In this document: positions 1-64,000 of the stretch, piece after piece
How the letters are laid out: every line of letters begins with the position of its first letter
How positions within the stretch are numbered: the stretch's first letter is position 1
Origin: a virus
Virus record (IMG/VR): IMGVR_UViG_3300045988_073455
Strand: one strand, 5' to 3'
DNA length: 64,000 nucleotides
Position numbers and translations under genes: made by a program
The notes under the pieces: model-generated
What the model was told of the DNA's origin: nothing
Databases searched by the model: none
What the model saw: only the letters and a program-made list of their open reading frames with translations

Positions 1-54
1 GGGGATTCGAACCCCCGAACCGGTTTTGCCGGTTACACGCTTTCCAGGCGTGCC
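1..54 (-). tRNA. partial tRNA-Ser(GGA): anticodon arm, long variable arm and 5' side of T arm, cut by the window edge; probable att-site remnant
   Basis: The reverse complement reads CACGC-CTGGAAA-GCGTG (anticodon GGA). It continues with a variable-arm hairpin AACCGG/CCGGTT and then GGGGGTTCGAATCCCC. Positions 55-100 show no D-arm or acceptor features. Confidence 0.6.
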
Positions 55-103
55 TGAAAAATTCGGATTCCGCAGATTTTCAATCAGTTACAAACAAGCA
101 TTT

Positions 104-1159
104 TCAGACTTGCGGTTTATTTGCGGTTTTTTCGTGTTTAACCACATTTTGATTATCATTAGTACTGTCTCCATAAGACTTCTCGAATGAAGCCATACGA
201 AATGATTGAATTATTCTATCACTCATCTTTGATAAATCATCAATAGAGTCAAGTGTGACCCACTCGTTGGTTTTATAATCATTCATAGGAAAACAAACCT
301 TGACTTTATCTGCCGTCCTTTTGATTCTAACAATCCATCTCCATACAGAACCATGCTTGTTGATCGTAAAATACGATTTGAAAGACGTATATTTAATCTC
401 GTCCTCGTAAGCATAATGCTTCAGTATCTTCTTGACTAAAAGATAAGCTTTATAGTCTTCACCATTCACTATAGGTGATGGCTTGTCACCTTTCGGCTGT
501 GGAATAGATATTCTATCATTTATTTGATTACGAACCTCTCTTGCAACCTCATCTACAGAATAACTGCAACCGATTGAGTCAGCTATATATTTCGCAAATG
601 TATCAGAGCATTTGAATACGTCATTCTCTAGAAATGTCCTAACCTTCTCTTCAATATTAATGTTTTCTGCAATTTGCATGATTTTCTGCTCGTCAAAGCA
701 GTTTCTTTGAAACCTACCTAACAATTCTACATCATGTTTATCAAAAGAGCTTATATCGAAAACAAAGAATGGTTTTGAGTCCATCAAGTTCACTCTATCC
801 ATATCTGAATAGAAGCGATATTCTATACCGTTAGTAAGTATTGCGAACCTAGCCTTAGTTGCCACATAATACTTAGCTAGCTGGAGGACAAAAGCATCTA
901 GGCTCTTTTCACACTGCTTGCACTCTACTATCATCGCAGGTTTGGAATCAATATTAATAGCATAGTCCACCTTGTCTCCCTTGCGTGAAATATCGCAATC
1001 CATTTCGGGTATAACCTCTAGTGGATTGTATATATCATAGCCGAGTGAGACAAGAAAAGGAAGAACGAAGGCAGTCTTCGTGGCTTCCTCAGTCGCTACA
1101 TGATTTCTCAGCTTAGAAACCTTGTCAGATAACTCTTCAAGAGTTTTATATAATTCCAT
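104..1159 (-). CDS. HsdR_N-like PD-(D/E)xK nuclease-domain protein with an unassigned C-terminal half
   Basis: 351-aa ORF. The N-terminus (TKTAFVLPFL...DKVDYAI...MIVECK) resembles the type I restriction R-subunit N-terminal nuclease fold. Its start carries the TAGAGCAATGGAA phage start motif. Confidence 0.55.
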   Translation of the reverse strand: MELYKTLEELSDKVSKLRNHVATEEATKTAFVLPFLVSLGYDIYNPLEVIPEMDCDISRKGDKVDYAINIDSKPAMIVECKQCEKSLDAFVLQLAKYYVATKARFAILTNGIEYRFYSDMDRVNLMDSKPFFVFDISSFDKHDVELLGRFQRNCFDEQKIMQIAENINIEEKVRTFLENDVFKCSDTFAKYIADSIGCSYSVDEVAREVRNQINDRISIPQPKGDKPSPIVNGEDYKAYLLVKKILKHYAYEDEIKYTSFKSYFTINKHGSVWRWIVRIKRTADKVKVCFPMNDYKTNEWVTLDSIDDLSKMSDRIIQSFRMASFEKSYGDSTNDNQNVVKHEKTANKPQV

Positions 1160-1217
1160 TGCTCTACACCTTATTATATATATTATACTATGCGTAAAGT
1201 TAAATAATCTGAATATT

Positions 1218-1273
1218 AAGAAATTTCTTGGTTTTCTATATAGATATTTCAGAAATATTTATTATCTTTGCAC
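1218..1273 (+). promoter_or_regulatory. promoter/operator cassette, copy 1 (near-identical to 5211-5266)
   Basis: 56 bp, 1 mismatch to copy 2. Ends in the -7 box TATCTTTG (1263-1270). Contains palindromes TCTATATAGA (1235-1244) and ATATTTCAGAAATAT (1244-1258). Confidence 0.6.
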
Positions 1274-1381
1274 TGTCATTCTACAAATAACAATGCAAAG
1301 ATACAAAAAAGATTGGAATTTTGTGTGAATGATGTGTTAAGATGCACTAAGAGCAATAAGTTAAATTTAAAATTCGTCGTT

Positions 1382-1633
1382 ATGGGATGCACTAAGAGCA
1401 ATAAATCTCCAAAAGTTGGAGAAAAAAAGAACGCTTTCGTAGAATTGGTAGATTTGTGGAAGCAAGATGTTAATTGGAAAAGCAATGCAAAAAACAACAG
1501 AAAAATCTGCATTGGCTTCGGTATCTCTCTAACAGCAGTAATGGTATTCTGTCATACTTGGCTGTTCATACCAGCTATTATCGGATTGTTATGCTGTCTA
1601 TCTAGTCTGAAGGATTTAAATGTGGAGGAGTAA
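1382..1633 (+). CDS. small membrane protein (start uncertain)
   Basis: First ATG of ORF 1268..1633 that lies downstream of the promoter. Hydrophobic stretch ICIGFGISLTAVMVFCHTWLFIPAIIGLLCCL. Confidence 0.4.
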   Translation: MGCTKSNKSPKVGEKKNAFVELVDLWKQDVNWKSNAKNNRKICIGFGISLTAVMVFCHTWLFIPAIIGLLCCLSSLKDLNVEE

Positions 1634-1636
1634 GAT

Positions 1637-1840
1637 ATGGCAAAGTTTATCGAAGTAAGAAACATTGAAGGCTATAAGATACTCATCAATGTCGACAACA
1701 TACAATCAATACGACAAGTTGACGGTTTGGGTAAAACTTGCATTTTGCTTAATAATGATATTGTACGAACAGAACTTGAATACTCGAAGGTAGTCGAGCT
1801 TGTCAGCCCTAAAAAGAAAGGATTTCGCTTATGGCGGTAA
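1637..1840 (+). CDS. hypothetical protein
   Basis: 67-aa ORF, tightly packed and co-oriented with its neighbours. Confidence 0.5.
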   Translation: MAKFIEVRNIEGYKILINVDNIQSIRQVDGLGKTCILLNNDIVRTELEYSKVVELVSPKKKGFRLWR

Positions 1841-2034
1841 CAAGTAATGAACCAAAGGTAATAGCAACAAGCAGATACAGCATCAATGAGACCTGCGAGT
1901 TGCTTGGCATCACAAGAAAGACCTTACAGAAGTACACTATGTTTGGTCTTATCAAATGTGGGTTTAGAAAGGCAACCATGAAGAAGTTCTATACAGGACT
2001 TGAAATCATGAAGTTCTGGAGGACTGCGGTATGA
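1831..2034 (+). CDS. excisionase/MerR-like helix-turn-helix DNA-binding protein
   Basis: The YSINETCELLGITRKTLQKYTMFGLI pattern is typical of excisionase-family HTH proteins. ATGA-type overlap with the next gene. Confidence 0.6.
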   Translation: MAVTSNEPKVIATSRYSINETCELLGITRKTLQKYTMFGLIKCGFRKATMKKFYTGLEIMKFWRTAV

Positions 2035-3014
2035 TATATGATAAAAACCATCCTCTCCGAGTATGCACACTTTGCAGTGGATATGATTCGCAATGTCTAG
2101 CTTTGAAATATCTCAAAGATAAACATTCAGAATTTGATTTTGATTTGGTTGCCTGGAGTGAAATAGACAAGTCAGCTATTACAGCTCACAATATCCTCTT
2201 TCCAGAATACAAGGATAGAAACCTTGGAGATATGAGCAAGATCATGTGGGATGGTGTTAAAGATTTCGATATGCTCACATACTCTACACCCTGCCAGTCG
2301 GTTTCTACTGCAGGAATGAGAAAAGGCATAGAGGAAGGCAGCGGAACAAAATCATCTTTGCTATGGTATACACGGAATGCCATCATAGCTAAGAAACCAA
2401 GGTATCTCTTGATGGAAAACGTCAAAGGTCTGGTAACAGAAAAGTTTCGTCCATTTTTCTTTGCTTGGTTGAAAGAACTCGAAAGTTATGGTTATACATC
2501 ATATTACAGGGTACTCAATGCTAAAGATTATGGTGTTCCTCAAAATCGAGAACGAATATTCGTTATATCCATAAGGAGAGACGGAGAAGAAAACTTTCAC
2601 TATCATTTTCCGAAAGTAGAAAAGCTAACATTAAGGATAGCAGATATTTTGCAAGATAGCGAAGATAAAACCCTCTATATTTCCAAGAGCCTGTCAGACG
2701 GACTTATCAGAAAGACTAATGCCAATGAAGTAAGTTCTCCAAAAATAATACATATAGGAGACTTGCCTATAGGTGCCAAATTTGCAGGTAAGCAGAGAGT
2801 TTTCTCTATTCATGGCATATCTCCAACGCTTATGGAGAATATGTACAAAGATCCGAAAAATTATGGTTGCATTCCTAAAGTCGTAGTTAAAAACAAGGTT
2901 CGTAAGTTATCTCCTTTCGAGTGTTTCGCTTTGATGGGAGTACATAAAGAGGATAACTACAAGCTATGCAATAGTGGTCTAAAAAAAAACAAAGCTATAC
3001 AAGTTATCTGGTAA
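2031..3014 (+). CDS. DNA (cytosine-5)-methyltransferase, interrupted by a frameshift at an A9 tract; motif X lies in the +1 frame up to 3114
   Basis: Motifs LCSGYDS (I), TYSTPCQSVS (IV), ENVKGL (VI), QNRERIF (VIII), RKLSPFECFALMG (IX). GNSIV (X) is encoded in the +1 frame at 3010-3024. Confidence 0.9.
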   Translation: MIYDKNHPLRVCTLCSGYDSQCLALKYLKDKHSEFDFDLVAWSEIDKSAITAHNILFPEYKDRNLGDMSKIMWDGVKDFDMLTYSTPCQSVSTAGMRKGIEEGSGTKSSLLWYTRNAIIAKKPRYLLMENVKGLVTEKFRPFFFAWLKELESYGYTSYYRVLNAKDYGVPQNRERIFVISIRRDGEENFHYHFPKVEKLTLRIADILQDSEDKTLYISKSLSDGLIRKTNANEVSSPKIIHIGDLPIGAKFAGKQRVFSIHGISPTLMENMYKDPKNYGCIPKVVVKNKVRKLSPFECFALMGVHKEDNYKLCNSGLKKNKAIQVIW

Positions 3015-3114
3015 CTCTATAGTGACTAATTGCATGACTGCTATGTTCGAAGAGCTTCTCTACCCTACTGGCAACAGCTATGTAGAGAAAGATGGACAAT
3101 TATCATTGTTCTAG

Positions 3115-3386
3115 AGCCTACACCAAAGCTACTCCACCTTAGGCAAGTGGATTCTTTACTCTCAGAATTTGGCGGTAGCTTTGGCATCTGAGGATTGTGG
3201 CTACAGCGTTGAAAGTGTAGCAGTGCATATAAGCCTGGAGCGGTATTATTCTTATCAGACCATGTTTTACCTTGCCGTGTACCAGACCTCTATGATGCAA
3301 TAAGACCAAGAGGGTTTGACTCCCTCAATCCTCACTTAACGCAACAAGTGGTAAATAGGATAAGGTTTAGTTTTTATGTTTGTTGG
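3115..3386 (+). ncRNA. candidate structured non-coding RNA (family unknown)
   Basis: No ORF of 60 aa or more on either strand and non-AT-rich composition. Complementary segments: 3123-3132/3175-3184 (10 bp), 3189-3197/3326-3334 (9 bp), 3200-3205/3216-3221 and 3310-3314/3322-3326. Followed by an intrinsic terminator. Confidence 0.3.
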
Positions 3387-3422
3387 TCCCTCATTGTCTG
3401 TGAAGATGGTGAGGGATTTTTT
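3387..3422 (+). terminator. Rho-independent terminator
   Basis: Stem TCCCTCA (3387-3393) / TGAGGGA (3410-3416) followed by TTTTTT (3417-3422). Confidence 0.7.
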
Positions 3423-3443
3423 GTAGCCTTTTTGGAGACTAAG

Positions 3444-3824
3444 CCAACACACTTGCTAACACACCTACTAACACACTGCTAACACACTATAAAAGGCTTA
3501 TTTTCAATAATTTACAGAGATTGAAAAAAATCAGCTAACACACTCACTAACACAATAGCCAACACACCACCTATTTTTGCTAACACACTGCCAACACACT
3601 TTAAACAACTATAAAACAACGACTTACAGATATTTCAAAAAGGCAACTAACACACTGCCAACACACTGGTAATAAATATTGTCATTTTAGCATACACCAC
3701 CTAACACACTTGCTAACACACCTACTAACACACTGCTAACACACTATAAAAGGCTTATTTTCAATAATTTACAGAGATTGAAAAAAATCAGCTAACACAC
3801 TCACTAACACAATAGCTAACACAC
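3444..3824. repeat. iteron array: 18 same-orientation copies of (C/T)(C/T)AACACA(C/A) in six clusters; includes a 123-bp direct repeat (3446-3568 and 3703-3825)
   Basis: 9-mers start at 3444, 3456, 3468, 3479, 3535, 3547, 3559, 3580, 3591, 3647, 3658, 3701, 3713, 3725, 3736, 3792, 3804 and 3816. Spacing within clusters is 11-12 nt. Confidence 0.8.
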
Positions 3825-3860
3825 TGCCAAAAAACTTTTCTTTTGTACTAACGTAGTTAG

Positions 3861-3916
3861 TATCTTTCTTTTATAGTATATATATTTATTATTATATATA
3901 TAATTATAATATACTA
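3861..3916. other. near-pure A/T tract (possible DNA unwinding element next to the iterons)
   Basis: About 56 nt almost entirely A/T (TATAGTATATATATTTATTATTATATATATAATTATAATATA), flanked by ACTAACGT repeats at 3848 and 3913. Confidence 0.4.
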
Positions 3917-3948
3917 ACGTGCGCGCGAGAAATTTTTGGGCGGTTGTT

Positions 3949-4434
3949 CTAATGCAAAATAGTGATGCTGAACATTGCTCCATACTCATCATACTGAGGA
4001 ATGGTAATGATGGTTTTAGCTCTTGCCCCATCTTTAACCTTCTGAATTGTGATTAAAGAAGTCCACTTTGAAGGAATGTTCTCATCAAGTTCTTGGCATA
4101 CTAGGCGGTATACTTCAACAGCACCTCGGTCAACAAAAACTTTTCCTTCCTCATAACTGCAAGAAGTTATCTTGAAGGATAGCTCACCTTCGGTACCTGC
4201 ATCAATTGTCAGTTTACCTTCCTTCACAGAAATAGAGTGCTCAATTTGCATTGGATCGCAATCTTCGGCATCCTTGTTGGCAACGAAGTCACCTGCTCCA
4301 AAAAGCCAATGAATTTGCTCAGTTTGCGTTTCAAAACGCATAGAAAATGTACCAACAGAGATTTCTTGCGGTTCTAAAGCCATACAAGCCGAACAAACCA
4401 ATAATTCTACTACAAAAGAAACAAATCTTCTCAT
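3949..4434 (-). CDS. secreted or lipoprotein-like hypothetical protein
   Basis: 161-aa ORF with the N-terminal hydrophobic signal MRRFVSFVVELLVCSAC. Confidence 0.55.
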   Translation of the reverse strand: MRRFVSFVVELLVCSACMALEPQEISVGTFSMRFETQTEQIHWLFGAGDFVANKDAEDCDPMQIEHSISVKEGKLTIDAGTEGELSFKITSCSYEEGKVFVDRGAVEVYRLVCQELDENIPSKWTSLITIQKVKDGARAKTIITIPQYDEYGAMFSITILH

Positions 4435-4444
4435 AAGCGAAATT

Positions 4445-4720
4445 TTAAGGGTTATTTTGAATTTTAAACATCATACCTACACCTGTCAACAGCCATTCGG
4501 CATTAACGTTATAATCTTCAACTAGCCAAGCAAGCCATTCTGATTTGATAGCTCTTCCATCTGGGCACTTCTTAAACGTAGAGAAATTCCAATAGTTGAT
4601 ACCATGAGATTCTGTAAAAGTGCGTATTCCTCTAGCTTTACGCTGGTTGATAGCAACATCAAGAGCAAGGAAGAAACGCTTTGTTATCGCCATGCCTGTT
4701 GGCGTTGTCGTAAGTTTCAT
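4445..4720 (-). CDS. HTH-type regulator (repressor-module partner)
   Basis: 91 aa. The C-terminal EWLLTGVGMMF motif resembles the WLLTGEG ending of Bacteroidota XRE/CI-like HTH proteins. Confidence 0.5.
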   Translation of the reverse strand: MKLTTTPTGMAITKRFFLALDVAINQRKARGIRTFTESHGINYWNFSTFKKCPDGRAIKSEWLAWLVEDYNVNAEWLLTGVGMMFKIQNNP

Positions 4721-4748
4721 ACGCTATAAATATTTCCGTGTACGTTAA

Positions 4749-5186
4749 TTATATAGAAATCGCTTTTTTATCTGCAGGAGTAATAGTCTCCCCATTAGCT
4801 AGCTTCTCGAAACATCTAGCAAGATGTTCGTATGCCTGGCGTAGCTCCCTTATCTCCACATCTTTCTGTGCGTTAATTTCGATGAGACGATTTATAACAG
4901 AAAGCGAATCTATTTGCTCATTTGGCTTTTCTGCTCTAATTGAAGTCGCAGGAATATCATCATTAAGCATATTCCCTTCTCCAGTTAACAGCCAGTCGAT
5001 ATTATACATAGGCTTAACTGTATGTATAAGATTTGCCATACGAGCACTGACCTTTTTGGTTTTTCCTCGCAGAACATCATACAGAGCTTGCGACTTACGT
5101 CCATCAAGACCAATCTCTGTACAAAACTGAGAAGCGTTCTTGTTTTCTTGCGCCAAAATGGCACTAATAATGTCTTTTCCGTCCAT
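4749..5186 (-). CDS. CI-like phage repressor (HTH, no peptidase domain)
   Basis: N-terminal HTH ending in NIDWLLTGEGNM, followed by a helical C-terminus. Divergent from a Cro-like gene across an operator-bearing promoter region. Confidence 0.6.
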   Translation of the reverse strand: MDGKDIISAILAQENKNASQFCTEIGLDGRKSQALYDVLRGKTKKVSARMANLIHTVKPMYNIDWLLTGEGNMLNDDIPATSIRAEKPNEQIDSLSVINRLIEINAQKDVEIRELRQAYEHLARCFEKLANGETITPADKKAISI

Positions 5187-5210
5187 TTTATGATAAACAA
5201 TGTTAAAGCA

Positions 5211-5266
5211 AAGAAATTTCTTAGTTTTCTATATAGATATTTCAGAAATATTTATTATCTTTGCAC
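5211..5266 (+). promoter_or_regulatory. promoter/operator cassette, copy 2 (lysogeny switch, rightward promoter)
   Basis: Near-identical to 1218-1273. Palindromes at 5228-5237 and 5237-5251. The -7 box TATCTTTG ends at 5263. Confidence 0.6.
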
Positions 5267-5311
5267 CGTGAATATTTAAATAACAATGCAAAATTACAAA
5301 AAATTATTTGT

Positions 5312-5548
5312 ATGGCAAATAAAAGTGAAGAAAAAAAGCAAAAAATGACCCTTTTGGATTATTACGAGAACCTTCCAAAGTCCTCGTACCCAAAGAAGGA
5401 TTTCATTCAGCGCATCATGTCAGAATGCGATGTGTCATTTACTACAGCCCGCAACTGGACAAAAGGTCATACAAGACCGATTGTTGATTGGCAGATAGAA
5501 AAACTGTCTGAAATTACAGGAATACCAAAAGAACAGCTATGGCAGTAG
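5312..5548 (+). CDS. Cro/antirepressor-like small HTH protein
   Basis: First ATG after the promoter (MANKSEEKK...). The SFTTARNWTKGHTRP pattern looks HTH-like. Position is opposite the repressor. Confidence 0.5.
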   Translation: MANKSEEKKQKMTLLDYYENLPKSSYPKKDFIQRIMSECDVSFTTARNWTKGHTRPIVDWQIEKLSEITGIPKEQLWQ

Positions 5549-6099
5549 AGTTTTATATGTTTGATGATGAACTTTGGTTCATTAAGGATGGTACCGAAAA
5601 TCAAGCTCTCTCGGAAAAAGATACAGAAGTCATTAAGAAAATGATTGATGCTATCCGAGAAAGATACCCCGAAGCCTACAAGGCTTTATCTAAGGAGTAT
5701 CAAAAGAGTGCAATGAATGTTCCTTATTATCAGTTCTTGATAGTCAGAAGATTCTGTAAATGCAACTTCGGAAAGCTTGATACAACCACATACGATATTG
5801 ATAATCTCGGCAGGCTTAACTTTGAAAAAGTTGAATGCCCACTGAGAGGAGAATGTAAGAACGAAGGCATTATTTGCAGCCCAAAGTTTAACTCCAAGCT
5901 CTCTCCTGCCGAAGAAAGGGTAATGAACCTTATCTATCAAGGTTTCACAAAAGAAGAAGTTGGTGAAAAGCTTTGCCTCTCTCCGAACACAATTAAACAG
6001 CATGTCAGATCTGCTTACTGCAAGTTAGGTGTTCACGATAAGGGCGAGTTTGTAAAGCTAGCTAAAGATAATGGATTTTTTAATAATTTAAAGCACTAA
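5539..6099 (+). CDS. LuxR/GerE-family transcriptional regulator
   Basis: C-terminal LSPAEERVMNLIYQGFTKEEVGEKLCLSPNTIKQHVRSAYCKLGV is a classical GerE HTH. Confidence 0.75.
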   Translation: MAVEFYMFDDELWFIKDGTENQALSEKDTEVIKKMIDAIRERYPEAYKALSKEYQKSAMNVPYYQFLIVRRFCKCNFGKLDTTTYDIDNLGRLNFEKVECPLRGECKNEGIICSPKFNSKLSPAEERVMNLIYQGFTKEEVGEKLCLSPNTIKQHVRSAYCKLGVHDKGEFVKLAKDNGFFNNLKH

Positions 6100-6104
6100 G
6101 AGCA

Positions 6105-7058
6105 ATGAGTATGATTAAAAGAAGCAATGAAATTGCTATTCAGAAAAACGTTAAAATGATGGTTTACGGACAGGCAGGTATGGGTAAGACAACTTTTGCC
6201 CTCTCAGCACCTAAGCCTTTGTTGCTTGATTTCGATAATGGTGTCAAGCGTGTTAATACCGCACATTTGGATGATAATGTCGGTATCGTACAGGTTTCCA
6301 GTTGGCAAGATATTCTCAACTTGCTCAACTATAACAAGAAGGATTTGGAGGAGTTCGATACTATCGTTGTAGATACTATTGGAAAGATGATTGACTTCAT
6401 CATCGCCTACAGATGCAATGGTCGCAACCCTCAGATACAGGATTGGGGCACCATCAATAACGACTTCAAATGGTTCACCTCATCTTTGTCACAGCTTAAC
6501 AAGAACATCGTCTTTGTCGCACATCGTGACACACGCAAGGAAGGTGAAAGTACTGTGTATATCCCTGCACTTCGTGAGAAGAACTACAACAATATCGTTA
6601 CAGATTTGGACTTGCTTGGCTATCTCGAAATGAGAAGTGAGAATGGACAGCAAATCAGAACTATCACTTTTGACCCTACAAGTCGTAACGATGGTAAGAA
6701 CACCTGTCAGCTTCCTGGTTGTATGCAGATTCCGGTTATTCTTGATGCAAACGGACAGCCAACCGCTCCTAATAACTTCATCGCTACTCAGATTCTCTCA
6801 CGTTATCAGTCTATGATAGCTCAGAAAGAAGAAAAGGTCAAGGAGTACAATAAGGCTCTTGAAGAGATTAAGGAGGGTGTTCAGTTGATTACTGACGCAA
6901 GAGGGGCAAACCATTTCATCGAGCATATCAAAGATTATGCAAACTTGGGTAACTCCATCATTCTTCATGCAAGAAGTCTGTTCACAGAGAAGGTAAGTGC
7001 TTTGAAGTTGGTTTACAATAAGGAGACCAAGCAATACGAAGACCCACAAGCAGCATAA
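6105..7058 (+). CDS. Sak4-like AAA ATPase (RecA-fold, recombination)
   Basis: Walker A MVYGQAGMGKTTFAL and Walker B IVVDTIG. Lies in a recombination-module neighbourhood. Confidence 0.7.
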   Translation: MSMIKRSNEIAIQKNVKMMVYGQAGMGKTTFALSAPKPLLLDFDNGVKRVNTAHLDDNVGIVQVSSWQDILNLLNYNKKDLEEFDTIVVDTIGKMIDFIIAYRCNGRNPQIQDWGTINNDFKWFTSSLSQLNKNIVFVAHRDTRKEGESTVYIPALREKNYNNIVTDLDLLGYLEMRSENGQQIRTITFDPTSRNDGKNTCQLPGCMQIPVILDANGQPTAPNNFIATQILSRYQSMIAQKEEKVKEYNKALEEIKEGVQLITDARGANHFIEHIKDYANLGNSIILHARSLFTEKVSALKLVYNKETKQYEDPQAA

Positions 7059-7061
7059 GCT

Positions 7062-7853
7062 ATGGAAGTAGTCAAGTTTAGGTTCTATGCGACGCTTTTG
7101 GATGCGTATCAGAACTACCTTGATAGTGACATCATTTGGAGTAAATATTGGGGATGGTCTGAAAATCCACGCCATACTCCAGAAGAGTTCAAGAAGATAC
7201 AATTCCAGTCGTTAATAGATAAGATAAATCGAGTATCATTCGATAGTGAAGCTGCTGACAAAGGCACAGCATTTAATGAGGTTATTGATTGTATGGTCCT
7301 TCATCGCAACTCGGAGAATATGGAAATCCACACTATTTACCAAGATGTTGAAGATTATCACTTTAAACCATACAACAAACGAGTACCTATCAGTGTTGAA
7401 GCAAAGTTGAACGGCAGAAGTTTCTGCTTCCCTATTCAGCTAGTCCGACATTATGCAGCCTACTATAAAGGAGCATTGCCACAGGTTTATATACAAGCAG
7501 TCTTGCCTACCATGTATGGAAAAGTAATGCTGTATGGGTACATTGATTACCTTATGCCGTTCTGCACTCATGATCTGAAAACAACACGTCAGTATGCGGT
7601 TGGCAATTACAAGAGACACTGGCAACATAAGGTCTATCCTTATGCCCTCATGAAGAATGGTTGTGATGTTTACGACTTCGAATACAATATCTCGGAAATC
7701 GGAAAGACGTATTACAGAAACTACACAGAGAGTTATACGTTTAACCCTAAAAGGGATATTCCTCTACTCACTCAACACTGCGAAGGATTGATTAGTTTCA
7801 TTCAAGAAAACAGAGATTTGATAACAGACAAGAAAATATTCAATTTGGTTTAA
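7062..7853 (+). CDS. putative PD-(D/E)XK exonuclease
   Basis: YIDYLMP...HDLKTT resembles the D...D/E-x-K core. Sits directly after the Sak4-like gene. Confidence 0.45.
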   Translation: MEVVKFRFYATLLDAYQNYLDSDIIWSKYWGWSENPRHTPEEFKKIQFQSLIDKINRVSFDSEAADKGTAFNEVIDCMVLHRNSENMEIHTIYQDVEDYHFKPYNKRVPISVEAKLNGRSFCFPIQLVRHYAAYYKGALPQVYIQAVLPTMYGKVMLYGYIDYLMPFCTHDLKTTRQYAVGNYKRHWQHKVYPYALMKNGCDVYDFEYNISEIGKTYYRNYTESYTFNPKRDIPLLTQHCEGLISFIQENRDLITDKKIFNLV

Positions 7854-7854
7854 T

Positions 7855-8790
7855 ATGGCAGAAGAAAAGAACACCAATATCGTTGCACTCCAAGAAAAGG
7901 ATGTGCAATTGGTGGTAAGCAAAGAAACTATCGGCCAGCTTACCACCAATATCAAAGAGGTTAAAGCTAGAGTTGAAAAGGCTTTGCCTATGTATGACAT
8001 CAGCAACTATAGCACCGATGATATTCCAAAGTGCAAGGAAGACAAGGCTTTACTCAACAAGGCAGCTAAAGCACTTGACGATAAGCGCAAGGAGCTTGAA
8101 AAGGTTTGGAATAAGCCTTTTGAGGAGTTCAAGACAACCTGTAACGAAACATGCAAGCTTATCAAGAATGCGGTAACTCTCATTGATGGCGTAATCAAAG
8201 AAGACGAAAGCCGCACCAAAGCAGCAAAGCGAACAGAGATTGAAAAGCTTGCCGAGAAATGCGGAGTAGAAACCATCGGTATCAAACTTGACCTCATCTT
8301 TGATACGAAATGGCTCAACAAGACAACTTCAATGAAGTCTATCGAAAAGGCTATCACTGAAAAGGTTGATAACATCAAGAAAGACCTCGAAACCTTGAAG
8401 TTGTTTGCAGAAGATTACGATGCACTTGCTGCCCGATACAAGGAGAATCTCAATCTGCAGGAGACTATCGCATACGCAAACAAGCTGAAAGAACAGCGTG
8501 CTAGCTCAGTGTCTCATAGTAAGAAAGAAACTGCGACACCTCCAACATCACCTCAGAAGGAAGTCTCGGAGAACAATGCAGCCGAACAACAGGAAGAGCA
8601 GCCGAAGAATGGTAAGATGTCTTCTAATGAAGAAGATGCCATGGATGCTTTCGCTGCCGCTATGGGACAGTCGGTTGCACCTCCTACTCCAACCGAGACA
8701 CGTACTTACGTTTGTACCGGTACAAAAGAGGCAATGGAATGTTTGGAGCGCTTCATGCGTGACAATGGTATCACTTTTAATGTTCAGTAA
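7855..8790 (+). CDS. DUF1351-like protein
   Basis: The N-terminal pattern (TDDIPKCKEDKALLNKAAKALDDKRKELEKVWNKPFEEF) matches my recollection of DUF1351. Confidence 0.55.
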   Translation: MAEEKNTNIVALQEKDVQLVVSKETIGQLTTNIKEVKARVEKALPMYDISNYSTDDIPKCKEDKALLNKAAKALDDKRKELEKVWNKPFEEFKTTCNETCKLIKNAVTLIDGVIKEDESRTKAAKRTEIEKLAEKCGVETIGIKLDLIFDTKWLNKTTSMKSIEKAITEKVDNIKKDLETLKLFAEDYDALAARYKENLNLQETIAYANKLKEQRASSVSHSKKETATPPTSPQKEVSENNAAEQQEEQPKNGKMSSNEEDAMDAFAAAMGQSVAPPTPTETRTYVCTGTKEAMECLERFMRDNGITFNVQ

Positions 8791-8792
8791 TA

Positions 8793-9305
8793 ATGGCATT
8801 TCAGATTAGTGGAATTATTCAGCATATAGGGAATACGGAGAGTATTCCCTATCAAGACAAAGTCTTCAAAAAAAGAGAGCTTGTCTTGGATTGCTCCTAT
8901 CGTAACCAGTTCACAGGGCAGATAGAGAGAGCAAACTATCCAAAGTTTGAGTTTACAGGCAATCACGTTGATGATCTGAACGGCTTCAATATGGGTGATA
9001 TTGTGACGGTATCATTCTCCTTGAATGGTTCACGCTCAGAGAAAGATGGGCAAGTCAGATACTTCACTAACGTTCAAGGTTATAAAATCGAGAAATATCA
9101 ATCTCGTTATAATCAGCAACAAGGTGGAAATCAGACCGCACAAGCGGCTAACGGAAATCAGCCAACACCTACACAAGGGGCATGCCAAAGCGCACAACAA
9201 GCAGCTATGGAGTCTGCAAGAGCAGCATCAGCTTCTAATTTTCCCCCCGCCGTAGATGCGAACGGAGACCCTATTCAAGGTAATAATGACGACTTACCAT
9301 TTTAA
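8793..9305 (+). CDS. SSB-like protein (DUF3127 OB-fold with acidic DDLPF tail)
   Basis: DUF3127-like N-terminus, Gln/Ala-rich linker, and a C-terminal NNDDLPF matching the SSB tip motif. Confidence 0.65.
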   Translation: MAFQISGIIQHIGNTESIPYQDKVFKKRELVLDCSYRNQFTGQIERANYPKFEFTGNHVDDLNGFNMGDIVTVSFSLNGSRSEKDGQVRYFTNVQGYKIEKYQSRYNQQQGGNQTAQAANGNQPTPTQGACQSAQQAAMESARAASASNFPPAVDANGDPIQGNNDDLPF

Positions 9306-9315
9306 AGTTTAGACT

Positions 9316-9756
9316 ATGGCACTCTATAATTTGAAGAACGTTTACGATAGAAAAAAGTTCAAGGAAGCCTGTAATCAGATGGTTCTGAAGAATGAATACG
9401 TTGAACTGAAGAAAAAGAACACTCAACGTTCTTTGGCTCAGAATAGCTACCTGCATTGTCTGTTAGGTTACTTTGCTTCTGAATTTGGTTTTACCCTCGA
9501 AGAAGTTAAGTTTGATATTTTTAAGAAGATATGCAACAGGGATATATTCGAGAGAAAGCGAATTAATAAAAGGGGACAGGAAATTACCTACATTAGAAGT
9601 AGTACTGAACTCGATAAGGCTGAAATGACAACTGCAATAGAAAGATTCAGAAATTATAGTAGTGCTCAGTGTGGGCTTTACCTTCCTTCACCTCATGAAG
9701 GTGAAATGTTATTTTTTGCTCAACAGCAGATTGAGCAGTGTAAAGAATTTATGTAA
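9316..9756 (+). CDS. NinB/Orf-like recombination mediator
   Basis: 146 aa. RSLAQNSYLHCLLG parallels the lambda NinB segment RSLDQNRKLWACLG. Confidence 0.6.
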   Translation: MALYNLKNVYDRKKFKEACNQMVLKNEYVELKKKNTQRSLAQNSYLHCLLGYFASEFGFTLEEVKFDIFKKICNRDIFERKRINKRGQEITYIRSSTELDKAEMTTAIERFRNYSSAQCGLYLPSPHEGEMLFFAQQQIEQCKEFM

Positions 9757-9774
9757 TTTAAAACAGAAAATATT

Positions 9775-10446
9775 ATGTTAGCAGATTTGGATGGTCACAG
9801 ACCAGAGAAGATTGAGTTTTGTTTGACAGAAGCTCAGAAAGAAATGTTCAAGGACGTGTTGGTACTTTGCGAAGGTGCAAAGAGTGCAGACGAACCTATC
9901 AAGGTTCTGCATGACAAGTTCAATGCTCTCTTCCCAGACAATGAGGTTGTTGACCGCAAGTATGATGATTTCGAGATTCACGCTATCCGTGAAGAGTACT
10001 GCATCAAGCAGGAGAATGATGTGCCAAAGCGCAAGGAAGAGTTGGAAACCGTTCTTGCTCAGATCAAGACGATGAAGAAGAATGCCGAAGAAGCATACGC
10101 ATCAGCACTTCTTGAAGTCAGTGATTTGGCAGCAAGAGTTAAGAATGGTATCACGGATTTCCGCTTACCTTCTACTAAGACCGCTCGTATTGCTCTCAAT
10201 GGTCATTACCTCTTCTTTGCTTGGGTAGATGATAAGTTCCAGCTTTGCAAGGTTCAGAAAATTCCAGATTGGGATAGAAGCGGCTTGTGGAGCCAGGAAG
10301 ATGTCAATCAGCAGGCTATGAAGGAAGTTTTCGGCATCGAGTTCCCCGAAGTAGAAAAACCAAAAACAAAGGCTGAGGAGCAGACTGATGATAATGACCT
10401 TCCTTTCGGTGACGATGATGAGGATGGTAATGATGAAGAAGAGTAA
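9775..10446 (+). CDS. hypothetical protein with an acidic tail containing an internal DLPF motif
   Basis: 223-aa ORF ending in DDNDLPFGDDDEDGNDEEE. Confidence 0.6.
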   Translation: MLADLDGHRPEKIEFCLTEAQKEMFKDVLVLCEGAKSADEPIKVLHDKFNALFPDNEVVDRKYDDFEIHAIREEYCIKQENDVPKRKEELETVLAQIKTMKKNAEEAYASALLEVSDLAARVKNGITDFRLPSTKTARIALNGHYLFFAWVDDKFQLCKVQKIPDWDRSGLWSQEDVNQQAMKEVFGIEFPEVEKPKTKAEEQTDDNDLPFGDDDEDGNDEEE

Positions 10447-10448
10447 TC

Positions 10449-11624
10449 ATGTACACACTCAGACCATATCAGAAACAAGCAAGTGATGCTGCCGTCAGAG
10501 CGTTCACAGGCAAGACTAAGAAAAACGGACTTCTTATCTTGCCTACGGGCGCAGGCAAGTCGCTTGTAATCGCAGATATTGCAAGTAAGCTGGATAGTCC
10601 GCTACTCATCTTTTGTCCGTCAAAGGAAATTTTAGAGCAAAACTTCGCTAAACTGCAAAGCTATGGTGTTTTTGATTGTAGAGTATATTCCGCTTCTGTT
10701 GGTTGCAAGGATATAAACAGAATAACCTTTGCTACCATCGGAAGCGTTATGAACCACATGAAAGACTTTCAGCACTTCAAGTACGTAATGGTTGACGAAT
10801 GCCATCTTTGCAATGCTAGAGGAGGACAATACAAAACCTTCTTCGAAGCCGCGGATAGACAGGTTATCGGCTTAACAGCAACACCATATCGACTAGGAAG
10901 GGGACTTAATGGCAACTCGATGCTAAAGTTCCTTACGAGAACTAGACCAAGAATATTCGATGAGGTTCTGTACTATTGTCAGATTTCAGAATTGCTTGCA
11001 AAAGGTTATCTTGCCGATTTGAGATACTTCGATTGCACTCAGCTAGATATGTCTAATGTGCATGCCAACTCAACAGGAAACGACTTTGATGAAAACTCAC
11101 TAAAGTTGGAATATGAACGAAGCGGATTCTATGATCAGCTTACTTCCACTACCCTACGTGTATTGAAGCCAAAGAATAAAATACCAAGAAAAGGAGTTTT
11201 GGTCTTCACTCGATTCACGGAAGAAGCGGAAAGATTGACAGATAAACTGCAACAGAAAGGTATTAATTCTGCAATCGTTACAGGCGAGACTCCAAAAAAA
11301 GAACGTGAAGCTATCTTGGAGAAGTTCAAGGATGGCACCATAAAGGTTGTCTCTAATGTCGGAGTTCTCACCACAGGATTTGATTATCCCGCACTTGACA
11401 CGGTTATCTTGGCAAGACCAACGAAGTCTTTGAGTCTCTACTATCAGATGGTGGGACGAGCTATCAGACCTTTCAAGGATAAAGACGGATGGATAATCGA
11501 CCTTGGCGGTAGTTTCCGTTCCTTCGGAAAAGTCTCTGATTTAAGAATAGACCTAGAGGTGCAAGGTTCATCAAGATGGTGTATCAAGTCTTTAGGCAAA
11601 CAATTGACTAACGTAAGTTTTTAA
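10449..11624 (+). CDS. SF2 DEAD/DEAH-box DNA helicase
   Basis: Motifs LILPTGAGKS (I), VDECH (II), LTATP (III), and a C-terminal helicase domain VLTTGFDYP...QMVGRAIR. Confidence 0.85.
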   Translation: MYTLRPYQKQASDAAVRAFTGKTKKNGLLILPTGAGKSLVIADIASKLDSPLLIFCPSKEILEQNFAKLQSYGVFDCRVYSASVGCKDINRITFATIGSVMNHMKDFQHFKYVMVDECHLCNARGGQYKTFFEAADRQVIGLTATPYRLGRGLNGNSMLKFLTRTRPRIFDEVLYYCQISELLAKGYLADLRYFDCTQLDMSNVHANSTGNDFDENSLKLEYERSGFYDQLTSTTLRVLKPKNKIPRKGVLVFTRFTEEAERLTDKLQQKGINSAIVTGETPKKEREAILEKFKDGTIKVVSNVGVLTTGFDYPALDTVILARPTKSLSLYYQMVGRAIRPFKDKDGWIIDLGGSFRSFGKVSDLRIDLEVQGSSRWCIKSLGKQLTNVSF

Positions 11625-11627
11625 ATT

Positions 11628-12233
11628 ATGAAAATTGAAGCAAAACAGATTAATGAGTGGGTTAAAAAAGCCTACGATAATGCTGTCAAACATGGATGGC
11701 ATGAAGAAGAAAAGTCTAATGCGCATTGGTTGATGATGGTCTGCACAGAAGTAGCAGAAGCCGTACAAGCTGACCGCAAAGGAAACTATATGGACGACCT
11801 TGACAAAGAAGGTCTTAAAACCGTACTTGCCAACGACCATGGTGGCAGTTTGTTCAATAAATACTACTCTGATACCATCGAGGGAAAAGTAGAAAGCGAG
11901 TTGGCAGATATTTGTATTCGTGTTTTTGATTTGATGGGTGTTTGTGATGTTGAGGCAAAGGACGGATTTTCCACATTTGACTCTGAGGTTAAGTATGCTA
12001 AAGAGCATAGTTTTACCGAAAATGCCATCATGGTTACTAGAACTATCGTTTCGTGCAACCTTAACTCATCTATAAGTGTAAAGGCAGAAATGTTCTGTGT
12101 CTTATATAAAAGTATTCTTTCCTCCGTTTTTGAATGGGCAGAAGCACTTGGAATCGACCTCGTTCAGCACATCAACTTGAAGATGCGTTATAACGAAAGC
12201 AGAGAATACCATCACGGAAATAAGCTGTATTAA
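11628..12233 (+). CDS. MazG-like nucleotide pyrophosphohydrolase
   Basis: CTEVAEAVQADRK and ELADICIRVFDLMG resemble the MazG EEXXE/D helices. Confidence 0.5.
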   Translation: MKIEAKQINEWVKKAYDNAVKHGWHEEEKSNAHWLMMVCTEVAEAVQADRKGNYMDDLDKEGLKTVLANDHGGSLFNKYYSDTIEGKVESELADICIRVFDLMGVCDVEAKDGFSTFDSEVKYAKEHSFTENAIMVTRTIVSCNLNSSISVKAEMFCVLYKSILSSVFEWAEALGIDLVQHINLKMRYNESREYHHGNKLY

Positions 12234-12241
12234 AGAGTCCT

Positions 12242-12733
12242 ATGGTTATGAATAAATACTATTTCAACCGCAAGCCAAAAGCGGCTCAAGCCGAAAAAAA
12301 AGAGGTAAAAAAGACTACTTCTAAGAGCAAACCTAACTTGGTTAAAAAGCTCGATCGAATATTCTCTCTTTATATCCGCTTGCGTGATGTTATGGATAAT
12401 GGTTATGTTCGGTGTATATCCTGCGGGCAGATAAAGAGCTTTGAAGATGTGGACTGCGGTCACTTCCATAGTCGCCGCCACATGGCAACTAGATTCAATG
12501 AAGATAACTGCCATGCTGAATGTAAATACTGCAATCGTTTCTCTGCGGACCACCTCATAGGCTACCAACGCAACCTCATTCAAAAAATAGGGCAGCAAAG
12601 ATTTGATTTGCTAAACGTGAAGGCGCATTCTACATGTCATTTCACAAATAGCGAACTAGAAGATATGATTGTTCACTATACGACTGAGGTTAAGAAACTT
12701 AGCAGTCTCAAAGGCATCAAAGTTAATATTTGA
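12242..12733 (+). CDS. NinG/Rap-like recombination endonuclease
   Basis: The Cys/His pattern CISCG...CGHFHSRRH...NCHAECKYCN is typical of NinG. Confidence 0.7.
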   Translation: MVMNKYYFNRKPKAAQAEKKEVKKTTSKSKPNLVKKLDRIFSLYIRLRDVMDNGYVRCISCGQIKSFEDVDCGHFHSRRHMATRFNEDNCHAECKYCNRFSADHLIGYQRNLIQKIGQQRFDLLNVKAHSTCHFTNSELEDMIVHYTTEVKKLSSLKGIKVNI

Positions 12734-12774
12734 TAATATTTGCAGCAATATTATTTAATCAATAAATAATTTAT

Positions 12775-12782
12775 TATCTTTG
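12775..12782 (+). promoter_or_regulatory. -7 promoter box TATCTTTG upstream of the replication genes
   Basis: The ATTTATTATCTTTGCACCG context matches the cassettes at 1263 and 5256. Confidence 0.45.
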
Positions 12783-12910
12783 CACCGAAGAAATTAAATC
12801 TCTGAAACGTGGAACTTTCGGATAAAAAATATTCAGACCTCAATAAGTATTGTTTGGGTTCCACCTGCGTAAGCAGCTAAACAAGAAAGTTGAGGTTTTA
12901 TTGTACAACT

Positions 12911-13588
12911 ATGGCAGATTGGATAAGACTTCCTCGCAGCATGTTTGATTGGGATTGGTTCGATAAACCCGAAATGCTTTCCCTCTTTCTATACTTGCTC
13001 AACAATGCAAAAGAGAAAGAAGTAAAGCATGATGGGATAGTCGAGCATAGAGGACAGTTTTTGACTAGTCTTGGAAAACTCAGCACTACTATAGGTGCAG
13101 GAAAACAAGTAGTTAGAACCTGTTTGTCAAAGCTAATAAAAATGCAGCTAATAGAAGTGAATACGGAAAGATTATATTCCATCATCACTATCTGCAATTA
13201 TGATGACTATTTTGAAGCCGAGGTCAATAAGCCTAAAAATGAGCTAAAGAATGAAGATACTAAACCAGTAGAAGCACCTAAGGAAGATAAGCCTAAGAAA
13301 ACGAAAGAGGAGATTGCAGCAGCAACCGAAAAGCGAAAGAAAAAATTCGGTCAAGATTTAGTTCCTTATGTTGCAACTTATGGCAAGGATATGATCAGAA
13401 AGTTCTATGACTATTGGTCAGAAACGAATAAGTCCAAAACTAGGATGAGGTGTGAGACTGAGAAAACATGGGATTTAAATCTAAGGCTACAAAATTGGGC
13501 AAGACGAAATAAAGACTTCGGAACAAAGCAATCTGGTACGGCTCTACATAATTCGGAAAACAAAGATTATAACGAAGGAGGATGGTAA
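12911..13588 (+). CDS. replication initiator / replisome organizer (DnaD-like N-terminus)
   Basis: MADWIRLPRSMFDWDWF...LFLYLL is typical of phage replisome-organizer N-termini. It precedes a helicase loader. Confidence 0.55.
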   Translation: MADWIRLPRSMFDWDWFDKPEMLSLFLYLLNNAKEKEVKHDGIVEHRGQFLTSLGKLSTTIGAGKQVVRTCLSKLIKMQLIEVNTERLYSIITICNYDDYFEAEVNKPKNELKNEDTKPVEAPKEDKPKKTKEEIAAATEKRKKKFGQDLVPYVATYGKDMIRKFYDYWSETNKSKTRMRCETEKTWDLNLRLQNWARRNKDFGTKQSGTALHNSENKDYNEGGW

Positions 13589-14196
13589 TTATGAATGTAG
13601 ATTTCAATCAAATTATTCAAAGGTTCGAAAGAGGAGAAGACTTGTTTCTCGCTGACAAGGTGAGAATAAGGATTCCTAATGCAGAACAAAGGCTACGAGG
13701 GGGTCTAGACTATTTCGTTAAAAGATACACCTTTGGCAAGGAATCTCATGCAAAATGGATGGAGAAGAATTATCGCCCTATTGTTGATTGGATGTCTGAC
13801 AACGAAGGAAGGGGACTTCTTATTACAGGTGGGTGCGGTCTCGGAAAGACTCTAATAGCAAAGCATATTTTACCGCTCTTACTCCAAGACTCTTGCAGAA
13901 AACTCGTCAATATCTTTACAGCCCAGGAGTTGAATACAAAGATTGACGAGATTTTAAAACTTCACATCATCTGTATTGATGATGTTGGTACAGAAGAGCT
14001 TGCGAAGATTTTTGGCAATGTTAGATGCGCATTCTCTGAGTTATGTGATGCAGCAGAGCAAAAGGGAAAGCTTCTCATCATTACCACCAACTTAACTGCA
14101 AACGAACTCGAAGCAAAATATGGAGAACGAACTATAGATAGGTTAAAAGCCATCACTAAGTTTGTTCCTTTCACAGGTAAATCATTAAGAAAGTAG
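13582..14196 (+). CDS. DnaC/IstB-like helicase loader ATPase
   Basis: Walker A LLITGGCGLGKT and Walker B IICIDDVG. Confidence 0.7.
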   Translation: MVIMNVDFNQIIQRFERGEDLFLADKVRIRIPNAEQRLRGGLDYFVKRYTFGKESHAKWMEKNYRPIVDWMSDNEGRGLLITGGCGLGKTLIAKHILPLLLQDSCRKLVNIFTAQELNTKIDEILKLHIICIDDVGTEELAKIFGNVRCAFSELCDAAEQKGKLLIITTNLTANELEAKYGERTIDRLKAITKFVPFTGKSLRK

Positions 14197-14198
14197 AT

Positions 14199-14336
14199 AT
14201 GGAAATTAAAGAAGACAAAGATTTCTTGTTTGCTACAAAGCAAGCTAGATTAGCAACCTTCCTTGAAAATGATGAGGAAAGAAGAATGTTTAGAAACGCC
14301 ATTTACAACGCTATTAAGTGGGGTAAAAGACACTAG
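14199..14336 (+). CDS. small hypothetical protein (45 aa, not in the ORF track)
   Basis: ATG lies 2 nt after the previous stop. The frame is open to TAG at 14334. Confidence 0.3.
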   Translation: MEIKEDKDFLFATKQARLATFLENDEERRMFRNAIYNAIKWGKRH

Positions 14337-14362
14337 TATATAAATCTATAAACAAAAGAGCA

Positions 14363-14683
14363 ATGAAGATGTTACAAGACGTTACAGATTGGTTCAAGGC
14401 TGAAATTCTTGGCGACCAATCATTACAACAGGAAAGAAAGAAACAGAAATCACAGAAAGATTTCGAGAAGCGTATTAATGAAGCAGCTCATCATGTCTGC
14501 CTATCCGATCGTCCTAATGATGATGGGTCTCCATATCCTGTTATCTGCATGGATGGCACCGTTATCTACAAAATCTGCGAGAATCCTCGAATCGAGAAAG
14601 GAGAAATCAGCCTTGAAGATGTAGGGGAAGTTTTGGTAAGACAACGCATTCATTATGCCGAAAACAAGCTGAATTACAGATAG
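14363..14683 (+). CDS. hypothetical protein
   Basis: 106-aa ORF. Start lies within AAAGAGCAATGAAG. Confidence 0.5.
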   Translation: MKMLQDVTDWFKAEILGDQSLQQERKKQKSQKDFEKRINEAAHHVCLSDRPNDDGSPYPVICMDGTVIYKICENPRIEKGEISLEDVGEVLVRQRIHYAENKLNYR

Positions 14684-14738
14684 TTATGCGGTTTAAAAGT
14701 TAAATAAAGTTGCTAAAAAGCGATTAAAGAAAGTAACG

Positions 14739-14770
14739 TTTGGTCAATCCAAAATTTCTTTGTATCTTTG
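14739..14770 (+). promoter_or_regulatory. Bacteroidota-type promoter (TTTG-N20-TATCTTTG)
   Basis: TTTG at 14739-14742 and TATCTTTG at 14763-14770. Confidence 0.55.
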
Positions 14771-14820
14771 CATCAGTTAATTAAACAACAAATAAGTTTA
14801 ACAATTAAATGATAAGAGCA

Positions 14821-15066
14821 ATGAAAAAGGTAAAGTACGTTATTAAGGCAACAAAGTTCAAAGATAACACATACGAAGATGTTGTTTTTGAAAATCAGCC
14901 ACTCAGTCAAAAACAAGAAACATTCAGTGACGTAAAGCACATCTTAGATTTGGATTTCGAGAATGCTTTAGACGAAGGCAAGAAAGTTCAGTATGACGGA
15001 GTAGAGCTTGATATCTTCAATGAAGATGGTACAATTCTTAAAGAATGGATTCAAGACGTAGCATAA
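14821..15066 (+). CDS. hypothetical protein
   Basis: ATG lies within ATAAGAGCAATGAAAAAG. The upstream ATG at 14809 sits inside the motif itself. Confidence 0.5.
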   Translation: MKKVKYVIKATKFKDNTYEDVVFENQPLSQKQETFSDVKHILDLDFENALDEGKKVQYDGVELDIFNEDGTILKEWIQDVA

Positions 15067-15109
15067 AGGTAATGGGGTGACTAACAATCACTCCACAATA
15101 TATAGAGCA

Positions 15110-15274
15110 ATGAAATACGAAGAAACGTTTAAATCCGAAGTAGCTTCAATTGAAGCTATGCTTTACAAAGCAAAACAACGTAGAAAAGAATATGGTGCAT
15201 TGAATGCCATCATATTCATGAAAGGATGGCTTAAAGTTGTCTACGAAGAACTGAACGATTTCACATTGACTTAA
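15110..15274 (+). CDS. small hypothetical protein, paralog of 30706-30867
   Basis: MKYEETFKSE... Start lies within ATAGAGCAATGAAATAC. Confidence 0.5.
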   Translation: MKYEETFKSEVASIEAMLYKAKQRRKEYGALNAIIFMKGWLKVVYEELNDFTLT

Positions 15275-15413
15275 CAAAAGATATGAAACACGTATGTAGT
15301 AATTGCATATCTTCCGATATATGCTATTGTGAAGGCAAGAAGCCTAATGACACTTGCCATCAATGGGAATGGAGATATACAGGTTTATGGTTTGATAATT
15401 AAAAAGTAAGACA

Positions 15414-15707
15414 ATGGGGAAAGAAAAAGTTACAGTAAACGATTTGAAGGTTACACTCTCAGAGCTTGGTGTAACATCTGGCTTGAAGCAGGAAAAGATT
15501 ATTCAACGCCTGCAGGTCAATGGCTGTTTGATTGCAATGGTAACAGATGTATTGGATCAGCTCATCAAGGATGAACAGGGCATGTTTAGGCTGTTAAGCG
15601 TTCGCTACAAGCAAGAGCAGAAGATGCACTACACCCAGATGCAGGATGCAGCCAAAAAGTACTACTTCCATTTGAAACCCTTTAATAAGAGTTTCTTCGG
15701 TGACTAG
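15414..15707 (+). CDS. hypothetical protein (in-frame coding-looking extension beyond TAG to 15854)
   Basis: 97-aa ORF. 48 further sense codons follow the TAG at 15705. Confidence 0.5.
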   Translation: MGKEKVTVNDLKVTLSELGVTSGLKQEKIIQRLQVNGCLIAMVTDVLDQLIKDEQGMFRLLSVRYKQEQKMHYTQMQDAAKKYYFHLKPFNKSFFGD

Positions 15708-15858
15708 AATATTTGCGCCAACCTGGAGGATAACGCAAATGACATCTATGAAATCATCAAGCTTCTTGCGGACCACACTAACGACCACAAGGATATGGAA
15801 GTGATTAAGAGAAACCTCAGAAAGAGAAAGTTGAACCATCATATTTTCGATTAAGATT

Positions 15859-16098
15859 ATGTCAGTATATAAAGCAAACGTAGATTTATCAGACTTATTT
15901 CACGATATGTCTTACAATTATCAGAAAAGCTTCCTTGTTGAAGAGTTCTGTTCTTTACCTATAGAACATCAGGTAAAAGTTGTTGGCGAAATGCTGGAGA
16001 ACCTTAATGGCGATCAGACAGCCAAAGTTATAGAAGACGCTTTTGATAACTTGCATGAGCAAGGTCAAGAGCATGTAATCAACTATGTAAACGGATAA
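15859..16098 (+). CDS. hypothetical protein
   Basis: 79-aa ORF. Confidence 0.5.
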   Translation: MSVYKANVDLSDLFHDMSYNYQKSFLVEEFCSLPIEHQVKVVGEMLENLNGDQTAKVIEDAFDNLHEQGQEHVINYVNG

Positions 16099-16307
16099 AG
16101 ATATGATGTTTGGAGAAATGATTACTCGCAGATGTCTGCTTACTTTTGATGGGGGGGCAAAGATTCAAGCCATCCTCACTATGCCGAAGCCGACAAAACC
16201 CATCTTTCCAAAGGAAATGGAACGTCAGTTCATTAATAGTTTTAATGAATCTCAGCCAAATGCGGTTCACAAGGTTATTAAGTGTCACATAATGAGAAAT
16301 TAATGAT

Positions 16308-17288
16308 ATGGAAAAGAATATTAATTTAGCGAAAATCTTAAATGGTAAACCAGTAAATACGAAGTTGTGGTCTCCCTTATTTGGAGATGTATATACTTCA
16401 AGCATATGCAGCGAAGATACTATAATAGTAGTAAATCACCATGCTGAATCAGCTTCTTTCTATAATAATGGCAAGTACTTTGATCATGCAGAAGCAGAAC
16501 CTCTATTGTTCCCATCTAAAGAAATGCGAGATTGGGGTAAGTTCGCCTGGAAGAAGGGCGATTTGCTTATCAATAGTTGTGGATTTCAGTGCATTTTCAA
16601 AGAATGGGCATCTGGCGATTATACAAAGTTCAACGGATGCTATTCTAATAGCAGGGATGGTTACGAAGACGTAACAAATGCAGAAACAGCTAAGTTTGAC
16701 AAGTTAGATAACAATATTGCCTATGGATATGTCAGAGAGATTGAAAGAAAATTAGGAGGAATATTAAACCTCACCACTTTGGAGATTGAAAAGCAGTATG
16801 AGTTCAAGGATGGAGATATAGCTTTTGCCGACTATGGTAATAGACAAGATGTATTTATTGTATCAGGCAAAACTGGTTTATCAGAAGGTTATAGCTCATT
16901 TATTTCTTTAGATTTAAGTAGTCTAACTTTGAGTATGGCATGCAGAACTAGTTTCTTTAAGAAAGACCTTTGTGAACTTCGCCTTGCCACAGAAGAAGAG
17001 AAAAAACAGCTCTTCTCAGCTCTCGAAAAGAAAGGTAAGGTTTGGGATAGTGAGCATAAAATGATTGTGGACTTACCTAAGAAGTGTGAGTTTAAGCCAT
17101 TCGATAAGGTGTTGGGGCGAAATGAGAAATATGATGTATGGGAAGCTGAACTCTTTTCTCATTATAGAGAAAAATCACAATATCCTTTTCGTTGTATCGG
17201 ATTTGGTCGTAAGTATTGTATTCCTTACAATGAAGAGACAGCACATCTACTAGGAACGACTGATGATTGGGAAGGAGGTGAGCAATGA
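16308..17288 (+). CDS. hypothetical protein
   Basis: 326-aa ORF with no recognised motif. Confidence 0.65.
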   Translation: MEKNINLAKILNGKPVNTKLWSPLFGDVYTSSICSEDTIIVVNHHAESASFYNNGKYFDHAEAEPLLFPSKEMRDWGKFAWKKGDLLINSCGFQCIFKEWASGDYTKFNGCYSNSRDGYEDVTNAETAKFDKLDNNIAYGYVREIERKLGGILNLTTLEIEKQYEFKDGDIAFADYGNRQDVFIVSGKTGLSEGYSSFISLDLSSLTLSMACRTSFFKKDLCELRLATEEEKKQLFSALEKKGKVWDSEHKMIVDLPKKCEFKPFDKVLGRNEKYDVWEAELFSHYREKSQYPFRCIGFGRKYCIPYNEETAHLLGTTDDWEGGEQ

Positions 17289-17611
17289 AAGAATTTAAAG
17301 ATTTGGTAGCTGGTGATGATGTACTAGTTACAGGTAGGTCTTACAGACGTATCGTCAAAATTGATAAAGTGACAAAGACTCAAATTATTGTTAATAACGC
17401 TAGATTCAGAAGAGATTCTGGCTGGCAATGCGGTAGTGATAGATGGAATGTTAGAAGAATATCTGTTCCTACAGAAAAGGAAATATCAGATGTTAAAGAA
17501 GAGAATCTTCGTAAGACTCTCGTCTACGCTATCAGTTCTTTTGATTTCAAACGCTTATCAACAGATGAGTTAAAACAAGTGTACAATATTGTAAAAGGCA
17601 AAGAAAAATGA
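17285..17611 (+). CDS. hypothetical protein
   Basis: 108-aa ORF with ATGA overlap to the upstream gene. Confidence 0.6.
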   Translation: MKEFKDLVAGDDVLVTGRSYRRIVKIDKVTKTQIIVNNARFRRDSGWQCGSDRWNVRRISVPTEKEISDVKEENLRKTLVYAISSFDFKRLSTDELKQVYNIVKGKEK

Positions 17612-17769
17612 AAAAGAATAAATACTCATTAAAGATAAGTCGTAGCTTCTTTGGCGATACTACCCTTGATGGTTATCCAATAGCTACATATTCGAATGAT
17701 GAATTGAAGATTCTAAAGAACCTGCTAAAACAGGTTTTGGGTGAAGTAAATGAATATATAAAAGACTAA
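17608..17769 (+). CDS. small hypothetical protein (53 aa, not in the track)
   Basis: ATGA overlap with the upstream stop. Open to TAA at 17767. Confidence 0.4.
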   Translation: MKKNKYSLKISRSFFGDTTLDGYPIATYSNDELKILKNLLKQVLGEVNEYIKD

Positions 17770-17773
17770 GCGT

Positions 17774-17953
17774 ATGAAAGAGTTTAAAGTTGGAGAAAGA
17801 GTAGTCTTGGAGATTACTGAAACCGAGGAAGAAACTTGCTATGGTTGTTTCTTTTTTGGCAATAGTGCTTGTGAAGTTTGGAGGAAATACCCATGCGATT
17901 CTAAACTACGTAAGGATAATAAGAATGTAATCTTTGAAGAGGTTAAGGAGTAA
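17774..17953 (+). CDS. small Cys-rich hypothetical protein (59 aa, not in the track)
   Basis: TAAGCGTATGAAA start context. Open to TAA at 17951. Confidence 0.45.
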   Translation: MKEFKVGERVVLEITETEEETCYGCFFFGNSACEVWRKYPCDSKLRKDNKNVIFEEVKE

Positions 17954-17958
17954 AGCGT

Positions 17959-18132
17959 ATGAAACAGAAGTTGAAAATGATATGGCGAATCCTCCGTGAC
18001 AGACAGGTTGTAGTAATAACCGAAAGTTACGGAAGACTATATTGTAATTGGGATGCAAGAAGTCTTGAAGATGTTTGCCAAATGTGTTGTGAGACATTTG
18101 ATAAAGCTAAAGAAATGTTGGATAAAAAGTAA
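17959..18132 (+). CDS. small hypothetical protein (57 aa, not in the track)
   Basis: TAAAGCGTATGAAA start context. It fills the gap before 18139 better than track ORF 18053..18250. Confidence 0.45.
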   Translation: MKQKLKMIWRILRDRQVVVITESYGRLYCNWDARSLEDVCQMCCETFDKAKEMLDKK

Positions 18133-18138
18133 AGAGAT

Positions 18139-18681
18139 ATGTTGTACGAAGCAAAAAAGGGAAGTAAGGCTTACGAATACATTAAAGGTATTCTCGAAGC
18201 TGAAGAAAAAGAGCGTCAAGCCTACACGAAAAGAGTGGAAGAAGCCGTAGGCTTCGAGTTTGAAAAATATCAGGGCTATCAGCCTAACAGAACTCTCTCA
18301 AGAGAGTACGAGGTTACTGCTATATGGGTTCTTTCTGAGCGTTACGATACGCTAGATAAGAAGGTGTGGAAGAAGATAGACGGTGTAAAATTGGAGGACG
18401 GTTACTATGTATGCATTGCGCCTAACAAGCGTAGTAAGCAAGGTAAGGCAATAGCAGCAGTACTTACATCATATAAATCCTTTACTCATCATTTCAAGAT
18501 ATTGAAGGAACTGAATATCGAAGTTCCGCACGTCAGCCGATTCTCCATCACCCAGCTTTTACGTCACAAAGAACGCATTTTCGTTTACTTCGATGATAGT
18601 ATTAGAGCTGAGAAGCAAAATCCAGACTTCGTGGAAATCACGATAGGTGAGTATGAGGATTTCATTAATGGTAAAGACTAA
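18139..18681 (+). CDS. hypothetical protein
   Basis: 180-aa ORF. Confidence 0.65.
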   Translation: MLYEAKKGSKAYEYIKGILEAEEKERQAYTKRVEEAVGFEFEKYQGYQPNRTLSREYEVTAIWVLSERYDTLDKKVWKKIDGVKLEDGYYVCIAPNKRSKQGKAIAAVLTSYKSFTHHFKILKELNIEVPHVSRFSITQLLRHKERIFVYFDDSIRAEKQNPDFVEITIGEYEDFINGKD

Positions 18682-18685
18682 GCGT

Positions 18686-19096
18686 ATGGATAAGTTAGAA
18701 TATATTCCAGGAGATTTTGTGACAATAGAAACAGAATCAACGAAACCAAGAGTAGTAAAAGTTTCAGATGTTGATAAGAATAGTGTTATCTATTGTGAAG
18801 GTTGGGGAAATGTCGGTTACTATGACGAGATAAAACCTATTCCTTTAACAAAGGATATACTTCTTAGAAACGGATGGAAAGTTAGCAGAGATTCGTTGTT
18901 GCTAAAAATTGATGATAATGTTACATTGGGGGTTGTCTTTGCATTTGAACATAAAGTTTGTTATATCAGAGCAACGAATGACATTATTCACAAAGAGCAA
19001 AATTTTACTAGGTTGAAGCTTTCTGATGTTGATTTTGTTTCTGATTTACAGCACATTCTTTTCGGCTTGAACATTAATCACGAAATGGAGGTGTAG
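18686..19096 (+). CDS. hypothetical protein
   Basis: ATG lies within TAAGCGTATGGA, directly after the upstream stop. Confidence 0.55.
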   Translation: MDKLEYIPGDFVTIETESTKPRVVKVSDVDKNSVIYCEGWGNVGYYDEIKPIPLTKDILLRNGWKVSRDSLLLKIDDNVTLGVVFAFEHKVCYIRATNDIIHKEQNFTRLKLSDVDFVSDLQHILFGLNINHEMEV

Positions 19097-19098
19097 GT

Positions 19099-19293
19099 AT
19101 GAAAAGAATAATAGCAATTATAAAGTTTCCTATATACGCAATGGTTGTATTATTGTTTATTCTATCAATACTGACAGCAAAAGGTATATTGTGTATCGTA
19201 AGATTAAAGCCTTCTGATTTCGATAATCTTCCTAAGTTCTTGCAAGACAAAGCAAGGAAGCTGTCAAATGTGGTTGAAAATTTAATGAATTGA
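19099..19293 (+). CDS. small membrane protein
   Basis: Hydrophobic segment FPIYAMVVLLFILSILTAKGILCIV. Confidence 0.5.
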   Translation: MKRIIAIIKFPIYAMVVLLFILSILTAKGILCIVRLKPSDFDNLPKFLQDKARKLSNVVENLMN

Positions 19294-19327
19294 TTGTTTA
19301 ACGCCTTCTGGCATAAATAGTAGTAAT

Positions 19328-19483
19328 ATGACATCAGAACAAGTAGCAAAAGTATTGAGTTCTCTAGGTAAACGAAAGGTATGCTTTCAGCATGGAGACA
19401 AAGTAGAGATAGTTAAGGGAATCAACGTAACAAATGATAACGTGATTCTGATTAGTGAACTTCCTTCGAGCACAAATAGTTAG
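19328..19483 (+). CDS. small hypothetical protein (51 aa, not in the track)
   Basis: AAATAGTAGTAATATGA start context, shared with 19487 and 19661. Confidence 0.35.
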   Translation: MTSEQVAKVLSSLGKRKVCFQHGDKVEIVKGINVTNDNVILISELPSSTNS

Positions 19484-19486
19484 AAT

Positions 19487-19630
19487 ATGAAACATATTAA
19501 GTTTACAATAGATATAACATTGTCTCCTGATAAAGAGTTCCTTACGAAGGAAGACTTTGTGGAGGCAGTATATACATGTTATGGAAACATTAGAGATGTT
19601 GCTCCTGATACAATAATAAAGATTGATTAA
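19487..19630 (+). CDS. small hypothetical protein (47 aa, not in the track)
   Basis: AAATAGTTAGAATATGA start context. Confidence 0.35.
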   Translation: MKHIKFTIDITLSPDKEFLTKEDFVEAVYTCYGNIRDVAPDTIIKID

Positions 19631-19660
19631 CCATCCGCAAGGATATAAATAGATAGTAAT

Positions 19661-19876
19661 ATGAATACAGAAAAATTAGAAAGAGCAAATATCTTAGCAA
19701 AGAGTTTAATTCCTAAAGTAAATGAACTCTTAAATATATCTCCAAAATCAATGCGTAGTAGTCTTGCTGATGCTATTTGTTGGCTTTCAGAGTGTGATGA
19801 AGAGTTTAAAACAAAATTCAAGCAGCTTCTGAATGAAACAAAACAGAGATTTCAGAAAGAGTTTGATGATTTGTAA
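19661..19876 (+). CDS. hypothetical protein
   Basis: 71-aa ORF with AAATAGATAGTAATATGA start context. Confidence 0.5.
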   Translation: MNTEKLERANILAKSLIPKVNELLNISPKSMRSSLADAICWLSECDEEFKTKFKQLLNETKQRFQKEFDDL

Positions 19877-20124
19877 CTAACCACCCTCTCCTTGGTGAAA
19901 TTAAGATAATAACGAAAAAGCCGTGCTCGAATTAGATTGGTTGGCATTAGGTGTAGCCGTAAAATATCAATTACCGCTTGACAATTCACCTCAGAGCACT
20001 CTTATGTGGAAAAGGCATCAAGCATTTAGTACACATCGAAGAACGTTAATGAGTGAAAGGCTCATAAAGACTCCAATCCGTTATTATTTTGATAACATCA
20101 TGGAGAGGGTAAAAAGATTAGAAT

Positions 20125-20448
20125 ATGGCAGAGATTATTTATTTTGGAACGAATGGATGTTCCTGTTATTGTCCTATCGGCATCGACAAAGTGCTGACCT
20201 CGGCAGAATATGGAATGTGGTGCGAATGCGATAATGAAACTTGGATAAATAATATCCGAAAGAATCCTGGTCGCCATCTCATCAAGCATCACGGAGAGGT
20301 TTATACTAATTATGGTGTTCCGTTCTCTGTAGATGTTGACAGAGGTGGTAGTCATACCGAACTATTTTGGAAAGGCATTCATTCGGAAGAAGAAATTGTC
20401 AACTTGATAAAGAATAATCAGTTTTTGGCAAGGCAATTTAAAAAGTAG
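20125..20448 (+). CDS. hypothetical protein
   Basis: 107-aa ORF. Confidence 0.5.
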   Translation: MAEIIYFGTNGCSCYCPIGIDKVLTSAEYGMWCECDNETWINNIRKNPGRHLIKHHGEVYTNYGVPFSVDVDRGGSHTELFWKGIHSEEEIVNLIKNNQFLARQFKK

Positions 20449-20647
20449 GAGGAATAGTCATAAGTGATAGTTATATATATTATGGAAGTGATGGCTCGTA
20501 TCATATAATACGCCCGATAGGAGAAGGATTTGATATAGAGACAGCTTTCTTAATAGCCTTGGTGATTGTTGCTATATACGTCATGTTTCATTATTCCCCA
20601 AAGGAAGTTTGGAATAAAATAAAGTCGTATTTTAAAGAATTATAGTT

Positions 20648-20749
20648 ATGGTTGGATTTTATGTTATTCTTACCATAGCTATTCTATATATAGCTTTTGT
20701 GGGCGGAGTTATCGGTTATTTAATTGGTAAATATTGGAAAAAGAAATAG
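20648..20749 (+). CDS. 33-aa single-pass membrane peptide (not in the track)
   Basis: MVGFYVILTIAILYIAFVGGVIGYLIGKYWKKK. Its stop is part of the TAGCGTATG junction. Confidence 0.35.
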   Translation: MVGFYVILTIAILYIAFVGGVIGYLIGKYWKKK

Positions 20750-20752
20750 CGT

Positions 20753-21118
20753 ATGAATATAAAAGACATCAAGTTCAAGGGTAAACGTCTTGACAATAAC
20801 ACTTGGGTAGAAGGTTACTTCTATGCTGAATGTGGTAACACTTACATCATCGAGGATAGGCAGAGTGAATCAATGCTTAATAGAAACGAGGCACATCGGG
20901 TTAACCCTTCAACAGTCTGTATGTTCACAGGACTGACAGACAAGAATGGAACACCTATCTATGAGGGGGATATAGTTATGTACAAAGATAACAATGCGGA
21001 AAGAAGAGGTGATATTAATTGGGATAGTAAATCTACTGCTTTCTGCTTTGGGCAAGATTTCTTAGTTCACTACCCTTCTGAAGATATGGTAGTTGTCGGC
21101 AACAAATTCGATAAGTAG
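20753..21118 (+). CDS. YopX-family protein
   Basis: NPSTVCMFTGLTDKNGTPIYEGDIV matches the YopX signature. Confidence 0.7.
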   Translation: MNIKDIKFKGKRLDNNTWVEGYFYAECGNTYIIEDRQSESMLNRNEAHRVNPSTVCMFTGLTDKNGTPIYEGDIVMYKDNNAERRGDINWDSKSTAFCFGQDFLVHYPSEDMVVVGNKFDK

Positions 21119-21121
21119 CGT

Positions 21122-21355
21122 ATGAAGAATAAGATATTAGACTTTATCAAATCAGCCGTTTGGCTCTTTTTGATTTTCATAATAGGGGTATTTGGTTTTA
21201 GGGTTTCTTTCAGCTTAGGAACTCCACACAAAAAAGAAGAGTTTAATATAAAAATATTCACCAAGAAAGGACATGAATACCTGTTTGTGGGCAAGGAACA
21301 TGGAGCTTGCGTTATTATTCACGCTAGTAGTTGTCCTTGTAATAAAAAGAAGTAG
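21122..21355 (+). CDS. small membrane protein
   Basis: Hydrophobic segment AVWLFLIFIIGVFGF. TAGCGTATG junction. Confidence 0.5.
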   Translation: MKNKILDFIKSAVWLFLIFIIGVFGFRVSFSLGTPHKKEEFNIKIFTKKGHEYLFVGKEHGACVIIHASSCPCNKKK

Positions 21356-21358
21356 CTT

Positions 21359-21730
21359 ATGAAAGTAAAGAATTTACCAAAGAAGATTTACCTCAACATC
21401 TGTAGCAACGAAGATGTGGTAGATTACAATAAGCTGAACGGAGTAACGTTCAGCTCAGAAAAGGTTGGTGTTACCGATTGTGATACGGAAAACGTTCCTT
21501 ACGTGAATGCTGCATCATTATGGCGCGACCTAAAAGAAGATAAGCCACCATTAAGAAAGTGGGTGATGTTCCGATATAGTGGAGGTGGCGTAAATCCTAC
21601 GGCTCTTCACTACGGAGCAATGAGTGATGATGTATGGATTGTCACAAGAGGAGACGGAACACAGCGTATTGAAGTTCTGTACGAGTGCTACGATAAAATA
21701 GAGTGGCTTGATTTTGATGAACTAAAATAG
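21359..21730 (+). CDS. hypothetical protein
   Basis: 123-aa ORF with a TAGCTTATG junction. Confidence 0.6.
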   Translation: MKVKNLPKKIYLNICSNEDVVDYNKLNGVTFSSEKVGVTDCDTENVPYVNAASLWRDLKEDKPPLRKWVMFRYSGGGVNPTALHYGAMSDDVWIVTRGDGTQRIEVLYECYDKIEWLDFDELK

Positions 21731-21739
21731 TAATAGCGT

Positions 21740-22060
21740 ATGAAGGTTAGATTAGCTAAGAAGATTATGAAACGTTGCTACGGAAGTCCTCACTATTTAA
21801 GGATGGTATTGGATGGTTTAGATGTATCGAAAAAGCAGCCTAAGATTAAGCAATACTGGGAGCCTAGATGGGCTTCGTATTATGCTAGCAAAGGTGGTGG
21901 TTATGGCAGAGCTGACCATCGTATCGTAAAGGCTGAAAAGATTACTGCAAGATATTCTCGTAAGCTAATGAATTGCCTTACTAGATGGGCTGGCAAAACT
22001 CCTTTCGAGGTTAGAGATACATTAAGTAGTGCAAATAAACTAAAAAGATATGACTTATGA
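21740..22060 (+). CDS. hypothetical protein
   Basis: 106-aa ORF with a TAGCGTATG context. Confidence 0.55.
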   Translation: MKVRLAKKIMKRCYGSPHYLRMVLDGLDVSKKQPKIKQYWEPRWASYYASKGGGYGRADHRIVKAEKITARYSRKLMNCLTRWAGKTPFEVRDTLSSANKLKRYDL

Positions 22061-22326
22061 TAAGAGAAAGATATTATTACGCAGTAGCCGCCTTCATGCG
22101 TAAGGATGGCAAATTAACCTATACCTCAGTTACGAGCTCTGTTAAAGGTGAAGAGAAGGATATAGTTTTCTATCCTCTCATGAACCTCATCACGGACGTA
22201 GAAGAGAAATTCAAGGATGATATGGTTAGCGGTACAACTCTCATACATAGCGTTATTGAGATTAGTAAAGAGGACTATGATGCCTACAATGATCGTATTG
22301 CTAAAATTAACGAGAAGGAGGGTTAG
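22057..22326 (+). CDS. hypothetical protein
   Basis: 89-aa ORF with ATGA overlap. Confidence 0.55.
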   Translation: MIRERYYYAVAAFMRKDGKLTYTSVTSSVKGEEKDIVFYPLMNLITDVEEKFKDDMVSGTTLIHSVIEISKEDYDAYNDRIAKINEKEG

Positions 22327-22329
22327 CAC

Positions 22330-22701
22330 ATGACTTTTTTGAATATTACTATAGGTGAGAAGGAGTTTGATGAAATCAAAGAAGGCAAGGTAGGACTAGT
22401 ATGTTTACCTTGCACTCCACGTTGGTGTCATACCATTGTCGAAGGTGTAAAGAGGGAAGAAAGATTAGACCGATTAACGATCAGAATAGATAGTAACGGC
22501 AAACCTCATATTCGGTATGGTTACTCTCTTGAACATTACTTTAAGAAAGTTGATTATGTTCAGCTTTCCTGTAAGGTTGGTTCTCAAATAAGAGTTCTCG
22601 TTAAGGATTGCGCAGGTTTCAGTATTGAGACTACTCAAACGAAAAAGGATAATGCCTTTATCGAGTTTAAGCCAAAAAACTTTGTTGTTCATCTAAAATG
22701 A
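22330..22701 (+). CDS. hypothetical protein (possibly ASCH-like)
   Basis: The N-terminal ITIGEKEFDEIKEGK resembles the ASCH beta-barrel start. Confidence 0.45.
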   Translation: MTFLNITIGEKEFDEIKEGKVGLVCLPCTPRWCHTIVEGVKREERLDRLTIRIDSNGKPHIRYGYSLEHYFKKVDYVQLSCKVGSQIRVLVKDCAGFSIETTQTKKDNAFIEFKPKNFVVHLK

Positions 22702-22714
22702 TTAAGATTAGCTT

Positions 22715-23155
22715 ATGGAAAGATTAACTAAAGTAATGGATAAGTATTTATCAGAAGCAAAGAAGAAGGTTCTTACCCTCGCAGTCAGCAAGGAATGGTT
22801 CGATATGATAGTGTCGGGCGAAAAGAATGAAGAGTATCGGGTAATTAAAGATTTTTGGATGAGTCGCCTTCTCCTTGTCAAGGATGAGAAATTCAAAGAT
22901 TTCGATAAGTACGATAAACTTCATATCGGTAAGACATTTGAGATGCTTATAGACATCAATACTATCAAGGAGAAACTGAATAATGGTACAATGAAGTTCG
23001 TACCATTCACTCACGTTCTCTTCAAGAACGGCTACTATGACGATAGCCCAAAGGTAGAAAAGGAGATTGAGAGTATCACCATCGGCAAGCCGAAGAAAGG
23101 TCTTTGCCCAGGCAAGTGGTTGGATCATGAATTTTTCATCATCAAGTTCAAGTAA
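22715..23155 (+). CDS. ASCH-domain-like protein
   Basis: LTLAVSKEWFDMIVSGEKNEEYRVIKDFW matches the ASCH N-terminal pattern. Confidence 0.55.
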   Translation: MERLTKVMDKYLSEAKKKVLTLAVSKEWFDMIVSGEKNEEYRVIKDFWMSRLLLVKDEKFKDFDKYDKLHIGKTFEMLIDINTIKEKLNNGTMKFVPFTHVLFKNGYYDDSPKVEKEIESITIGKPKKGLCPGKWLDHEFFIIKFK

Positions 23156-23156
23156 T

Positions 23157-23288
23157 ATGGATAAGACAACAGAACTATCATATAATCACCTCATTTCGCA
23201 ACTCAGAAAAGAAAACGCTGATTTGAGGAATGAGGTGCGAGAATTAAGGAAGTTGCTAACAAGAAAAGGTGGTAAACCACCTAATTAA
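23157..23288 (+). CDS. small coiled-coil protein (43 aa)
   Basis: An internal ATG of track ORF 23067..23288, placed immediately after the upstream stop. Confidence 0.4.
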   Translation: MDKTTELSYNHLISQLRKENADLRNEVRELRKLLTRKGGKPPN

Positions 23289-23546
23289 CACTCCGTAACA
23301 CCATGTTAAAAGCAGTTTTTGCGCTTTTCTTGTCAAATTAGCTTCCTGTAGTTTCCTGTAACATTAGTTAAGTTAACGAAACGGCAAAAATCACACATAA
23401 GCCTTTCTAAGCTGTCTATTTTTCTTCTCCATATCCTTATATCATTTTTCAGAAAAAGCCCTATATAGAGGGAAATAGGTTTTATTTAACACACTAGCAA
23501 TCAATAAGTTATATAAAGTTAAGCAAGAAAAATAATGAGGTTAAAA

Positions 23547-23578
23547 TTTGGTCAAATGCTAAAAAATGACTACCTTTG
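23547..23578 (+). promoter_or_regulatory. Bacteroidota-type promoter (TTTG-N20-TACCTTTG) with a conserved leader
   Basis: TTTG at 23547-23550 and TACCTTTG at 23571-23578. The leader CTATCAAAAATAAATAATAACAATTAAAAGATAAGAGCAATG is shared with 30667, 34150 and 43778. Confidence 0.6.
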
Positions 23579-23619
23579 CACTATCAAAAATAAATAATAA
23601 CAATTAAAAGATAAGAGCA

Positions 23620-23886
23620 ATGAAACAGACAATAAACGTATCAAACAAAGCTGAGGTTGTAGCAGTAGTTACAAGTGATTTTGATGGAGGTTATAACTAT
23701 TTCGAAGGTGACATTCGTAAGGGTAATCTTAGAGCTCATGTAATTAACTACTTCCAAGGTAACAAGTTGAGAATCCAGATTACCTATTGGGAGGATGGCA
23801 AAAGTGTGGCAGTTGAAACCGCTTCAACATGTTCAACAGCAAAGGGAATTGTTAGTAAGGTTTCTAAATTCTTAGATATTAAGTAA
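23620..23886 (+). CDS. hypothetical protein
   Basis: 88-aa ORF with the ATAAGAGCAATGAAAC start. Confidence 0.55.
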   Translation: MKQTINVSNKAEVVAVVTSDFDGGYNYFEGDIRKGNLRAHVINYFQGNKLRIQITYWEDGKSVAVETASTCSTAKGIVSKVSKFLDIK

Positions 23887-23937
23887 ATAAAAAGGTAACG
23901 GCTGGTCCAACCAACTAGTCACAATAAGAGCAATGAA

Positions 23938-24204
23938 ATGTTAGACAGAACAAACATTCACTTTAAGAAAGCAGTTAATGCTGTATTGGTAAAGGTTAGC
24001 AGAATACATAACAATACCATATCAGTAAGTATTAACCAAAGATTCATCGACATCACTTTGTTGGATAATAATTCTGGTATTTTTTATTCAGACATGATAA
24101 GCCATTTTTTAAGCAAGGATGAAATCCTTCAGAAGTTAGATAACTTCAATAAAATGTATCACGCATGGGTGCAACTTCAAAAGAAAGGAGGTCGCCATGA
24201 GTAA
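23938..24204 (+). CDS. hypothetical protein
   Basis: 88-aa ORF. The motif ATG at 23933 is out of frame and opens only a 3-codon ORF. Confidence 0.45.
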   Translation: MLDRTNIHFKKAVNAVLVKVSRIHNNTISVSINQRFIDITLLDNNSGIFYSDMISHFLSKDEILQKLDNFNKMYHAWVQLQKKGGRHE

Positions 24205-24415
24205 GGAGTACATTGGAACAGATTGCTATAATCGCAAGATGGAGCTTTACCATATCGGCAATGAAGTTTATTGTGACCACATCAAAAACGGAGTTGTCGT
24301 CAAGACAAACAGCATCACTGTAGATAACCGCATTCTTGGATTGTTTGGCAGTCCTCATACAAGCGGAGCATATATCTACGATGAGATAGCAAGAATGTAT
24401 GGCAAGAAGTTATAA
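24197..24415 (+). CDS. hypothetical protein
   Basis: 72-aa ORF. Confidence 0.5.
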   Translation: MSKEYIGTDCYNRKMELYHIGNEVYCDHIKNGVVVKTNSITVDNRILGLFGSPHTSGAYIYDEIARMYGKKL

Positions 24416-24440
24416 TAACTGCATATAAAAAGTAAGAGCA

Positions 24441-25460
24441 ATGAAGACAGACAACGTTTTAGAGCATTTCGCTGAAATGATGATTTCACGAATGCAAAAG
24501 ATGAAGGCAGGAGATTGGAAGATGGGTTGGTTCACCACATCTTATGGTGGTAACCCAGTGAACCTTGGAGGGCGTGAATATAATGGAATGAACTCATTCT
24601 TCCTGTTCCTCTGCATGATGGACGAAGAAAGATTCAAATATCCTATCTTTGCTACCTTCAATCAGATAAAGGCATTAGGAGCTAGTGTGAACAAAGGAGA
24701 GAAAAGCTTCCCTGTTCTGTTTTGGTCCATTCAGTACAAAGACAAGAATGGAAACAAAATAACAGAAGACAGCTACAATGGAATGACTCGATCAGCCCAA
24801 CTAGACTGCAAAGTCCAGCCTTTCTTGAAGAGCTACAACGTGTTCAATCTCAGCCAAACCAACCTCGAAGAGATAGCACCTAAGACGATGCAGAAGTTGA
24901 AGGAGAAGTTCAGTCTCAAAGATAAGGATGAGTTGCCGACAGACACGGCTGGTATGTACGTCAACGAGAAAATTGATGATATGCTTCTTTATCAGAAGTG
25001 GCTCTGCCCTATCCGCTACGACAAGTATTCAAGTGGAGCTTTTTACAGATTTGGGGTAGATGATATTACAACACCACTTAAAAGTCAGTTCAAGAAGGGC
25101 AATACAGAGCAGGAGATATTCGAGGATGGACAGGAGTACTACTCAACCCTTCTACATGAAATGGTTCACTCAACAGGGCATAAGTCTAGATTGAATAGAG
25201 GGTTTGAGAATGAGAAAGGAGAAAAGGACTATGCAAGAGAAGAGTTGGTTGCAGAGCTTGGAGCAGCTCTTATCGGAAACGTCCTAGGCTTTAGCAGTCG
25301 CATTTTAGATAATAACGCTGCTTACCTAGATGGTTGGATCAGCAAGCTTAAAAAGCAACCAAAGTTCATCGTTTCTGTTTTGACAGACGTAAACAAGGCA
25401 GCTAAAATGGTATTAGAAATCGTGAACAAAGAAAAGGCACAATTACTAATGCCTGCATAA
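24441..25460 (+). CDS. ardC: ArdC-like antirestriction protein (N-terminal ssDNA-binding domain plus zincin metallopeptidase)
   Basis: NGMNSFFL and FATFNQIKALGASVNKGEKSFPVLFW match the ArdC-N/DUF1738 pattern. HEMVHSTGH (HExxH) and YAREELVAELGAAL are also present. Confidence 0.85.
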   Translation: MKTDNVLEHFAEMMISRMQKMKAGDWKMGWFTTSYGGNPVNLGGREYNGMNSFFLFLCMMDEERFKYPIFATFNQIKALGASVNKGEKSFPVLFWSIQYKDKNGNKITEDSYNGMTRSAQLDCKVQPFLKSYNVFNLSQTNLEEIAPKTMQKLKEKFSLKDKDELPTDTAGMYVNEKIDDMLLYQKWLCPIRYDKYSSGAFYRFGVDDITTPLKSQFKKGNTEQEIFEDGQEYYSTLLHEMVHSTGHKSRLNRGFENEKGEKDYAREELVAELGAALIGNVLGFSSRILDNNAAYLDGWISKLKKQPKFIVSVLTDVNKAAKMVLEIVNKEKAQLLMPA

Positions 25461-25482
25461 GATATTTTATTGCTCTATCTAA

Positions 25483-25518
25483 GGCGGTATAAGCGGATTT
25501 GCTTGTATCGCCTTTATT
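25483..25518 (+). terminator. terminator hairpin after ardC
   Basis: GGCGGTATA (25483-25491) pairs with TGTATCGCC (25504-25512), followed by TTTATT. Confidence 0.5.
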
Positions 25519-25585
25519 CATTATCATCAAAAACATAAAAAGCTCTATAAGCGAAAATAAATATGCAATTTCTTAGTTAAACCTA

Positions 25586-25615
25586 TTTGTTGATTAAATA
25601 TTTTTAGTATCTTTG
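25586..25615 (+). promoter_or_regulatory. promoter (TTTG-N18-TATCTTTG) of the CTATTTGTTGATTAAATA family
   Basis: Shares CTATTTGTTGATTAAATA with 34852 and 46050. Confidence 0.55.
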
Positions 25616-25634
25616 CACCAAAAGTAGTAAAGAT

Positions 25635-27065
25635 ATGAACATCGAAGAAATACTCAAGAAAACTGATACTATCAGCCAAAAGATAGAAGAGCTACGCAGA
25701 AGGACTGTAATGGTCCCTTTGTGGAGTTATCTTTTGAGTTTATATGAGCCAGCAAGCCATAAGGTAATGACAGATACCATAAGCCTTCGTGATAAAGACA
25801 ATGGTGAAAAATCATCCCGTATAGCGGTTGCCCTTGAAAAGCTGCTCACAAACAGAATAACAGAATTTACATTCTCTATACCAGTTAAGAGAAAGTACAA
25901 CACTCCAGAAAATGATATTCAGAGGGAAATCCAAAAGGCATTAGAAAAAATCTACGATTGTGCTCATATTGACAACATGAACTACAAACGTGGACTAGCC
26001 TATTTCGCAAGCTGTGAAATCTTCACCATCTGGTATTCTGTTAAGAAGCATAACTCTCTATATGGTTTTGAATCAAACTACAAGTTGAAGTGCAAAACCT
26101 TCTCCCCTATGGATGGAGTAAGATTGTACCCTATCATTGATGAGTATGATGATATGCAAGCTATGTCGTTTGAGTATGATAAGACCGTTTCCGATAAAGA
26201 GACGATAACATTCTTCGAAACCTTTACAGAAAACTATCATTTCATTTGGAAGAAAAGTAACCTTGGTGAAATGTGGGAGGAAGTAACTGCACAAGTTGAT
26301 GAGGATGGGAACACTAAGAGTGGTGAGGAAATCATCATCCGTAAGATTCCTGGAGCATACCTGTCTCGACCTCATGCCATCTACGAGGGGCTTGATAATA
26401 TCCGAAGTGAATTTGAGTATAATGTCAGTCGCAATAGCAACGTGATTGCATATAACGCTGCACCAATCGCAAAAGTCAAGGGTGGCATAGTCGGACAGGA
26501 GAAAAAGGGAGAAAGTTTGCGTATATGGAGAGTCGAGAATGATGGCGATATTTCATACGTATCATGGAATCAGTCGCAAGAAGCGGTTAGCGGTCAGAAT
26601 AAAACCCTCCTCGGATTGTACTGGATGCTTTCTCAAATGCCAGATATTAGCTTTGAGAATATGAAATCTCTTGGTAATATCGGCTACGATGCAAGACAGA
26701 CGTTGCTCACAGATGCACATCTGAAAGTTCGCATGGAATCGGGCGCTTTCAAGGAGTTCTTTGAAAGAGAGTTCAATGTAATCAAGGCATTCTTGAAGGT
26801 CATGAATCCAAAATGGGAAAAGGAGATAGATAACGTCACCTGCGACCACATCATCACTCCTTATATACCAAAGGATGAGAGCTACGACATCACCATCAGA
26901 CAAAAGGCTAATGGTGGTAAGCCGGTAGAAAGTCAGCTTGAATCCATCGTTAAGCTTGGGCAGTCGCAAGACCCTCAGCAGACAATGGAGGATATTCGAC
27001 AGGATGAACTTAATGCGGCAGCAGTACAGCAGTCTGCTTTTGCTATGGGTGAACAAACAATATAA
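25635..27065 (+). CDS. portal protein (SPP1 gp6-like, by size and synteny)
   Basis: 476 aa. A MuF-type head morphogenesis gene lies two small ORFs downstream, and the C-terminus is acidic. No motif-level proof. Confidence 0.6.
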   Translation: MNIEEILKKTDTISQKIEELRRRTVMVPLWSYLLSLYEPASHKVMTDTISLRDKDNGEKSSRIAVALEKLLTNRITEFTFSIPVKRKYNTPENDIQREIQKALEKIYDCAHIDNMNYKRGLAYFASCEIFTIWYSVKKHNSLYGFESNYKLKCKTFSPMDGVRLYPIIDEYDDMQAMSFEYDKTVSDKETITFFETFTENYHFIWKKSNLGEMWEEVTAQVDEDGNTKSGEEIIIRKIPGAYLSRPHAIYEGLDNIRSEFEYNVSRNSNVIAYNAAPIAKVKGGIVGQEKKGESLRIWRVENDGDISYVSWNQSQEAVSGQNKTLLGLYWMLSQMPDISFENMKSLGNIGYDARQTLLTDAHLKVRMESGAFKEFFEREFNVIKAFLKVMNPKWEKEIDNVTCDHIITPYIPKDESYDITIRQKANGGKPVESQLESIVKLGQSQDPQQTMEDIRQDELNAAAVQQSAFAMGEQTI

Positions 27066-27086
27066 ACGCAATAAACTGCACAAGTT

Positions 27087-27425
27087 ATGAAGAAAAAAAT
27101 CGCAATTTGGCTATTCAAGTTAGCTAGAAGACTCTACCCTATCAGTGTAACTGTCTTCGAACAGAAAGAAATCCTAGAGCCAAAGGTATGTGCCAAGGCT
27201 TATCGTATCGACAAGAATTACATTCGCCACTACAAGCGAGACCATCATGTCAAGTCCATGAGAGAAGCTTTGCATGAGATAACAAAGGAAACTCTCGCAC
27301 AGGCAAAGAAAGATGTACTCAATACTATCGAATCCAAGATCATGAAGCAGAGAGTATATCAGAAGGATGGCAATACGATTGTAGAGGTAAAGGTTAATTG
27401 CTATGTCTCCAAAGAAGAAGGTTAA
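27087..27425 (+). CDS. hypothetical protein
   Basis: 112-aa ORF. Confidence 0.5.
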   Translation: MKKKIAIWLFKLARRLYPISVTVFEQKEILEPKVCAKAYRIDKNYIRHYKRDHHVKSMREALHEITKETLAQAKKDVLNTIESKIMKQRVYQKDGNTIVEVKVNCYVSKEEG

Positions 27426-27588
27426 GCCTATTCCAAAAGAACCTCAGTTCTGCAAATTATGTGCCCACGTTTCCAATCCACGTAATCTTAGTGTTACGGG
27501 AGAGCCAACGTTGGGCACTTGCCCTTATGAGGAGTTTGCTATCCTCTATCAAAGGGAATGTGTAAACGAACATTATAAGCCGAAATAA
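27403..27588 (+). CDS. small Cys-containing hypothetical protein
   Basis: 61-aa ORF with CKLC...C pattern. Confidence 0.4.
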   Translation: MSPKKKVKPIPKEPQFCKLCAHVSNPRNLSVTGEPTLGTCPYEEFAILYQRECVNEHYKPK

Positions 27589-30207
27589 ATGAGACCAAAT
27601 ATCCCCAATCAAAAGAAAGCATACGATGCTCTGAACAGACGCTTAGTTAACTACGTGGCACAAGTTCTGAGCATTTATGATAGAATCGCTAGCCAAGTTT
27701 CTACTGCTATAGATGGTGTCGGTTATGATGGTTCTGCGGAGTTCTTGTTTGGGGACTATCCAGAACTGAAACAAACCATCAATGGCATCATGATCAGTTA
27801 TGCTGCACAGATGAATAATCTCATCTATGCAGGTACCGCAAATGAGTGGAAAGAAAGTAACATCATGCAGGACCTACTTGCAAGAAAGGTACTTCGTGCT
27901 TATGATTTTGAGAAGGGAGGAGATAAGTACAACAGGTATTTCCAACCTAATTCAGATGCTTTGAAGGCTTTTCAGAATAGGGTTGATAAGGGGTTGTCTG
28001 TTTCGCAGAAACTATGGTATCAGTCACAAGCCTTGAAAAAGGAGCTGGAGCATACCATATCAACTGCAATAGAAAGAGGGCAGTCTGCGGTTGTTCTCAG
28101 CAAGCGAATCAGTAAGTATCTGTTAGACTATCCTTCATTAAAGGCTGATTATACAGAAAAATTCGGAAAAGCCGCTACATGCGCGAATTGCCAATACGCT
28201 TCTATACGTTTGGCAAGAACCGAGATAAACATGGCTTACCGAAAGGCAGAGCAGACACGTTGGCAACAATTTGACTTCATCTTGGGATATGAGATTAAGT
28301 TGAGTAAACGCCATCCTGCACCAGACATCTGTGATGATTTGTTGGGAATATACCCAAAAGACTTTGTCTTCCTAGGTTGGCATCCTAACTGCATGTGTTA
28401 TGTTGTACCTATTGTGATGAGCGATGAAGAGTACTATGGTTCTCCTTCCATTCAGAAGTCAGCTATGATTTCTCGCACCCCAAAGAACTTTAATGACTGG
28501 GTACGCAATAACCGCAGCCGAATCGGGCAAGCTGAAACACTTCCATACTTCTTGAAGGATAACAGAAAGTATTGGCACCTGTCCGTTGAGGACGCGGCTG
28601 AGTACCGCCATGCTGACAGAGACGAAAAAGCCATAAAGCTTGCTTGGAAGAACAGAGACTTATTGAAATACAACATAGATGTAGATAATTCTGACATAGC
28701 AACATTAAGGCGAAATGCTAAAGCCTATGAAGTTGATATATCAAGCTTTGAAAAATTCCTCACTACACATCAATTTAAAGAGAGTTTTGGAATGCTGACT
28801 GATAGTGAACGTTCTGTTTTGTCAGATATGTTCGACAAGTATGATGACAAGGTTCGTCAAGCTGTAGAGTATTTCGGCAGGACAAAGAAAAGTTATCTAG
28901 CAAAGTTTGATTATAGCTATAATTTCGGCGATTGGAGGGATGGCATAACTAATAAGTTTGCAAATATCACTCCTACACAATTCGAACCAGTGAGCAAGAT
29001 AAAACCAAAGTTGAAGGCTACCTATGATGAAGCTCGTAGGGAACTGCAAGACCTTCGTTCTATTCCGTTGAAGCCTAAGAAGCTAATAGATGATTTCGAT
29101 GATTGGGAATTGGAGACTGCATTAGACGACCAGGAAGCAGTTATGGCAGGAAAGAAACTCATGCAAAATCTGTATGGTCCAAACATTGATAACGTCAATT
29201 CTTGGATAAGAGTAGAATCGGCTCGCATAACAGAAGGCTGGGGCAAGGCTTATGAGGTCTTTCTTGACGAGTATCATAACGGCTTGAAGGAGGTCATGGA
29301 AGCTGCTACCCATCTGAACGAATTGAGAACAGCAGATTTGAGTATTATTCCTACAAGATGGATTCCTCGCTTCAATGATTATATCAAGACTATAGAAACT
29401 GCAAGGATTGATGTCCGAGGTTACGAAAGGGTTTATCGTGAGATAGAGGGTGCGTACAACATCTACAAGCTGTCTTCGGATCAAGATTTGATTGCGTATG
29501 GCTTAGATAAGCTATCCTTCAATACACCTCATACCATCGTGGAAGGCTTTAGAGGTATTGGATTGAGTCCGACCAAATGGCTCGGAAAGAAAGAGTTTTA
29601 TGATAGCTTTGACAAGTTTGTTCCTTGTATTAGCCTTAGCGGAAACAAAGCATACTTTTGGAGCAAATACAATCATGTGCGAATAGACTTCGATGGTCTG
29701 AAGGAAAGAATCTTAAATTCAGAATGGTATCGCAAGGGTCTCCAATATCACGAATACGGACACGCTAAAGCCGCATTACAAGGTAATTGGGAAGAAAATG
29801 CAGACTTCAAAAATCTTTATAAAAGGTTTTTTGCTGACTACAACAAGCCCGAATATAGATACGTAGATGGAGAAGGTGTTTCGCAATGGAAAATCGCTGA
29901 TAGACTATTTGAAGAGCTCAAACTCGTAAAAGACAAAACGTATGATGTAATGGAACAATTTGGCAAAATCTCTGATACTTTGCAAGCTATCGACAAAGAT
30001 CACAACTGGATACAGGGAATGTTAGGACACGACGTCGATTACTTCGCATCGAGTTCGCATAATTGTTTAGCTGATATTATAGCCCATTTAAGCGAAAATT
30101 ATTGGTCTAACAATAAATACTTCAAAAAGGTTTTGCCAAGGCTTTATAATGAAGCTATGGCTCTCTATGAGAAGTATTATAAGCTAAACAAACCGACAAA
30201 AAGATAG
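27589..30207 (+). CDS. MuF/SPP1-gp7-like minor head protein fused to a long C-terminal extension with an HExxH metallopeptidase-like motif
   Basis: IRLARTEINMAYRKAE and WHPNCMCYVVP are MuF hallmarks. LQYHEYGHAKAA lies near residue 715. Confidence 0.8.
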   Translation: MRPNIPNQKKAYDALNRRLVNYVAQVLSIYDRIASQVSTAIDGVGYDGSAEFLFGDYPELKQTINGIMISYAAQMNNLIYAGTANEWKESNIMQDLLARKVLRAYDFEKGGDKYNRYFQPNSDALKAFQNRVDKGLSVSQKLWYQSQALKKELEHTISTAIERGQSAVVLSKRISKYLLDYPSLKADYTEKFGKAATCANCQYASIRLARTEINMAYRKAEQTRWQQFDFILGYEIKLSKRHPAPDICDDLLGIYPKDFVFLGWHPNCMCYVVPIVMSDEEYYGSPSIQKSAMISRTPKNFNDWVRNNRSRIGQAETLPYFLKDNRKYWHLSVEDAAEYRHADRDEKAIKLAWKNRDLLKYNIDVDNSDIATLRRNAKAYEVDISSFEKFLTTHQFKESFGMLTDSERSVLSDMFDKYDDKVRQAVEYFGRTKKSYLAKFDYSYNFGDWRDGITNKFANITPTQFEPVSKIKPKLKATYDEARRELQDLRSIPLKPKKLIDDFDDWELETALDDQEAVMAGKKLMQNLYGPNIDNVNSWIRVESARITEGWGKAYEVFLDEYHNGLKEVMEAATHLNELRTADLSIIPTRWIPRFNDYIKTIETARIDVRGYERVYREIEGAYNIYKLSSDQDLIAYGLDKLSFNTPHTIVEGFRGIGLSPTKWLGKKEFYDSFDKFVPCISLSGNKAYFWSKYNHVRIDFDGLKERILNSEWYRKGLQYHEYGHAKAALQGNWEENADFKNLYKRFFADYNKPEYRYVDGEGVSQWKIADRLFEELKLVKDKTYDVMEQFGKISDTLQAIDKDHNWIQGMLGHDVDYFASSSHNCLADIIAHLSENYWSNNKYFKKVLPRLYNEAMALYEKYYKLNKPTKR

Positions 30208-30215
30208 GTGGTAGT

Positions 30216-30503
30216 CTATGGTTCTACCACCCATCTTGATTTTCTTTCGGTAGGACCTACGGCTGATTCATTGGTAATATAGGTCAGACCAAACTTTGTT
30301 TTAGTTTTCATTGCCTTGCGAATAGAGAGCATTATTTCTTCTCTCGTAAAGCCGCTAATAGGATAGTTTTGTAGAGCTAATTCTACTGCGCACATTTGAG
30401 CTACACCTGCATTTCCTTTGGTATAGTAGTTCACTACCTGTTCGTCTGTAAGCTCATTCACGGACTTAACAGAGCATTGTTCTAGATATTCTTGTATATT
30501 CAT
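30216..30503 (-). CDS. hypothetical protein; lone minus-strand gene, apparently leaderless
   Basis: MNIQEYLEQ... The minus-strand TATCTTTG box ends 4 nt before the ATG. Confidence 0.5.
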   Translation of the reverse strand: MNIQEYLEQCSVKSVNELTDEQVVNYYTKGNAGVAQMCAVELALQNYPISGFTREEIMLSIRKAMKTKTKFGLTYITNESAVGPTERKSRWVVEP

Positions 30504-30634
30504 GCTGCAAAGATAGTAAAAGTTTCCCAAACTACAATACGTCCGATTAAAAAGTTAGCAAAAGTTAGCAAACAGGCTATAAAGAAGTTTAAAAGTTAAA
30601 CTATTGTAAGTACCTGAAAATAAGATAGTTGATA

Positions 30635-30666
30635 TTTGGTTAATTCGCAAAAAACGACTATCTTTG
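30635..30666 (+). promoter_or_regulatory. Bacteroidota-type promoter (TTTG-N20-TATCTTTG) with a conserved leader
   Basis: TTTG at 30635-30638 and TATCTTTG at 30659-30666. Confidence 0.55.
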
Positions 30667-30705
30667 CACTATCAAAATAAAAATAACAATTAAAAGATAA
30701 GAGCA

Positions 30706-30867
30706 ATGAAATACGAAGAAACGTTTAAACAACAAATGGTAGTAATTGAAGCCATGGTAGAAAAGACCAAAAAGGCGAAGGAAGAGAACTGCGACCTTTA
30801 TGCTCTCATTTACATGAGGGGATGGCTTAAAGGAATTGTAGATGATTTGGATAAGATTATCCCTTAA
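30706..30867 (+). CDS. small hypothetical protein (53 aa, not in the track), paralog of 15110-15274
   Basis: MKYEETFKQQ...MRGWLKGIVDDL aligns with MKYEETFKSE...MKGWLKVVYEEL. The minus-strand track ORF 30658..30912 is rejected in its favour. Confidence 0.5.
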   Translation: MKYEETFKQQMVVIEAMVEKTKKAKEENCDLYALIYMRGWLKGIVDDLDKIIP

Positions 30868-30900
30868 CAACATGTTTTTAATTCTTAAAGGTAAGTAATT

Positions 30901-31296
30901 ATGACACAGCAAGAATTTGAACAGCGAGTAGGAATATCGGTCAATGCTACCGAATACGCTTCCATCGAGAATGTATATATGGCAAGCGACCTAGATAAGG
31001 ATGCTTTCTGCATTCTTTGGGAGAAGATGAACTTCAAAAGAGTTGCAAGAGCTAGAGAAGAGAAATCAGCTAAGTTGAAGGAGCAAATGAAGAAGGAACA
31101 GCTATTCGACATACTGAACAAGCCATACGGCAAAAACGAGTTCGGTACGCTAGCAGATAACTTCTACAGCAAAAGTGAAAAAGCTGTACTAGAAAGCATC
31201 GGAATCCACATGCAGCAAGAAAGAAATGGCATTCCATACTTTGTAAGCGTAGCATCAGTATTGGTTGATTTACGCAAATATTTGAAAGTCGCATAA
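30901..31296 (+). CDS. hypothetical protein
   Basis: 131-aa ORF. Confidence 0.55.
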   Translation: MTQQEFEQRVGISVNATEYASIENVYMASDLDKDAFCILWEKMNFKRVARAREEKSAKLKEQMKKEQLFDILNKPYGKNEFGTLADNFYSKSEKAVLESIGIHMQQERNGIPYFVSVASVLVDLRKYLKVA

Positions 31297-31343
31297 GAAG
31301 GAAATGGTAGGGCTAACCACCCTACCTCAATACGATAAGAGCA

Positions 31344-32507
31344 ATGAATACGATAAAGACGTTTATTCCATCAGAGTCAGTTGACGCATTTAAGAAGTTC
31401 GCTGAGAAGACAAAGCGCAATGTAGAAGGTTTCGACTACACCATTAGTAACCCACGAAAAAAGTTATTCCGTCATGCGGTAGTAGAAGATTGTCAAACCA
31501 TCATTGGGAAGTATTGGCATGACATCTGTGACCTCACCATCAATATGCCAGACGAAAGTAATTGGAGATTGCTGGCCACATATAAGAATGGAGCCTTTAC
31601 TCCTGCTGATACAACCAAGGAGTTGGTATTCAAGATTAAGGAGCATGGAGCTGATTACGGCAAATGCGACCTATGTGGTCATTGGTGTAACAACGCATAC
31701 GTAATCGAGAATACGCAAACTGGCGATGAACTGCAAGTAGGTTGCGAGTGCATAAAAAAGTTCGGATTGAAGTACATTGACTTCCTCTCAGACTTTACAC
31801 GCAAACTTTATGAGACCTACGACCACACCATCAGATATGCCACCGATGATGACTATGGAGACCTTATTCCAATTTGGGGTGGTCCTAAGGATAGTAGATA
31901 TACGGATGCCATCTTGAAGAATGACATGATCGCCATGTGCAAGGCTCAGTATGACGAGTGCCCTGTTTACAAGAAAGGCTATTACGCAAATGGTCACTAT
32001 TACCCATCAGAAACAATCGCCAAATTAGAGGAAATAAGAGATTCTAAGAAGTTTACGGTTGACTCCTCATACATAACAAAGGTCTGCGATTTTGCGCTCT
32101 CTAAAGAGCCTAAATCGCAATTCGAGGTTGAAATGCAGAAAGTAGCAAATGACTACTACACATTCTCGGAGCAGTTCGTTTATGCTTTCTTCCTGGTGAA
32201 GAACTACGAGGATAGCTTAAAAGGTGGTATTGATGCCATCAAGAAAGGTATGCAAGTCAAGGTAGTCGGTAAAGTCATTCAACAGCGCACAGAGCAGTCT
32301 TACTACGGAGAAATGGTCACAAACACCATCCTTACTAAAAACGGAATAGTCTGTGAAAGGGTTGGCAAAATACCAACTGCACAAAAAGATGGCGAGAAGA
32401 CCACCGAGTTCTATGCTATCGTCAAGGGTTTGTTCAATGGAAAGGTTTGCCTAGACAGAGCTACTAAGAATCCAAAGAAAGGAATTGAAGTGGCTATGGA
32501 GATTTAG
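31344..32507 (+). CDS. hypothetical protein with a Zn-ribbon-like CxxC...CxC motif
   Basis: 387 aa with CDLCGHWC...GCEC. Start lies within ATAAGAGCAATGAATAC. Confidence 0.65.
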   Translation: MNTIKTFIPSESVDAFKKFAEKTKRNVEGFDYTISNPRKKLFRHAVVEDCQTIIGKYWHDICDLTINMPDESNWRLLATYKNGAFTPADTTKELVFKIKEHGADYGKCDLCGHWCNNAYVIENTQTGDELQVGCECIKKFGLKYIDFLSDFTRKLYETYDHTIRYATDDDYGDLIPIWGGPKDSRYTDAILKNDMIAMCKAQYDECPVYKKGYYANGHYYPSETIAKLEEIRDSKKFTVDSSYITKVCDFALSKEPKSQFEVEMQKVANDYYTFSEQFVYAFFLVKNYEDSLKGGIDAIKKGMQVKVVGKVIQQRTEQSYYGEMVTNTILTKNGIVCERVGKIPTAQKDGEKTTEFYAIVKGLFNGKVCLDRATKNPKKGIEVAMEI

Positions 32508-32509
32508 TT

Positions 32510-32668
32510 ATGAGCGCATTCAACATCAACGCCTATTATGGCTGTGAAACTTGCGAAGCAGCCGACGAATATGGTAATGGTTGCAAGCATGGTCTGTTAT
32601 TCCCTGTCCTGCTTGTGATAGCTAATAAAAGGGAATGCCCAAATTATAGATTTCAAAGAAAGGAATAG
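32510..32668 (+). CDS. small Cys-rich hypothetical protein (52 aa, not in the track)
   Basis: ATG lies 2 nt after the upstream stop. Confidence 0.35.
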   Translation: MSAFNINAYYGCETCEAADEYGNGCKHGLLFPVLLVIANKRECPNYRFQRKE

Positions 32669-32669
32669 A

Positions 32670-32825
32670 ATGAGTTATAAAGACAGAATAGAATTAGAGC
32701 AACTTTTAGGTAGTTTTGTAACATCACCTAAAAGCCTTCTATCAGAAAAAGAGGTCAAATTGCTAAGAAAAGCCATGCGACTTATTGGTAGAGTAAATAA
32801 GAGATACGCGGATTTATACATGTAA
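32670..32825 (+). CDS. small hypothetical protein (51 aa, not in the track)
   Basis: ATG lies 1 nt after the upstream stop. Confidence 0.35.
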   Translation: MSYKDRIELEQLLGSFVTSPKSLLSEKEVKLLRKAMRLIGRVNKRYADLYM

Positions 32826-32837
32826 ATACGAAATGAT

Positions 32838-33071
32838 ATGAAATTGCAGGTTTATTTCTTATACAGAACAGATGAGCACCTATCAACAGACAGCAAGGAA
32901 TTGCTCTTTATTGGCAACCTTCCAAATTGCATGAAAGCAGCAAGGAAGTTTAATGCTACAGATACTCAGATTAATGAACTTGGGTATCATAAGCAAAGTC
33001 AACTTAACAATGTAGGTTACGAGTTTATGCTAGAACAGCATACACTTAACGAATATATAGTAGAACCATAA
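32838..33071 (+). CDS. hypothetical protein
   Basis: 77-aa ORF. Confidence 0.5.
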   Translation: MKLQVYFLYRTDEHLSTDSKELLFIGNLPNCMKAARKFNATDTQINELGYHKQSQLNNVGYEFMLEQHTLNEYIVEP

Positions 33072-33082
33072 AATATACGATT

Positions 33083-33289
33083 ATGAAGATATACAAATTG
33101 ATATGGTATCTCTACACAGAGGACCAACTTAAAGAATCCCTCATCACCGATAAGGAAGTTGCAGAAAAACGTTATCAAGAGCTGAAGAAGTTTCTTTATC
33201 GTGGATGCTGGTTATCCCTCTCAGAATTAGTTGAAAACGAAGACCACGAACTAGTGAAGGGTGAAGGTCTTCATTATAACGACATTTAA
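33083..33289 (+). CDS. hypothetical protein
   Basis: 68-aa ORF. Confidence 0.5.
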   Translation: MKIYKLIWYLYTEDQLKESLITDKEVAEKRYQELKKFLYRGCWLSLSELVENEDHELVKGEGLHYNDI

Positions 33290-33300
33290 AAGTTAGAGCA

Positions 33301-33849
33301 ATGGAACAGAAGTTATTAGATTTGATTATCCATATAGGACAAGTTAGAGGTTGGGCTGTAGATGCTACAGATAATGGCAATGACTTTGCCTACATCTTCT
33401 TTCAGCGTTATTCTCCTGCTGGTCAAGATTTCAACATGTCAATCGAAATGCCAAACAATGACCCGAATGAGTTTTTGAAGAACCTCGATGATTACTACGA
33501 GAACTTCGATCCAGATAGTGAAGCCCTAAACCGGTGTGACAAAGAAGGTCATGGTATAAATGGAGCACCCAAACGCTTGAAGGATATCATCATTGATTTC
33601 GAGGAAATCGAAAAGGAAATCAAAGAACTCCTAGAAGTGTTCAATCTTCAAATAGAGGAACTAGAGAAAGCTGCCATTCACAAGGTTAAAGTGCAAGTCA
33701 CCGAATACCTGCAAAAGGTAGTGGAGGTTGATGCCATCAATGGCAGTGACGCATGCGATAAAGTCGAAGAAATGGTTAATGGATCAGAAATCATCTTGAC
33801 AGCAGACGATTTCACAACAAGAAACATTGAGCCTTATGAAGATAAGTAA
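33301..33849 (+). CDS. acidic hypothetical protein
   Basis: 182-aa ORF. Start lies within TTAGAGCAATGGAA. Confidence 0.6.
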   Translation: MEQKLLDLIIHIGQVRGWAVDATDNGNDFAYIFFQRYSPAGQDFNMSIEMPNNDPNEFLKNLDDYYENFDPDSEALNRCDKEGHGINGAPKRLKDIIIDFEEIEKEIKELLEVFNLQIEELEKAAIHKVKVQVTEYLQKVVEVDAINGSDACDKVEEMVNGSEIILTADDFTTRNIEPYEDK

Positions 33850-34087
33850 AACTGCACAAGCTGTGCAAAAGCTAAAAGATGGAGATTTGAAAGGAGCACT
33901 CTCCATCTTTTCTACTTTTAAGTATGATTTCACAAGGGATGAACGTAGAATCATGCGAATTGCATACGAAACACTTTGCGGACATGGTGCTTTCTATCAA
34001 TCATTAGGAATTGATGCTAGTCAGATGATAGTAGATGCGTCAAGTATACTATACGATAAGTATCTGAATAACAATAAGTTAAACTAA
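33827..34087 (+). CDS. hypothetical protein
   Basis: 86-aa ORF. Its last 32 nt are duplicated at 43682-43713. Confidence 0.5.
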   Translation: MSLMKISKTAQAVQKLKDGDLKGALSIFSTFKYDFTRDERRIMRIAYETLCGHGAFYQSLGIDASQMIVDASSILYDKYLNNNKLN

Positions 34088-34197
34088 GTTAGCAAAAAGT
34101 ACTTTATGCTCAAAACGTTTGGTCATTTGCAAAAAAATGATTACCTTTGCACTATCAAAAATAAATAATAACAATTAAAAGATAAGAGCAATGAAAC
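34056..34197 (+). repeat. 142-bp direct repeat, copy 1 (gene 3' end + promoter + leader + ATGAAAC)
   Basis: Near-identical to 43682-43829, with one substitution and small indels in the A-rich leader. Confidence 0.85.
34118..34149 (+). promoter_or_regulatory. Bacteroidota-type promoter (TTTG-N20-TACCTTTG)
   Basis: TTTG at 34118-34121 and TACCTTTG at 34142-34149. Confidence 0.6.
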
Positions 34198-34469
34198 GAT
34201 TTGAAGATTACGAAAAAGCTTATAATAAATGCTATGAACTTTTGCAAAAACTCACAGCATTGATAAAAGAGACAGATGGCAACCTCACTATCGAGATAAG
34301 ATTTACTTATATTGACAAATATCCAATGCTTTCTGTTAAATACTATTGTAATTACCTATACTCATTTCTTCCACAAGAAGATGGTACATTTATTATTTCT
34401 ACAGACAATAAAATCTATACAATGGATGAAATTGAGGCGAAGATAAGAAAGAATTGTTATTTAGACTAA
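34191..34469 (+). CDS. hypothetical protein
   Basis: 92-aa ORF with the motif start. Confidence 0.55.
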   Translation: MKRFEDYEKAYNKCYELLQKLTALIKETDGNLTIEIRFTYIDKYPMLSVKYYCNYLYSFLPQEDGTFIISTDNKIYTMDEIEAKIRKNCYLD

Positions 34470-34481
34470 AATATAAGAGCA

Positions 34482-34826
34482 ATGAAACTGATTACGAAAG
34501 AAATTAAGAAGAGACTGGAAAAATATCCTCTCTACTCGCAGGATGGTAAAAAGGAAGAAGCCATCTGTCAAGCAAAGTTCTTCCTTTGTGTTGGTGCATG
34601 GTCTTGGTTCATATTGGAAGCAGACCTAGAGAACAATATCGCCTACGGAATCACTATCAATGGAAGTGGTGAAGGCGAGTACGGCTACACAAGCTTAACC
34701 GAGTTGCAGGGGCTAACAACTAAGTTAGGCTTAACCGTAGAGCGAGACACCTCATTCTCCCCTACTCCACTAAAGGATATTAATAACGAATATCTAAAGA
34801 AGTTTCTTAAGAAAATGTACGCTTGA
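34482..34826 (+). CDS. DUF2958-like protein
   Basis: LYSQDGKKEEAICQAKFF...WSWFILEAD...GEYGYTSLTELQ matches my recollection of DUF2958. Confidence 0.65.
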   Translation: MKLITKEIKKRLEKYPLYSQDGKKEEAICQAKFFLCVGAWSWFILEADLENNIAYGITINGSGEGEYGYTSLTELQGLTTKLGLTVERDTSFSPTPLKDINNEYLKKFLKKMYA

Positions 34827-34856
34827 AAATAATTTCTCACTTTTTTCGAGAAACTA

Positions 34857-34887
34857 TTTGTTGATTAAATAATTTTATCTATCTTTG
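34857..34887 (+). promoter_or_regulatory. promoter (TTTG-N19-TATCTTTG); 65-bp cassette shared with 46022-46088
   Basis: GAAAATAATTTCTCACTTTTTT..AAACTATTTGTTGATTAAATAAT is conserved in both copies. Confidence 0.6.
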
Positions 34888-34905
34888 CAAAAAGTTACAA
34901 AAGAA

Positions 34906-35304
34906 ATGAAGATTTATACATCATACTTCTCAAACGGAGCTAAGTTAGCAAAAGCTGGTATCATGATGATCGGCATTGCCCTCTACCCTCCGAAATGGTT
35001 TACAGGATTATCAAACAAGTACGTGTCACCATCATGGGACATTCTTCACAACTCCAAATCGGAAGAAGATTACGTACAACGTTTCAATTCTGAGATATTG
35101 GCTCATCGGGACCCAAAAGCATTTCTCTCAGCAATAGAGAAAATGGCAAATGGAAAAGATGTAGCTCTATGTTGCTTCGAAAAGCCAGATGATTTTTGCC
35201 ATCGCCACCTAGTGGCAAAATGGCTGAATGAAAAGCTGGGAGTGCAGGTCGAGGAATTTGGAATTTCCAAGAATCCTGTTTACTCGGAGCAAAGCTTGTT
35301 TTAG
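34906..35304 (+). CDS. DUF488-family protein
   Basis: MKIYTSYFSN...VALCCFEKPDDFCHRHLVAKWL matches the DUF488 pattern. Confidence 0.7.
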   Translation: MKIYTSYFSNGAKLAKAGIMMIGIALYPPKWFTGLSNKYVSPSWDILHNSKSEEDYVQRFNSEILAHRDPKAFLSAIEKMANGKDVALCCFEKPDDFCHRHLVAKWLNEKLGVQVEEFGISKNPVYSEQSLF

Positions 35305-35389
35305 GAATTCCTCCTTTCAAAATACACACAATGGTTGACGGCTCGGAAAGACGAGCATTTTTGCGTGTATAGAATATTGTTATTATAAG

Positions 35390-35462
35390 CGGAGATAGCT
35401 CAGTTAGCAGAGCGCAGTGATACCATCACTGAGGTCGTTGGTGCGGCTCCAACTCTCCGCTC
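35390..35462 (+). tRNA. tRNA-like gene, anticodon ACC (Gly) by manual folding; atypical D and T loops
   Basis: Fold: GCGGAGA-TA-GCTC-AGTTAGCA-GAGC-G-CAGTG-ATACCAT-CACTG-AGGTC-GTTGG-TGCGGCT-CCAAC-TCTCCGC. The cloverleaf is perfect, but the T loop is TGCGGCT and the D loop has no GG. Confidence 0.6.
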
Positions 35463-35467
35463 TTTTG

Positions 35468-35541
35468 CGGGTATAGCTCAGTCGGTCAGAGCGTTACATT
35501 CCCAATGTGAAGGTCGAAGGTTCGAGTCCCTCTAGCCGCTC
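35468..35541 (+). tRNA. tRNA-Gly(CCC)
   Basis: Fold: GCGGGTA-TA-GCTC-AGTCGGTCA-GAGC-G-TTACA-TTCCCAA-TGTGA-AGGTC-GAAGG-TTCGAGT-CCCTC-TAGCCGC. There is one acceptor-stem and one T-stem mismatch. Confidence 0.75.
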
Positions 35542-35569
35542 TATTTTTGTAGAATTAAAATAAAAGAGC

Positions 35570-36637
35570 ATGAAAATAGCAGTTATAGGAACGGGCAACG
35601 TGGGAGTAGCTTTTGCCGCAGACCTCTCTATTAAAGGTCATGAAGTTACACTCCTAAAGACATCTTCATACAAATCAGATGCCTTTGATAGACTTATCAA
35701 GAACGGCAAAAGGGTTTTTCTTAAAGAGAAATCAACTTATATAGAAACTGCAATCAAAGAGGTTTCTAAAGACCTCAGTAAGGTTGCAGAAGCAGAAGTT
35801 ATATTTTGTACTATTCAGAGTAACTTCTATGAGGGTCTAGTAGAACGTATACATCAATACCTTCACAATGATCAGATTGTTGTCTGTATCTCTAGTTACG
35901 CATCCTCTTTCTATTTTGAGAAACATTGCAGAAAACTACCAATGTTAGTTGAAGCAACAGGTCCATATTTGGAAGGACGAGTAGAGTTGGATGATAAACC
36001 AAACGAAGTTGTTTTTCGTGTTGGTTATAGGCATGAAGTTATTCCTGTAGCATGCTTTTCTAATCATGATACCTGCATGGAGAAACTGCATAAAATTAGC
36101 AAAGGTTTTATAGCAAAATATTGCGTGCTTGAATCTGCATTACTCAATCCAAATATGGTGTTGCATACGGTAGGTTCAATTATGAGTATTCCGAGAATAG
36201 AATATTCAAAGGGAAATTTCTGTATGTATCGTGAAGCATACGCAAGAGGAAATGACTCCACCATCAATCTATTGATGAGACTTGACGAAGAAAAGATGAA
36301 AGTCTTAAAAAGCTTGGGCTTTTTCAAAACAAGCGTATTTGAAGCAGGAGGTTTTAATATGTCAGACCCAATAGAGAGTTTGCATCGTTACTCAGAATCT
36401 AGTGATAGAGCCATCAGCCCAACATCTGTTCACTCACGTTACATCACAGAAGACGTTTCAGAGGGATTGGTACTGATGGAGAGTATTGCACTTCATATAG
36501 GCTTAGAGTTACCAGTTACATCATCCCTCATTACGCTTGCAAGTGTAGCTTTAGGAATAGACTTCCGTAAGACAGGAAGAACTATTCAGAGATTAGGTAT
36601 TATTAACGAAATAGATATGCTTCATGAATGTAGATAG
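35570..36637 (+). CDS. NAD(P)-dependent opine (octopine/nopaline) dehydrogenase-family protein
   Basis: Rossmann motif MKIAVIGTGNVG. LLNPNMVLHTVGSI...FCMYREAY...LDEEKMKVLKSLGF and RYITEDVSEGLV fit the Octopine_DH C-domain pattern. Confidence 0.7.
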   Translation: MKIAVIGTGNVGVAFAADLSIKGHEVTLLKTSSYKSDAFDRLIKNGKRVFLKEKSTYIETAIKEVSKDLSKVAEAEVIFCTIQSNFYEGLVERIHQYLHNDQIVVCISSYASSFYFEKHCRKLPMLVEATGPYLEGRVELDDKPNEVVFRVGYRHEVIPVACFSNHDTCMEKLHKISKGFIAKYCVLESALLNPNMVLHTVGSIMSIPRIEYSKGNFCMYREAYARGNDSTINLLMRLDEEKMKVLKSLGFFKTSVFEAGGFNMSDPIESLHRYSESSDRAISPTSVHSRYITEDVSEGLVLMESIALHIGLELPVTSSLITLASVALGIDFRKTGRTIQRLGIINEIDMLHECR

Positions 36638-38702
36638 CGATATAAAAAACAGAACATTTGGTATTGAAATCGAAATGTGCAATCTTGAAAGGGCGAAGGT
36701 AACTTTGCCCGAAGGTTACTCCTGGAGCAAGGAAGAGAGCATTGATAATACCGATTGTTCAAGCAATAAGCAGTTTGGTGGAGAGGTAAATACCCCTCCA
36801 CTACATCTTTGCTGCCTAAAGGAATTGCACGACCTCCGCTCTGTATATGAATCAATGGTTGCTGCAGGTGGCAGGCTAAAATGGAGCATCTACACCCATG
36901 TGCACATTTATGTCGGTGATTTACCTGTTGATCAGATAAAGAAAGTATTCCTATTCTTCTATCTGTGTTACCATTATTTTAAGCAGTATGCTAAAATATC
37001 AGAATGCGATGAGCTTATATCCATAGCGATGCCAACTCCAACGGAAAAGTATTATAAAGGAGTCCTGCAGGCTCAGACTTTCGAGGATATTCAGAAGTTA
37101 TTCACTAACAACTCAAACAAAGGTTTCATACGTCATGCAGTGAATATTTCTGCATATTTTAAGACAAAGACGATAGAGTTTAGACTTTATCATGCTACTG
37201 ATGATTTCTATCAAGCTATGGCTTGTGTTCTTTCCACATACAGGCTATTTTATTACGCTATAAGCCACGAATTGGAGGATTTCAAATCAATTACATCATA
37301 CCAGCAGTTCTGTGAGGTTACTGGGCTTAAATATGATGTTCCAGACGAATTATGTCCGCTAATCTACCAAGGAAATCCATACGACAAGGTAGAGTCGTAT
37401 ATGACAAAGCCTTTACCATACAATTCTGAAATGGTTTCAGCTCTGTATGATGCTGTAAAAGCTAACGGACACAAGGAAATCTGCATAGTAAATGGCTTCA
37501 TGTATTACTATGAGTTATTCTTCCTTGATAAGATGGAAGTATCTATATACTGCCAAGATGCCTACTGTTATCTGCTCTATATGTTGGCAAATGGTAAAAC
37601 ATCACTAACATATAAGGATAAGCTTGCATGGTTGGAGGACTATAACAATTCTACACCATCAAGACAGCTTGCTTTGGCTCTTTATGCGGTGAAACTGCAA
37701 AAGTATTTCATGAGTGAATCGGCAAGAAATAGTGCCATCTTCGAAGCGTTGAAAATTAAGGCAAGGGAATCTATCGAGAAAACCGAGGAGGCAAATGAGC
37801 GATTGATGAGATTACTCACTACATGTGATTTCCATGTCGGAACACTAGAAGAAGCCATCAAGAATAAGAAGGTAATCTTCTTTAATTACGGAAGAATAGA
37901 GAAAAAGCAGAAGAGAGCATTCAAACTCATTTCTGAGAATAGTGACTTGAAATCAGACTTTTCTGTTGCAAGGAACGACTACTATAATCTTGTGGAAAGT
38001 ATTCCGAGTGATAGTTATTTCTATTATTTCAGCAACAGCCCTTATCTGAGAAACCTGCATAAGATAGCTATGTGGAATAATTCAAGTGGGGAAAGACGGT
38101 CTGCAGGAAGGTTCCTATATTGCAATAAGCCAACTGCACAAAACAATGCAAGCACCTCGTATTCTTCATACAGAATCGAATGCAATGAGATAGTTCCTCC
38201 AGATGATTTGGAGATTACAGACGCAAATAAGCTAAAGATTGAACGAGTAACCCCTCCTTTACTTCATTGCTTGCAAAAGAAGTATATCAAGAAGGTGGAC
38301 CAATGTAGTGTCTGTCAATTTGCTTTTGTGGTGAAATACGACAAATATACCCTAGGTGGATTTGGTTTTACGCTACCTCAACACAAGGGGTATGATTTGT
38401 TTCAGTTAACGGACTTCTGCACGAATAACGCAATCCCTCGATTGAGTAAACTCATACTGTACTGCATTCAGTCTGTAGGCGTTCAAAGATATGTGAGCAG
38501 AAGAATGCGCAAGCTTTGCGAGAAGGTTATCTCCTGCGCTTATACCCATAAGCCAGTGAGTATGAAATATCGTGGCGTATACAAGAAAGTGAAGGAACAC
38601 TGCACATCATCTTATCTTGCTTACGAAGGAATACTTGGTATATACCCTACGAATAAGAAAATCATTGAGAAATATCAAAAATCGTTGAAGAATGGAAAAT
38701 GA
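36624..38702 (+). CDS. glutamine-synthetase-like amidoligase (Amidoligase_2-type N-domain) fused to about 450 aa of unassigned sequence
   Basis: Motifs RTFGIEIEMC, FGGEVNTPP, YTHVHIYVG and KTIEFRLYHATDD. Overlaps the upstream stop by 14 nt. Confidence 0.7.
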   Translation: MNVDSDIKNRTFGIEIEMCNLERAKVTLPEGYSWSKEESIDNTDCSSNKQFGGEVNTPPLHLCCLKELHDLRSVYESMVAAGGRLKWSIYTHVHIYVGDLPVDQIKKVFLFFYLCYHYFKQYAKISECDELISIAMPTPTEKYYKGVLQAQTFEDIQKLFTNNSNKGFIRHAVNISAYFKTKTIEFRLYHATDDFYQAMACVLSTYRLFYYAISHELEDFKSITSYQQFCEVTGLKYDVPDELCPLIYQGNPYDKVESYMTKPLPYNSEMVSALYDAVKANGHKEICIVNGFMYYYELFFLDKMEVSIYCQDAYCYLLYMLANGKTSLTYKDKLAWLEDYNNSTPSRQLALALYAVKLQKYFMSESARNSAIFEALKIKARESIEKTEEANERLMRLLTTCDFHVGTLEEAIKNKKVIFFNYGRIEKKQKRAFKLISENSDLKSDFSVARNDYYNLVESIPSDSYFYYFSNSPYLRNLHKIAMWNNSSGERRSAGRFLYCNKPTAQNNASTSYSSYRIECNEIVPPDDLEITDANKLKIERVTPPLLHCLQKKYIKKVDQCSVCQFAFVVKYDKYTLGGFGFTLPQHKGYDLFQLTDFCTNNAIPRLSKLILYCIQSVGVQRYVSRRMRKLCEKVISCAYTHKPVSMKYRGVYKKVKEHCTSSYLAYEGILGIYPTNKKIIEKYQKSLKNGK

Positions 38703-39420
38703 AGATAGATGGAAATACGCAAAAGTTGATATAAACCTCATAGATGAGGTAGAAATCAATGCAAATGAAATGTCGGGTGAAGACTTCGCCCAACTAACAG
38801 ACAACATTGCTAAGTCTGGATTGAGTAGTGTGCCTACCTGTATCAAGAAGGATAATGGTAGATACATCATGATCAGCGGTAATCATCGTTTGAGAGCATG
38901 CAAGAAACTGCACTATAAAATGCTAGGCATCTTATATGTAGAAGAGAGCGAGATTACAAATGATGAAGCTATTGCTATTGAATTATCTCACAACTCCCTT
39001 CATGGTGAAGCTAATGTTAGCATCTTGAAGAAGTTGTTTGCATCAATTCAATCTATCGACTTCAAGAAGTTTGCTCATGTGAACATTGACGAGATTAAGC
39101 CCATAAGCACAGAGGGTATAAATGTATATGCCATGCAGGAGAATTTCGTATTCACAATCATCCTCTACCCTAGCTCATTTGCAAGTCTGGACACATTGTA
39201 TGGGGATATTCGTGAACAAGCTCGCAAAAGTGATGCTCTCGTTCTAGCTTCCGAAGAAGATAACGAGAAAACCCTGCTTAAAATCCAACAAGAGATAGGT
39301 AAGGAGTTTGGCATAAAATCCCCAAGCATCACATTTGCAAAGTTGCTAGAGTTAGCAAGTGAACGTTTAACCGAAATAAAGGAAGGAGAAAAAGAAAATG
39401 ATTTGGAGCATAACAAGTAA
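38692..39420 (+). CDS. ParB N-terminal-domain (ParB/sulfiredoxin-fold) protein
   Basis: VDINLIDEVE...RYIMISGNHRLRACKKL...AIAIELSHN fits the ParBc pattern. 11-nt overlap with the upstream gene. Confidence 0.7.
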   Translation: MENEDRWKYAKVDINLIDEVEINANEMSGEDFAQLTDNIAKSGLSSVPTCIKKDNGRYIMISGNHRLRACKKLHYKMLGILYVEESEITNDEAIAIELSHNSLHGEANVSILKKLFASIQSIDFKKFAHVNIDEIKPISTEGINVYAMQENFVFTIILYPSSFASLDTLYGDIREQARKSDALVLASEEDNEKTLLKIQQEIGKEFGIKSPSITFAKLLELASERLTEIKEGEKENDLEHNK

Positions 39421-40255
39421 GAAGGAAATGGAAGAACTGAATACACCTTCAGTTTTCAGATATTACCAAGAAGCACTTGGTAGAGAAAATATCCAATTAG
39501 CAGTTGTTGACGAGACAGACAACCTCGACTTCATTGACAAAGAGGATGTCGTATTGCTAAGAACTGCAAGTGAGTTACTCATCAATACAATCCGAAAAAA
39601 AGGTGTAAGGACCACGGCAGAAGATTTTAGCAAGTACGAACTTGTAAGGGATAAAGCTAAACTTGCAAGATGGCTTACAATGAATGGTATTAGAGTACCA
39701 CATCAGTATCATCAGGTGTTTGACTTGCACGGAAAAACTTATTTCGTAAAGCCTAGATATGGAAGTGATAGTGTTGGTATCTCTGAACTAAACATCTGTC
39801 ACACCGCGGATGAAATCAGAGTTCAAACAAAAAAGCTTGATCCGAAAGGTAAAGGAGACGTTGTTATAGAAGACTTTATAAATGGAAGAGAATTTACGGT
39901 TGTCTGCATAAAAGGCTTTCCCCTCAGAACATTTGTAATGGAGGTAATCTGTACAACAAATGGCGGCATCCAAACATACGAAAGCAAGAAAAACTATATG
40001 GAGGTCGGCTGCAAGGTCTATGGAGATTTAGATGATAGGGCTAAGAGGATAGCTTCCGATGTTTTCTCCAGTCTTGGGTTACAACATCATGCACGTATTG
40101 ATATGCGCTGCGATAATGAAGGTAACCTTTACGTGATAGACGTCAATCTCCTTCCTGGTCTCGGACCTATTGGAGATTTAGCACGTTGCTTGTTGCTAAC
40201 AGAAAATATGTCTTACATAGATGCTTTGAAAGCAGTCATAGCATCTGCAAGTTAG
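39398..40255 (+). CDS. ATP-grasp ligase (D-Ala-D-Ala-ligase-like)
   Basis: Motifs KAKLARWLTMNGIRVP, YFVKPRYGSDSVGI, VVIEDFINGREFTV and ARIDMRCDNEGNLYVIDVNLLPGLG. 23-nt overlap with the upstream gene. Confidence 0.8.
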   Translation: MIWSITSKKEMEELNTPSVFRYYQEALGRENIQLAVVDETDNLDFIDKEDVVLLRTASELLINTIRKKGVRTTAEDFSKYELVRDKAKLARWLTMNGIRVPHQYHQVFDLHGKTYFVKPRYGSDSVGISELNICHTADEIRVQTKKLDPKGKGDVVIEDFINGREFTVVCIKGFPLRTFVMEVICTTNGGIQTYESKKNYMEVGCKVYGDLDDRAKRIASDVFSSLGLQHHARIDMRCDNEGNLYVIDVNLLPGLGPIGDLARCLLLTENMSYIDALKAVIASAS

Positions 40256-40266
40256 AAAGGTTGATT

Positions 40267-40620
40267 ATGACAAAGGTAAGAAGAACAGAATTAAAAAAAA
40301 TTGCCGCTGCTTATGAAAAGAAAGGCGGCAATATGGCTGCTACGGCAGTAGCTTTGGGCATTACACGACAAGCCTTATATAACTGGCGAAAAGAGGATGA
40401 GAAGTTAGCCAAGATGTTGGATGATATAGATGAAGGCATTCTTGACTTTACTGAAAGCAAGCTGGTCGAAAAGGTGAACGAAGGTAATCTAACTGCAATA
40501 ATCTTCCTTCTGAAAACTAAGGGCAAGAAGCGTGGCTATGTCGAGCAAGTAGATAACAGATTAGTAGAAAACCCATTCGAGAAGTTAATGAAGGAGCTTC
40601 CCGATGATGAAGAAGGATAA
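40267..40620 (+). CDS. terS: terminase small subunit (HTH type)
   Basis: AATAVALGITRQALYNWRKEDEKL (HTH), LTAIIFLLKTKGKKRGY, and position upstream of terL. Confidence 0.65.
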   Translation: MTKVRRTELKKIAAAYEKKGGNMAATAVALGITRQALYNWRKEDEKLAKMLDDIDEGILDFTESKLVEKVNEGNLTAIIFLLKTKGKKRGYVEQVDNRLVENPFEKLMKELPDDEEG

Positions 40621-40622
40621 TT

Positions 40623-40952
40623 ATGTATAACGGAGAATTGTATATACCAGACTGTTTGTTTCCTACGGACAATCCGTTGGAGATACCATGTTTGTTGTCT
40701 GATGTGCAACCTCAGTACATAGAAATCCCATTCTATTGCTTTGGTGAGCAGGCAAGAACAACGAATATGAATGGCAGGGGAACACTCCACTTCTATACTG
40801 ACGATTATAGATTCCGGTCAATCTATGAGAAGCCAGAGAAGATTTTGAAGTACAACCCTGGCAGTATTATTGAGCCAAACTTCAGCTTATCAAATGATAC
40901 TCCAATAGCTTTTGAGAACCATGAGCATGAGTTCTATAGGTGGGGGGAATAA
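40623..40952 (+). CDS. DUF4417-like protein, apparently N-terminal part only
   Basis: LHFYTDDYRFRSIYEKPEKIL...IEPNFSLSNDTP matches the DUF4417 core. The ORF ends just after a G6 tract at 40938-40943. Confidence 0.5.
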   Translation: MYNGELYIPDCLFPTDNPLEIPCLLSDVQPQYIEIPFYCFGEQARTTNMNGRGTLHFYTDDYRFRSIYEKPEKILKYNPGSIIEPNFSLSNDTPIAFENHEHEFYRWGE

Positions 40953-41403
40953 GCAAGAAAGCTTCAGTGGCACCAAATCTTATGGCTTCAAGCTCGGTGG
41001 AAGAGATGTTGAAGCAAACTTTAAAAACGGAGCTATTGAAAAAATAGATCAGTACTTTAATCTCTCAACAAAGGATAGGTCTAGATTGCGTAACGCTGTG
41101 TCACACGTTCTTGGGAATACTTTGAATAAAACCAAGGGAAATGAGGTTGATGAGTATATGGTTGGCGGTTTCGATGGAACAGGACTTCGTATAATATCCT
41201 CTAGAAATAATTTTACAAAAAATATGATGATGGTAGATAAGTATGGAGTCGTCGAATATGGCAAGGGAACAGTCGACCCGTATTTGTTTAGAGGCGAAGA
41301 CATCAACCCTAAAGTGTTTAGTAAAGTATTAGACAGGGCGTTAAGAGCGCTTAAAAATCCATATAATGGAGATATAAAGCATAGAGATAAATGGAATATA
41401 TAA
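40912..41403 (+). CDS. hypothetical protein (start uncertain; overlaps the upstream ORF in the +1 frame)
   Basis: 163-aa ORF. Confidence 0.4.
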   Translation: MRTMSMSSIGGGNKQESFSGTKSYGFKLGGRDVEANFKNGAIEKIDQYFNLSTKDRSRLRNAVSHVLGNTLNKTKGNEVDEYMVGGFDGTGLRIISSRNNFTKNMMMVDKYGVVEYGKGTVDPYLFRGEDINPKVFSKVLDRALRALKNPYNGDIKHRDKWNI

Positions 41404-41509
41404 AATAATTGTTTATGGGTAAACGTAGTAATGGAACAAGAGGAATGAATAGTTTCTTATGCAAGACGTATTATAAATAAAAGATAGGAATATTTCACAA
41501 TAAATAGGA

Positions 41510-41914
41510 ATGAAGAAAAAAGGATATTACGAATACGACCCTGTTATCTATCCGAGATTGTTATGTGTCGCTATTGGCATGAGCCAAGAAGACGCTAATA
41601 AGTGTTTTGAAGGTAGAAAAGGTGAGGTTTTGAAGGTTGATTTCTCTAATTATGAAGCAATAACCTACGATATAGTTAGAGAAAAGGCGAATAAGAGGCT
41701 TTGTGCATTTATTAATTTTGCAAGCAAGGATTCTATGAAGATGAGGTGTTGTTGCCATGAAGCTTCTCATGCTTGCGATAACATCGAGAATGATATTGGT
41801 ATGGAACACGGCGGCGAACCTTCTGCCTATCTGATAGGTTGGATTGCGTCTTGCATCAACAAGGCTCGTTTGGGTAATGGTGATTTTGTAGAGATTAAGG
41901 ATAGAGAAAAATAA
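41510..41914 (+). CDS. hypothetical protein (HExxH-like CCHEASHACD)
   Basis: 134-aa ORF. Confidence 0.5.
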   Translation: MKKKGYYEYDPVIYPRLLCVAIGMSQEDANKCFEGRKGEVLKVDFSNYEAITYDIVREKANKRLCAFINFASKDSMKMRCCCHEASHACDNIENDIGMEHGGEPSAYLIGWIASCINKARLGNGDFVEIKDREK

Positions 41915-41927
41915 TATTATAAAGAAT

Positions 41928-43442
41928 ATGTCAGAACAGAAAGCAATAAAAAAAATGATTGCATGGCGCAATGATTGGTGTCTCTTCGCTAAGGAAGTCT
42001 TGAAGGCTCGCCTTGACGAAGAGCAAAAGGCTATATTGCGTTCTGTTCAAAAGAACAAAATGACAACGGTAGCCAGTGGAACTGCAAGGGGTAAGGACTT
42101 CATCGCTGCCGTAGCCGCTTTATGTTTTCTATACCTCACTCCTCGCTTCGGCAAGGATGGTAGTTTAGAAAAGAACACCAAGATTGCCCTTACAGCACCA
42201 ACAGGAAGACAGGTAACAAACATCATGATACCAGAAGTGGCACGTCTTTACAAAAAGGCAGGCTTCCTGCCTGGTCGTTTGCTGTCGGATGGCATCAGAA
42301 CTGATTATGAGGAATGGTATCTGACAGGTTTCAAATCTTCAGCCGACAACACAGAGGCTTGGTCGGGATTCCATGCTGTAAACACCATGTTCATCGTAAC
42401 AGAAGCATCCGGTATCTCGGACACCATCTATAATGCAATCGAGGGTAACCTGCAAGGTAACTCTCGATTGCTATTGGTATTCAACCCAAACGTTACTACA
42501 GGGTATGCAGCCAACTCCATGAAGTCTCCCAGATTCAAGAAGTTTAGATTATCATCTCTCAACGCAGAGAACGTAGTAAGCAAGAAAAACATTATCCCTG
42601 GTCAAGTTGACTATGAATGGGTATCCGATAAGGTCTCAGCATGGGCACAGAAGATCAGAAAGTCTGAGTTTGATGAAGGTCGTGGTGATTTTGTGTGGGA
42701 AGGTGGATATTACACTCCAAATGACCTTTTTCGTGTTAAGGTTCTCGGTATGTTTCCGAAGGTGTCCGAAGATACCCTCATTCCATACGAATGGTGCGAG
42801 ATTGCCCATAGAAGATGGAAGGAACTTAAAGATAGTGGCTTTATCACCCATAAGCCAATACGCTTAGGTGTCGATGTCGCAGGTATGGGTCGCGATAGGT
42901 CTTGCTATGTTCCACGACAAGGAAATTATGTTTCAGAAATCAAGTGTCATAATTCGGGTGGTCATGCGGACCACATGGCAGTCGCAGGTCAAGTCGCACA
43001 CTACCTAAGTTTGAGTTCAAAGAATAAAGCATTCATTGATACCATTGGAGAAGGTGCTGGAGTTTATTCAAGACTCATAGAGCAAAAGTATTTAACTGCA
43101 TTCTCTTGCAAGTTCTCGGAAGGCGTGAGAAACAAGCATGATGTGACAGGCTGCTACTCTTTCGCTAACATGAGGGCTTATCTGTTTTGGTGCATACGTG
43201 ACTGGCTCAACCCAAAGAATGGATTCTTTGCAGCACTCCCACCTGACGATGAGTTGGATCAAGAATTGTGCGAAGTGCATTGGCTGTTTCAGTCAGATGG
43301 TTCAATCATCATGGAACCAAAAGACGAAATCAAGAAGCGTCTGAAACGTTCTCCCGACAAGATGGATGCCCTTGCCAACACCTTCTATCCATACGACTTC
43401 GATAGAGACAATGATTTGCAATTGTTAAATAGTATAGTATAA
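41928..43442 (+). CDS. terL: terminase large subunit
   Basis: 504 aa with the P-loop-like VASGTARGKDF and Walker-B-like MFIVTEASG. Synteny with terS. Confidence 0.75.
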   Translation: MSEQKAIKKMIAWRNDWCLFAKEVLKARLDEEQKAILRSVQKNKMTTVASGTARGKDFIAAVAALCFLYLTPRFGKDGSLEKNTKIALTAPTGRQVTNIMIPEVARLYKKAGFLPGRLLSDGIRTDYEEWYLTGFKSSADNTEAWSGFHAVNTMFIVTEASGISDTIYNAIEGNLQGNSRLLLVFNPNVTTGYAANSMKSPRFKKFRLSSLNAENVVSKKNIIPGQVDYEWVSDKVSAWAQKIRKSEFDEGRGDFVWEGGYYTPNDLFRVKVLGMFPKVSEDTLIPYEWCEIAHRRWKELKDSGFITHKPIRLGVDVAGMGRDRSCYVPRQGNYVSEIKCHNSGGHADHMAVAGQVAHYLSLSSKNKAFIDTIGEGAGVYSRLIEQKYLTAFSCKFSEGVRNKHDVTGCYSFANMRAYLFWCIRDWLNPKNGFFAALPPDDELDQELCEVHWLFQSDGSIIMEPKDEIKKRLKRSPDKMDALANTFYPYDFDRDNDLQLLNSIV

Positions 43443-43480
43443 ATTTGCAAGATACAGAAAAGTTTTGTAACTTTGCAGCC

Positions 43481-43547
43481 GAAACGTTACCTTTAACGTT
43501 TCATTGCTCTTAGTGCACTCCGACCGTGAGGTTAGAGTGCATTTTTT
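43481..43547 (+). ncRNA. candidate small RNA or 3'-UTR element carrying an antisense copy of the phage start motif
   Basis: Possible promoter TTTG (43444) -N20- TAACTTTG (43468-43475). 5' hairpin AAACGTTA/TAACGTTT (43482-43501), exposed CATTGCTCTTAG (43502-43513), and terminator TGCACTC/GAGTGCA (43514-43541) plus T6. Confidence 0.35.
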
Positions 43548-43681
43548 ATTTAATATAAAGTAATTCAGAAAAAGACTATACACTTCAATATAAGCCTTTC
43601 TAAGCGGTTCATTTTTTATCTCCATATAACTTATACCATTTTTAAGAAATAGACTTACATACACAAAATTAATAGTTTGAC

Positions 43682-43829
43682 ATAAGTATCTGAATAACAA
43701 TAAGTTAAACTAAGTTAGCAAAAAGTACTTTATGCTCAAAACATTTGGTCATTTGCAAAAAAATGATTACCTTTGCACTATCAAAAATAAAATAACAATT
43801 TAAAAGATAGGAGATAAGAGCAATGAAAC
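43682..43829 (+). repeat. direct repeat, copy 2 (includes a 32-nt relic of the 3' end of gene 33827-34087)
   Basis: See 34056-34197. Confidence 0.85.
43744..43775 (+). promoter_or_regulatory. Bacteroidota-type promoter (TTTG-N20-TACCTTTG)
   Basis: TTTG at 43744-43747 and TACCTTTG at 43768-43775. Confidence 0.6.
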
Positions 43830-44236
43830 TAATTGGAATGGAAACGTCAGATTATAACGAAACACGTTATATACAATGTGAGACAATGGAAGAATACAAC
43901 GATGTTTTGAAACGTGAAAAGAGTAAACACGGAATTAAAAATGGTGCAGATGTTACCACTTACGTTTACGAAACATCAAATTCTTCAAAAGTTGCAGGAA
44001 AAGTCATTAATACAAACCTTGAAGTTGAAATCTACTATACTGGCGCAAAATTTCGTGAACTCTATGCAAAACCATCTACAAATCCAGAAATAGATAGAGA
44101 AGTAAAAGCTCATGAGGTGTATGGAGGCTGCGGCATAATCACATATAAGGAGAAAGGTATCTCAAAACAATACTATGGTGTTGGGCATAAAACATTCAAC
44201 ACCAAGAAAGAAGCGAAAAAATATATTGATGAGTAA
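43823..44236 (+). CDS. hypothetical protein
   Basis: 137-aa ORF with the motif start. Confidence 0.6.
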   Translation: MKLIGMETSDYNETRYIQCETMEEYNDVLKREKSKHGIKNGADVTTYVYETSNSSKVAGKVINTNLEVEIYYTGAKFRELYAKPSTNPEIDREVKAHEVYGGCGIITYKEKGISKQYYGVGHKTFNTKKEAKKYIDE

Positions 44237-44252
44237 TTAAAAGATAAGAGCA

Positions 44253-44471
44253 ATGAACGTTTACACAGAATCAGATAGATATACGGTATTACTTCACGCA
44301 TTCGACACTTTTGAAGGTGCTTGTGAGTATATAACTCAAATTATAAATGTATGGGAGTGTAAGGTTCTCCCCCTCATAAAAGCATGGAATGACGGTGTGG
44401 TTACAGCTAAATGGATGGCTAAGAAAACCGAAAAAGGAATAAAATTTGAATTGTTGGATAGCAATGTTTAA
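44253..44471 (+). CDS. hypothetical protein
   Basis: 72-aa ORF with the motif start. Confidence 0.55.
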   Translation: MNVYTESDRYTVLLHAFDTFEGACEYITQIINVWECKVLPLIKAWNDGVVTAKWMAKKTEKGIKFELLDSNV

Positions 44472-44486
44472 TAGGAGGAAACGGAT

Positions 44487-44678
44487 ATGACAGTATATGA
44501 ATTATCGGAACTTCAGAAAGAAGAACTCAAAACCGAAATATTGAAAGATAAGTTTGTTGGGTACAAACTTTCATTCAGAGAGTTAGCATGTGCTAATGAT
44601 TGCATCAGCGACCGAGAGTTGTTCGAAAAATTCAAGGACCAGACCTTTACGGATAATGACTTCATCGTATCACGCTAA
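44487..44678 (+). CDS. hypothetical protein
   Basis: 63-aa ORF preceded by AGGAGGAAACGGATATG, a rare SD-like site. Confidence 0.5.
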   Translation: MTVYELSELQKEELKTEILKDKFVGYKLSFRELACANDCISDRELFEKFKDQTFTDNDFIVSR

Positions 44679-44688
44679 ATGGAATCGT

Positions 44689-45009
44689 ATGGAATGCAAT
44701 TGCACAACAATAGAAGAGCTTAAATCCGTAACCACGCAGATTAGTGGTGATGAATGGAAAGATTTCTTCTCACTCATCAAAAAAGGCTCATATAGCCTTT
44801 ATGGTTTCCACCAGTTTCTTGATGAGAGACCAGACCTATGCTTATTAATTCAAGGTATAGGAGATTACCAAACTGCCATTAAAGCTACGTTAGACGAAAT
44901 CGGATTGAATGATGGTGATATAAATGGACCAGGAGGAAATCATCTTAAATTGATTGTGGCGGATCAGATAGGATTCATAGTATATGAAACTAAAGTTATG
45001 AACTTTTAA
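44689..45009 (+). CDS. hypothetical protein
   Basis: Internal ATG (MECNCTT...) of track ORF 44590..45009, located after the upstream stop. Confidence 0.5.
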   Translation: MECNCTTIEELKSVTTQISGDEWKDFFSLIKKGSYSLYGFHQFLDERPDLCLLIQGIGDYQTAIKATLDEIGLNDGDINGPGGNHLKLIVADQIGFIVYETKVMNF

Positions 45010-45024
45010 AAATAAGATAGAGCA

Positions 45025-45201
45025 ATGGAAGAGAACGTTATCATAGCAATGGATGCCGAAAAGTCTAAAAAGATAAAAGGCATTCCTTCAAGTTGGGACT
45101 GGGAAGATATTCATTTCTACCTCATTACTGAATTGGGATTCAATTTTGATGTTGTGTTCAATTATTCAAAAGACATAGAGGAGGTATCTTATGAAGGATA
45201 A
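45025..45201 (+). CDS. small hypothetical protein (58 aa, not in the track)
   Basis: ATAGAGCAATGGAA start. Overlaps the radC-like start by 11 nt. Confidence 0.45.
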   Translation: MEENVIIAMDAEKSKKIKGIPSSWDWEDIHFYLITELGFNFDVVFNYSKDIEEVSYEG

Positions 45202-45871
45202 TGCAAGAACTATCAAGTACGATTCTATCACATCATACGTAAAGGAATATGGGGTAGAATATCTTAGTAACGAGAACCTTATTGCTTCAATTATCGGTAT
45301 AGACCCTATGCTACAGGGTAATGAACCAATAAGAAAAATCTTTGATGGTAGTCATTCCCTCAGAAAGACAAGCAAGAGTACATTGCAGGAGCTTACATCT
45401 ATCAAAGGAATAGGTGAAAAGAAGGCTACCGCTATACTCGCTGCATTCGAACTTGGCAGAAGATTCATGAAAGAGAAGTCGCAAGAACTTACAGATTTGG
45501 GTAGTTCTCTCGACATCTACAACTATATTTTACCATACGTCAAGGATTTAGAAATAGAAGAATCTTATCTGTTCTGTATGGATAGCAACTTCAAGTTAAT
45601 CAAAATGGTTCGATTGTCACAAGGTGGAATATCAGAAACCACTATAGACGTAAGAATTGTGTGTAAAGAAGCTATCTCCTGCAATGCCGTAATAATAGCA
45701 TTGGTTCACAATCATCCAAGCCCTAACTGCTTTCCATCAAAGTCTGACGATGAGATAACATATAAGATACAGAAGGCTTGTGAAATTATGAGATTGTATT
45801 TTATGGACCACGTTATCATCAGTAGCAAGTCCGATCAGTATTACTCTTACCACGACAAAGGGAGACTATAG
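45191..45871 (+). CDS. radC: RadC-like JAB/MPN-domain protein
   Basis: HhH-like SIKGIGEKKATAILAAFELGRR and the JAMM motif LVHNHPSPNCFPSKSD. Confidence 0.85.
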   Translation: MKDNARTIKYDSITSYVKEYGVEYLSNENLIASIIGIDPMLQGNEPIRKIFDGSHSLRKTSKSTLQELTSIKGIGEKKATAILAAFELGRRFMKEKSQELTDLGSSLDIYNYILPYVKDLEIEESYLFCMDSNFKLIKMVRLSQGGISETTIDVRIVCKEAISCNAVIIALVHNHPSPNCFPSKSDDEITYKIQKACEIMRLYFMDHVIISSKSDQYYSYHDKGRL

Positions 45872-45982
45872 GCTACAAGCCGATAAAATACCTCAAACCC
45901 ATAATTACATACCAAAAGAATCTAACTTGAACACAGAAGATATTTTGCACGTTTAAGTGCATTTTTATTGCATCTTATCTTT

Positions 45983-46010
45983 CAAGGGAGGGCTGTGAAG
46001 TTCTCCCTTG
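45983..46010 (+). terminator. hairpin (8-bp perfect stem) after radC
   Basis: CAAGGGAG (45983-45990) pairs with CTCCCTTG (46003-46010). No clear T-run follows. Confidence 0.4.
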
Positions 46011-46054
46011 ATTATTGAAATGAAAATAATTTCTCACTTTTTTTGCAAAAACTA

Positions 46055-46085
46055 TTTGTTGATTAAATAATATTTCGTATATTTG
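46055..46085 (+). promoter_or_regulatory. putative late promoter (TTTG-N19-TATATTTG)
   Basis: The cassette is shared with 34825-34889. It precedes the scaffold and capsid genes. Confidence 0.55.
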
Positions 46086-46159
46086 CACCCATAAAAGCGT
46101 GTGAAGATGCACGTGACAGAACTTTTCGTAACATTGCTCTTACACCGAGTTCTACGTTT

Positions 46160-46193
46160 GGTCTGCCTGCATTTCGCTCGCAGACCATTTTTT
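46160..46193 (+). terminator. intrinsic terminator inside the late-operon leader
   Basis: GGTCTGC (46160-46166) pairs with GCAGACC (46180-46186), followed by ATTTTTT. It lies between the promoter and the scaffold ATG at 46216. Confidence 0.6.
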
Positions 46194-46215
46194 GTTAAAT
46201 ATAACTCAACAAGCA

Positions 46216-46950
46216 ATGAACAAGTATTACAGAAAAGTTCTTGAAGCACTGAAAACCAATCGAGACATTAAGGCATTGGGGTTCAGTCGTAAGGAGTTAA
46301 AGGGTGTTGCCGCCAATGTTGCCAACAAACTTCAACTCAAAGATGATGCTACTGACGAAGAAGTTAGTGAAGGTATTAGTGACGCAATTGATGATGTCTT
46401 GCCGTTACTCCAGTTAACTCAGTCCGCAGCTGACCGCCAAGTCTCAGAGTACAAAAACGCTCATCCTGCACCCGATGATGACGATGATCCAGATGACGAT
46501 CCAGATGATGATGACGATCCAGCACGTAGAAGTCCGTCACGGAAGGGCAAGAAGGGCAAGAAGGATAGCGATGATGATGACTCCGCTACCCTCAACGCAA
46601 TCAAGGAACTTACGAAGGCTGTTGCTACACTCCAAGGTGATGTAACTGCATTGAAGTCTGGCAATACCACAAACAGCCGTACCGCAAAGGTAAGGGAACT
46701 GCTGAAGGACACAGGTAAGTTCGGAGAGCGTCGACTTAAATCTTTCTCTCACATGAAGTTTGAGAATGAAGAGGAGTTTGAGGACTACCTCGATGAGTTG
46801 AAGGAAGATATTGAGGAAGAGAACAAGGAAAGACTTGAAAAGGGTCTTGAAAAGCTTGGACGAATCCCTGCTCCCGATACCAAACCTCAGCCAAAGGAGG
46901 AAGATAAGTTAATGTCTGATGATGAAGTCAAGAGGCTGGCTAAGATGTAA
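46216..46950 (+). CDS. scaffolding protein (acidic, coiled-coil)
   Basis: Position before the capsid gene, D/P-rich acidic tract, and helical charged C-terminus. The ATG follows AGCAATGAAC. Confidence 0.6.
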   Translation: MNKYYRKVLEALKTNRDIKALGFSRKELKGVAANVANKLQLKDDATDEEVSEGISDAIDDVLPLLQLTQSAADRQVSEYKNAHPAPDDDDDPDDDPDDDDDPARRSPSRKGKKGKKDSDDDDSATLNAIKELTKAVATLQGDVTALKSGNTTNSRTAKVRELLKDTGKFGERRLKSFSHMKFENEEEFEDYLDELKEDIEEENKERLEKGLEKLGRIPAPDTKPQPKEEDKLMSDDEVKRLAKM

Positions 46951-46983
46951 TCATCTATTGTTTCACTAATAAATTATTAGATT

Positions 46984-47385
46984 ATGGTAGCAGAAGACTA
47001 CAAGCCAAAAACCAAAGGCTACGACATGGGTAAGGACGCTGTGGTTATCCGTCAGTATCTCGGTGGTATCACAGGCGGTAGAGCACTCGACTACGCCAAC
47101 TTCAAGGATGAGGTTATTCAGGCAGGTCACATCATTGTCCGCAAGAAGGTTGATGATGTTTATGAGTATTCTCCACTTGAAACCGAAGGCGGTAAGTACA
47201 AAGACAAGACTAGTGATGCAGAATTTGCTGGTGTTGTTGTTCGCTCACGCATGAAGGGTGAAGCGGTTGCCATTATGGATAATGGTCGCGTGAATGATGT
47301 TGCAATGCCTTATCAGTTCAAGGACGGAACTCAGAGAACCGCCATCAAGACCGCTCTCCCAAGTCTTATTTTTGAGCATGACTAA
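46984..47385 (+). CDS. head-associated hypothetical protein
   Basis: 133-aa ORF between the scaffold and capsid genes. Confidence 0.5.
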   Translation: MVAEDYKPKTKGYDMGKDAVVIRQYLGGITGGRALDYANFKDEVIQAGHIIVRKKVDDVYEYSPLETEGGKYKDKTSDAEFAGVVVRSRMKGEAVAIMDNGRVNDVAMPYQFKDGTQRTAIKTALPSLIFEHD

Positions 47386-47421
47386 GTTGTGCTCTAGTTT
47401 TTAACTTAAAAGATTGTTTAT

Positions 47422-48783
47422 ATGAACGAATCACTTTTTATTCAGTTTATTCGTGCTATCTTCCCTAAACTTAGCTTGTATGTTAAGGAGAAGGAGAATC
47501 CGAAGGAGCGCACCTACCTCTACAAGGAGATGCTTACCGATGTGTATTCTGCCGATCAGAAATGGGAAGGTTCATCAGCTAAGACCACATATGTAGCTGC
47601 CGACATCGTTGAGATGGATTCAGACATTCCTTTGAAGAAGCGTGGTCAAATCGCAACCTCTAATGGTAAGTTGCCAAAGATTGCGATGAAGAAGATTCTC
47701 ATGGAGTCTGACATCAACAACATCAACATTATGAAGGCTCAGTACGAGAACCTTGTAGCAAGAGCCAACTCATTCCAGGCGCAAGGTTTGGTTGAGCAGG
47801 CTGCATCAACACGACAGGCTGCTGAAACTGCAAAGGCTCGTATCATCAACAAGCTCATGAATGATGGTGTCGCTTGCTCTGTCGGTCTCGAAGAGCGTAA
47901 CGAAATGAACTTCTTGGCTGGTCTCTCTAATGGTATTATTGCCGTTGAAGATGCAGACAATTCGGGTAAGGCTATCCGTGTTGACTATGGTTACATGAAG
48001 GCTAACTCTTTCAAAACAGCAACCAATGGTGTTACTACCCGTGATGATTTCGAGAAAATCTTCGAAAAGGCAAATGCTGATGGTAATACCATCATACAGG
48101 TTATGCTCGCTAAGACGCAGATTAAGAAAATCCGCAAGGAGCAGTGGGCGAAAGAACTTGTTGCCGACTACGAGGGTAAGACTTATACCGAAAATACCAA
48201 GCTCAAGACACCATCGGAGTCAGCTTTCTCGGAAGCATTCGAGGATGAGTTCGGTGCAGCCATCAAGGTTATCAACAGAACCGTGATTATCGAGAAGAAC
48301 GGAAAGCAGCACTCTCTCAAACCATGGAATGAGGATAACATTATCTTCATCTGTAACACCAACGTAGGCTCTTTCGTTTGGGGTACCCTTGCAGAGGACA
48401 CCAACCGAGTAGCAGGTGTTCAGTACTCTAACGTTGACAGCTACAAGCTTATCTCTAAGTACTCCAAGAATGAGCCATCTTTGCAGGAGGTTACCGCAGG
48501 ACAGGCTATCTGCTTGCCAGTAATCGAGGACGTAGATCAGATTTACATGCTTACTACCAAGTCTGAGGAGGTTGATACAGAAGCCGAGACAGACGATACT
48601 ACCGATCAGTATACAACTTACAAGGGTAAGAAGTATAATAAGGCTAACCTCATCGCTGCTTTGAAGGCTGCTGGTGTCAATGTGAAGACTAACTCAACCG
48701 ATGAGACTCTGATTAAGGCTCTCAACTCACTCAGCGATGAGGAGGAAGCCGAAGTTCTCTCTAAACTCACTCCAGAGGTTTAA
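47422..48783 (+). CDS. major capsid protein (by synteny and size)
   Basis: 453-aa ORF after the scaffold gene. No motif-level proof. Confidence 0.6.
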   Translation: MNESLFIQFIRAIFPKLSLYVKEKENPKERTYLYKEMLTDVYSADQKWEGSSAKTTYVAADIVEMDSDIPLKKRGQIATSNGKLPKIAMKKILMESDINNINIMKAQYENLVARANSFQAQGLVEQAASTRQAAETAKARIINKLMNDGVACSVGLEERNEMNFLAGLSNGIIAVEDADNSGKAIRVDYGYMKANSFKTATNGVTTRDDFEKIFEKANADGNTIIQVMLAKTQIKKIRKEQWAKELVADYEGKTYTENTKLKTPSESAFSEAFEDEFGAAIKVINRTVIIEKNGKQHSLKPWNEDNIIFICNTNVGSFVWGTLAEDTNRVAGVQYSNVDSYKLISKYSKNEPSLQEVTAGQAICLPVIEDVDQIYMLTTKSEEVDTEAETDDTTDQYTTYKGKKYNKANLIAALKAAGVNVKTNSTDETLIKALNSLSDEEEAEVLSKLTPEV

Positions 48784-48794
48784 TTTGAATTGAT

Positions 48795-49118
48795 ATGAAG
48801 ACAATAAAGCAAGCATTGATTGATGAAATCCACTACCCTATCCCTTTAGGATTCGTGGAGAATAAGATGATAGAACGTCAGCTTAATGGTGATGATGAAT
48901 ATACATTCGAGGTCGCTCAGTCCAAGGAATGGAAAGGTGCGCTTGCTGATTGTCTGTACTCTCTCATACAAGCTGTAAGCTTATCCGAGTCAGACAAGAG
49001 CATTGGAACACTATCTGACAAGGATAAGGAAAGGCTGCTAGTGCGAATAAATGCTTTATACAAAACCATCGGTGAATCCCCTGCACTGGGTCAACCGATG
49101 GTTTATATAGGAGGTTAA
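48795..49118 (+). CDS. head-tail connector/adaptor (by position)
   Basis: 107-aa ORF after the capsid gene. Confidence 0.45.
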   Translation: MKTIKQALIDEIHYPIPLGFVENKMIERQLNGDDEYTFEVAQSKEWKGALADCLYSLIQAVSLSESDKSIGTLSDKDKERLLVRINALYKTIGESPALGQPMVYIGG

Positions 49119-49121
49119 GAT

Positions 49122-49454
49122 ATGGCTGTATTGGATTTCGCTGCTCATACCCTAGATTACCTACACGTAACTGATGGGTATGAAGACGATAACGGAGACT
49201 ATGTTCAAGGCTCAGAAGAATGGGTGGAGAACTATTGTAAGTGTGATATTGTTCCTGCTGGCAAGGCAAACGTTATCACTATCCCCGATGGTTCTGCAAA
49301 GAACTATTCCTACACCATCTACAACCTTCCTAGAGCATGCCGAGATTTCGAGTACGGAGACAAAATCCGTGTAAAGCTCTTCGGAAACGAAGTGAAGGAA
49401 TTTGTTGTACTCGGCTTTCATCGTTATCAACTGCAATGTAAAATATGGGTATAA
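49122..49454 (+). CDS. head closure / neck protein (by position)
   Basis: 110-aa ORF. Confidence 0.45.
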   Translation: MAVLDFAAHTLDYLHVTDGYEDDNGDYVQGSEEWVENYCKCDIVPAGKANVITIPDGSAKNYSYTIYNLPRACRDFEYGDKIRVKLFGNEVKEFVVLGFHRYQLQCKIWV

Positions 49455-49927
49455 AACTCTCAACCTCTCAGTCTGCGCTCGATAACTTTTTTCAGTCCGC
49501 TATGGCGATAATAAAGCAAGAAATCCTCACTGCTTATGCCAAGCTAGGAGAAGAATGTAATGCAAGGATAAGAGATCGCTCGGCAGAGGAAAGTTGGATA
49601 GACCATACAGGAAACCTACGAAGCTCCATCGGTTATGCCATCTTTGACTACGGAAGGAAACAAGTAGAATCAGCCTTTGCTTCCATAGGCAATGGTTCTA
49701 ATGGTTCACAAGAAGGAAGACAAATGATAGCTGACCTAGCCAAGGAATACTCACAGGTTTACGCATTGGTAGTAGTCGCGGCTATGAACTATGCAGACTT
49801 TGTAGAAGCTAAAGAAAATAAAGATGTGCTTGCATCCACTGAGTTATGGGCTCGTTCCGTCGTTGATGGTAAACTAAAGCTCGCTGTGGATAAAGCTGTA
49901 AGTAGAATCAATCAGATAAAGCTATGA
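49445..49927 (+). CDS. HK97 gp10-like neck/tail-completion protein
   Basis: IDHTGNLRSSIGY matches the gp10-family TGNLRxSI signature. Confidence 0.6.
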   Translation: MGIKLSTSQSALDNFFQSAMAIIKQEILTAYAKLGEECNARIRDRSAEESWIDHTGNLRSSIGYAIFDYGRKQVESAFASIGNGSNGSQEGRQMIADLAKEYSQVYALVVVAAMNYADFVEAKENKDVLASTELWARSVVDGKLKLAVDKAVSRINQIKL

Positions 49928-50343
49928 AATCGGATATTGATATTAAGGATGATGTGTACAACATTATCTCTTCTTCGAAATTAAAGACTGCTGTAACAGG
50001 TAGTCTTTGCAAGCGAGGAAGACCATTCTATGGAACAGGTACAACTGGCAAGGAAGATATTTGCATCTCAGTGCTAGCAAATCAAACCTCGCAAATCCAA
50101 GAAGCTTTCGTGAATGTAAACATCTATGTTCAAGATCAAGCTATCACAAAGAAAGGCAATACCCGAAAGGAAGAGAACACGGCAAGGCTCCGTGAGTTAT
50201 GCCAACTCTCTTTCTATACCTTCGAAGCAGTTCATGGATCGGATTTCCGTTTGTCTATGAGCGAACAGAGGGTAATAGCTTGCGAGGGCACAAGAGAGCA
50301 CATCATTAATAACAAATTATTGTATCAAACTATAAACGATTAA
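49924..50343 (+). CDS. tail completion/terminator protein (by position)
   Basis: 139-aa ORF. Confidence 0.45.
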   Translation: MKSDIDIKDDVYNIISSSKLKTAVTGSLCKRGRPFYGTGTTGKEDICISVLANQTSQIQEAFVNVNIYVQDQAITKKGNTRKEENTARLRELCQLSFYTFEAVHGSDFRLSMSEQRVIACEGTREHIINNKLLYQTIND

Positions 50344-50347
50344 GATT

Positions 50348-50950
50348 ATGTCAGTAATAACATGGGGAAAACCATCCATCTATGTTCGTGACCTTAGTGT
50401 TGCAACCAACAACTGGAAGAAGCTTGATACTCCAAAGGAGAACACTACTCAGTTGAACCCTACCAAGGGTGATACAACAGAAGCTAAGGAGGAAGGTGGC
50501 GGTATTGTCGATTCCAAGACAGCTAAGTCCACCTACGAACTCGTTTATCAAGAGTTCATCAAGAAGGGCTTATCTCAGCCTTTCCCTACCATTGATGGAC
50601 TTATCGAAGGAAACTACGCTATCGCTGTTCAGCCGGAAGATGCAGAGAACCCTGGCTGCTATATCGGCAAGTCAACCGTAAGCGTGGAGGAGTCATATTC
50701 TTCAGCGGATGGTGCTTTGATGCAGTACACCCACAAGGCTCTTGTGCCAGAGGGTGACGAGGTAGCAAAGACCACCAACAAGAAGGGTGAGACCGTATAT
50801 TGTCAGTTCCGTTGGCGCATCATCACAGCCAAGAAAGCTAAGGGTAAGACTGATGAATATGTTCTTACATTCAAGCATCCTGCAGGTGCTACAGACACAA
50901 CAACGGAGATAACTGTTCCAACAAACGGACAGGTCGAAGGTGGCGCCTAA
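50348..50950 (+). CDS. major tail (tube) protein (by position)
   Basis: 200-aa ORF, the last gene before the chaperone and tape-measure genes. Confidence 0.55.
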   Translation: MSVITWGKPSIYVRDLSVATNNWKKLDTPKENTTQLNPTKGDTTEAKEEGGGIVDSKTAKSTYELVYQEFIKKGLSQPFPTIDGLIEGNYAIAVQPEDAENPGCYIGKSTVSVEESYSSADGALMQYTHKALVPEGDEVAKTTNKKGETVYCQFRWRIITAKKAKGKTDEYVLTFKHPAGATDTTTEITVPTNGQVEGGA

Positions 50951-51009
50951 GGCAATATGTTGATTTCTTCTCACCCTTCAGCCGATTGAGGGTTATCAGT
51001 CGGCAACCT

Positions 51010-51117
51010 ACCCAAGTAGCTCAGTTGGTTAGAGCGAGACCAAAGTCCGTCACATGAAATCCAGTTGGTCTTTAAAAAGCTGGTTGAAAGACGCAGGTTC
51101 GAGTCCTGCCTTGGGTG
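51010..51117 (+). tRNA. tRNA-like element, 108 nt: canonical acceptor, D and T arms with an about 51-nt segment where a 17-nt anticodon arm is expected
   Basis: Acceptor ACCCAAG/CTTGGGT, D arm GCTC-AGTTGGTTA-GAGC, T arm GCAGG-TTCGAGT-CCTGC. The central region folds alternatively as AGACCAA/TTGGTCT (21-nt loop) or GTCTTT/AAAGAC (13-nt loop). Confidence 0.45.
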
Positions 51118-51137
51118 CTAACAAATATTATTGGCTT

Positions 51138-51860
51138 ATGAAGAATGACATCGAAATTGGCGCTATTATAGCCATGGTGTTAACAGATACACCTCTAGGC
51201 ATACAGGTAGGTAGAAGGCACATGTTCATCTACCCTCAGACTTTAGGCAAGATGTATTTGACAGCTCCACTGATTAAGCTGCTAGGCATCAAAGATGATA
51301 ACCTAAAGCTAAATCCCCTCATTGAAGCACTCCGTGTAGTAGGTGAGAATCGAAGTCTCTGTTGTAAGCTAATAGCCTACCACACCCTTCAGAAGAAATC
51401 CGATATGCTCAGTTCACGCATATTGAAGGCAAGGGAAAACATCATCTTCAAGTTCTGTGATAACGATGATATAGCTACTCTTCTCATCACCATACTCTCA
51501 GATAACAAGCTTCACGACATAATCACGGAATGTGGGATAGACAAGGAAGCAGAGCGTATGGAGAAGATAAACCAAGCCAAAGACTTCAGCAATCAGTATA
51601 TCTTTGGTGGCAGAACCATTTGGGGCTCTCTCATTGACGCAGCTTGCGAGAGATATAAATGGACTCTTGACTATGTTCTGTGGGAAATCTCATACAACAA
51701 CCTCACGCTTATGATGAAGGATAAGATAACTTCCATCTATCTATCCGATGAGGAAAGAAAGAAGGCTCACATTCCATCAGCAACAGAGAAGGTCTTCAGC
51801 GGAGATAACAAAGAGGACATCATGGAGCTGATCAGACAGAGCGAAGAAAATCCAATTTAA
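51138..51860 (+). CDS. tail assembly chaperone candidate (by position)
   Basis: First ATG downstream of the tRNA-like element within track ORF 51054..51860. Confidence 0.4.
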   Translation: MKNDIEIGAIIAMVLTDTPLGIQVGRRHMFIYPQTLGKMYLTAPLIKLLGIKDDNLKLNPLIEALRVVGENRSLCCKLIAYHTLQKKSDMLSSRILKARENIIFKFCDNDDIATLLITILSDNKLHDIITECGIDKEAERMEKINQAKDFSNQYIFGGRTIWGSLIDAACERYKWTLDYVLWEISYNNLTLMMKDKITSIYLSDEERKKAHIPSATEKVFSGDNKEDIMELIRQSEENPI

Positions 51861-51934
51861 CCTCCAACACAAAAAGTAAAGAATAAAGGTTTGGCTGAGG
51901 AGGTGCACCTTTACGTAATTGACAGAATAAAAAA

Positions 51935-54900
51935 ATGGCAAGTATCAAGTTTGACATAACAGGCGATAATTCATCCGTACTGAAAGCCTTTCGAGGGGTG
52001 CAGGATGGGGTGTCACAGACAGCAAGAGTAGTCGAGCAGCAGGGTCAGAGCATTGAGAACGTTTTCAATCGCATCAAGTCTGTTGCATCGGTAGCTTTTG
52101 CTGGGTTCACGGCAAAGGAAATCATCAGCACACTGGGTACTGTCCGAGGAGAGTTTCAGCAGTTTGAGATTGCCTTTGAAACCATGCTCGGTAGTGGACA
52201 GAAGGCAAAGGGAATGATTTCGGACATCGCCAACCTTGCTGCTACTACTCCTTTTGACATGAAGGGTGTGGTAAATGGCGCAAAGCAGCTCCTTGCATAC
52301 GGATTTGCAGCCAACGAGATTACCGATACAATGAGAAGGCTCGGTGACGTATCTGCAGGATTGGGATTGAACTTGCAGGACCTCACATGGCTCTATGGTA
52401 CCACGATGGTACAAGGTCGATTGTTCACAAGAGACTTGATGCAATTTACAGGTCGCGGTATTCCTTTGACAGAGGAACTTGCCAAGCAGTTCGGAGTTAC
52501 CGAGGATAAGGTTTCGGAATTGGTGACAGCAGGTAAGGTAGGTTTCCCCGAAGTTAAGAAGGCTATCGAAAGCCTTACCAATGAAGGCGGCAAGTTCGGT
52601 GGATTGATGGAAAAGCAATCTCACTCTATTACGGGTCAGATAAGCAATATACAAGATACCATCGAAATGGCTATCAATGACCTCGGCACACAGACCGAAG
52701 GCTTGATGAATGATGCTTTGGATATCACATCTAAGGTTATCGACCATTGGAAGGAGATAGGTGAGGTTATCCTTGCAGCCGCATCTGCCATCGGTCTTTA
52801 TAAGGCAATGGCAGTTAGTATAGCAGCCTTTGACACAGCAACAACAAATGCAGGATATGCAGCCGAGTTGTCAGCTCTTGAATCTTTGCTCCCTATGAAG
52901 GAAGAAGCAAAGAAGACAGACCTTGAAGAAGCAGTAGCCAAAGGTCAATTATCAGCAGCACAGGCAGAGTTGGTAGCATCTAAGCGTGAAGAGGTCGCGG
53001 CTTATGTTGCCGAACTACAGGCGCAGGCAAAAGCAAAGGCAGACGCAGCCACCGCAGCCGCAGAGGAAGTGAAGGCATTGGAGAACAAACTTGCAATGCA
53101 GGACAATGAGGTCCAATCACTCCAAGATGCTTACGATGCCCTGCAATCCTATACAGACGGGCAGAAGGTAGAGACAGCAGAAATCAAACTCAATACTGCC
53201 GTTAACGAAAGGAACACCATCGCAAAGCAACTCCAAACGGCTAGAGAAACTGCTGCAACCGCAGCCACAGAAGCAAATACAGCAGCCAATGCGGCTAACA
53301 CTGCATCCCAAGGTTTGAATACCGCAGCTACCGCAAGAGACACCGCAGCCAAAGGAATATGGGCACAGGTCACCCTTCTCTGCAAAAGGGCACAGGACGC
53401 ATGGAATGCTTCTATGTTCTCAAGTCCTCTTTTTTGGATAGCTGCCACCATCGCAGCAGTAACCTATGCCGTATATAAGCTAGCTACCGCAGAAACGGCA
53501 CATGAAACGGCAGTAAGGAAATCCAATGAAGCATGGGATGAGTTTGATAACAAGGTCAAGGAACGTCAGCAGAATATCGAAAGCCTTATCAGAACTATTC
53601 AGTCTGAGACAGCTACAGAATACGAGAAGGCAGAAGCTTACCAAAAACTCTCCAACCTCGCACCTCAGTTAACGGAGCAATACTCACAAGCTCAACTTGC
53701 ATCTGCCGATTTTGCTAAGACGCAGAAGGAAGTTGCCGAGAGCATGGATGAGTTGAAGTACGACAAGGCAGTTGAGGAAGTTGAGAAGTATCGAAAGAAG
53801 GTTGAGGAGCTTCAAATGCAACTCAGAGCAGACGCAGCCAATGGCGGTCAAGGTAGCATCGCTATCTCATCACAGATAAGCCAAGTCCAAGCAGACCTTG
53901 ATCAAGCAGAAGAAAAGCTTTCCAATATCATCCAACTTCGAGACCAAGCAGCCGAGAACGCAAAGCCTATCGAAGTTCGCTTGCAAGAAGCACAGGAGAA
54001 CGAAAGTGTACGTCAAGAAATCTTTGACTTCTATGACGAAGCAATCAATCTGGCTAACGATTGGCAAGCTGCCAACGAAACCATCAACTACGCCACAGGT
54101 GAGAGTAGATTGGATGCGTTCATCAATAAGGCTCAGAAAGAGATAGCAGGTCTTCGAGAAGACATCAAGAACAATCCTGCTGATCTGAATCTCCGCATGC
54201 AGGAGTCTGAGAAAACAAAGGTTCTGAACAACCTCTTAACTATGAAGCGGAATTGGGCGGTCACAGGCGCAACGACCATTCCTTTGATTTTCAAGGCTCA
54301 ATGGAATACAGCCAAACAATCCCTCAACCAAGCAAAAAAAAGAGCACAAGCGTTGGCTAACAATGGTTCTACGGAAACCTATCAGCAAGCTTACAACAGG
54401 ACGCAGCGTGAATATAACGCAGCCAAGAGGAGGGTTGCTGCTATGGAGAGAAATAAGAGCAAATACACCGCCGCTCAGTACGAAACCGCCACCCAAAACT
54501 TGAAAGCAGCCAAGGATGCCTACTCGAAACTAGGTGGTGATGTAAGTGGAAGAGCGGCAAAGACAGTAGCAACGGCACATAAGAATCGCATCAAGGAAGA
54601 GAACAAGACTATCAAGGCTCAAGAGGATTTAAACAACCGCTTGAAGACTTTGCAGCAGAAAAATACAGATGAAACTATCTCCCTCATGCAGGAAGGCACG
54701 GAGAAGAAACTTGCTCAAATCAAGAACGACTATGCCAAGCGCAAAGCCGAGATTGACAAGCAGGAAGCAGAGTTCAAGAAGAAAAACAAGGAAGCTGGCA
54801 AGAAAGTAACCCTTACCTCTGCTCAGTCCAATGCCCTCAATAAGGCTAGAGACCTCGCTACCCAAGAGTATAACAAGAAGCTTGATGAGGTCAACAGGGA

Positions 54901-57091
54901 AGCCCTCACCTCTATGCGTGACTACTTGAAGGAGTATGGTTCACTCTATCAGCAGAAACAAGCCATTGCCGAGGAGTATGAAGAGAAGATTGCCAAGGCT
55001 CAGACGCAGGGCGAAAAGCTATCTCTTCAGCAGCAGAGAAAGAAGGACCTCCAAACCATCGAGATAAATGCCATCAGACAGAACATCGATTGGGGAAGCG
55101 TCTTCGGAGACTTCGGTACTATGTTCAAGGACCAACTAGAGCCTACCATTGAGAAGCTGCAAGAGCTCTCCAAGAGCACAACAGATGTCAATGAGCAGAA
55201 GACCATACAGGAACTTATCTCCAAGTTACAAGGCTCTGCCACCATCTGGAATAGTGACATCTTTAAGAAAGTATCTGACGACATCAACTCCTATCAGTCA
55301 GCCATGCAGGGCTATATTGATGCACAGGAGCGAGAGATTGAAGCCACGAAAGCTGTCACCAAGGCGCAGGAAGACCTCGCCAAGGCTAAGAAGAGCGGTG
55401 ACAAGACAAGTATCAGCAAGGCTGAAGCCAACCTCTCTAGAGCGCAGGGCGTACTTGCTACCGCATCTAACAGCGTTTTGGAGTTCGGTTCATCAGTTCA
55501 GAAGGCATCATCAGACTTGCAGACATCAGCACAGAAGGCAGTTTCTCAGTTTCAGCAGCTTGAAAATGGTTTGCAGGGTCTTACATCGGGGTCGCTCAAA
55601 GGCATAGGAAACTCTATCCTAGGGCTTGACAAGCTTTTCGGTGGCTCTATGCAGAAGGACGTTGCCAACACGCTTGCAAAGGGCATCCAAGGGTTGCTCG
55701 GTAAAGATAGTGACGCAGCCAAATCTCTGACGAAAGCTTTAGGGGATAGCGGTATGGCAGGTGAAATAATCTCAGCAATACTCGGTATCCTCGATATTCT
55801 GAAAGATGGCTTCGGAACACTCATCAGCAACCTCATGGACACGGTCTTTGGCGTAGTAACGGGCATCCTCGATGATGCTTTATCGGGTGACATCGTTATG
55901 AAACCATTGAAGAGTATCGGGAACAACGTTTCTCATATCCTCAACACGCTTTCATTCGGTGGCTTTAATAGTCTGTTCGGTGGAGACGGAAATGCAAAGA
56001 AAGTCAATGATACCATCGAAAGGCTGACGGATAGAAATACCCTCTTGCAGCAATCCATCGAGGATTTGACTGATGCAATGGAAAACTCCTATGGTTCCAA
56101 GGCAACCTCATACTACGAGCAAGCCTATAAGAATCAGCAGGAGACCAATCAGAACTACCTAGACATCGCAAAAGCGCAGGCAAGCTATCACGGTTCGCAC
56201 GGCTCATGGAATCGCTATTGGGGTGGCTTCGGTAGTGATGAGATGGATTGGATCAAGAAGAACGTCAAATCAGACTTCAATGGCGACCTATTCTCCCTTA
56301 GTCCAGAGGAAATGAAGCTCCTCCGTGGCAACGTTGCTATCTGGAATCACATTGAGAACACTGGAAAGGGTAACTATGGTGGGCGTCTGACAGAGAAGCT
56401 GAATGACTACATAGACCAAGCGGGCAAGCTGGATGAGTTATCAGACAAGCTGAAGGAAAGCCTTACGCAGATTTCCTTTGACAGCATGAAGGATAGCTTC
56501 GTATCAGACCTTATGGATATGAGCAAGTCAGCGCAGGATTTCGCAGACGATTTCTCCGAAATGATGCAGAAGGCTCTTCTCTCCTACTCTATGGAAGACC
56601 TCATCAACGGCGACTTGAAGAAGCTCTATGATGATTGGGCAAAGGCTATCGAGGACAACGATGGCAAGCTTACCGAAACAGACATAGAAGCATTCAACAA
56701 GCGTTACGATGATATAGTCCAGGAAGGATTGAAGAGACGTGACGAGTGGGCAAAGGTAACAGGCTACACCGGTTCCTCATCCTCATCACAGACCGCAACA
56801 AGCGGAGGATGGGCATCTATGGGGCAAGATACCGCGGACGAGCTGAATGGTCGCTTCACCGCCCTGCAGATTGCAGGAGAGTCAATCGCTCAGAACATGA
56901 CTACCACCATATCACAGATGGAGAGCATCGTTACACTCGGAATCTCAACCAATGGCGCAGTATTGGAGATTAGAAACATGATGATTATGACAAACAGCTA
57001 CCTCGAAGACATCGTGAAGTATTCAAAGCTTACCTATAATGACTTCGGAGCCAAGCTGGATGACATGAACAGAAGATTAAAGGATATTTGA
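51935..57091 (+). CDS. tail tape measure protein
   Basis: 1718 aa. The N-terminal TMP core is LAATTPFDMKGVVNGAKQLLAYGF...RLGDVSAGLG. There are long Ala/Gln/Lys-rich coiled coils and a hydrophobic segment near residue 500. Confidence 0.9.
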   Translation: MASIKFDITGDNSSVLKAFRGVQDGVSQTARVVEQQGQSIENVFNRIKSVASVAFAGFTAKEIISTLGTVRGEFQQFEIAFETMLGSGQKAKGMISDIANLAATTPFDMKGVVNGAKQLLAYGFAANEITDTMRRLGDVSAGLGLNLQDLTWLYGTTMVQGRLFTRDLMQFTGRGIPLTEELAKQFGVTEDKVSELVTAGKVGFPEVKKAIESLTNEGGKFGGLMEKQSHSITGQISNIQDTIEMAINDLGTQTEGLMNDALDITSKVIDHWKEIGEVILAAASAIGLYKAMAVSIAAFDTATTNAGYAAELSALESLLPMKEEAKKTDLEEAVAKGQLSAAQAELVASKREEVAAYVAELQAQAKAKADAATAAAEEVKALENKLAMQDNEVQSLQDAYDALQSYTDGQKVETAEIKLNTAVNERNTIAKQLQTARETAATAATEANTAANAANTASQGLNTAATARDTAAKGIWAQVTLLCKRAQDAWNASMFSSPLFWIAATIAAVTYAVYKLATAETAHETAVRKSNEAWDEFDNKVKERQQNIESLIRTIQSETATEYEKAEAYQKLSNLAPQLTEQYSQAQLASADFAKTQKEVAESMDELKYDKAVEEVEKYRKKVEELQMQLRADAANGGQGSIAISSQISQVQADLDQAEEKLSNIIQLRDQAAENAKPIEVRLQEAQENESVRQEIFDFYDEAINLANDWQAANETINYATGESRLDAFINKAQKEIAGLREDIKNNPADLNLRMQESEKTKVLNNLLTMKRNWAVTGATTIPLIFKAQWNTAKQSLNQAKKRAQALANNGSTETYQQAYNRTQREYNAAKRRVAAMERNKSKYTAAQYETATQNLKAAKDAYSKLGGDVSGRAAKTVATAHKNRIKEENKTIKAQEDLNNRLKTLQQKNTDETISLMQEGTEKKLAQIKNDYAKRKAEIDKQEAEFKKKNKEAGKKVTLTSAQSNALNKARDLATQEYNKKLDEVNREALTSMRDYLKEYGSLYQQKQAIAEEYEEKIAKAQTQGEKLSLQQQRKKDLQTIEINAIRQNIDWGSVFGDFGTMFKDQLEPTIEKLQELSKSTTDVNEQKTIQELISKLQGSATIWNSDIFKKVSDDINSYQSAMQGYIDAQEREIEATKAVTKAQEDLAKAKKSGDKTSISKAEANLSRAQGVLATASNSVLEFGSSVQKASSDLQTSAQKAVSQFQQLENGLQGLTSGSLKGIGNSILGLDKLFGGSMQKDVANTLAKGIQGLLGKDSDAAKSLTKALGDSGMAGEIISAILGILDILKDGFGTLISNLMDTVFGVVTGILDDALSGDIVMKPLKSIGNNVSHILNTLSFGGFNSLFGGDGNAKKVNDTIERLTDRNTLLQQSIEDLTDAMENSYGSKATSYYEQAYKNQQETNQNYLDIAKAQASYHGSHGSWNRYWGGFGSDEMDWIKKNVKSDFNGDLFSLSPEEMKLLRGNVAIWNHIENTGKGNYGGRLTEKLNDYIDQAGKLDELSDKLKESLTQISFDSMKDSFVSDLMDMSKSAQDFADDFSEMMQKALLSYSMEDLINGDLKKLYDDWAKAIEDNDGKLTETDIEAFNKRYDDIVQEGLKRRDEWAKVTGYTGSSSSSQTATSGGWASMGQDTADELNGRFTALQIAGESIAQNMTTTISQMESIVTLGISTNGAVLEIRNMMIMTNSYLEDIVKYSKLTYNDFGAKLDDMNRRLKDI

Positions 57092-57192
57092 CCTCTATAG
57101 GCTTTTCGCTCGTCAACCCTTACAACTATACTCAACAATAGAAAAAGCGGCTCACAGCGAAGCCTATGAGGTTATTTAATGATTAAATAGTT

Positions 57193-57636
57193 ATGCTTAA
57201 AGGACAACTTTACATAAATGGCAAGGATGCCTATCTTACGTGGGGCATATTCTTAGACGAAACTGCCCTCAGTGCGCTCATGACCCCTGCACCAAACAAG
57301 GAGTTCATCAGCAACAAGTATCGCTCAAAGGACGGAAAGTCGGTTATCAAGCACAATCCTAGATTGGATGAGAGGGAGATAACGCTGCCGTTCAATATGA
57401 CCGCCAAGGACTCAGATACGTTCTTGATGAACTATGCTAGGTTCTGCGAGGAGGTTCTTGCCAAGGGAGAATTGGTTATCCGCACCCGATTCCAGCCTAA
57501 TGTGTGGTATCGGTGTATCTATCTCTCCTGCACTCAGTTTAGTCAGTGCATTCGGGAAATGGCAAAGTTCAGCCTAAAGCTCAACGAGCCAGACCCTAGT
57601 GACAGAGGTGAAACAAGTAAATACGCAAGCTCATGA
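57193..57636 (+). CDS. distal tail protein (Dit-like, by position)
   Basis: 147-aa ORF directly after the tape measure gene, with ATGA overlap to the next gene. Confidence 0.5.
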   Translation: MLKGQLYINGKDAYLTWGIFLDETALSALMTPAPNKEFISNKYRSKDGKSVIKHNPRLDEREITLPFNMTAKDSDTFLMNYARFCEEVLAKGELVIRTRFQPNVWYRCIYLSCTQFSQCIREMAKFSLKLNEPDPSDRGETSKYASS

Positions 57637-60600
57637 TTCAGATTAAGAGAAACAACAAGGTATTCTTCACACTAGAGGACTTCGGTGAGGGTTCTAAGCT
57701 GTCATATCAGCTTATGGACCACCACTACATCATCTTGAAGTTCACTACGGCTACACCTATCTATTTCGAGATTGGTGATTCTGTAGAGATACCCGACTTC
57801 GGCTATTTCGAACTGACATCGGCATACTTCCCTAAACACAATGATAGTGACGGCTACGACTACGAAATGCAGATGGATGCCTACTATATGGCTTGGAAGA
57901 ATAAGCTTTGCAAGTATCGCCCTCAGCACGGAGCAAACGAAACCTCGTTCAAACTCACCACTACTGTAGGCGTGCACATGAACGTTATCCTCGGCAACCT
58001 AAAGGCTCTAGGGCTTACGTACAATGGCAAGGAGTTCTCCGTTGACTACACTACATACAACAACAAGGCTTTCGATGTTCAGAAGAGGTTCTTGATCGAA
58101 TACGGTTCCATCAGCATACTTGATGCTCTTAATTCCATCTGTTCCGAAGATGCACTCAACTGTGAATGGTGGATAGATGGTTCCATTATATACCTTGGAT
58201 ATTGCGAAATGGAAGGACAGACAACATTCGAGCAGGATGTTAATGTTCTGTCTATGTCCTATTCGGAATCCAAGTCAACTTATACCACAAGACTGTACGC
58301 ATTCGGCTCAGACAGGAATATTCCGAAAGGATATTTCACTGGAGCCGATGCGGACGTTACCACCGATGGTGTAGCTACCGATTACCTCATGCTTCCAAAC
58401 AAGGAAGTAGATAGTGATGGTTTCTACGCCAAGGATGGCTACCTGGAGAACGTGAATGTCGTGAAGAACGACAAGCAGGCTATTGAAGGTGTCGTGATGT
58501 TTGAGGAAGAATATCCCAAGGTGGAAAGCGTAGTTAGCAGTATCAAGACCTACGATAGCACCGTTGATAATGAAGATGGTACGAAGACAACACAGACCTT
58601 CTGGCAGGTTACGGCTACAGATTCTTTTGCAACAAGCTTTGAATCTAGTTGGATAAAGAGCAACCTCACTCTAGGCATCAAGTTCACTAGCGGTGCTCTC
58701 ATGGGCATGGAGTTCGATGTTAGTTTCAAAGTTATCGACAAGGTTAACTACTTCGAGATTGTTGCTAATGACACCTACGGAAGAACACTTCCCGATGGCG
58801 TTATGTGCCCGAAGGTAGGTGACAAGTTCTTTCTATTCAATTGGGACGCAACCAAGATTACAGATACGGACCTCATCCCTACTGCTCAATTATCTCTGTT
58901 CGATAGAGCGAAGCAGTACTATCAGAAGACCATGATCAGCAATTCAAACTTCACCTGCACGATGGATGGCGACAAGTTCTACAATGATGGAACATACGAT
59001 TACCATCCTCTCGGTGAACAGGTAAAGCTGATTAATGATATGTTTGCGCAGGTGGACGCGGATGGCAAGCACTACCGAAACTCTCGAATCATCGGAATGG
59101 AGATACCTTTGGATATTCCTTACGACCATCCTCAGTACATAGTAGGCGAAAAGGCAGCTACTAGCCGGTTGGGTAAGTTGGAAGACAAGGTTGATTCCAT
59201 CAAGGTGAACGGAATGCAGATAGGCGGCACAGGAAGCGGTAATGGTGGAGGTGTCTATGTCATTGGCATGAACGATACCACTCCTGCATCCGATAGTAAC
59301 GTTTATTCTGATAGACGTTCTAGGATGGAGTTCTTGTCGCGGCTCTATGATGGAACCGCACAAGGAACCATAACTTTTCAAATGCTTCAGAAGTTCATAC
59401 AAGGCTTCCGTATCGGTAACAACAATGAGTTCAGCATAGATGGAAGCGGTAATGCTATCTTATCTAGTGTCTTGGTAAACCTCTTAAAGTCTCTCGACTT
59501 TAACGAAGCAGAGCAGAGCGGATTTGCAATAAAGCAGAGAAGCGATGGTAAGTATCAGATGTTGCTCACTGACTTGATAGTTTGGGGCAAGGCAATATTC
59601 AATACGTTGCTCATCCGTGAACTCAGCTACGTTGGTGGTAACATCGTCCTCTCACCTGCTGCTGGCAAGATAAGCTACATAAAGGAGGTATTCAGCGAGA
59701 CAACGAATGAAATGATTGGCTGGAAGTGCTATCTTCTCGCTGATGATGGAACAACCGCAACAATCAACTCATTCAAGGTGGAAGACCAAGTTAGATGTAA
59801 GACGTTCAACATAGCACCTGGTGTCTATGAGAACGTCAGCAACAAGGACTACTGGAGAATTGTCACAAAGGTATCAACCGAGAATGAGGTAATCACCGAT
59901 GCCGAAGGTCACGAGCTCTATGACGGAAAGAAGTTCGCTTGGATTCAGATAGCGAAGGAGAACTGCATGGAAGGCTCGGATAACCCTGCTGTAGGAGATA
60001 CCATCGTCCTCATGGGTAACAGAAGCGACAGAAGCCGACAGCACCTTCTGATGATGGAGACCGAAGGAGATTCCGCACCTACATTCACCATGTACCGAGG
60101 TATCAACTCCTACTCCCTCAAAGGTAAATCCATCTTCGATGTAGGATTCAACGGCATCAACATCGTGTCAAAGTACTACCACATAACCACAGTTGACGGA
60201 GAGAAGATTTGGATTCCCGTCTATCGTGGTGATTGGAAGGAAGGTACGGAATACAGCTACTATGATGAGGTTACATGGCTTGGCACAAGATGGCTCTGTA
60301 TCTCTCCAGAAGGACAGACCACAACAGATGAACCATCTGAGGATTCACCTTATTGGAAGGCGACTACGAATATATACAAGCCGCAAGTTATCCTATATAC
60401 CGATATTGTTTACAGCGGTATCTCTATAGGCGAGACACACAACATTACTTGCAAGCTAATGCTTGGTGATAAAGATGTATCAAACGGAGTAGCTTCATGG
60501 AAGGTGACACGCAAAACCAATGATTCCTTAGATGATGCTGCATGGGCGACTAAAGATAAGGTTAAGAACTTCAATGGCTCAATAGATATTGTCTGGTCTA

Positions 60601-60704
60601 ATGATGGAACAGAAGACGATTTGGGCAAGGGTGATACTGCGAAATTTGTATTCACAGCAACGACCACAACAGGAAAAATTCATCAAGAATATATTAAAGT
60701 TTAA
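57633..60704 (+). CDS. tail tip / Tal-like baseplate protein
   Basis: 1023-aa ORF following the Dit-like gene. Confidence 0.55.
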   Translation: MIQIKRNNKVFFTLEDFGEGSKLSYQLMDHHYIILKFTTATPIYFEIGDSVEIPDFGYFELTSAYFPKHNDSDGYDYEMQMDAYYMAWKNKLCKYRPQHGANETSFKLTTTVGVHMNVILGNLKALGLTYNGKEFSVDYTTYNNKAFDVQKRFLIEYGSISILDALNSICSEDALNCEWWIDGSIIYLGYCEMEGQTTFEQDVNVLSMSYSESKSTYTTRLYAFGSDRNIPKGYFTGADADVTTDGVATDYLMLPNKEVDSDGFYAKDGYLENVNVVKNDKQAIEGVVMFEEEYPKVESVVSSIKTYDSTVDNEDGTKTTQTFWQVTATDSFATSFESSWIKSNLTLGIKFTSGALMGMEFDVSFKVIDKVNYFEIVANDTYGRTLPDGVMCPKVGDKFFLFNWDATKITDTDLIPTAQLSLFDRAKQYYQKTMISNSNFTCTMDGDKFYNDGTYDYHPLGEQVKLINDMFAQVDADGKHYRNSRIIGMEIPLDIPYDHPQYIVGEKAATSRLGKLEDKVDSIKVNGMQIGGTGSGNGGGVYVIGMNDTTPASDSNVYSDRRSRMEFLSRLYDGTAQGTITFQMLQKFIQGFRIGNNNEFSIDGSGNAILSSVLVNLLKSLDFNEAEQSGFAIKQRSDGKYQMLLTDLIVWGKAIFNTLLIRELSYVGGNIVLSPAAGKISYIKEVFSETTNEMIGWKCYLLADDGTTATINSFKVEDQVRCKTFNIAPGVYENVSNKDYWRIVTKVSTENEVITDAEGHELYDGKKFAWIQIAKENCMEGSDNPAVGDTIVLMGNRSDRSRQHLLMMETEGDSAPTFTMYRGINSYSLKGKSIFDVGFNGINIVSKYYHITTVDGEKIWIPVYRGDWKEGTEYSYYDEVTWLGTRWLCISPEGQTTTDEPSEDSPYWKATTNIYKPQVILYTDIVYSGISIGETHNITCKLMLGDKDVSNGVASWKVTRKTNDSLDDAAWATKDKVKNFNGSIDIVWSNDGTEDDLGKGDTAKFVFTATTTTGKIHQEYIKV

Positions 60705-60723
60705 AAAATAGGAGATTAAAAAT

Positions 60724-61803
60724 ATGGGAAAAGAAATTCATCTTTCGGCAACCGCAGCAGTCAGACGAACATTGAAGGGTGACACATTATCCCTCAGTCT
60801 GCAAACAAATGGCGTACCGCTCTTTCAGGGATTGAACCCTGATACGTTTACCGTATCGCCAAAATGGAGCGAGAGCGGAACGCATCCTATCATTACTCCA
60901 TCTGTTGGCTCTGCACGTAAAAACAACGTAACACTGACAAATCACGCATGGGCTTACAACGGAAAAAATTTAGGATTCAGCTCTAGCGGTACTGGATGGG
61001 AGACCTCGACTGTTGATAATAGATTCAAACTAAATCATGCTAATGGTTCTCTCTCTATTATCGGAGACCTAGCATCTAAGGTCAATCAAGATTCCGATAC
61101 TCTTACCTATTCGGGTGATGCCGTATTGGGAGCTAGCATATATCCAATGCAGAAAAGCATTGATATATTGGTATCTATGTTGGGCGGCTCATCTTATTTC
61201 GGAGGTGTTTCTGCTGATACTACTGTGTTAAGCAAGGGACAGACAGAAGCTACCCTCAGACCTTGGTTATTCAACTCCGCAGGTGGAGAGGTTTCTACCT
61301 ATTCTATTAATCTGTATCGTGGCAGCGGAACAGACCTTGTAGGAACTTACACAAATCCGGAAAGCGGTATCACTATACACAGAGATAAGACGGGAGATTC
61401 GGACAAACTCTATGTAGATAGTCATCAGCTCTTCGTCCTTGAGTTCGTTGTTGATGGTGCTGCCGTGTATAGAACAGGTATCAGCATTGATGATATTTCT
61501 GATATTTATCAGATTGCCCTTAATTCGGTAGGACAGGTTGATGAAGATAGTAATCAGACGTTCAGATGTATCGTTACCAACTGCGAGACAGGACTAGTGC
61601 CGAAGAGTATAACTGGCAATGTCACCTTCGTTATCTATACTGATAGCAATGGTAACATCGAGAATAAACGCTCGGAGACAATGACTTGGGCAAAGAACGT
61701 CAGTGATGGATTCGTTGTGAGGGATGCTGATACGATTGACGAAAACAAAAATATCATCGGTGTATCGGTGTCAGCAGATGCTTATTTAACACTTGATGAT
61801 TAG
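60724..61803 (+). CDS. tail fibre / receptor-binding accessory protein (by position)
   Basis: 359-aa ORF with Ser/Thr/Gly-rich, beta-type composition. Confidence 0.45.
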   Translation: MGKEIHLSATAAVRRTLKGDTLSLSLQTNGVPLFQGLNPDTFTVSPKWSESGTHPIITPSVGSARKNNVTLTNHAWAYNGKNLGFSSSGTGWETSTVDNRFKLNHANGSLSIIGDLASKVNQDSDTLTYSGDAVLGASIYPMQKSIDILVSMLGGSSYFGGVSADTTVLSKGQTEATLRPWLFNSAGGEVSTYSINLYRGSGTDLVGTYTNPESGITIHRDKTGDSDKLYVDSHQLFVLEFVVDGAAVYRTGISIDDISDIYQIALNSVGQVDEDSNQTFRCIVTNCETGLVPKSITGNVTFVIYTDSNGNIENKRSETMTWAKNVSDGFVVRDADTIDENKNIIGVSVSADAYLTLDD

Positions 61804-61814
61804 GAGGAACACTT

Positions 61815-63038
61815 ATGCCAATAGTTAGTAATAAGGCGAATAGAAAATTCGCCCCTTTGGACGTTTCTGTATCAGTAGTGTGCGCATCGCCTAAGTCTCC
61901 ATTCATGCAGACTATGGCTGGCGATAAATTCTTCCCAGACAGAACACAGAGCGGCTTTGAGTGTATTGCCTACCCGAGTATCAATGCTACGGCAAAGGAT
62001 GATTCATGGGATAGCAAGCAGTCGAATATGTCTCTTGCCAATATGGTATGGAAGGTTTCTACGGGCACGGAATGGAAGGACATATCTAAAATTAATTCTT
62101 GGAGCGGTAAGTATAGCATTGATACAAGCAATACATCTAATCGTGGTTCGCTTACTATCAAGAGGAATCTTTCAAGTAATGATAAGCAGCAGTTGCAATT
62201 CGAAGCTGACCTGTATGATTATAGAACGAATTCTATATTGCATATCACCGCTGACCCTATTACTCTGTATACGGCAGATAAGGGTGCAGATACCTATGGT
62301 ATGGGTATTCGGGAAGATACCGATATATCCTATAACCCATTCCTTGATAAGCTGGCTCTCTACGAGTATAAGGTTGCTAATAACATCATATCGGCATCTA
62401 CGGAAGCAAGAAACGCTTGCTTTGACGGCAATCAGTATGAATGTCACATTCCGATTGATGTATATAAGTCTAAGGATAGAATTACAAGCGGATTCTCTAT
62501 TGAGCTGTATCGAGGAACGACTAAGATGTCTGCTTCTTCTGCTGCAAGCCCTAACGAGATTATATCTATCTCCACATCTGAGATTGTGCTTGACCTTAGA
62601 CTTGTAGAGAAGAATAATTATACCATCAAGGCGGTAATAAACGGCAAGGCTGTTGCTCAGTTCCAATTTTCCGCTTCTAGGTTCTATCCTTCTTTCAATC
62701 AGCCTAAGTTCATGGTATGCAATGATATTGAATGGGGTAAGATATACAGAAGCAACAAGGCTATTTTGGAGTACAACGGAAGGGTTGTTGAATACCCTAA
62801 CCGCATCGTAGAATTGCAATGGCATACCGAAGCTTCAAACGGAAGTATCATAACAAAGAAGTCTTGGCAAGAGGGAAATAGCTGTACCTTCTCTATCGAA
62901 GAGAGTGGTCTTGGCGATGTTGAGAGCGATTATCTTGAAGAACAGATAGAATACAGACGGCGCCCTGCCAACGACTATCTCATTGATGAAGGTGGCAATT
63001 ACCTGCTTGATGAGGATGACAATGCTTTAATTGATTAA
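61815..63038 (+). CDS. tail fibre / receptor-binding accessory protein (by position)
   Basis: 407-aa ORF. Confidence 0.45.
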   Translation: MPIVSNKANRKFAPLDVSVSVVCASPKSPFMQTMAGDKFFPDRTQSGFECIAYPSINATAKDDSWDSKQSNMSLANMVWKVSTGTEWKDISKINSWSGKYSIDTSNTSNRGSLTIKRNLSSNDKQQLQFEADLYDYRTNSILHITADPITLYTADKGADTYGMGIREDTDISYNPFLDKLALYEYKVANNIISASTEARNACFDGNQYECHIPIDVYKSKDRITSGFSIELYRGTTKMSASSAASPNEIISISTSEIVLDLRLVEKNNYTIKAVINGKAVAQFQFSASRFYPSFNQPKFMVCNDIEWGKIYRSNKAILEYNGRVVEYPNRIVELQWHTEASNGSIITKKSWQEGNSCTFSIEESGLGDVESDYLEEQIEYRRRPANDYLIDEGGNYLLDEDDNALID

Positions 63039-63063
63039 TATGTATAATTAAAAAATATAAGAT

Positions 63064-64000
63064 ATGGGTGTTAAATTGACAGAAAAGAAGCTTGTGACGG
63101 CAATGAATCCCGACCAAACCTTCTTGATTGTAGTAGATGGAGCTCTTCGCAGATTAAGTCTCGGAGACCTTCAGAAAATGATGGGTAACAATATTTTCTA
63201 CCCATCAATCACATTGGAGCAGTCTTCTAATCCTAAATTCGCTCTGCCAACGCCTTTCATGGCTGATATGTATCAGAGGGCAATGGGTGGATATATGATG
63301 AAGGTTGTGAATGGTAAGGTGTATGCTGCTAAGCTAGACCCTAGTAATTGGGAGTTCTTTGCTGACGGAACAAAGGTGGATGATGCGGCAAAGTATGAGA
63401 CGATGGTTCATGTTCCCGATTGCCACTTCAAGGCAGAAAACAAGACCTTGCAATTTGGAGGATTATTCCCTATTTCGGGCGGCAAGACATTCGATTCGCC
63501 AAACTGGGTAGGTGCATACAAGATGTATGTGGATGTAAGCGGTGTGGGTCATTCAAGACCTAACGTTGCCCCTTCACATTCAAGGACGATGAGTGCATTT
63601 TGGGCTTGCGCACAGAAGCTTGGTTCGAACTTTGGTCTTGCAAACTATGGATTTCAATGCCTCATAGAAGCATTGGAACAAGTAAGTTTTGGTGACCTTA
63701 ATACACAATCTGTAATTGGAGCTGGATTCCAAAGTAGTTCTTGGGAAGCATGTCGTGATGTACCTATGGGTAAGTGTATATCTCTCGGTGATGGTAGCGG
63801 TAAGGTACTCTATAACGATACTACTCTCGATAATCAATACCCCGTCAAATTATTTGGCTTTGAGGAATTATGGGGTAAGCTTTGGGAGTTCCGTCCAGGC
63901 ATCCGTTTCTACATGGATGGCGATACTCGATACGCTGTTGTCTATAGCGGCAATCAGGTAAGTAATACGGCAAATGGGCGAAAATTTACCATTCTGTCAT
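63064..64000 (+). CDS. virion/tail-associated protein, 3'-partial (runs off the window)
   Basis: I translated this frame by hand from the ATG at 63064 to 64000 and found no stop. It is absent from the ORF track because it has no stop codon. Confidence 0.6.
   Translation, partial: MGVKLTEKKLVTAMNPDQTFLIVVDGALRRLSLGDLQKMMGNNIFYPSITLEQSSNPKFALPTPFMADMYQRAMGGYMMKVVNGKVYAAKLDPSNWEFFADGTKVDDAAKYETMVHVPDCHFKAENKTLQFGGLFPISGGKTFDSPNWVGAYKMYVDVSGVGHSRPNVAPSHSRTMSAFWACAQKLGSNFGLANYGFQCLIEALEQVSFGDLNTQSVIGAGFQSSSWEACRDVPMGKCISLGDGSGKVLYNDTTLDNQYPVKLFGFEELWGKLWEFRPGIRFYMDGDTRYAVVYSGNQVSNTANGRKFTILS

What the first reader, a model, noticed from the sequence alone, without database searches (positions are those of the whole stretch)
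43481..43547. Antisense copies of the start motif exposed just upstream of terminator hairpins (three sites): sRNA- or 3'-UTR-type regulator?
CATTGCTCTTA, the reverse complement of TAAGAGCAATG, occurs on the + strand at three operon boundaries. Each copy lies upstream of a hairpin terminator (16 to 72 nt from motif start to stem start).
- 43502-43513: between a 5' hairpin (43482-43501) and the terminator at 43514-43547. It is preceded by a plausible TTTG-N20-TAACTTTG promoter at 43444-43475.
- 46132-46142: inside the late-operon leader, before the terminator at 46160-46193.
- 25467-25475 (ATTGCTCTA): before the ardC terminator at 25483-25518.

The 43.5 kb copy extends to 15-16 nt of complementarity (GCACTAAGAGCAATGA) with the start region of the Sak4-like gene at 6094-6108. 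It also has 15 nt of complementarity with the two internal sites at 1343-1357 and 1389-1403.

A hairpin, a single-stranded seed and an intrinsic terminator make up the canonical architecture of a trans-acting sRNA. The transcripts could base-pair with the initiation regions of the motif-bearing genes.
Basis: partly seen in the sequence, partly recalled or inferred. Interest (0 to 1): 0.65.

Follow-up and report, generated by a model that had tools for sequence, protein, structure and literature searches.

The report
Phage small RNA targeting gene starts
Right after its terminase gene, this uncultured gut Bacteroidales phage encodes a conserved ~66-nt small RNA whose exposed stretch is the exact complement of the start-codon motif of about 15 of its own early genes, and RNA and targets have changed together across related phages.

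Summary
Two of the three reported sites are real and non-random. The third is a chance 9-mer.

**Site 1 (43481-43547).** This is a stand-alone small RNA gene directly 3' of terL. It has:
- a Bacteroidota -7 box 5 nt upstream;
- a 5' hairpin;
- an 11-nt single-stranded stretch (P unpaired about 1.0);
- a GUGA-looped terminator followed by T6.

The same element follows terL in 27 phage lineages, including a contig in a Prevotella MAG. Sixteen of 20 stem pairs show compensatory changes, while UCAUUGCUCU stays almost invariant. Relatives without the RNA almost entirely lack AGAGCAATG gene starts.

The strongest evidence concerns the bases 3' of the seed. They differ between lineages, and the start region of the cognate Sak4-like gene differs in the matching way, giving 15-19 nt of contiguous complementarity. 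I predicted a complement for one lineage (CACACTTAGAGCAATG). A search found it at the Sak4-like start in four genomes of that lineage.

**Site 2 (46132-46142).** This lies in the apical loop of a strongly conserved leader with a terminator, upstream of the late structural operon. Only CAUUGCUC is conserved there.

No transcript data exist. No Rfam family, paper or cultured relative matches. Best reading: a trans-acting antisense RNA that blocks translation of early genes.

The parts
43444..43475 (+). Promoter of the small RNA: -33 TTTG (43444-43447), N20, -7 box TAACTTTG (43468-43475). It abuts the terL stop codon (43440-43442).
   Evidence: Sequence. A TAnnTTTG-type box lies 4-6 nt upstream of hairpin 1 in 25 of 27 lineages while the surrounding sequence diverges. 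Promoter consensus as given in PMC7366714.
43481..43547 (+). The small RNA (about 66 nt): hairpin 1, single-stranded seed, terminator hairpin, T-run.
   Evidence: MFE -28.1 kcal/mol, z = -7.7. The covariance model scores it 94.6 bits and finds the same element 3' of terL in 30 distinct loci.
43481..43502 (+). Hairpin 1 (GAAACGUU / AACGUUUC).
   Evidence: 5 of 8 pairs show changes on both sides across 30 sequences, and 97.8% of cells are paired.
43499..43513 (+). Seed UUUCAUUGCUCUUAG. 43503-43513 is single-stranded. The family-invariant core UCAUUGCUCU is 43501-43510.
   Evidence: P(unpaired) = 1.0 for 43503-43511. The core is unchanged in 27 of 30 sequences. In L037 and L071 the only changes are C-to-U, which keep G.U pairing; L362 has a U-to-G change at the last core base.
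43514..43547 (+). Intrinsic terminator: 12-bp stem, invariant GUGA loop, T6. Its 5' arm (GUGCA) extends the complementarity to some targets. It also ends the terL operon.
   Evidence: 11 of 12 pairs show changes on both sides. Lineage-specific 5'-arm sequences match the cognate targets.
6093..6109 (+). Best-supported target: start region of the Sak4-like gene (GCACUAAGAGCAAUGAG). The TAA at 6097-6099 is also the stop codon of the LuxR/GerE-type regulator gene 5539-6099.
   Evidence: 15 nt Watson-Crick, 17 with one G.U. Best duplex in the window, -28.7 kcal/mol. The context is conserved down to 70% protein identity and co-varies with the RNA. Annotation.
1343..1357 (+). Upstream copy of the tandem target pair (UGCACUAAGAGCAAU), in the leader of gene 1382-1633.
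   Evidence: 15-nt complementarity. A homologous copy is present in L146.
1388..1402 (+). Second tandem target. It covers codons 3-7 (C-T-K-S-N) of the small membrane-protein gene 1382-1633.
   Evidence: 15 nt. The same 15 nt are kept exactly in L146, where the surrounding region is only about 70% identical. In that lineage the complementarity is 27 nt with 4 G.U.
14355..14365 (+). Start motif of gene 14363-14683 (AAAGAGCAATG).
14813..14823 (+). Start motif, first gene after the promoter at 14763.
23612..23622 (+). Start motif, first gene of the class A operon (promoter 23571).
23925..23935 (+). Start motif. The real start is probably the ATG 5 nt downstream.
24433..24443 (+). Start motif of the ArdC-like gene 24441-25460.
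30698..30708 (+). Start motif, first gene of the class A operon (promoter 30659).
31336..31346 (+). Start motif of gene 31344-32507.
33293..33303 (+). Start motif variant TTAGAGCAATG of gene 33301-33849.
34183..34193 (+). Start motif, first gene of the class A operon (promoter 34142).
   Evidence: 16 nt contiguous
34474..34484 (+). Start motif of gene 34482-34826.
43815..43825 (+). Start motif, first gene of the class A operon just downstream of the small RNA.
44245..44255 (+). Start motif of gene 44253-44471.
45017..45027 (+). Start motif variant ATAGAGCAATG of gene 45025-45201.
1157..1167 (-). True start motif (GTAGAGCAATG) of the minus-strand endonuclease-like gene 104-1159. The motif follows the gene's strand.
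46055..46085 (+). Late (class B) promoter of the structural operon: TTTG, N19, TATATTTG.
   Evidence: The same promoter type drives the portal/head genes (25608) and the terL operon (34880).
46092..46193 (+). Late-operon leader RNA (about 100 nt): hairpin 46097-46114; hairpin 46118-46153 with apical loop CAUUGCUC (46132-46139); terminator 46159-46187 and T-run 46188-46193. The first late gene starts at 46216.
   Evidence: Fold, z = -2.9. Loop P(unpaired) 0.89-0.99. The element is conserved in the L050 group and in the Prevotella-MAG contig L389, whose TerL is 65% identical.
25469..25477 (+). Third reported site (ATTGCTCTA). Judged a chance match and not part of the system.

Best explanation
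43481-43547 encodes a trans-acting antisense small RNA of a phage that infects Bacteroidales.

**Inferred steps, none shown experimentally:**
1. It is transcribed from its own sigma-ABfr-type promoter, which abuts the end of terL. The same sequence also forms the 3' end of the late terL operon transcript.
2. It folds into a 5' hairpin and a terminator hairpin. Between them lies an exposed seed, UUUCAUUGCUCUUAG.
3. The seed pairs across the start codon of phage mRNAs that carry AGAGCAAUG(AAA).
4. The strongest pairing is with the Sak4-like recombinase gene, which heads the replication/recombination operon, and with the small membrane-protein gene 1382. There the pairing runs on into the 5' arm of the terminator, giving 15-17 nt here and up to 19-27 nt in relatives. 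About 13 other early or middle genes pair over 13-17 nt.
5. Covering the AUG should block 30S binding and so repress translation, perhaps with mRNA decay or polarity.

**Why a temporal role is likely.** The motif is found only on early or middle genes. The anti-motif is found only on RNAs tied to late transcription units: the terL 3' end and the structural-operon leader. The most likely role is therefore to shut off early-gene translation late in infection. The late-operon leader (46092-46193) shows the core CAUUGCUC in a hairpin loop ahead of a terminator. Its prematurely terminated form may be a second RNA with the same seed.
For: **Shown by computation**
1. Architecture and stability: MFE -28.1 kcal/mol, z = -7.7, seed P(unpaired) 1.0.
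2. The element follows terL in 27 lineages, including a Prevotella MAG contig, with a -7 box 4-6 nt upstream in 25 of 27.
3. Stem covariation: 95.7% of cells paired, against 36-51% for slid controls. 16 of 20 pairs change on both sides. The covariation score is 0.598 against 0.214 for shuffles, with 0 of 500 shuffles as high. RNAalifold finds the same structure on its own.
4. The seed core is invariant in 27 of 30 sequences. In two of the exceptions (L037, L071) the changes are C-to-U and keep G.U pairing; in the third (L362) the last core base is U-to-G, which does not.
5. The conserved core of the RNA (CAUUGCUCU) is the mirror of the conserved core of the start motif (AGAGCAAUG). The flanks of both vary.
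6. Co-occurrence: 18 of 21 loci with the RNA have AGAGCAATG gene starts. The 9 TerL relatives without the RNA have one gene-strand start between them (L390) and three opposite-strand matches. Where the RNA is degenerate (L066/L067) or its seed mutated (L071), the neighbouring genes carry other leaders, with 1, 1 and 0 motif starts.
7. Covariation in trans with the cognate Sak4-like start: GUGCAC / GCAC (window), GUGUGU / ACACAC (L361 with L296), GUGUUU / AAACAC (L313 with L301). In a swap matrix the cognate pair is the best or tied best in every row by duplex energy, and in five of six rows by Watson-Crick extension (L308's target pairs through a G.U).
8. Prediction test. The L368 lineage has seed ...CUCUAAGUGUG. 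A search for its complement, CACACTTAGAGCAATG, found it at the Sak4-like gene start in four genomes that also carry that RNA, giving 19 nt of perfect complementarity.
9. The target inside gene 1382 is kept exactly, including at synonymous positions, while its neighbourhood is only about 70% identical.
10. Co-folding favours the duplex by 8-20 kcal/mol.

**From the literature**
- Bacteroides mRNAs lack Shine-Dalgarno sequences.
- The B. thetaiotaomicron sRNA GibS represses its targets by pairing across their start codons with an extended seed (PMC7366714).
Against: - There are no expression data of any kind, and no cultured relative exists (best TerL hit in GenBank phages is 31%). The transcript, its ends and its timing are therefore inferred.
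- The promoter looks like an ordinary host-type promoter, which does not by itself predict late expression.
- Part of the extended complementarity lies inside the terminator stem and would need strand invasion.
- The trans-covariation rests on about four independent haplotypes.
- In the L379/L383 lineage, no extended target matching its GCCAG extension was found by an exact 15-mer search.
- Predicted accessibility of the start motifs (mean 0.54) is barely above random positions (0.46 +/- 0.17).
- Repression rather than activation is inferred only from the position of the pairing.
Confidence: 0.75

Rival explanations
1. The pairing mechanism is the same but the purpose differs. The RNA would silence the early genes of a superinfecting or co-infecting relative (superinfection exclusion or inter-phage competition), or act as an immunity RNA in a carrier state. 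It would not time the phage's own programme.
For: - The seed and the start motif are shared across the whole family. One phage's RNA would therefore match its relatives' early genes.
- The promoter is host-type.
- RNA-based exclusion is known for prophage BTP1 (STnc6030) and for the P1 c4 RNA (review PMC12197685).
- The tandem target sites at the head of an early operon (1343 and 1388) recall the P4 and P1 immunity RNAs (my own knowledge).
Against: - Immunity specificities usually diversify under escape pressure (own knowledge), yet here the core is invariant.
- No integrase or repressor module was recognised among the proteins I scanned in the window.
- The lineage-specific match to the phage's own Sak4-like start points to self-regulation.
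Confidence: 0.15
2. The late-leader copy (46132-46142) is not an sRNA seed. The leader would be a cis-acting attenuator or antitermination element for the structural operon. CAUUGCUC would be one conserved block used for its own fold or for binding a protein or RNA polymerase.
For: - The whole leader is almost invariant in sequence across lineages whose TerL is only 65% identical. That is far more than a seed would need, and only one pair shows a compensatory change.
- A terminator sits between the late promoter and the first late gene. This is the layout of lambda PR'-tR' (own knowledge; PMC7547250).
- Beyond CATTGCTC the anti-motif varies: CTTAC, AATTA, CTTAG.
Against: - The exact 11-mer occurs here, against 0.08 expected.
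- The invariant 8-mer sits in a predicted apical loop, P(unpaired) 0.89-0.99.
- In L389 the loop reads UUUUCAUUGCUCUUAG, the full seed of the small RNA.
- The two roles are not exclusive. StxS is both a by-product of attenuation and a regulator (PMC7547250).
Confidence: 0.4
3. The 43.5-kb element is only the terL terminator with a conserved cis element, such as an mRNA-stability or protein-binding site. Its complementarity to gene starts has no function.
For: It does end the terL operon. In L066/L067 a terminator with the same GUGA loop persists without hairpin 1 or the -7 box.
Against: - The own -7 box is conserved at fixed spacing.
- The invariant stretch is exactly the mirror of the start-motif core.
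- Trans-covariation and the confirmed prediction.
- Co-occurrence with the motif.
Confidence: 0.06
4. The motif is a double-stranded DNA site for a phage protein, read in either orientation, or the antisense copies are starts of minus-strand mini-genes.
For: A site in duplex DNA reads the same from either strand. ATG follows the motif on the minus strand at both sites, giving ORFs of 3 and 23 codons.
Against: - The motif is in exact register with start codons and follows the gene's strand, including the minus-strand gene at 1159.
- The antisense copies fall in a single-stranded linker and a loop of covarying RNA structures.
- In the window's near-clade the substitutions are C-to-U and G.U-compatible.
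- The minus-strand ORFs are not conserved at the window's clade: MKR*, MNR*, MNSYK* at site 1, and a frameshift at site 2 in the L050 group.
Confidence: 0.03

Closest known systems
P1/P7 c4 RNA and P4 CI RNA (phage antisense RNAs encoded away from their targets)
   Same: A small structured phage RNA, encoded on the same strand as its targets and elsewhere in the genome. It pairs with short repeated sequences at the head of early operons to block their expression. The tandem target sites at 1343 and 1388 recall a2/b2 of P1 and seqA/seqC of P4. (Own knowledge; c4 is summarised in PMC12197685.)
   Different: No sequence or structure match to any Rfam family, C4 included. Those RNAs are cut out of longer transcripts and serve lysogenic immunity (own knowledge). 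This one has its own promoter and terminator, sits 3' of terL, is in a phage with no recognised lysogeny module among the proteins scanned, and matches about 15 start regions.
GibS and other intergenic sRNAs of Bacteroides thetaiotaomicron
   Same: Host-type promoter, intrinsic terminator, a conserved single-stranded extended seed, pairing across the start codon of SD-less mRNAs, and repression (PMC7366714).
   Different: Those are chromosomal, metabolic regulators with few targets. There is no homology. The only Rfam hint, MasB/BTnc201, scores 23 bits against a cut-off of 105, rests mostly on the terminator, and is not reproduced in relatives.
3'-UTR-derived sRNAs with an internal promoter (for example MicL and DapZ in enterobacteria)
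   Same: The promoter lies at the very end of the upstream coding region; in some lineages the terL stop codon is inside the -7 box. The terminator is shared with the upstream mRNA.
   Different: The element is phage-encoded and targets the phage's own genes. The hosts have no Hfq-type chaperone known to me (own knowledge).
Lambda 6S RNA and StxS (short PR'-tR' transcripts of lambdoid late operons)
   Same: For the 46.1-kb element: late promoter, a leader of about 100 nt, then a terminator upstream of the late genes. The terminated product can itself be a regulatory RNA (PMC7547250).
   Different: No Q-like antiterminator was identified here. The loop is complementary to the phage's own early start regions rather than acting on a host regulator.
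T4 RegA (protein translational repressor of many early mRNAs)
   Same: Functional analogy only: one factor recognises a sequence overlapping the AUG of many early messages and shuts them off (PMC3014915; own knowledge).
   Different: RegA is a protein. Here the proposed repressor is an RNA and recognition is by base pairing.

Membership tests
Trans-encoded base-pairing small RNA (general class) | Independent transcription unit: own promoter and Rho-independent terminator | tested here: met
   A TAnnTTTG box lies 4-6 nt upstream of hairpin 1 in 25 of 27 lineages. A covarying GC-rich hairpin with a T-run follows. This is sequence evidence only.
Trans-encoded base-pairing small RNA (general class) | Conserved, accessible seed | tested here: met
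   UCAUUGCUCU is invariant in 27 of 30 sequences, between stems that vary at 16 of 20 pairs. P(unpaired) is 1.0.
Trans-encoded base-pairing small RNA (general class) | Complementarity to target mRNAs encoded elsewhere, maintained in evolution | tested here: met
   13-17 nt contiguous to 14 sites in the window, and 15-27 nt in relatives. Compensatory changes occur in trans, and a predicted target was found.
Trans-encoded base-pairing small RNA (general class) | A discrete transcript exists and changes target expression | not testable with these tools
   No transcriptome data, and no cultured phage.
Rfam RF04177 BTnc201 / MasB | Score at or above the family gathering threshold (105 bits) | tested here: not met
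   23 bits, with the alignment mostly in the terminator. No hit in 8 divergent homologues. MasB is a chromosomal B. thetaiotaomicron sRNA.
C4 / CI antisense RNA family of P1, P7 and P4, and all other Rfam 15 families | Match to the covariance model | tested here: not met
   No match at gathering thresholds in the window, and none at E up to 10 in 43400-46300.
C4 / CI antisense RNA family of P1, P7 and P4 | Processed from the early or immunity transcript; role in lysogenic immunity | not testable with these tools
   The architecture argues for a primary transcript. No lysogeny genes were recognised among the left-arm and motif-bearing proteins I scanned.
3'-UTR-derived sRNA with internal promoter | Lies in the 3' UTR of an mRNA and shares its terminator | tested here: met
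   It starts 39 nt after the terL stop, with no other terminator between. The position is conserved in all lineages; in L365 it follows one inserted gene.
Late-operon leader/attenuator of the lambda PR'-tR' kind (46.1-kb element) | Late promoter, short leader, intrinsic terminator, then late genes | tested here: met
   Conserved in three lineages.
Late-operon leader/attenuator of the lambda PR'-tR' kind (46.1-kb element) | A dedicated antiterminator that reads through the leader terminator | not tested
   No Q-like protein was searched for. A LuxR/GerE-type regulator (5539-6099) is the only regulator recognised.

The most novel reading that the evidence does not exclude
A whole family of uncultured gut Bacteroidales phages may run an RNA-based temporal switch. 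Early and middle genes would opt in by carrying a shared start-codon 'address', AGAGCAAUGAAA. Two RNAs tied to late transcription carry the anti-address and would together silence about 15 genes at once: the stand-alone RNA at the terL 3' end and the prematurely terminated leader of the structural operon. A bolder variant is that the leader loop senses the abundance of early mRNA by pairing with it, and so couples late-operon read-through to early expression.
Probability: 0.35. Interest if true: 0.85.

Novelty: new variant of a known kind. Interest (0 to 1): 0.75.

Why it matters
- **Few known cases.** Base-pairing RNAs that phages use on their own genes are known from a handful of temperate enterobacterial phages. 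None is described for phages of Bacteroidota, a dominant group of the human gut, in the 2025 review or the library searches I ran.
- **Broad family with an unusual target set.** This RNA family has no Rfam match or paper that I could find. It spans many uncultured phage lineages from Bacteroidales-type hosts. Its seed is aimed at a start-codon motif shared by a whole class of phage genes, so one RNA could set the translation of a regulon defined only by its initiation region.
- **Relevance to SD-less translation.** How translation is controlled in bacteria that do not use Shine-Dalgarno pairing is poorly understood, and this bears on it.
- **Testable and useful.** The seed and targets are known to the nucleotide, with natural compensatory variants to copy. 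If confirmed, it gives a compact marker (terL plus the RNA) for annotating this phage family and a portable repression module for Bacteroides genetics.

Tried and rejected
- **Minus-strand genes at the antisense copies.** Rejected. The ORFs are 3 and 23 codons and are not conserved in the window's clade (MKR*, MNR*, MNSYK*; frameshift in the L050 group).
- **Third site at 25.5 kb.** Rejected as chance.
- **Rfam membership.** None. The weak MasB/BTnc201 resemblance was not reproduced in relatives.
- **Gapped search for seed variants** (GTAACTTTG..CCGTGAGG). This returned almost only chance hits.
- **Close relatives fetched with the window's TerL.** Too similar to be informative. Using the TerL of the divergent L159 as query opened up the family.
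- **Extended target for the L379/L383 lineage.** Not found by exact 15-mer.
- **Late leader in other divergent loci.** Only L389 contained it.
- **Alternative pairing in the leader.** I looked by eye for a structure competing with the terminator. Nothing convincing was found, and this was not computed.
- **Start-motif accessibility.** Not clearly different from background.
- **Annotated phage collection.** No cultured relative and no annotation to borrow.
- **Not used.** The metagenome scan and the large protein searches. The questions left are experimental.
Full report
**What the window is.** It is most of a phage genome of about 68-70 kb with 40% G+C.
- Its promoters have the Bacteroidota form, TTTG-N19/20-TAnnTTTG (consensus as in PMC7366714).
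- Relatives are IMG/VR contigs, many from human-gut samples. They also occur in MAG contigs labelled Bacteroidales, Prevotella and Paludibacter, and in a Geofilum isolate contig.
- No cultured phage is close. The best TerL match in GenBank phages is 31%, and only one unannotated record shares any DNA.
- Three promoter classes can be told apart by sequence.
  - Class A is a promoter-leader repeat of about 75 nt ahead of cassettes of small genes (23571, 30659, 34142, 43768; variant at 14763).
  - Class B drives the portal/head genes (25608), the operon ending in terL (34880) and the structural operon (46078). By gene content it is late.
  - Class C sits at 1263 and 5256. Each copy faces a minus-strand promoter.

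**The observation.**
- TAAGAGCAATG occurs 13 times exactly, against 0.08 expected: 11 on the + strand and 2 on the - strand.
- On the + strand, 15 of 17 GAGCAATG copies are the ATG of an ORF of at least 53 aa. All lie between 6.1 and 45.0 kb, and none lies in a late operon.
- A minus-strand gene (104-1159) starts with GTAGAGCAATG, so the motif follows the gene's strand.
- The third site is ATTGCTCTA at 25469-25477. A 9-mer like this is expected 0.91 times. It is not conserved in the one divergent ArdC relative, although the adjacent hairpin is. I set it aside.

**The 43.5-kb element as an RNA.**
- 43481-43549 folds into two hairpins with 9 unpaired bases between them: MFE -28.1 kcal/mol, shuffles -10.5 +/- 2.3, z = -7.7.
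- The stretch 43503-43511 has P(unpaired) of 1.0.
- The minus-strand reading (ATG AAA CGT TAA) is not conserved in the window's clade.

**Conservation among close relatives.** In relatives with TerL at 92-97% identity, both stems carry compensatory changes. The promoter spacer has diverged, but its -33 and -7 elements are kept. CATTGCTCTTAGTGCA is unchanged.

**A much wider family.** A more divergent contig (L159) has the same element after its terL. Using that TerL as query brought in far more distant phages.
- Nearly all have, directly 3' of terL, a -7 box and a hairpin 1 with quite different stems.
- They share an invariant TTTCATTGCTC(T), then 3-5 variable bases, then a terminator with a GUGA-type loop, very different stems and a T-run.
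- A covariance model built from the close set finds the element in all 30 distinct loci tested. That includes L365, where it follows an inserted gene, and the Prevotella-MAG contig L389.
- It finds nothing in nine other TerL relatives at 63-71% identity.

**Structure statistics.** On the 30-sequence alignment, 95.7% of cells are paired, against 36-51% for slid controls. Sixteen of 20 pairs change on both sides. The covariation score is 0.598 against 0.214 for shuffles, with 0 of 500 shuffles as high. That alignment was fitted to the model. However, RNAalifold predicts the same structure, with 16 of 21 pairs compensatory.

**Seed and promoter conservation.** The seed core UCAUUGCUCU is unchanged in 27 of 30 sequences. 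In L037 and L071 the changes are C-to-U, which keep G.U pairing with the target. L362 has a U-to-G change at the last core base. A TAnnTTTG box lies 4-6 nt upstream of hairpin 1 in 25 of 27 lineages. In some of them the terL stop codon lies inside that box.

**Link to the start motif.**
- In the distant phages, the genes downstream of the element start with (T/A/C/G)AAGAGCAATG(A/G)AA.
- The conserved core of the motif (AGAGCAAUG, often followed by AAA) is therefore the mirror of the conserved core of the RNA (UUUCAUUGCUCU). The variable flanks face each other.
- Eighteen of 21 loci with the RNA have such gene starts. The nine loci without the RNA have one gene-strand start between them and three opposite-strand matches.
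- Where the RNA has lost its promoter and hairpin 1 (L066/L067) or its seed has two changes (L071), the neighbouring genes use other leaders, with 1, 1 and 0 motif starts.
- This co-occurrence is not phylogenetically independent. Still, relatives at the same TerL distance have either both features or almost neither.

**Covariation between the RNA and its targets.**
- Within each genome, contiguous complementarity between the RNA and its cognate sites is 13-17 nt for ordinary start regions. For a few sites it is 15-27 nt.
- The bases 3' of the seed, which form the 5' arm of the terminator, differ between lineages. The upstream flank of the Sak4-like start differs in the matching way:

| Lineage | RNA, 3' of seed | Sak4-like flank | Complementarity |
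|---|---|---|---|
| window | GUGCAC | GCAC | 15 nt |
| L361 with L296 | GUGUGU | ACACAC | 17 nt |
| L313 with L301 | GUGUUU | AAACAC | 17 nt |

- In a swap matrix, the cognate pair is the best or tied best in every row by duplex energy. By Watson-Crick extension this holds in five of six rows; L308's target pairs through a G.U. Mean duplex energy is -32.0 kcal/mol for cognate pairs against -28.2 for non-cognate.
- I then made a prediction. The L368 lineage has seed CAUUGCUCUAAGUGUG, with A where the others have U. Its target should therefore read CACACUUAGAGCAAUG.
- An exact search found that 16-mer in opposite sense to the RNA in four genomes of that lineage. In each it is the start of the 309-aa Sak4-like gene: ctAAACACACTTAGAGCAATGagt, 19 nt perfectly complementary to the cognate RNA.
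- The same test for the L379/L383 lineage found only the RNAs themselves and no extended target.

**Targets in the window.**
- The best duplex is at the Sak4-like start, 6093-6109, at -28.7 kcal/mol. Its TAA is also the stop codon of the upstream LuxR/GerE-type regulator gene.
- Next come two tandem sites at 1343-1357 and 1388-1402, downstream of the class C promoter. The second covers codons 3-7 of a small two-helix membrane protein. The same 15 nt are kept exactly in a relative whose surrounding DNA is only about 70% identical, which points to selection on the nucleotides themselves.
- Co-folding favours RNA-target dimers by 8-20 kcal/mol.
- Predicted accessibility of the start motifs is not clearly above background.

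**The late leader.** 46092-46193 holds a 5' hairpin, a second hairpin whose apical loop is CAUUGCUC, and a terminator. It lies between the late promoter and the first structural gene.
- It is nearly invariant in the L050 group and in L389, whose TerL is only 65% identical to the window's.
- It has one compensatory pair (AGAACU/AGUUCU against AGAACC/GGUUCU). In L389 the loop reads UUUUCAUUGCUCUUAG.
- Such strong sequence conservation suggests more than a seed. It is probably an attenuator or antitermination element that may also release a seed-bearing short RNA, as StxS does in lambdoid phages (PMC7547250). I could not separate these roles.

**Mechanism: what is shown and what is inferred.**
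- Shown by computation: the conserved structure, promoter box, seed, complementarity, co-occurrence and trans-covariation.
- Inferred: that the RNA is made, that it pairs in vivo, that pairing across the AUG represses translation, and that the purpose is late shut-off of early genes.
- The repression inference rests on the precedent of GibS in B. thetaiotaomicron (PMC7366714) and on general knowledge of small RNAs.
- The timing inference rests on one pattern. The motif is confined to early and middle genes, and the anti-motif to the 3' end and the leader of late transcription units.
- A role in excluding related phages uses the same mechanism and is not excluded.

**Comparison with what is known.**
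- It works like the trans-acting antisense RNAs of P1/P7 (c4) and P4 (CI), and like Bacteroides sRNAs such as GibS. Its position is that of a 3'-UTR-derived sRNA with an internal promoter.
- It matches no Rfam family. The weak MasB/BTnc201 resemblance is 23 bits against a 105-bit cut-off and is not reproduced in relatives.
- The 2025 review of phage sRNAs and four library searches returned no sRNA of a Bacteroidota phage.
- I rate it a new variant of a known kind. The new aspects are the host group, the fixed terL-3' position across a large uncultured family, a seed aimed at a start-codon motif shared by a whole gene class, and a second copy in the late-operon leader.

Noticed in passing
window 1263-1303 and 5256-5296: Two copies of a face-to-face promoter pair. 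The + strand box TATCTTTG (1263-1270 / 5256-5263) sits about 40 nt from a - strand TAnnTTTG box (1303-1296 / 5296-5289). The two transcripts would overlap by about a dozen bases, which looks like a genetic switch.
   Followed up: no
window 23541-23622, 30629-30708, 34112-34193, 43738-43825 (variant at 14733-14823): A promoter-plus-leader repeat of about 75 nt heads each cassette of small early genes and ends in the start motif. It resembles the repeated early promoter modules that mark recombination boundaries in other phages.
   Followed up: partly
window 51010-51117: A tRNA-like element (Rfam tRNA, 47 bits) with a 52-nt insertion in place of the anticodon arm. ARAGORN misses it and reports only two tRNA-Gly genes at 35389-35541. 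It could be an intron-bearing tRNA or a tRNA-like structure.
   Followed up: partly
window 1329-1636: Gene 1382-1633 encodes an 83-aa protein with two hydrophobic helices. Its codons 3-7 and a copy 45 nt upstream are the tandem targets of the small RNA. Each copy also contains a mini-ORF, ATG-CAC-TAA. A small membrane protein under antisense control recalls type I toxin-antitoxin pairs.
   Followed up: partly
window 5539-6107: A LuxR/GerE-type (sigma region 4-like) regulator gene ends at the TAA inside the Sak4-like start motif, 5 nt before the ATG. RNA pairing would therefore cover both its stop codon and the next start. It is a candidate regulator of the class A or class B promoters.
   Followed up: no
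window 43548 onward; loci L001 and L006 after position 7620: Among near-identical relatives, two unrelated sequences follow the T-run of the small RNA. A mosaic breakpoint therefore lies exactly at the end of the RNA gene.
   Followed up: no
window 27589-30207: The 872-aa head-morphogenesis protein also matches a PHROG annotated as Bxa ADP-ribosyltransferase over residues 205-357.
   Followed up: no
IMG/VR contigs 3300045988_141804 (L050 and L066) and 3300045988_113792 (L038 and L071): Each contig carries two different terL genes (93% and 78%; 99% and 85% to the window). They look like chimeric or concatenated assemblies of two related phages, so whole-contig statements about them are unsafe.
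   Followed up: no
L289 2202-2275 (same as L105 2144-2217): In the L054 lineage, two further sites 58 nt apart match the cognate small RNA over 22 and 18 nt. Their ATGs open ORFs of only 2 and 4 codons. They may be a decoy or leader element rather than gene starts.
   Followed up: partly
window 36624-39420: The late operon that ends in terL also holds an amidoligase-family protein (692 aa) and a ParB-like nuclease-domain protein.
   Followed up: no
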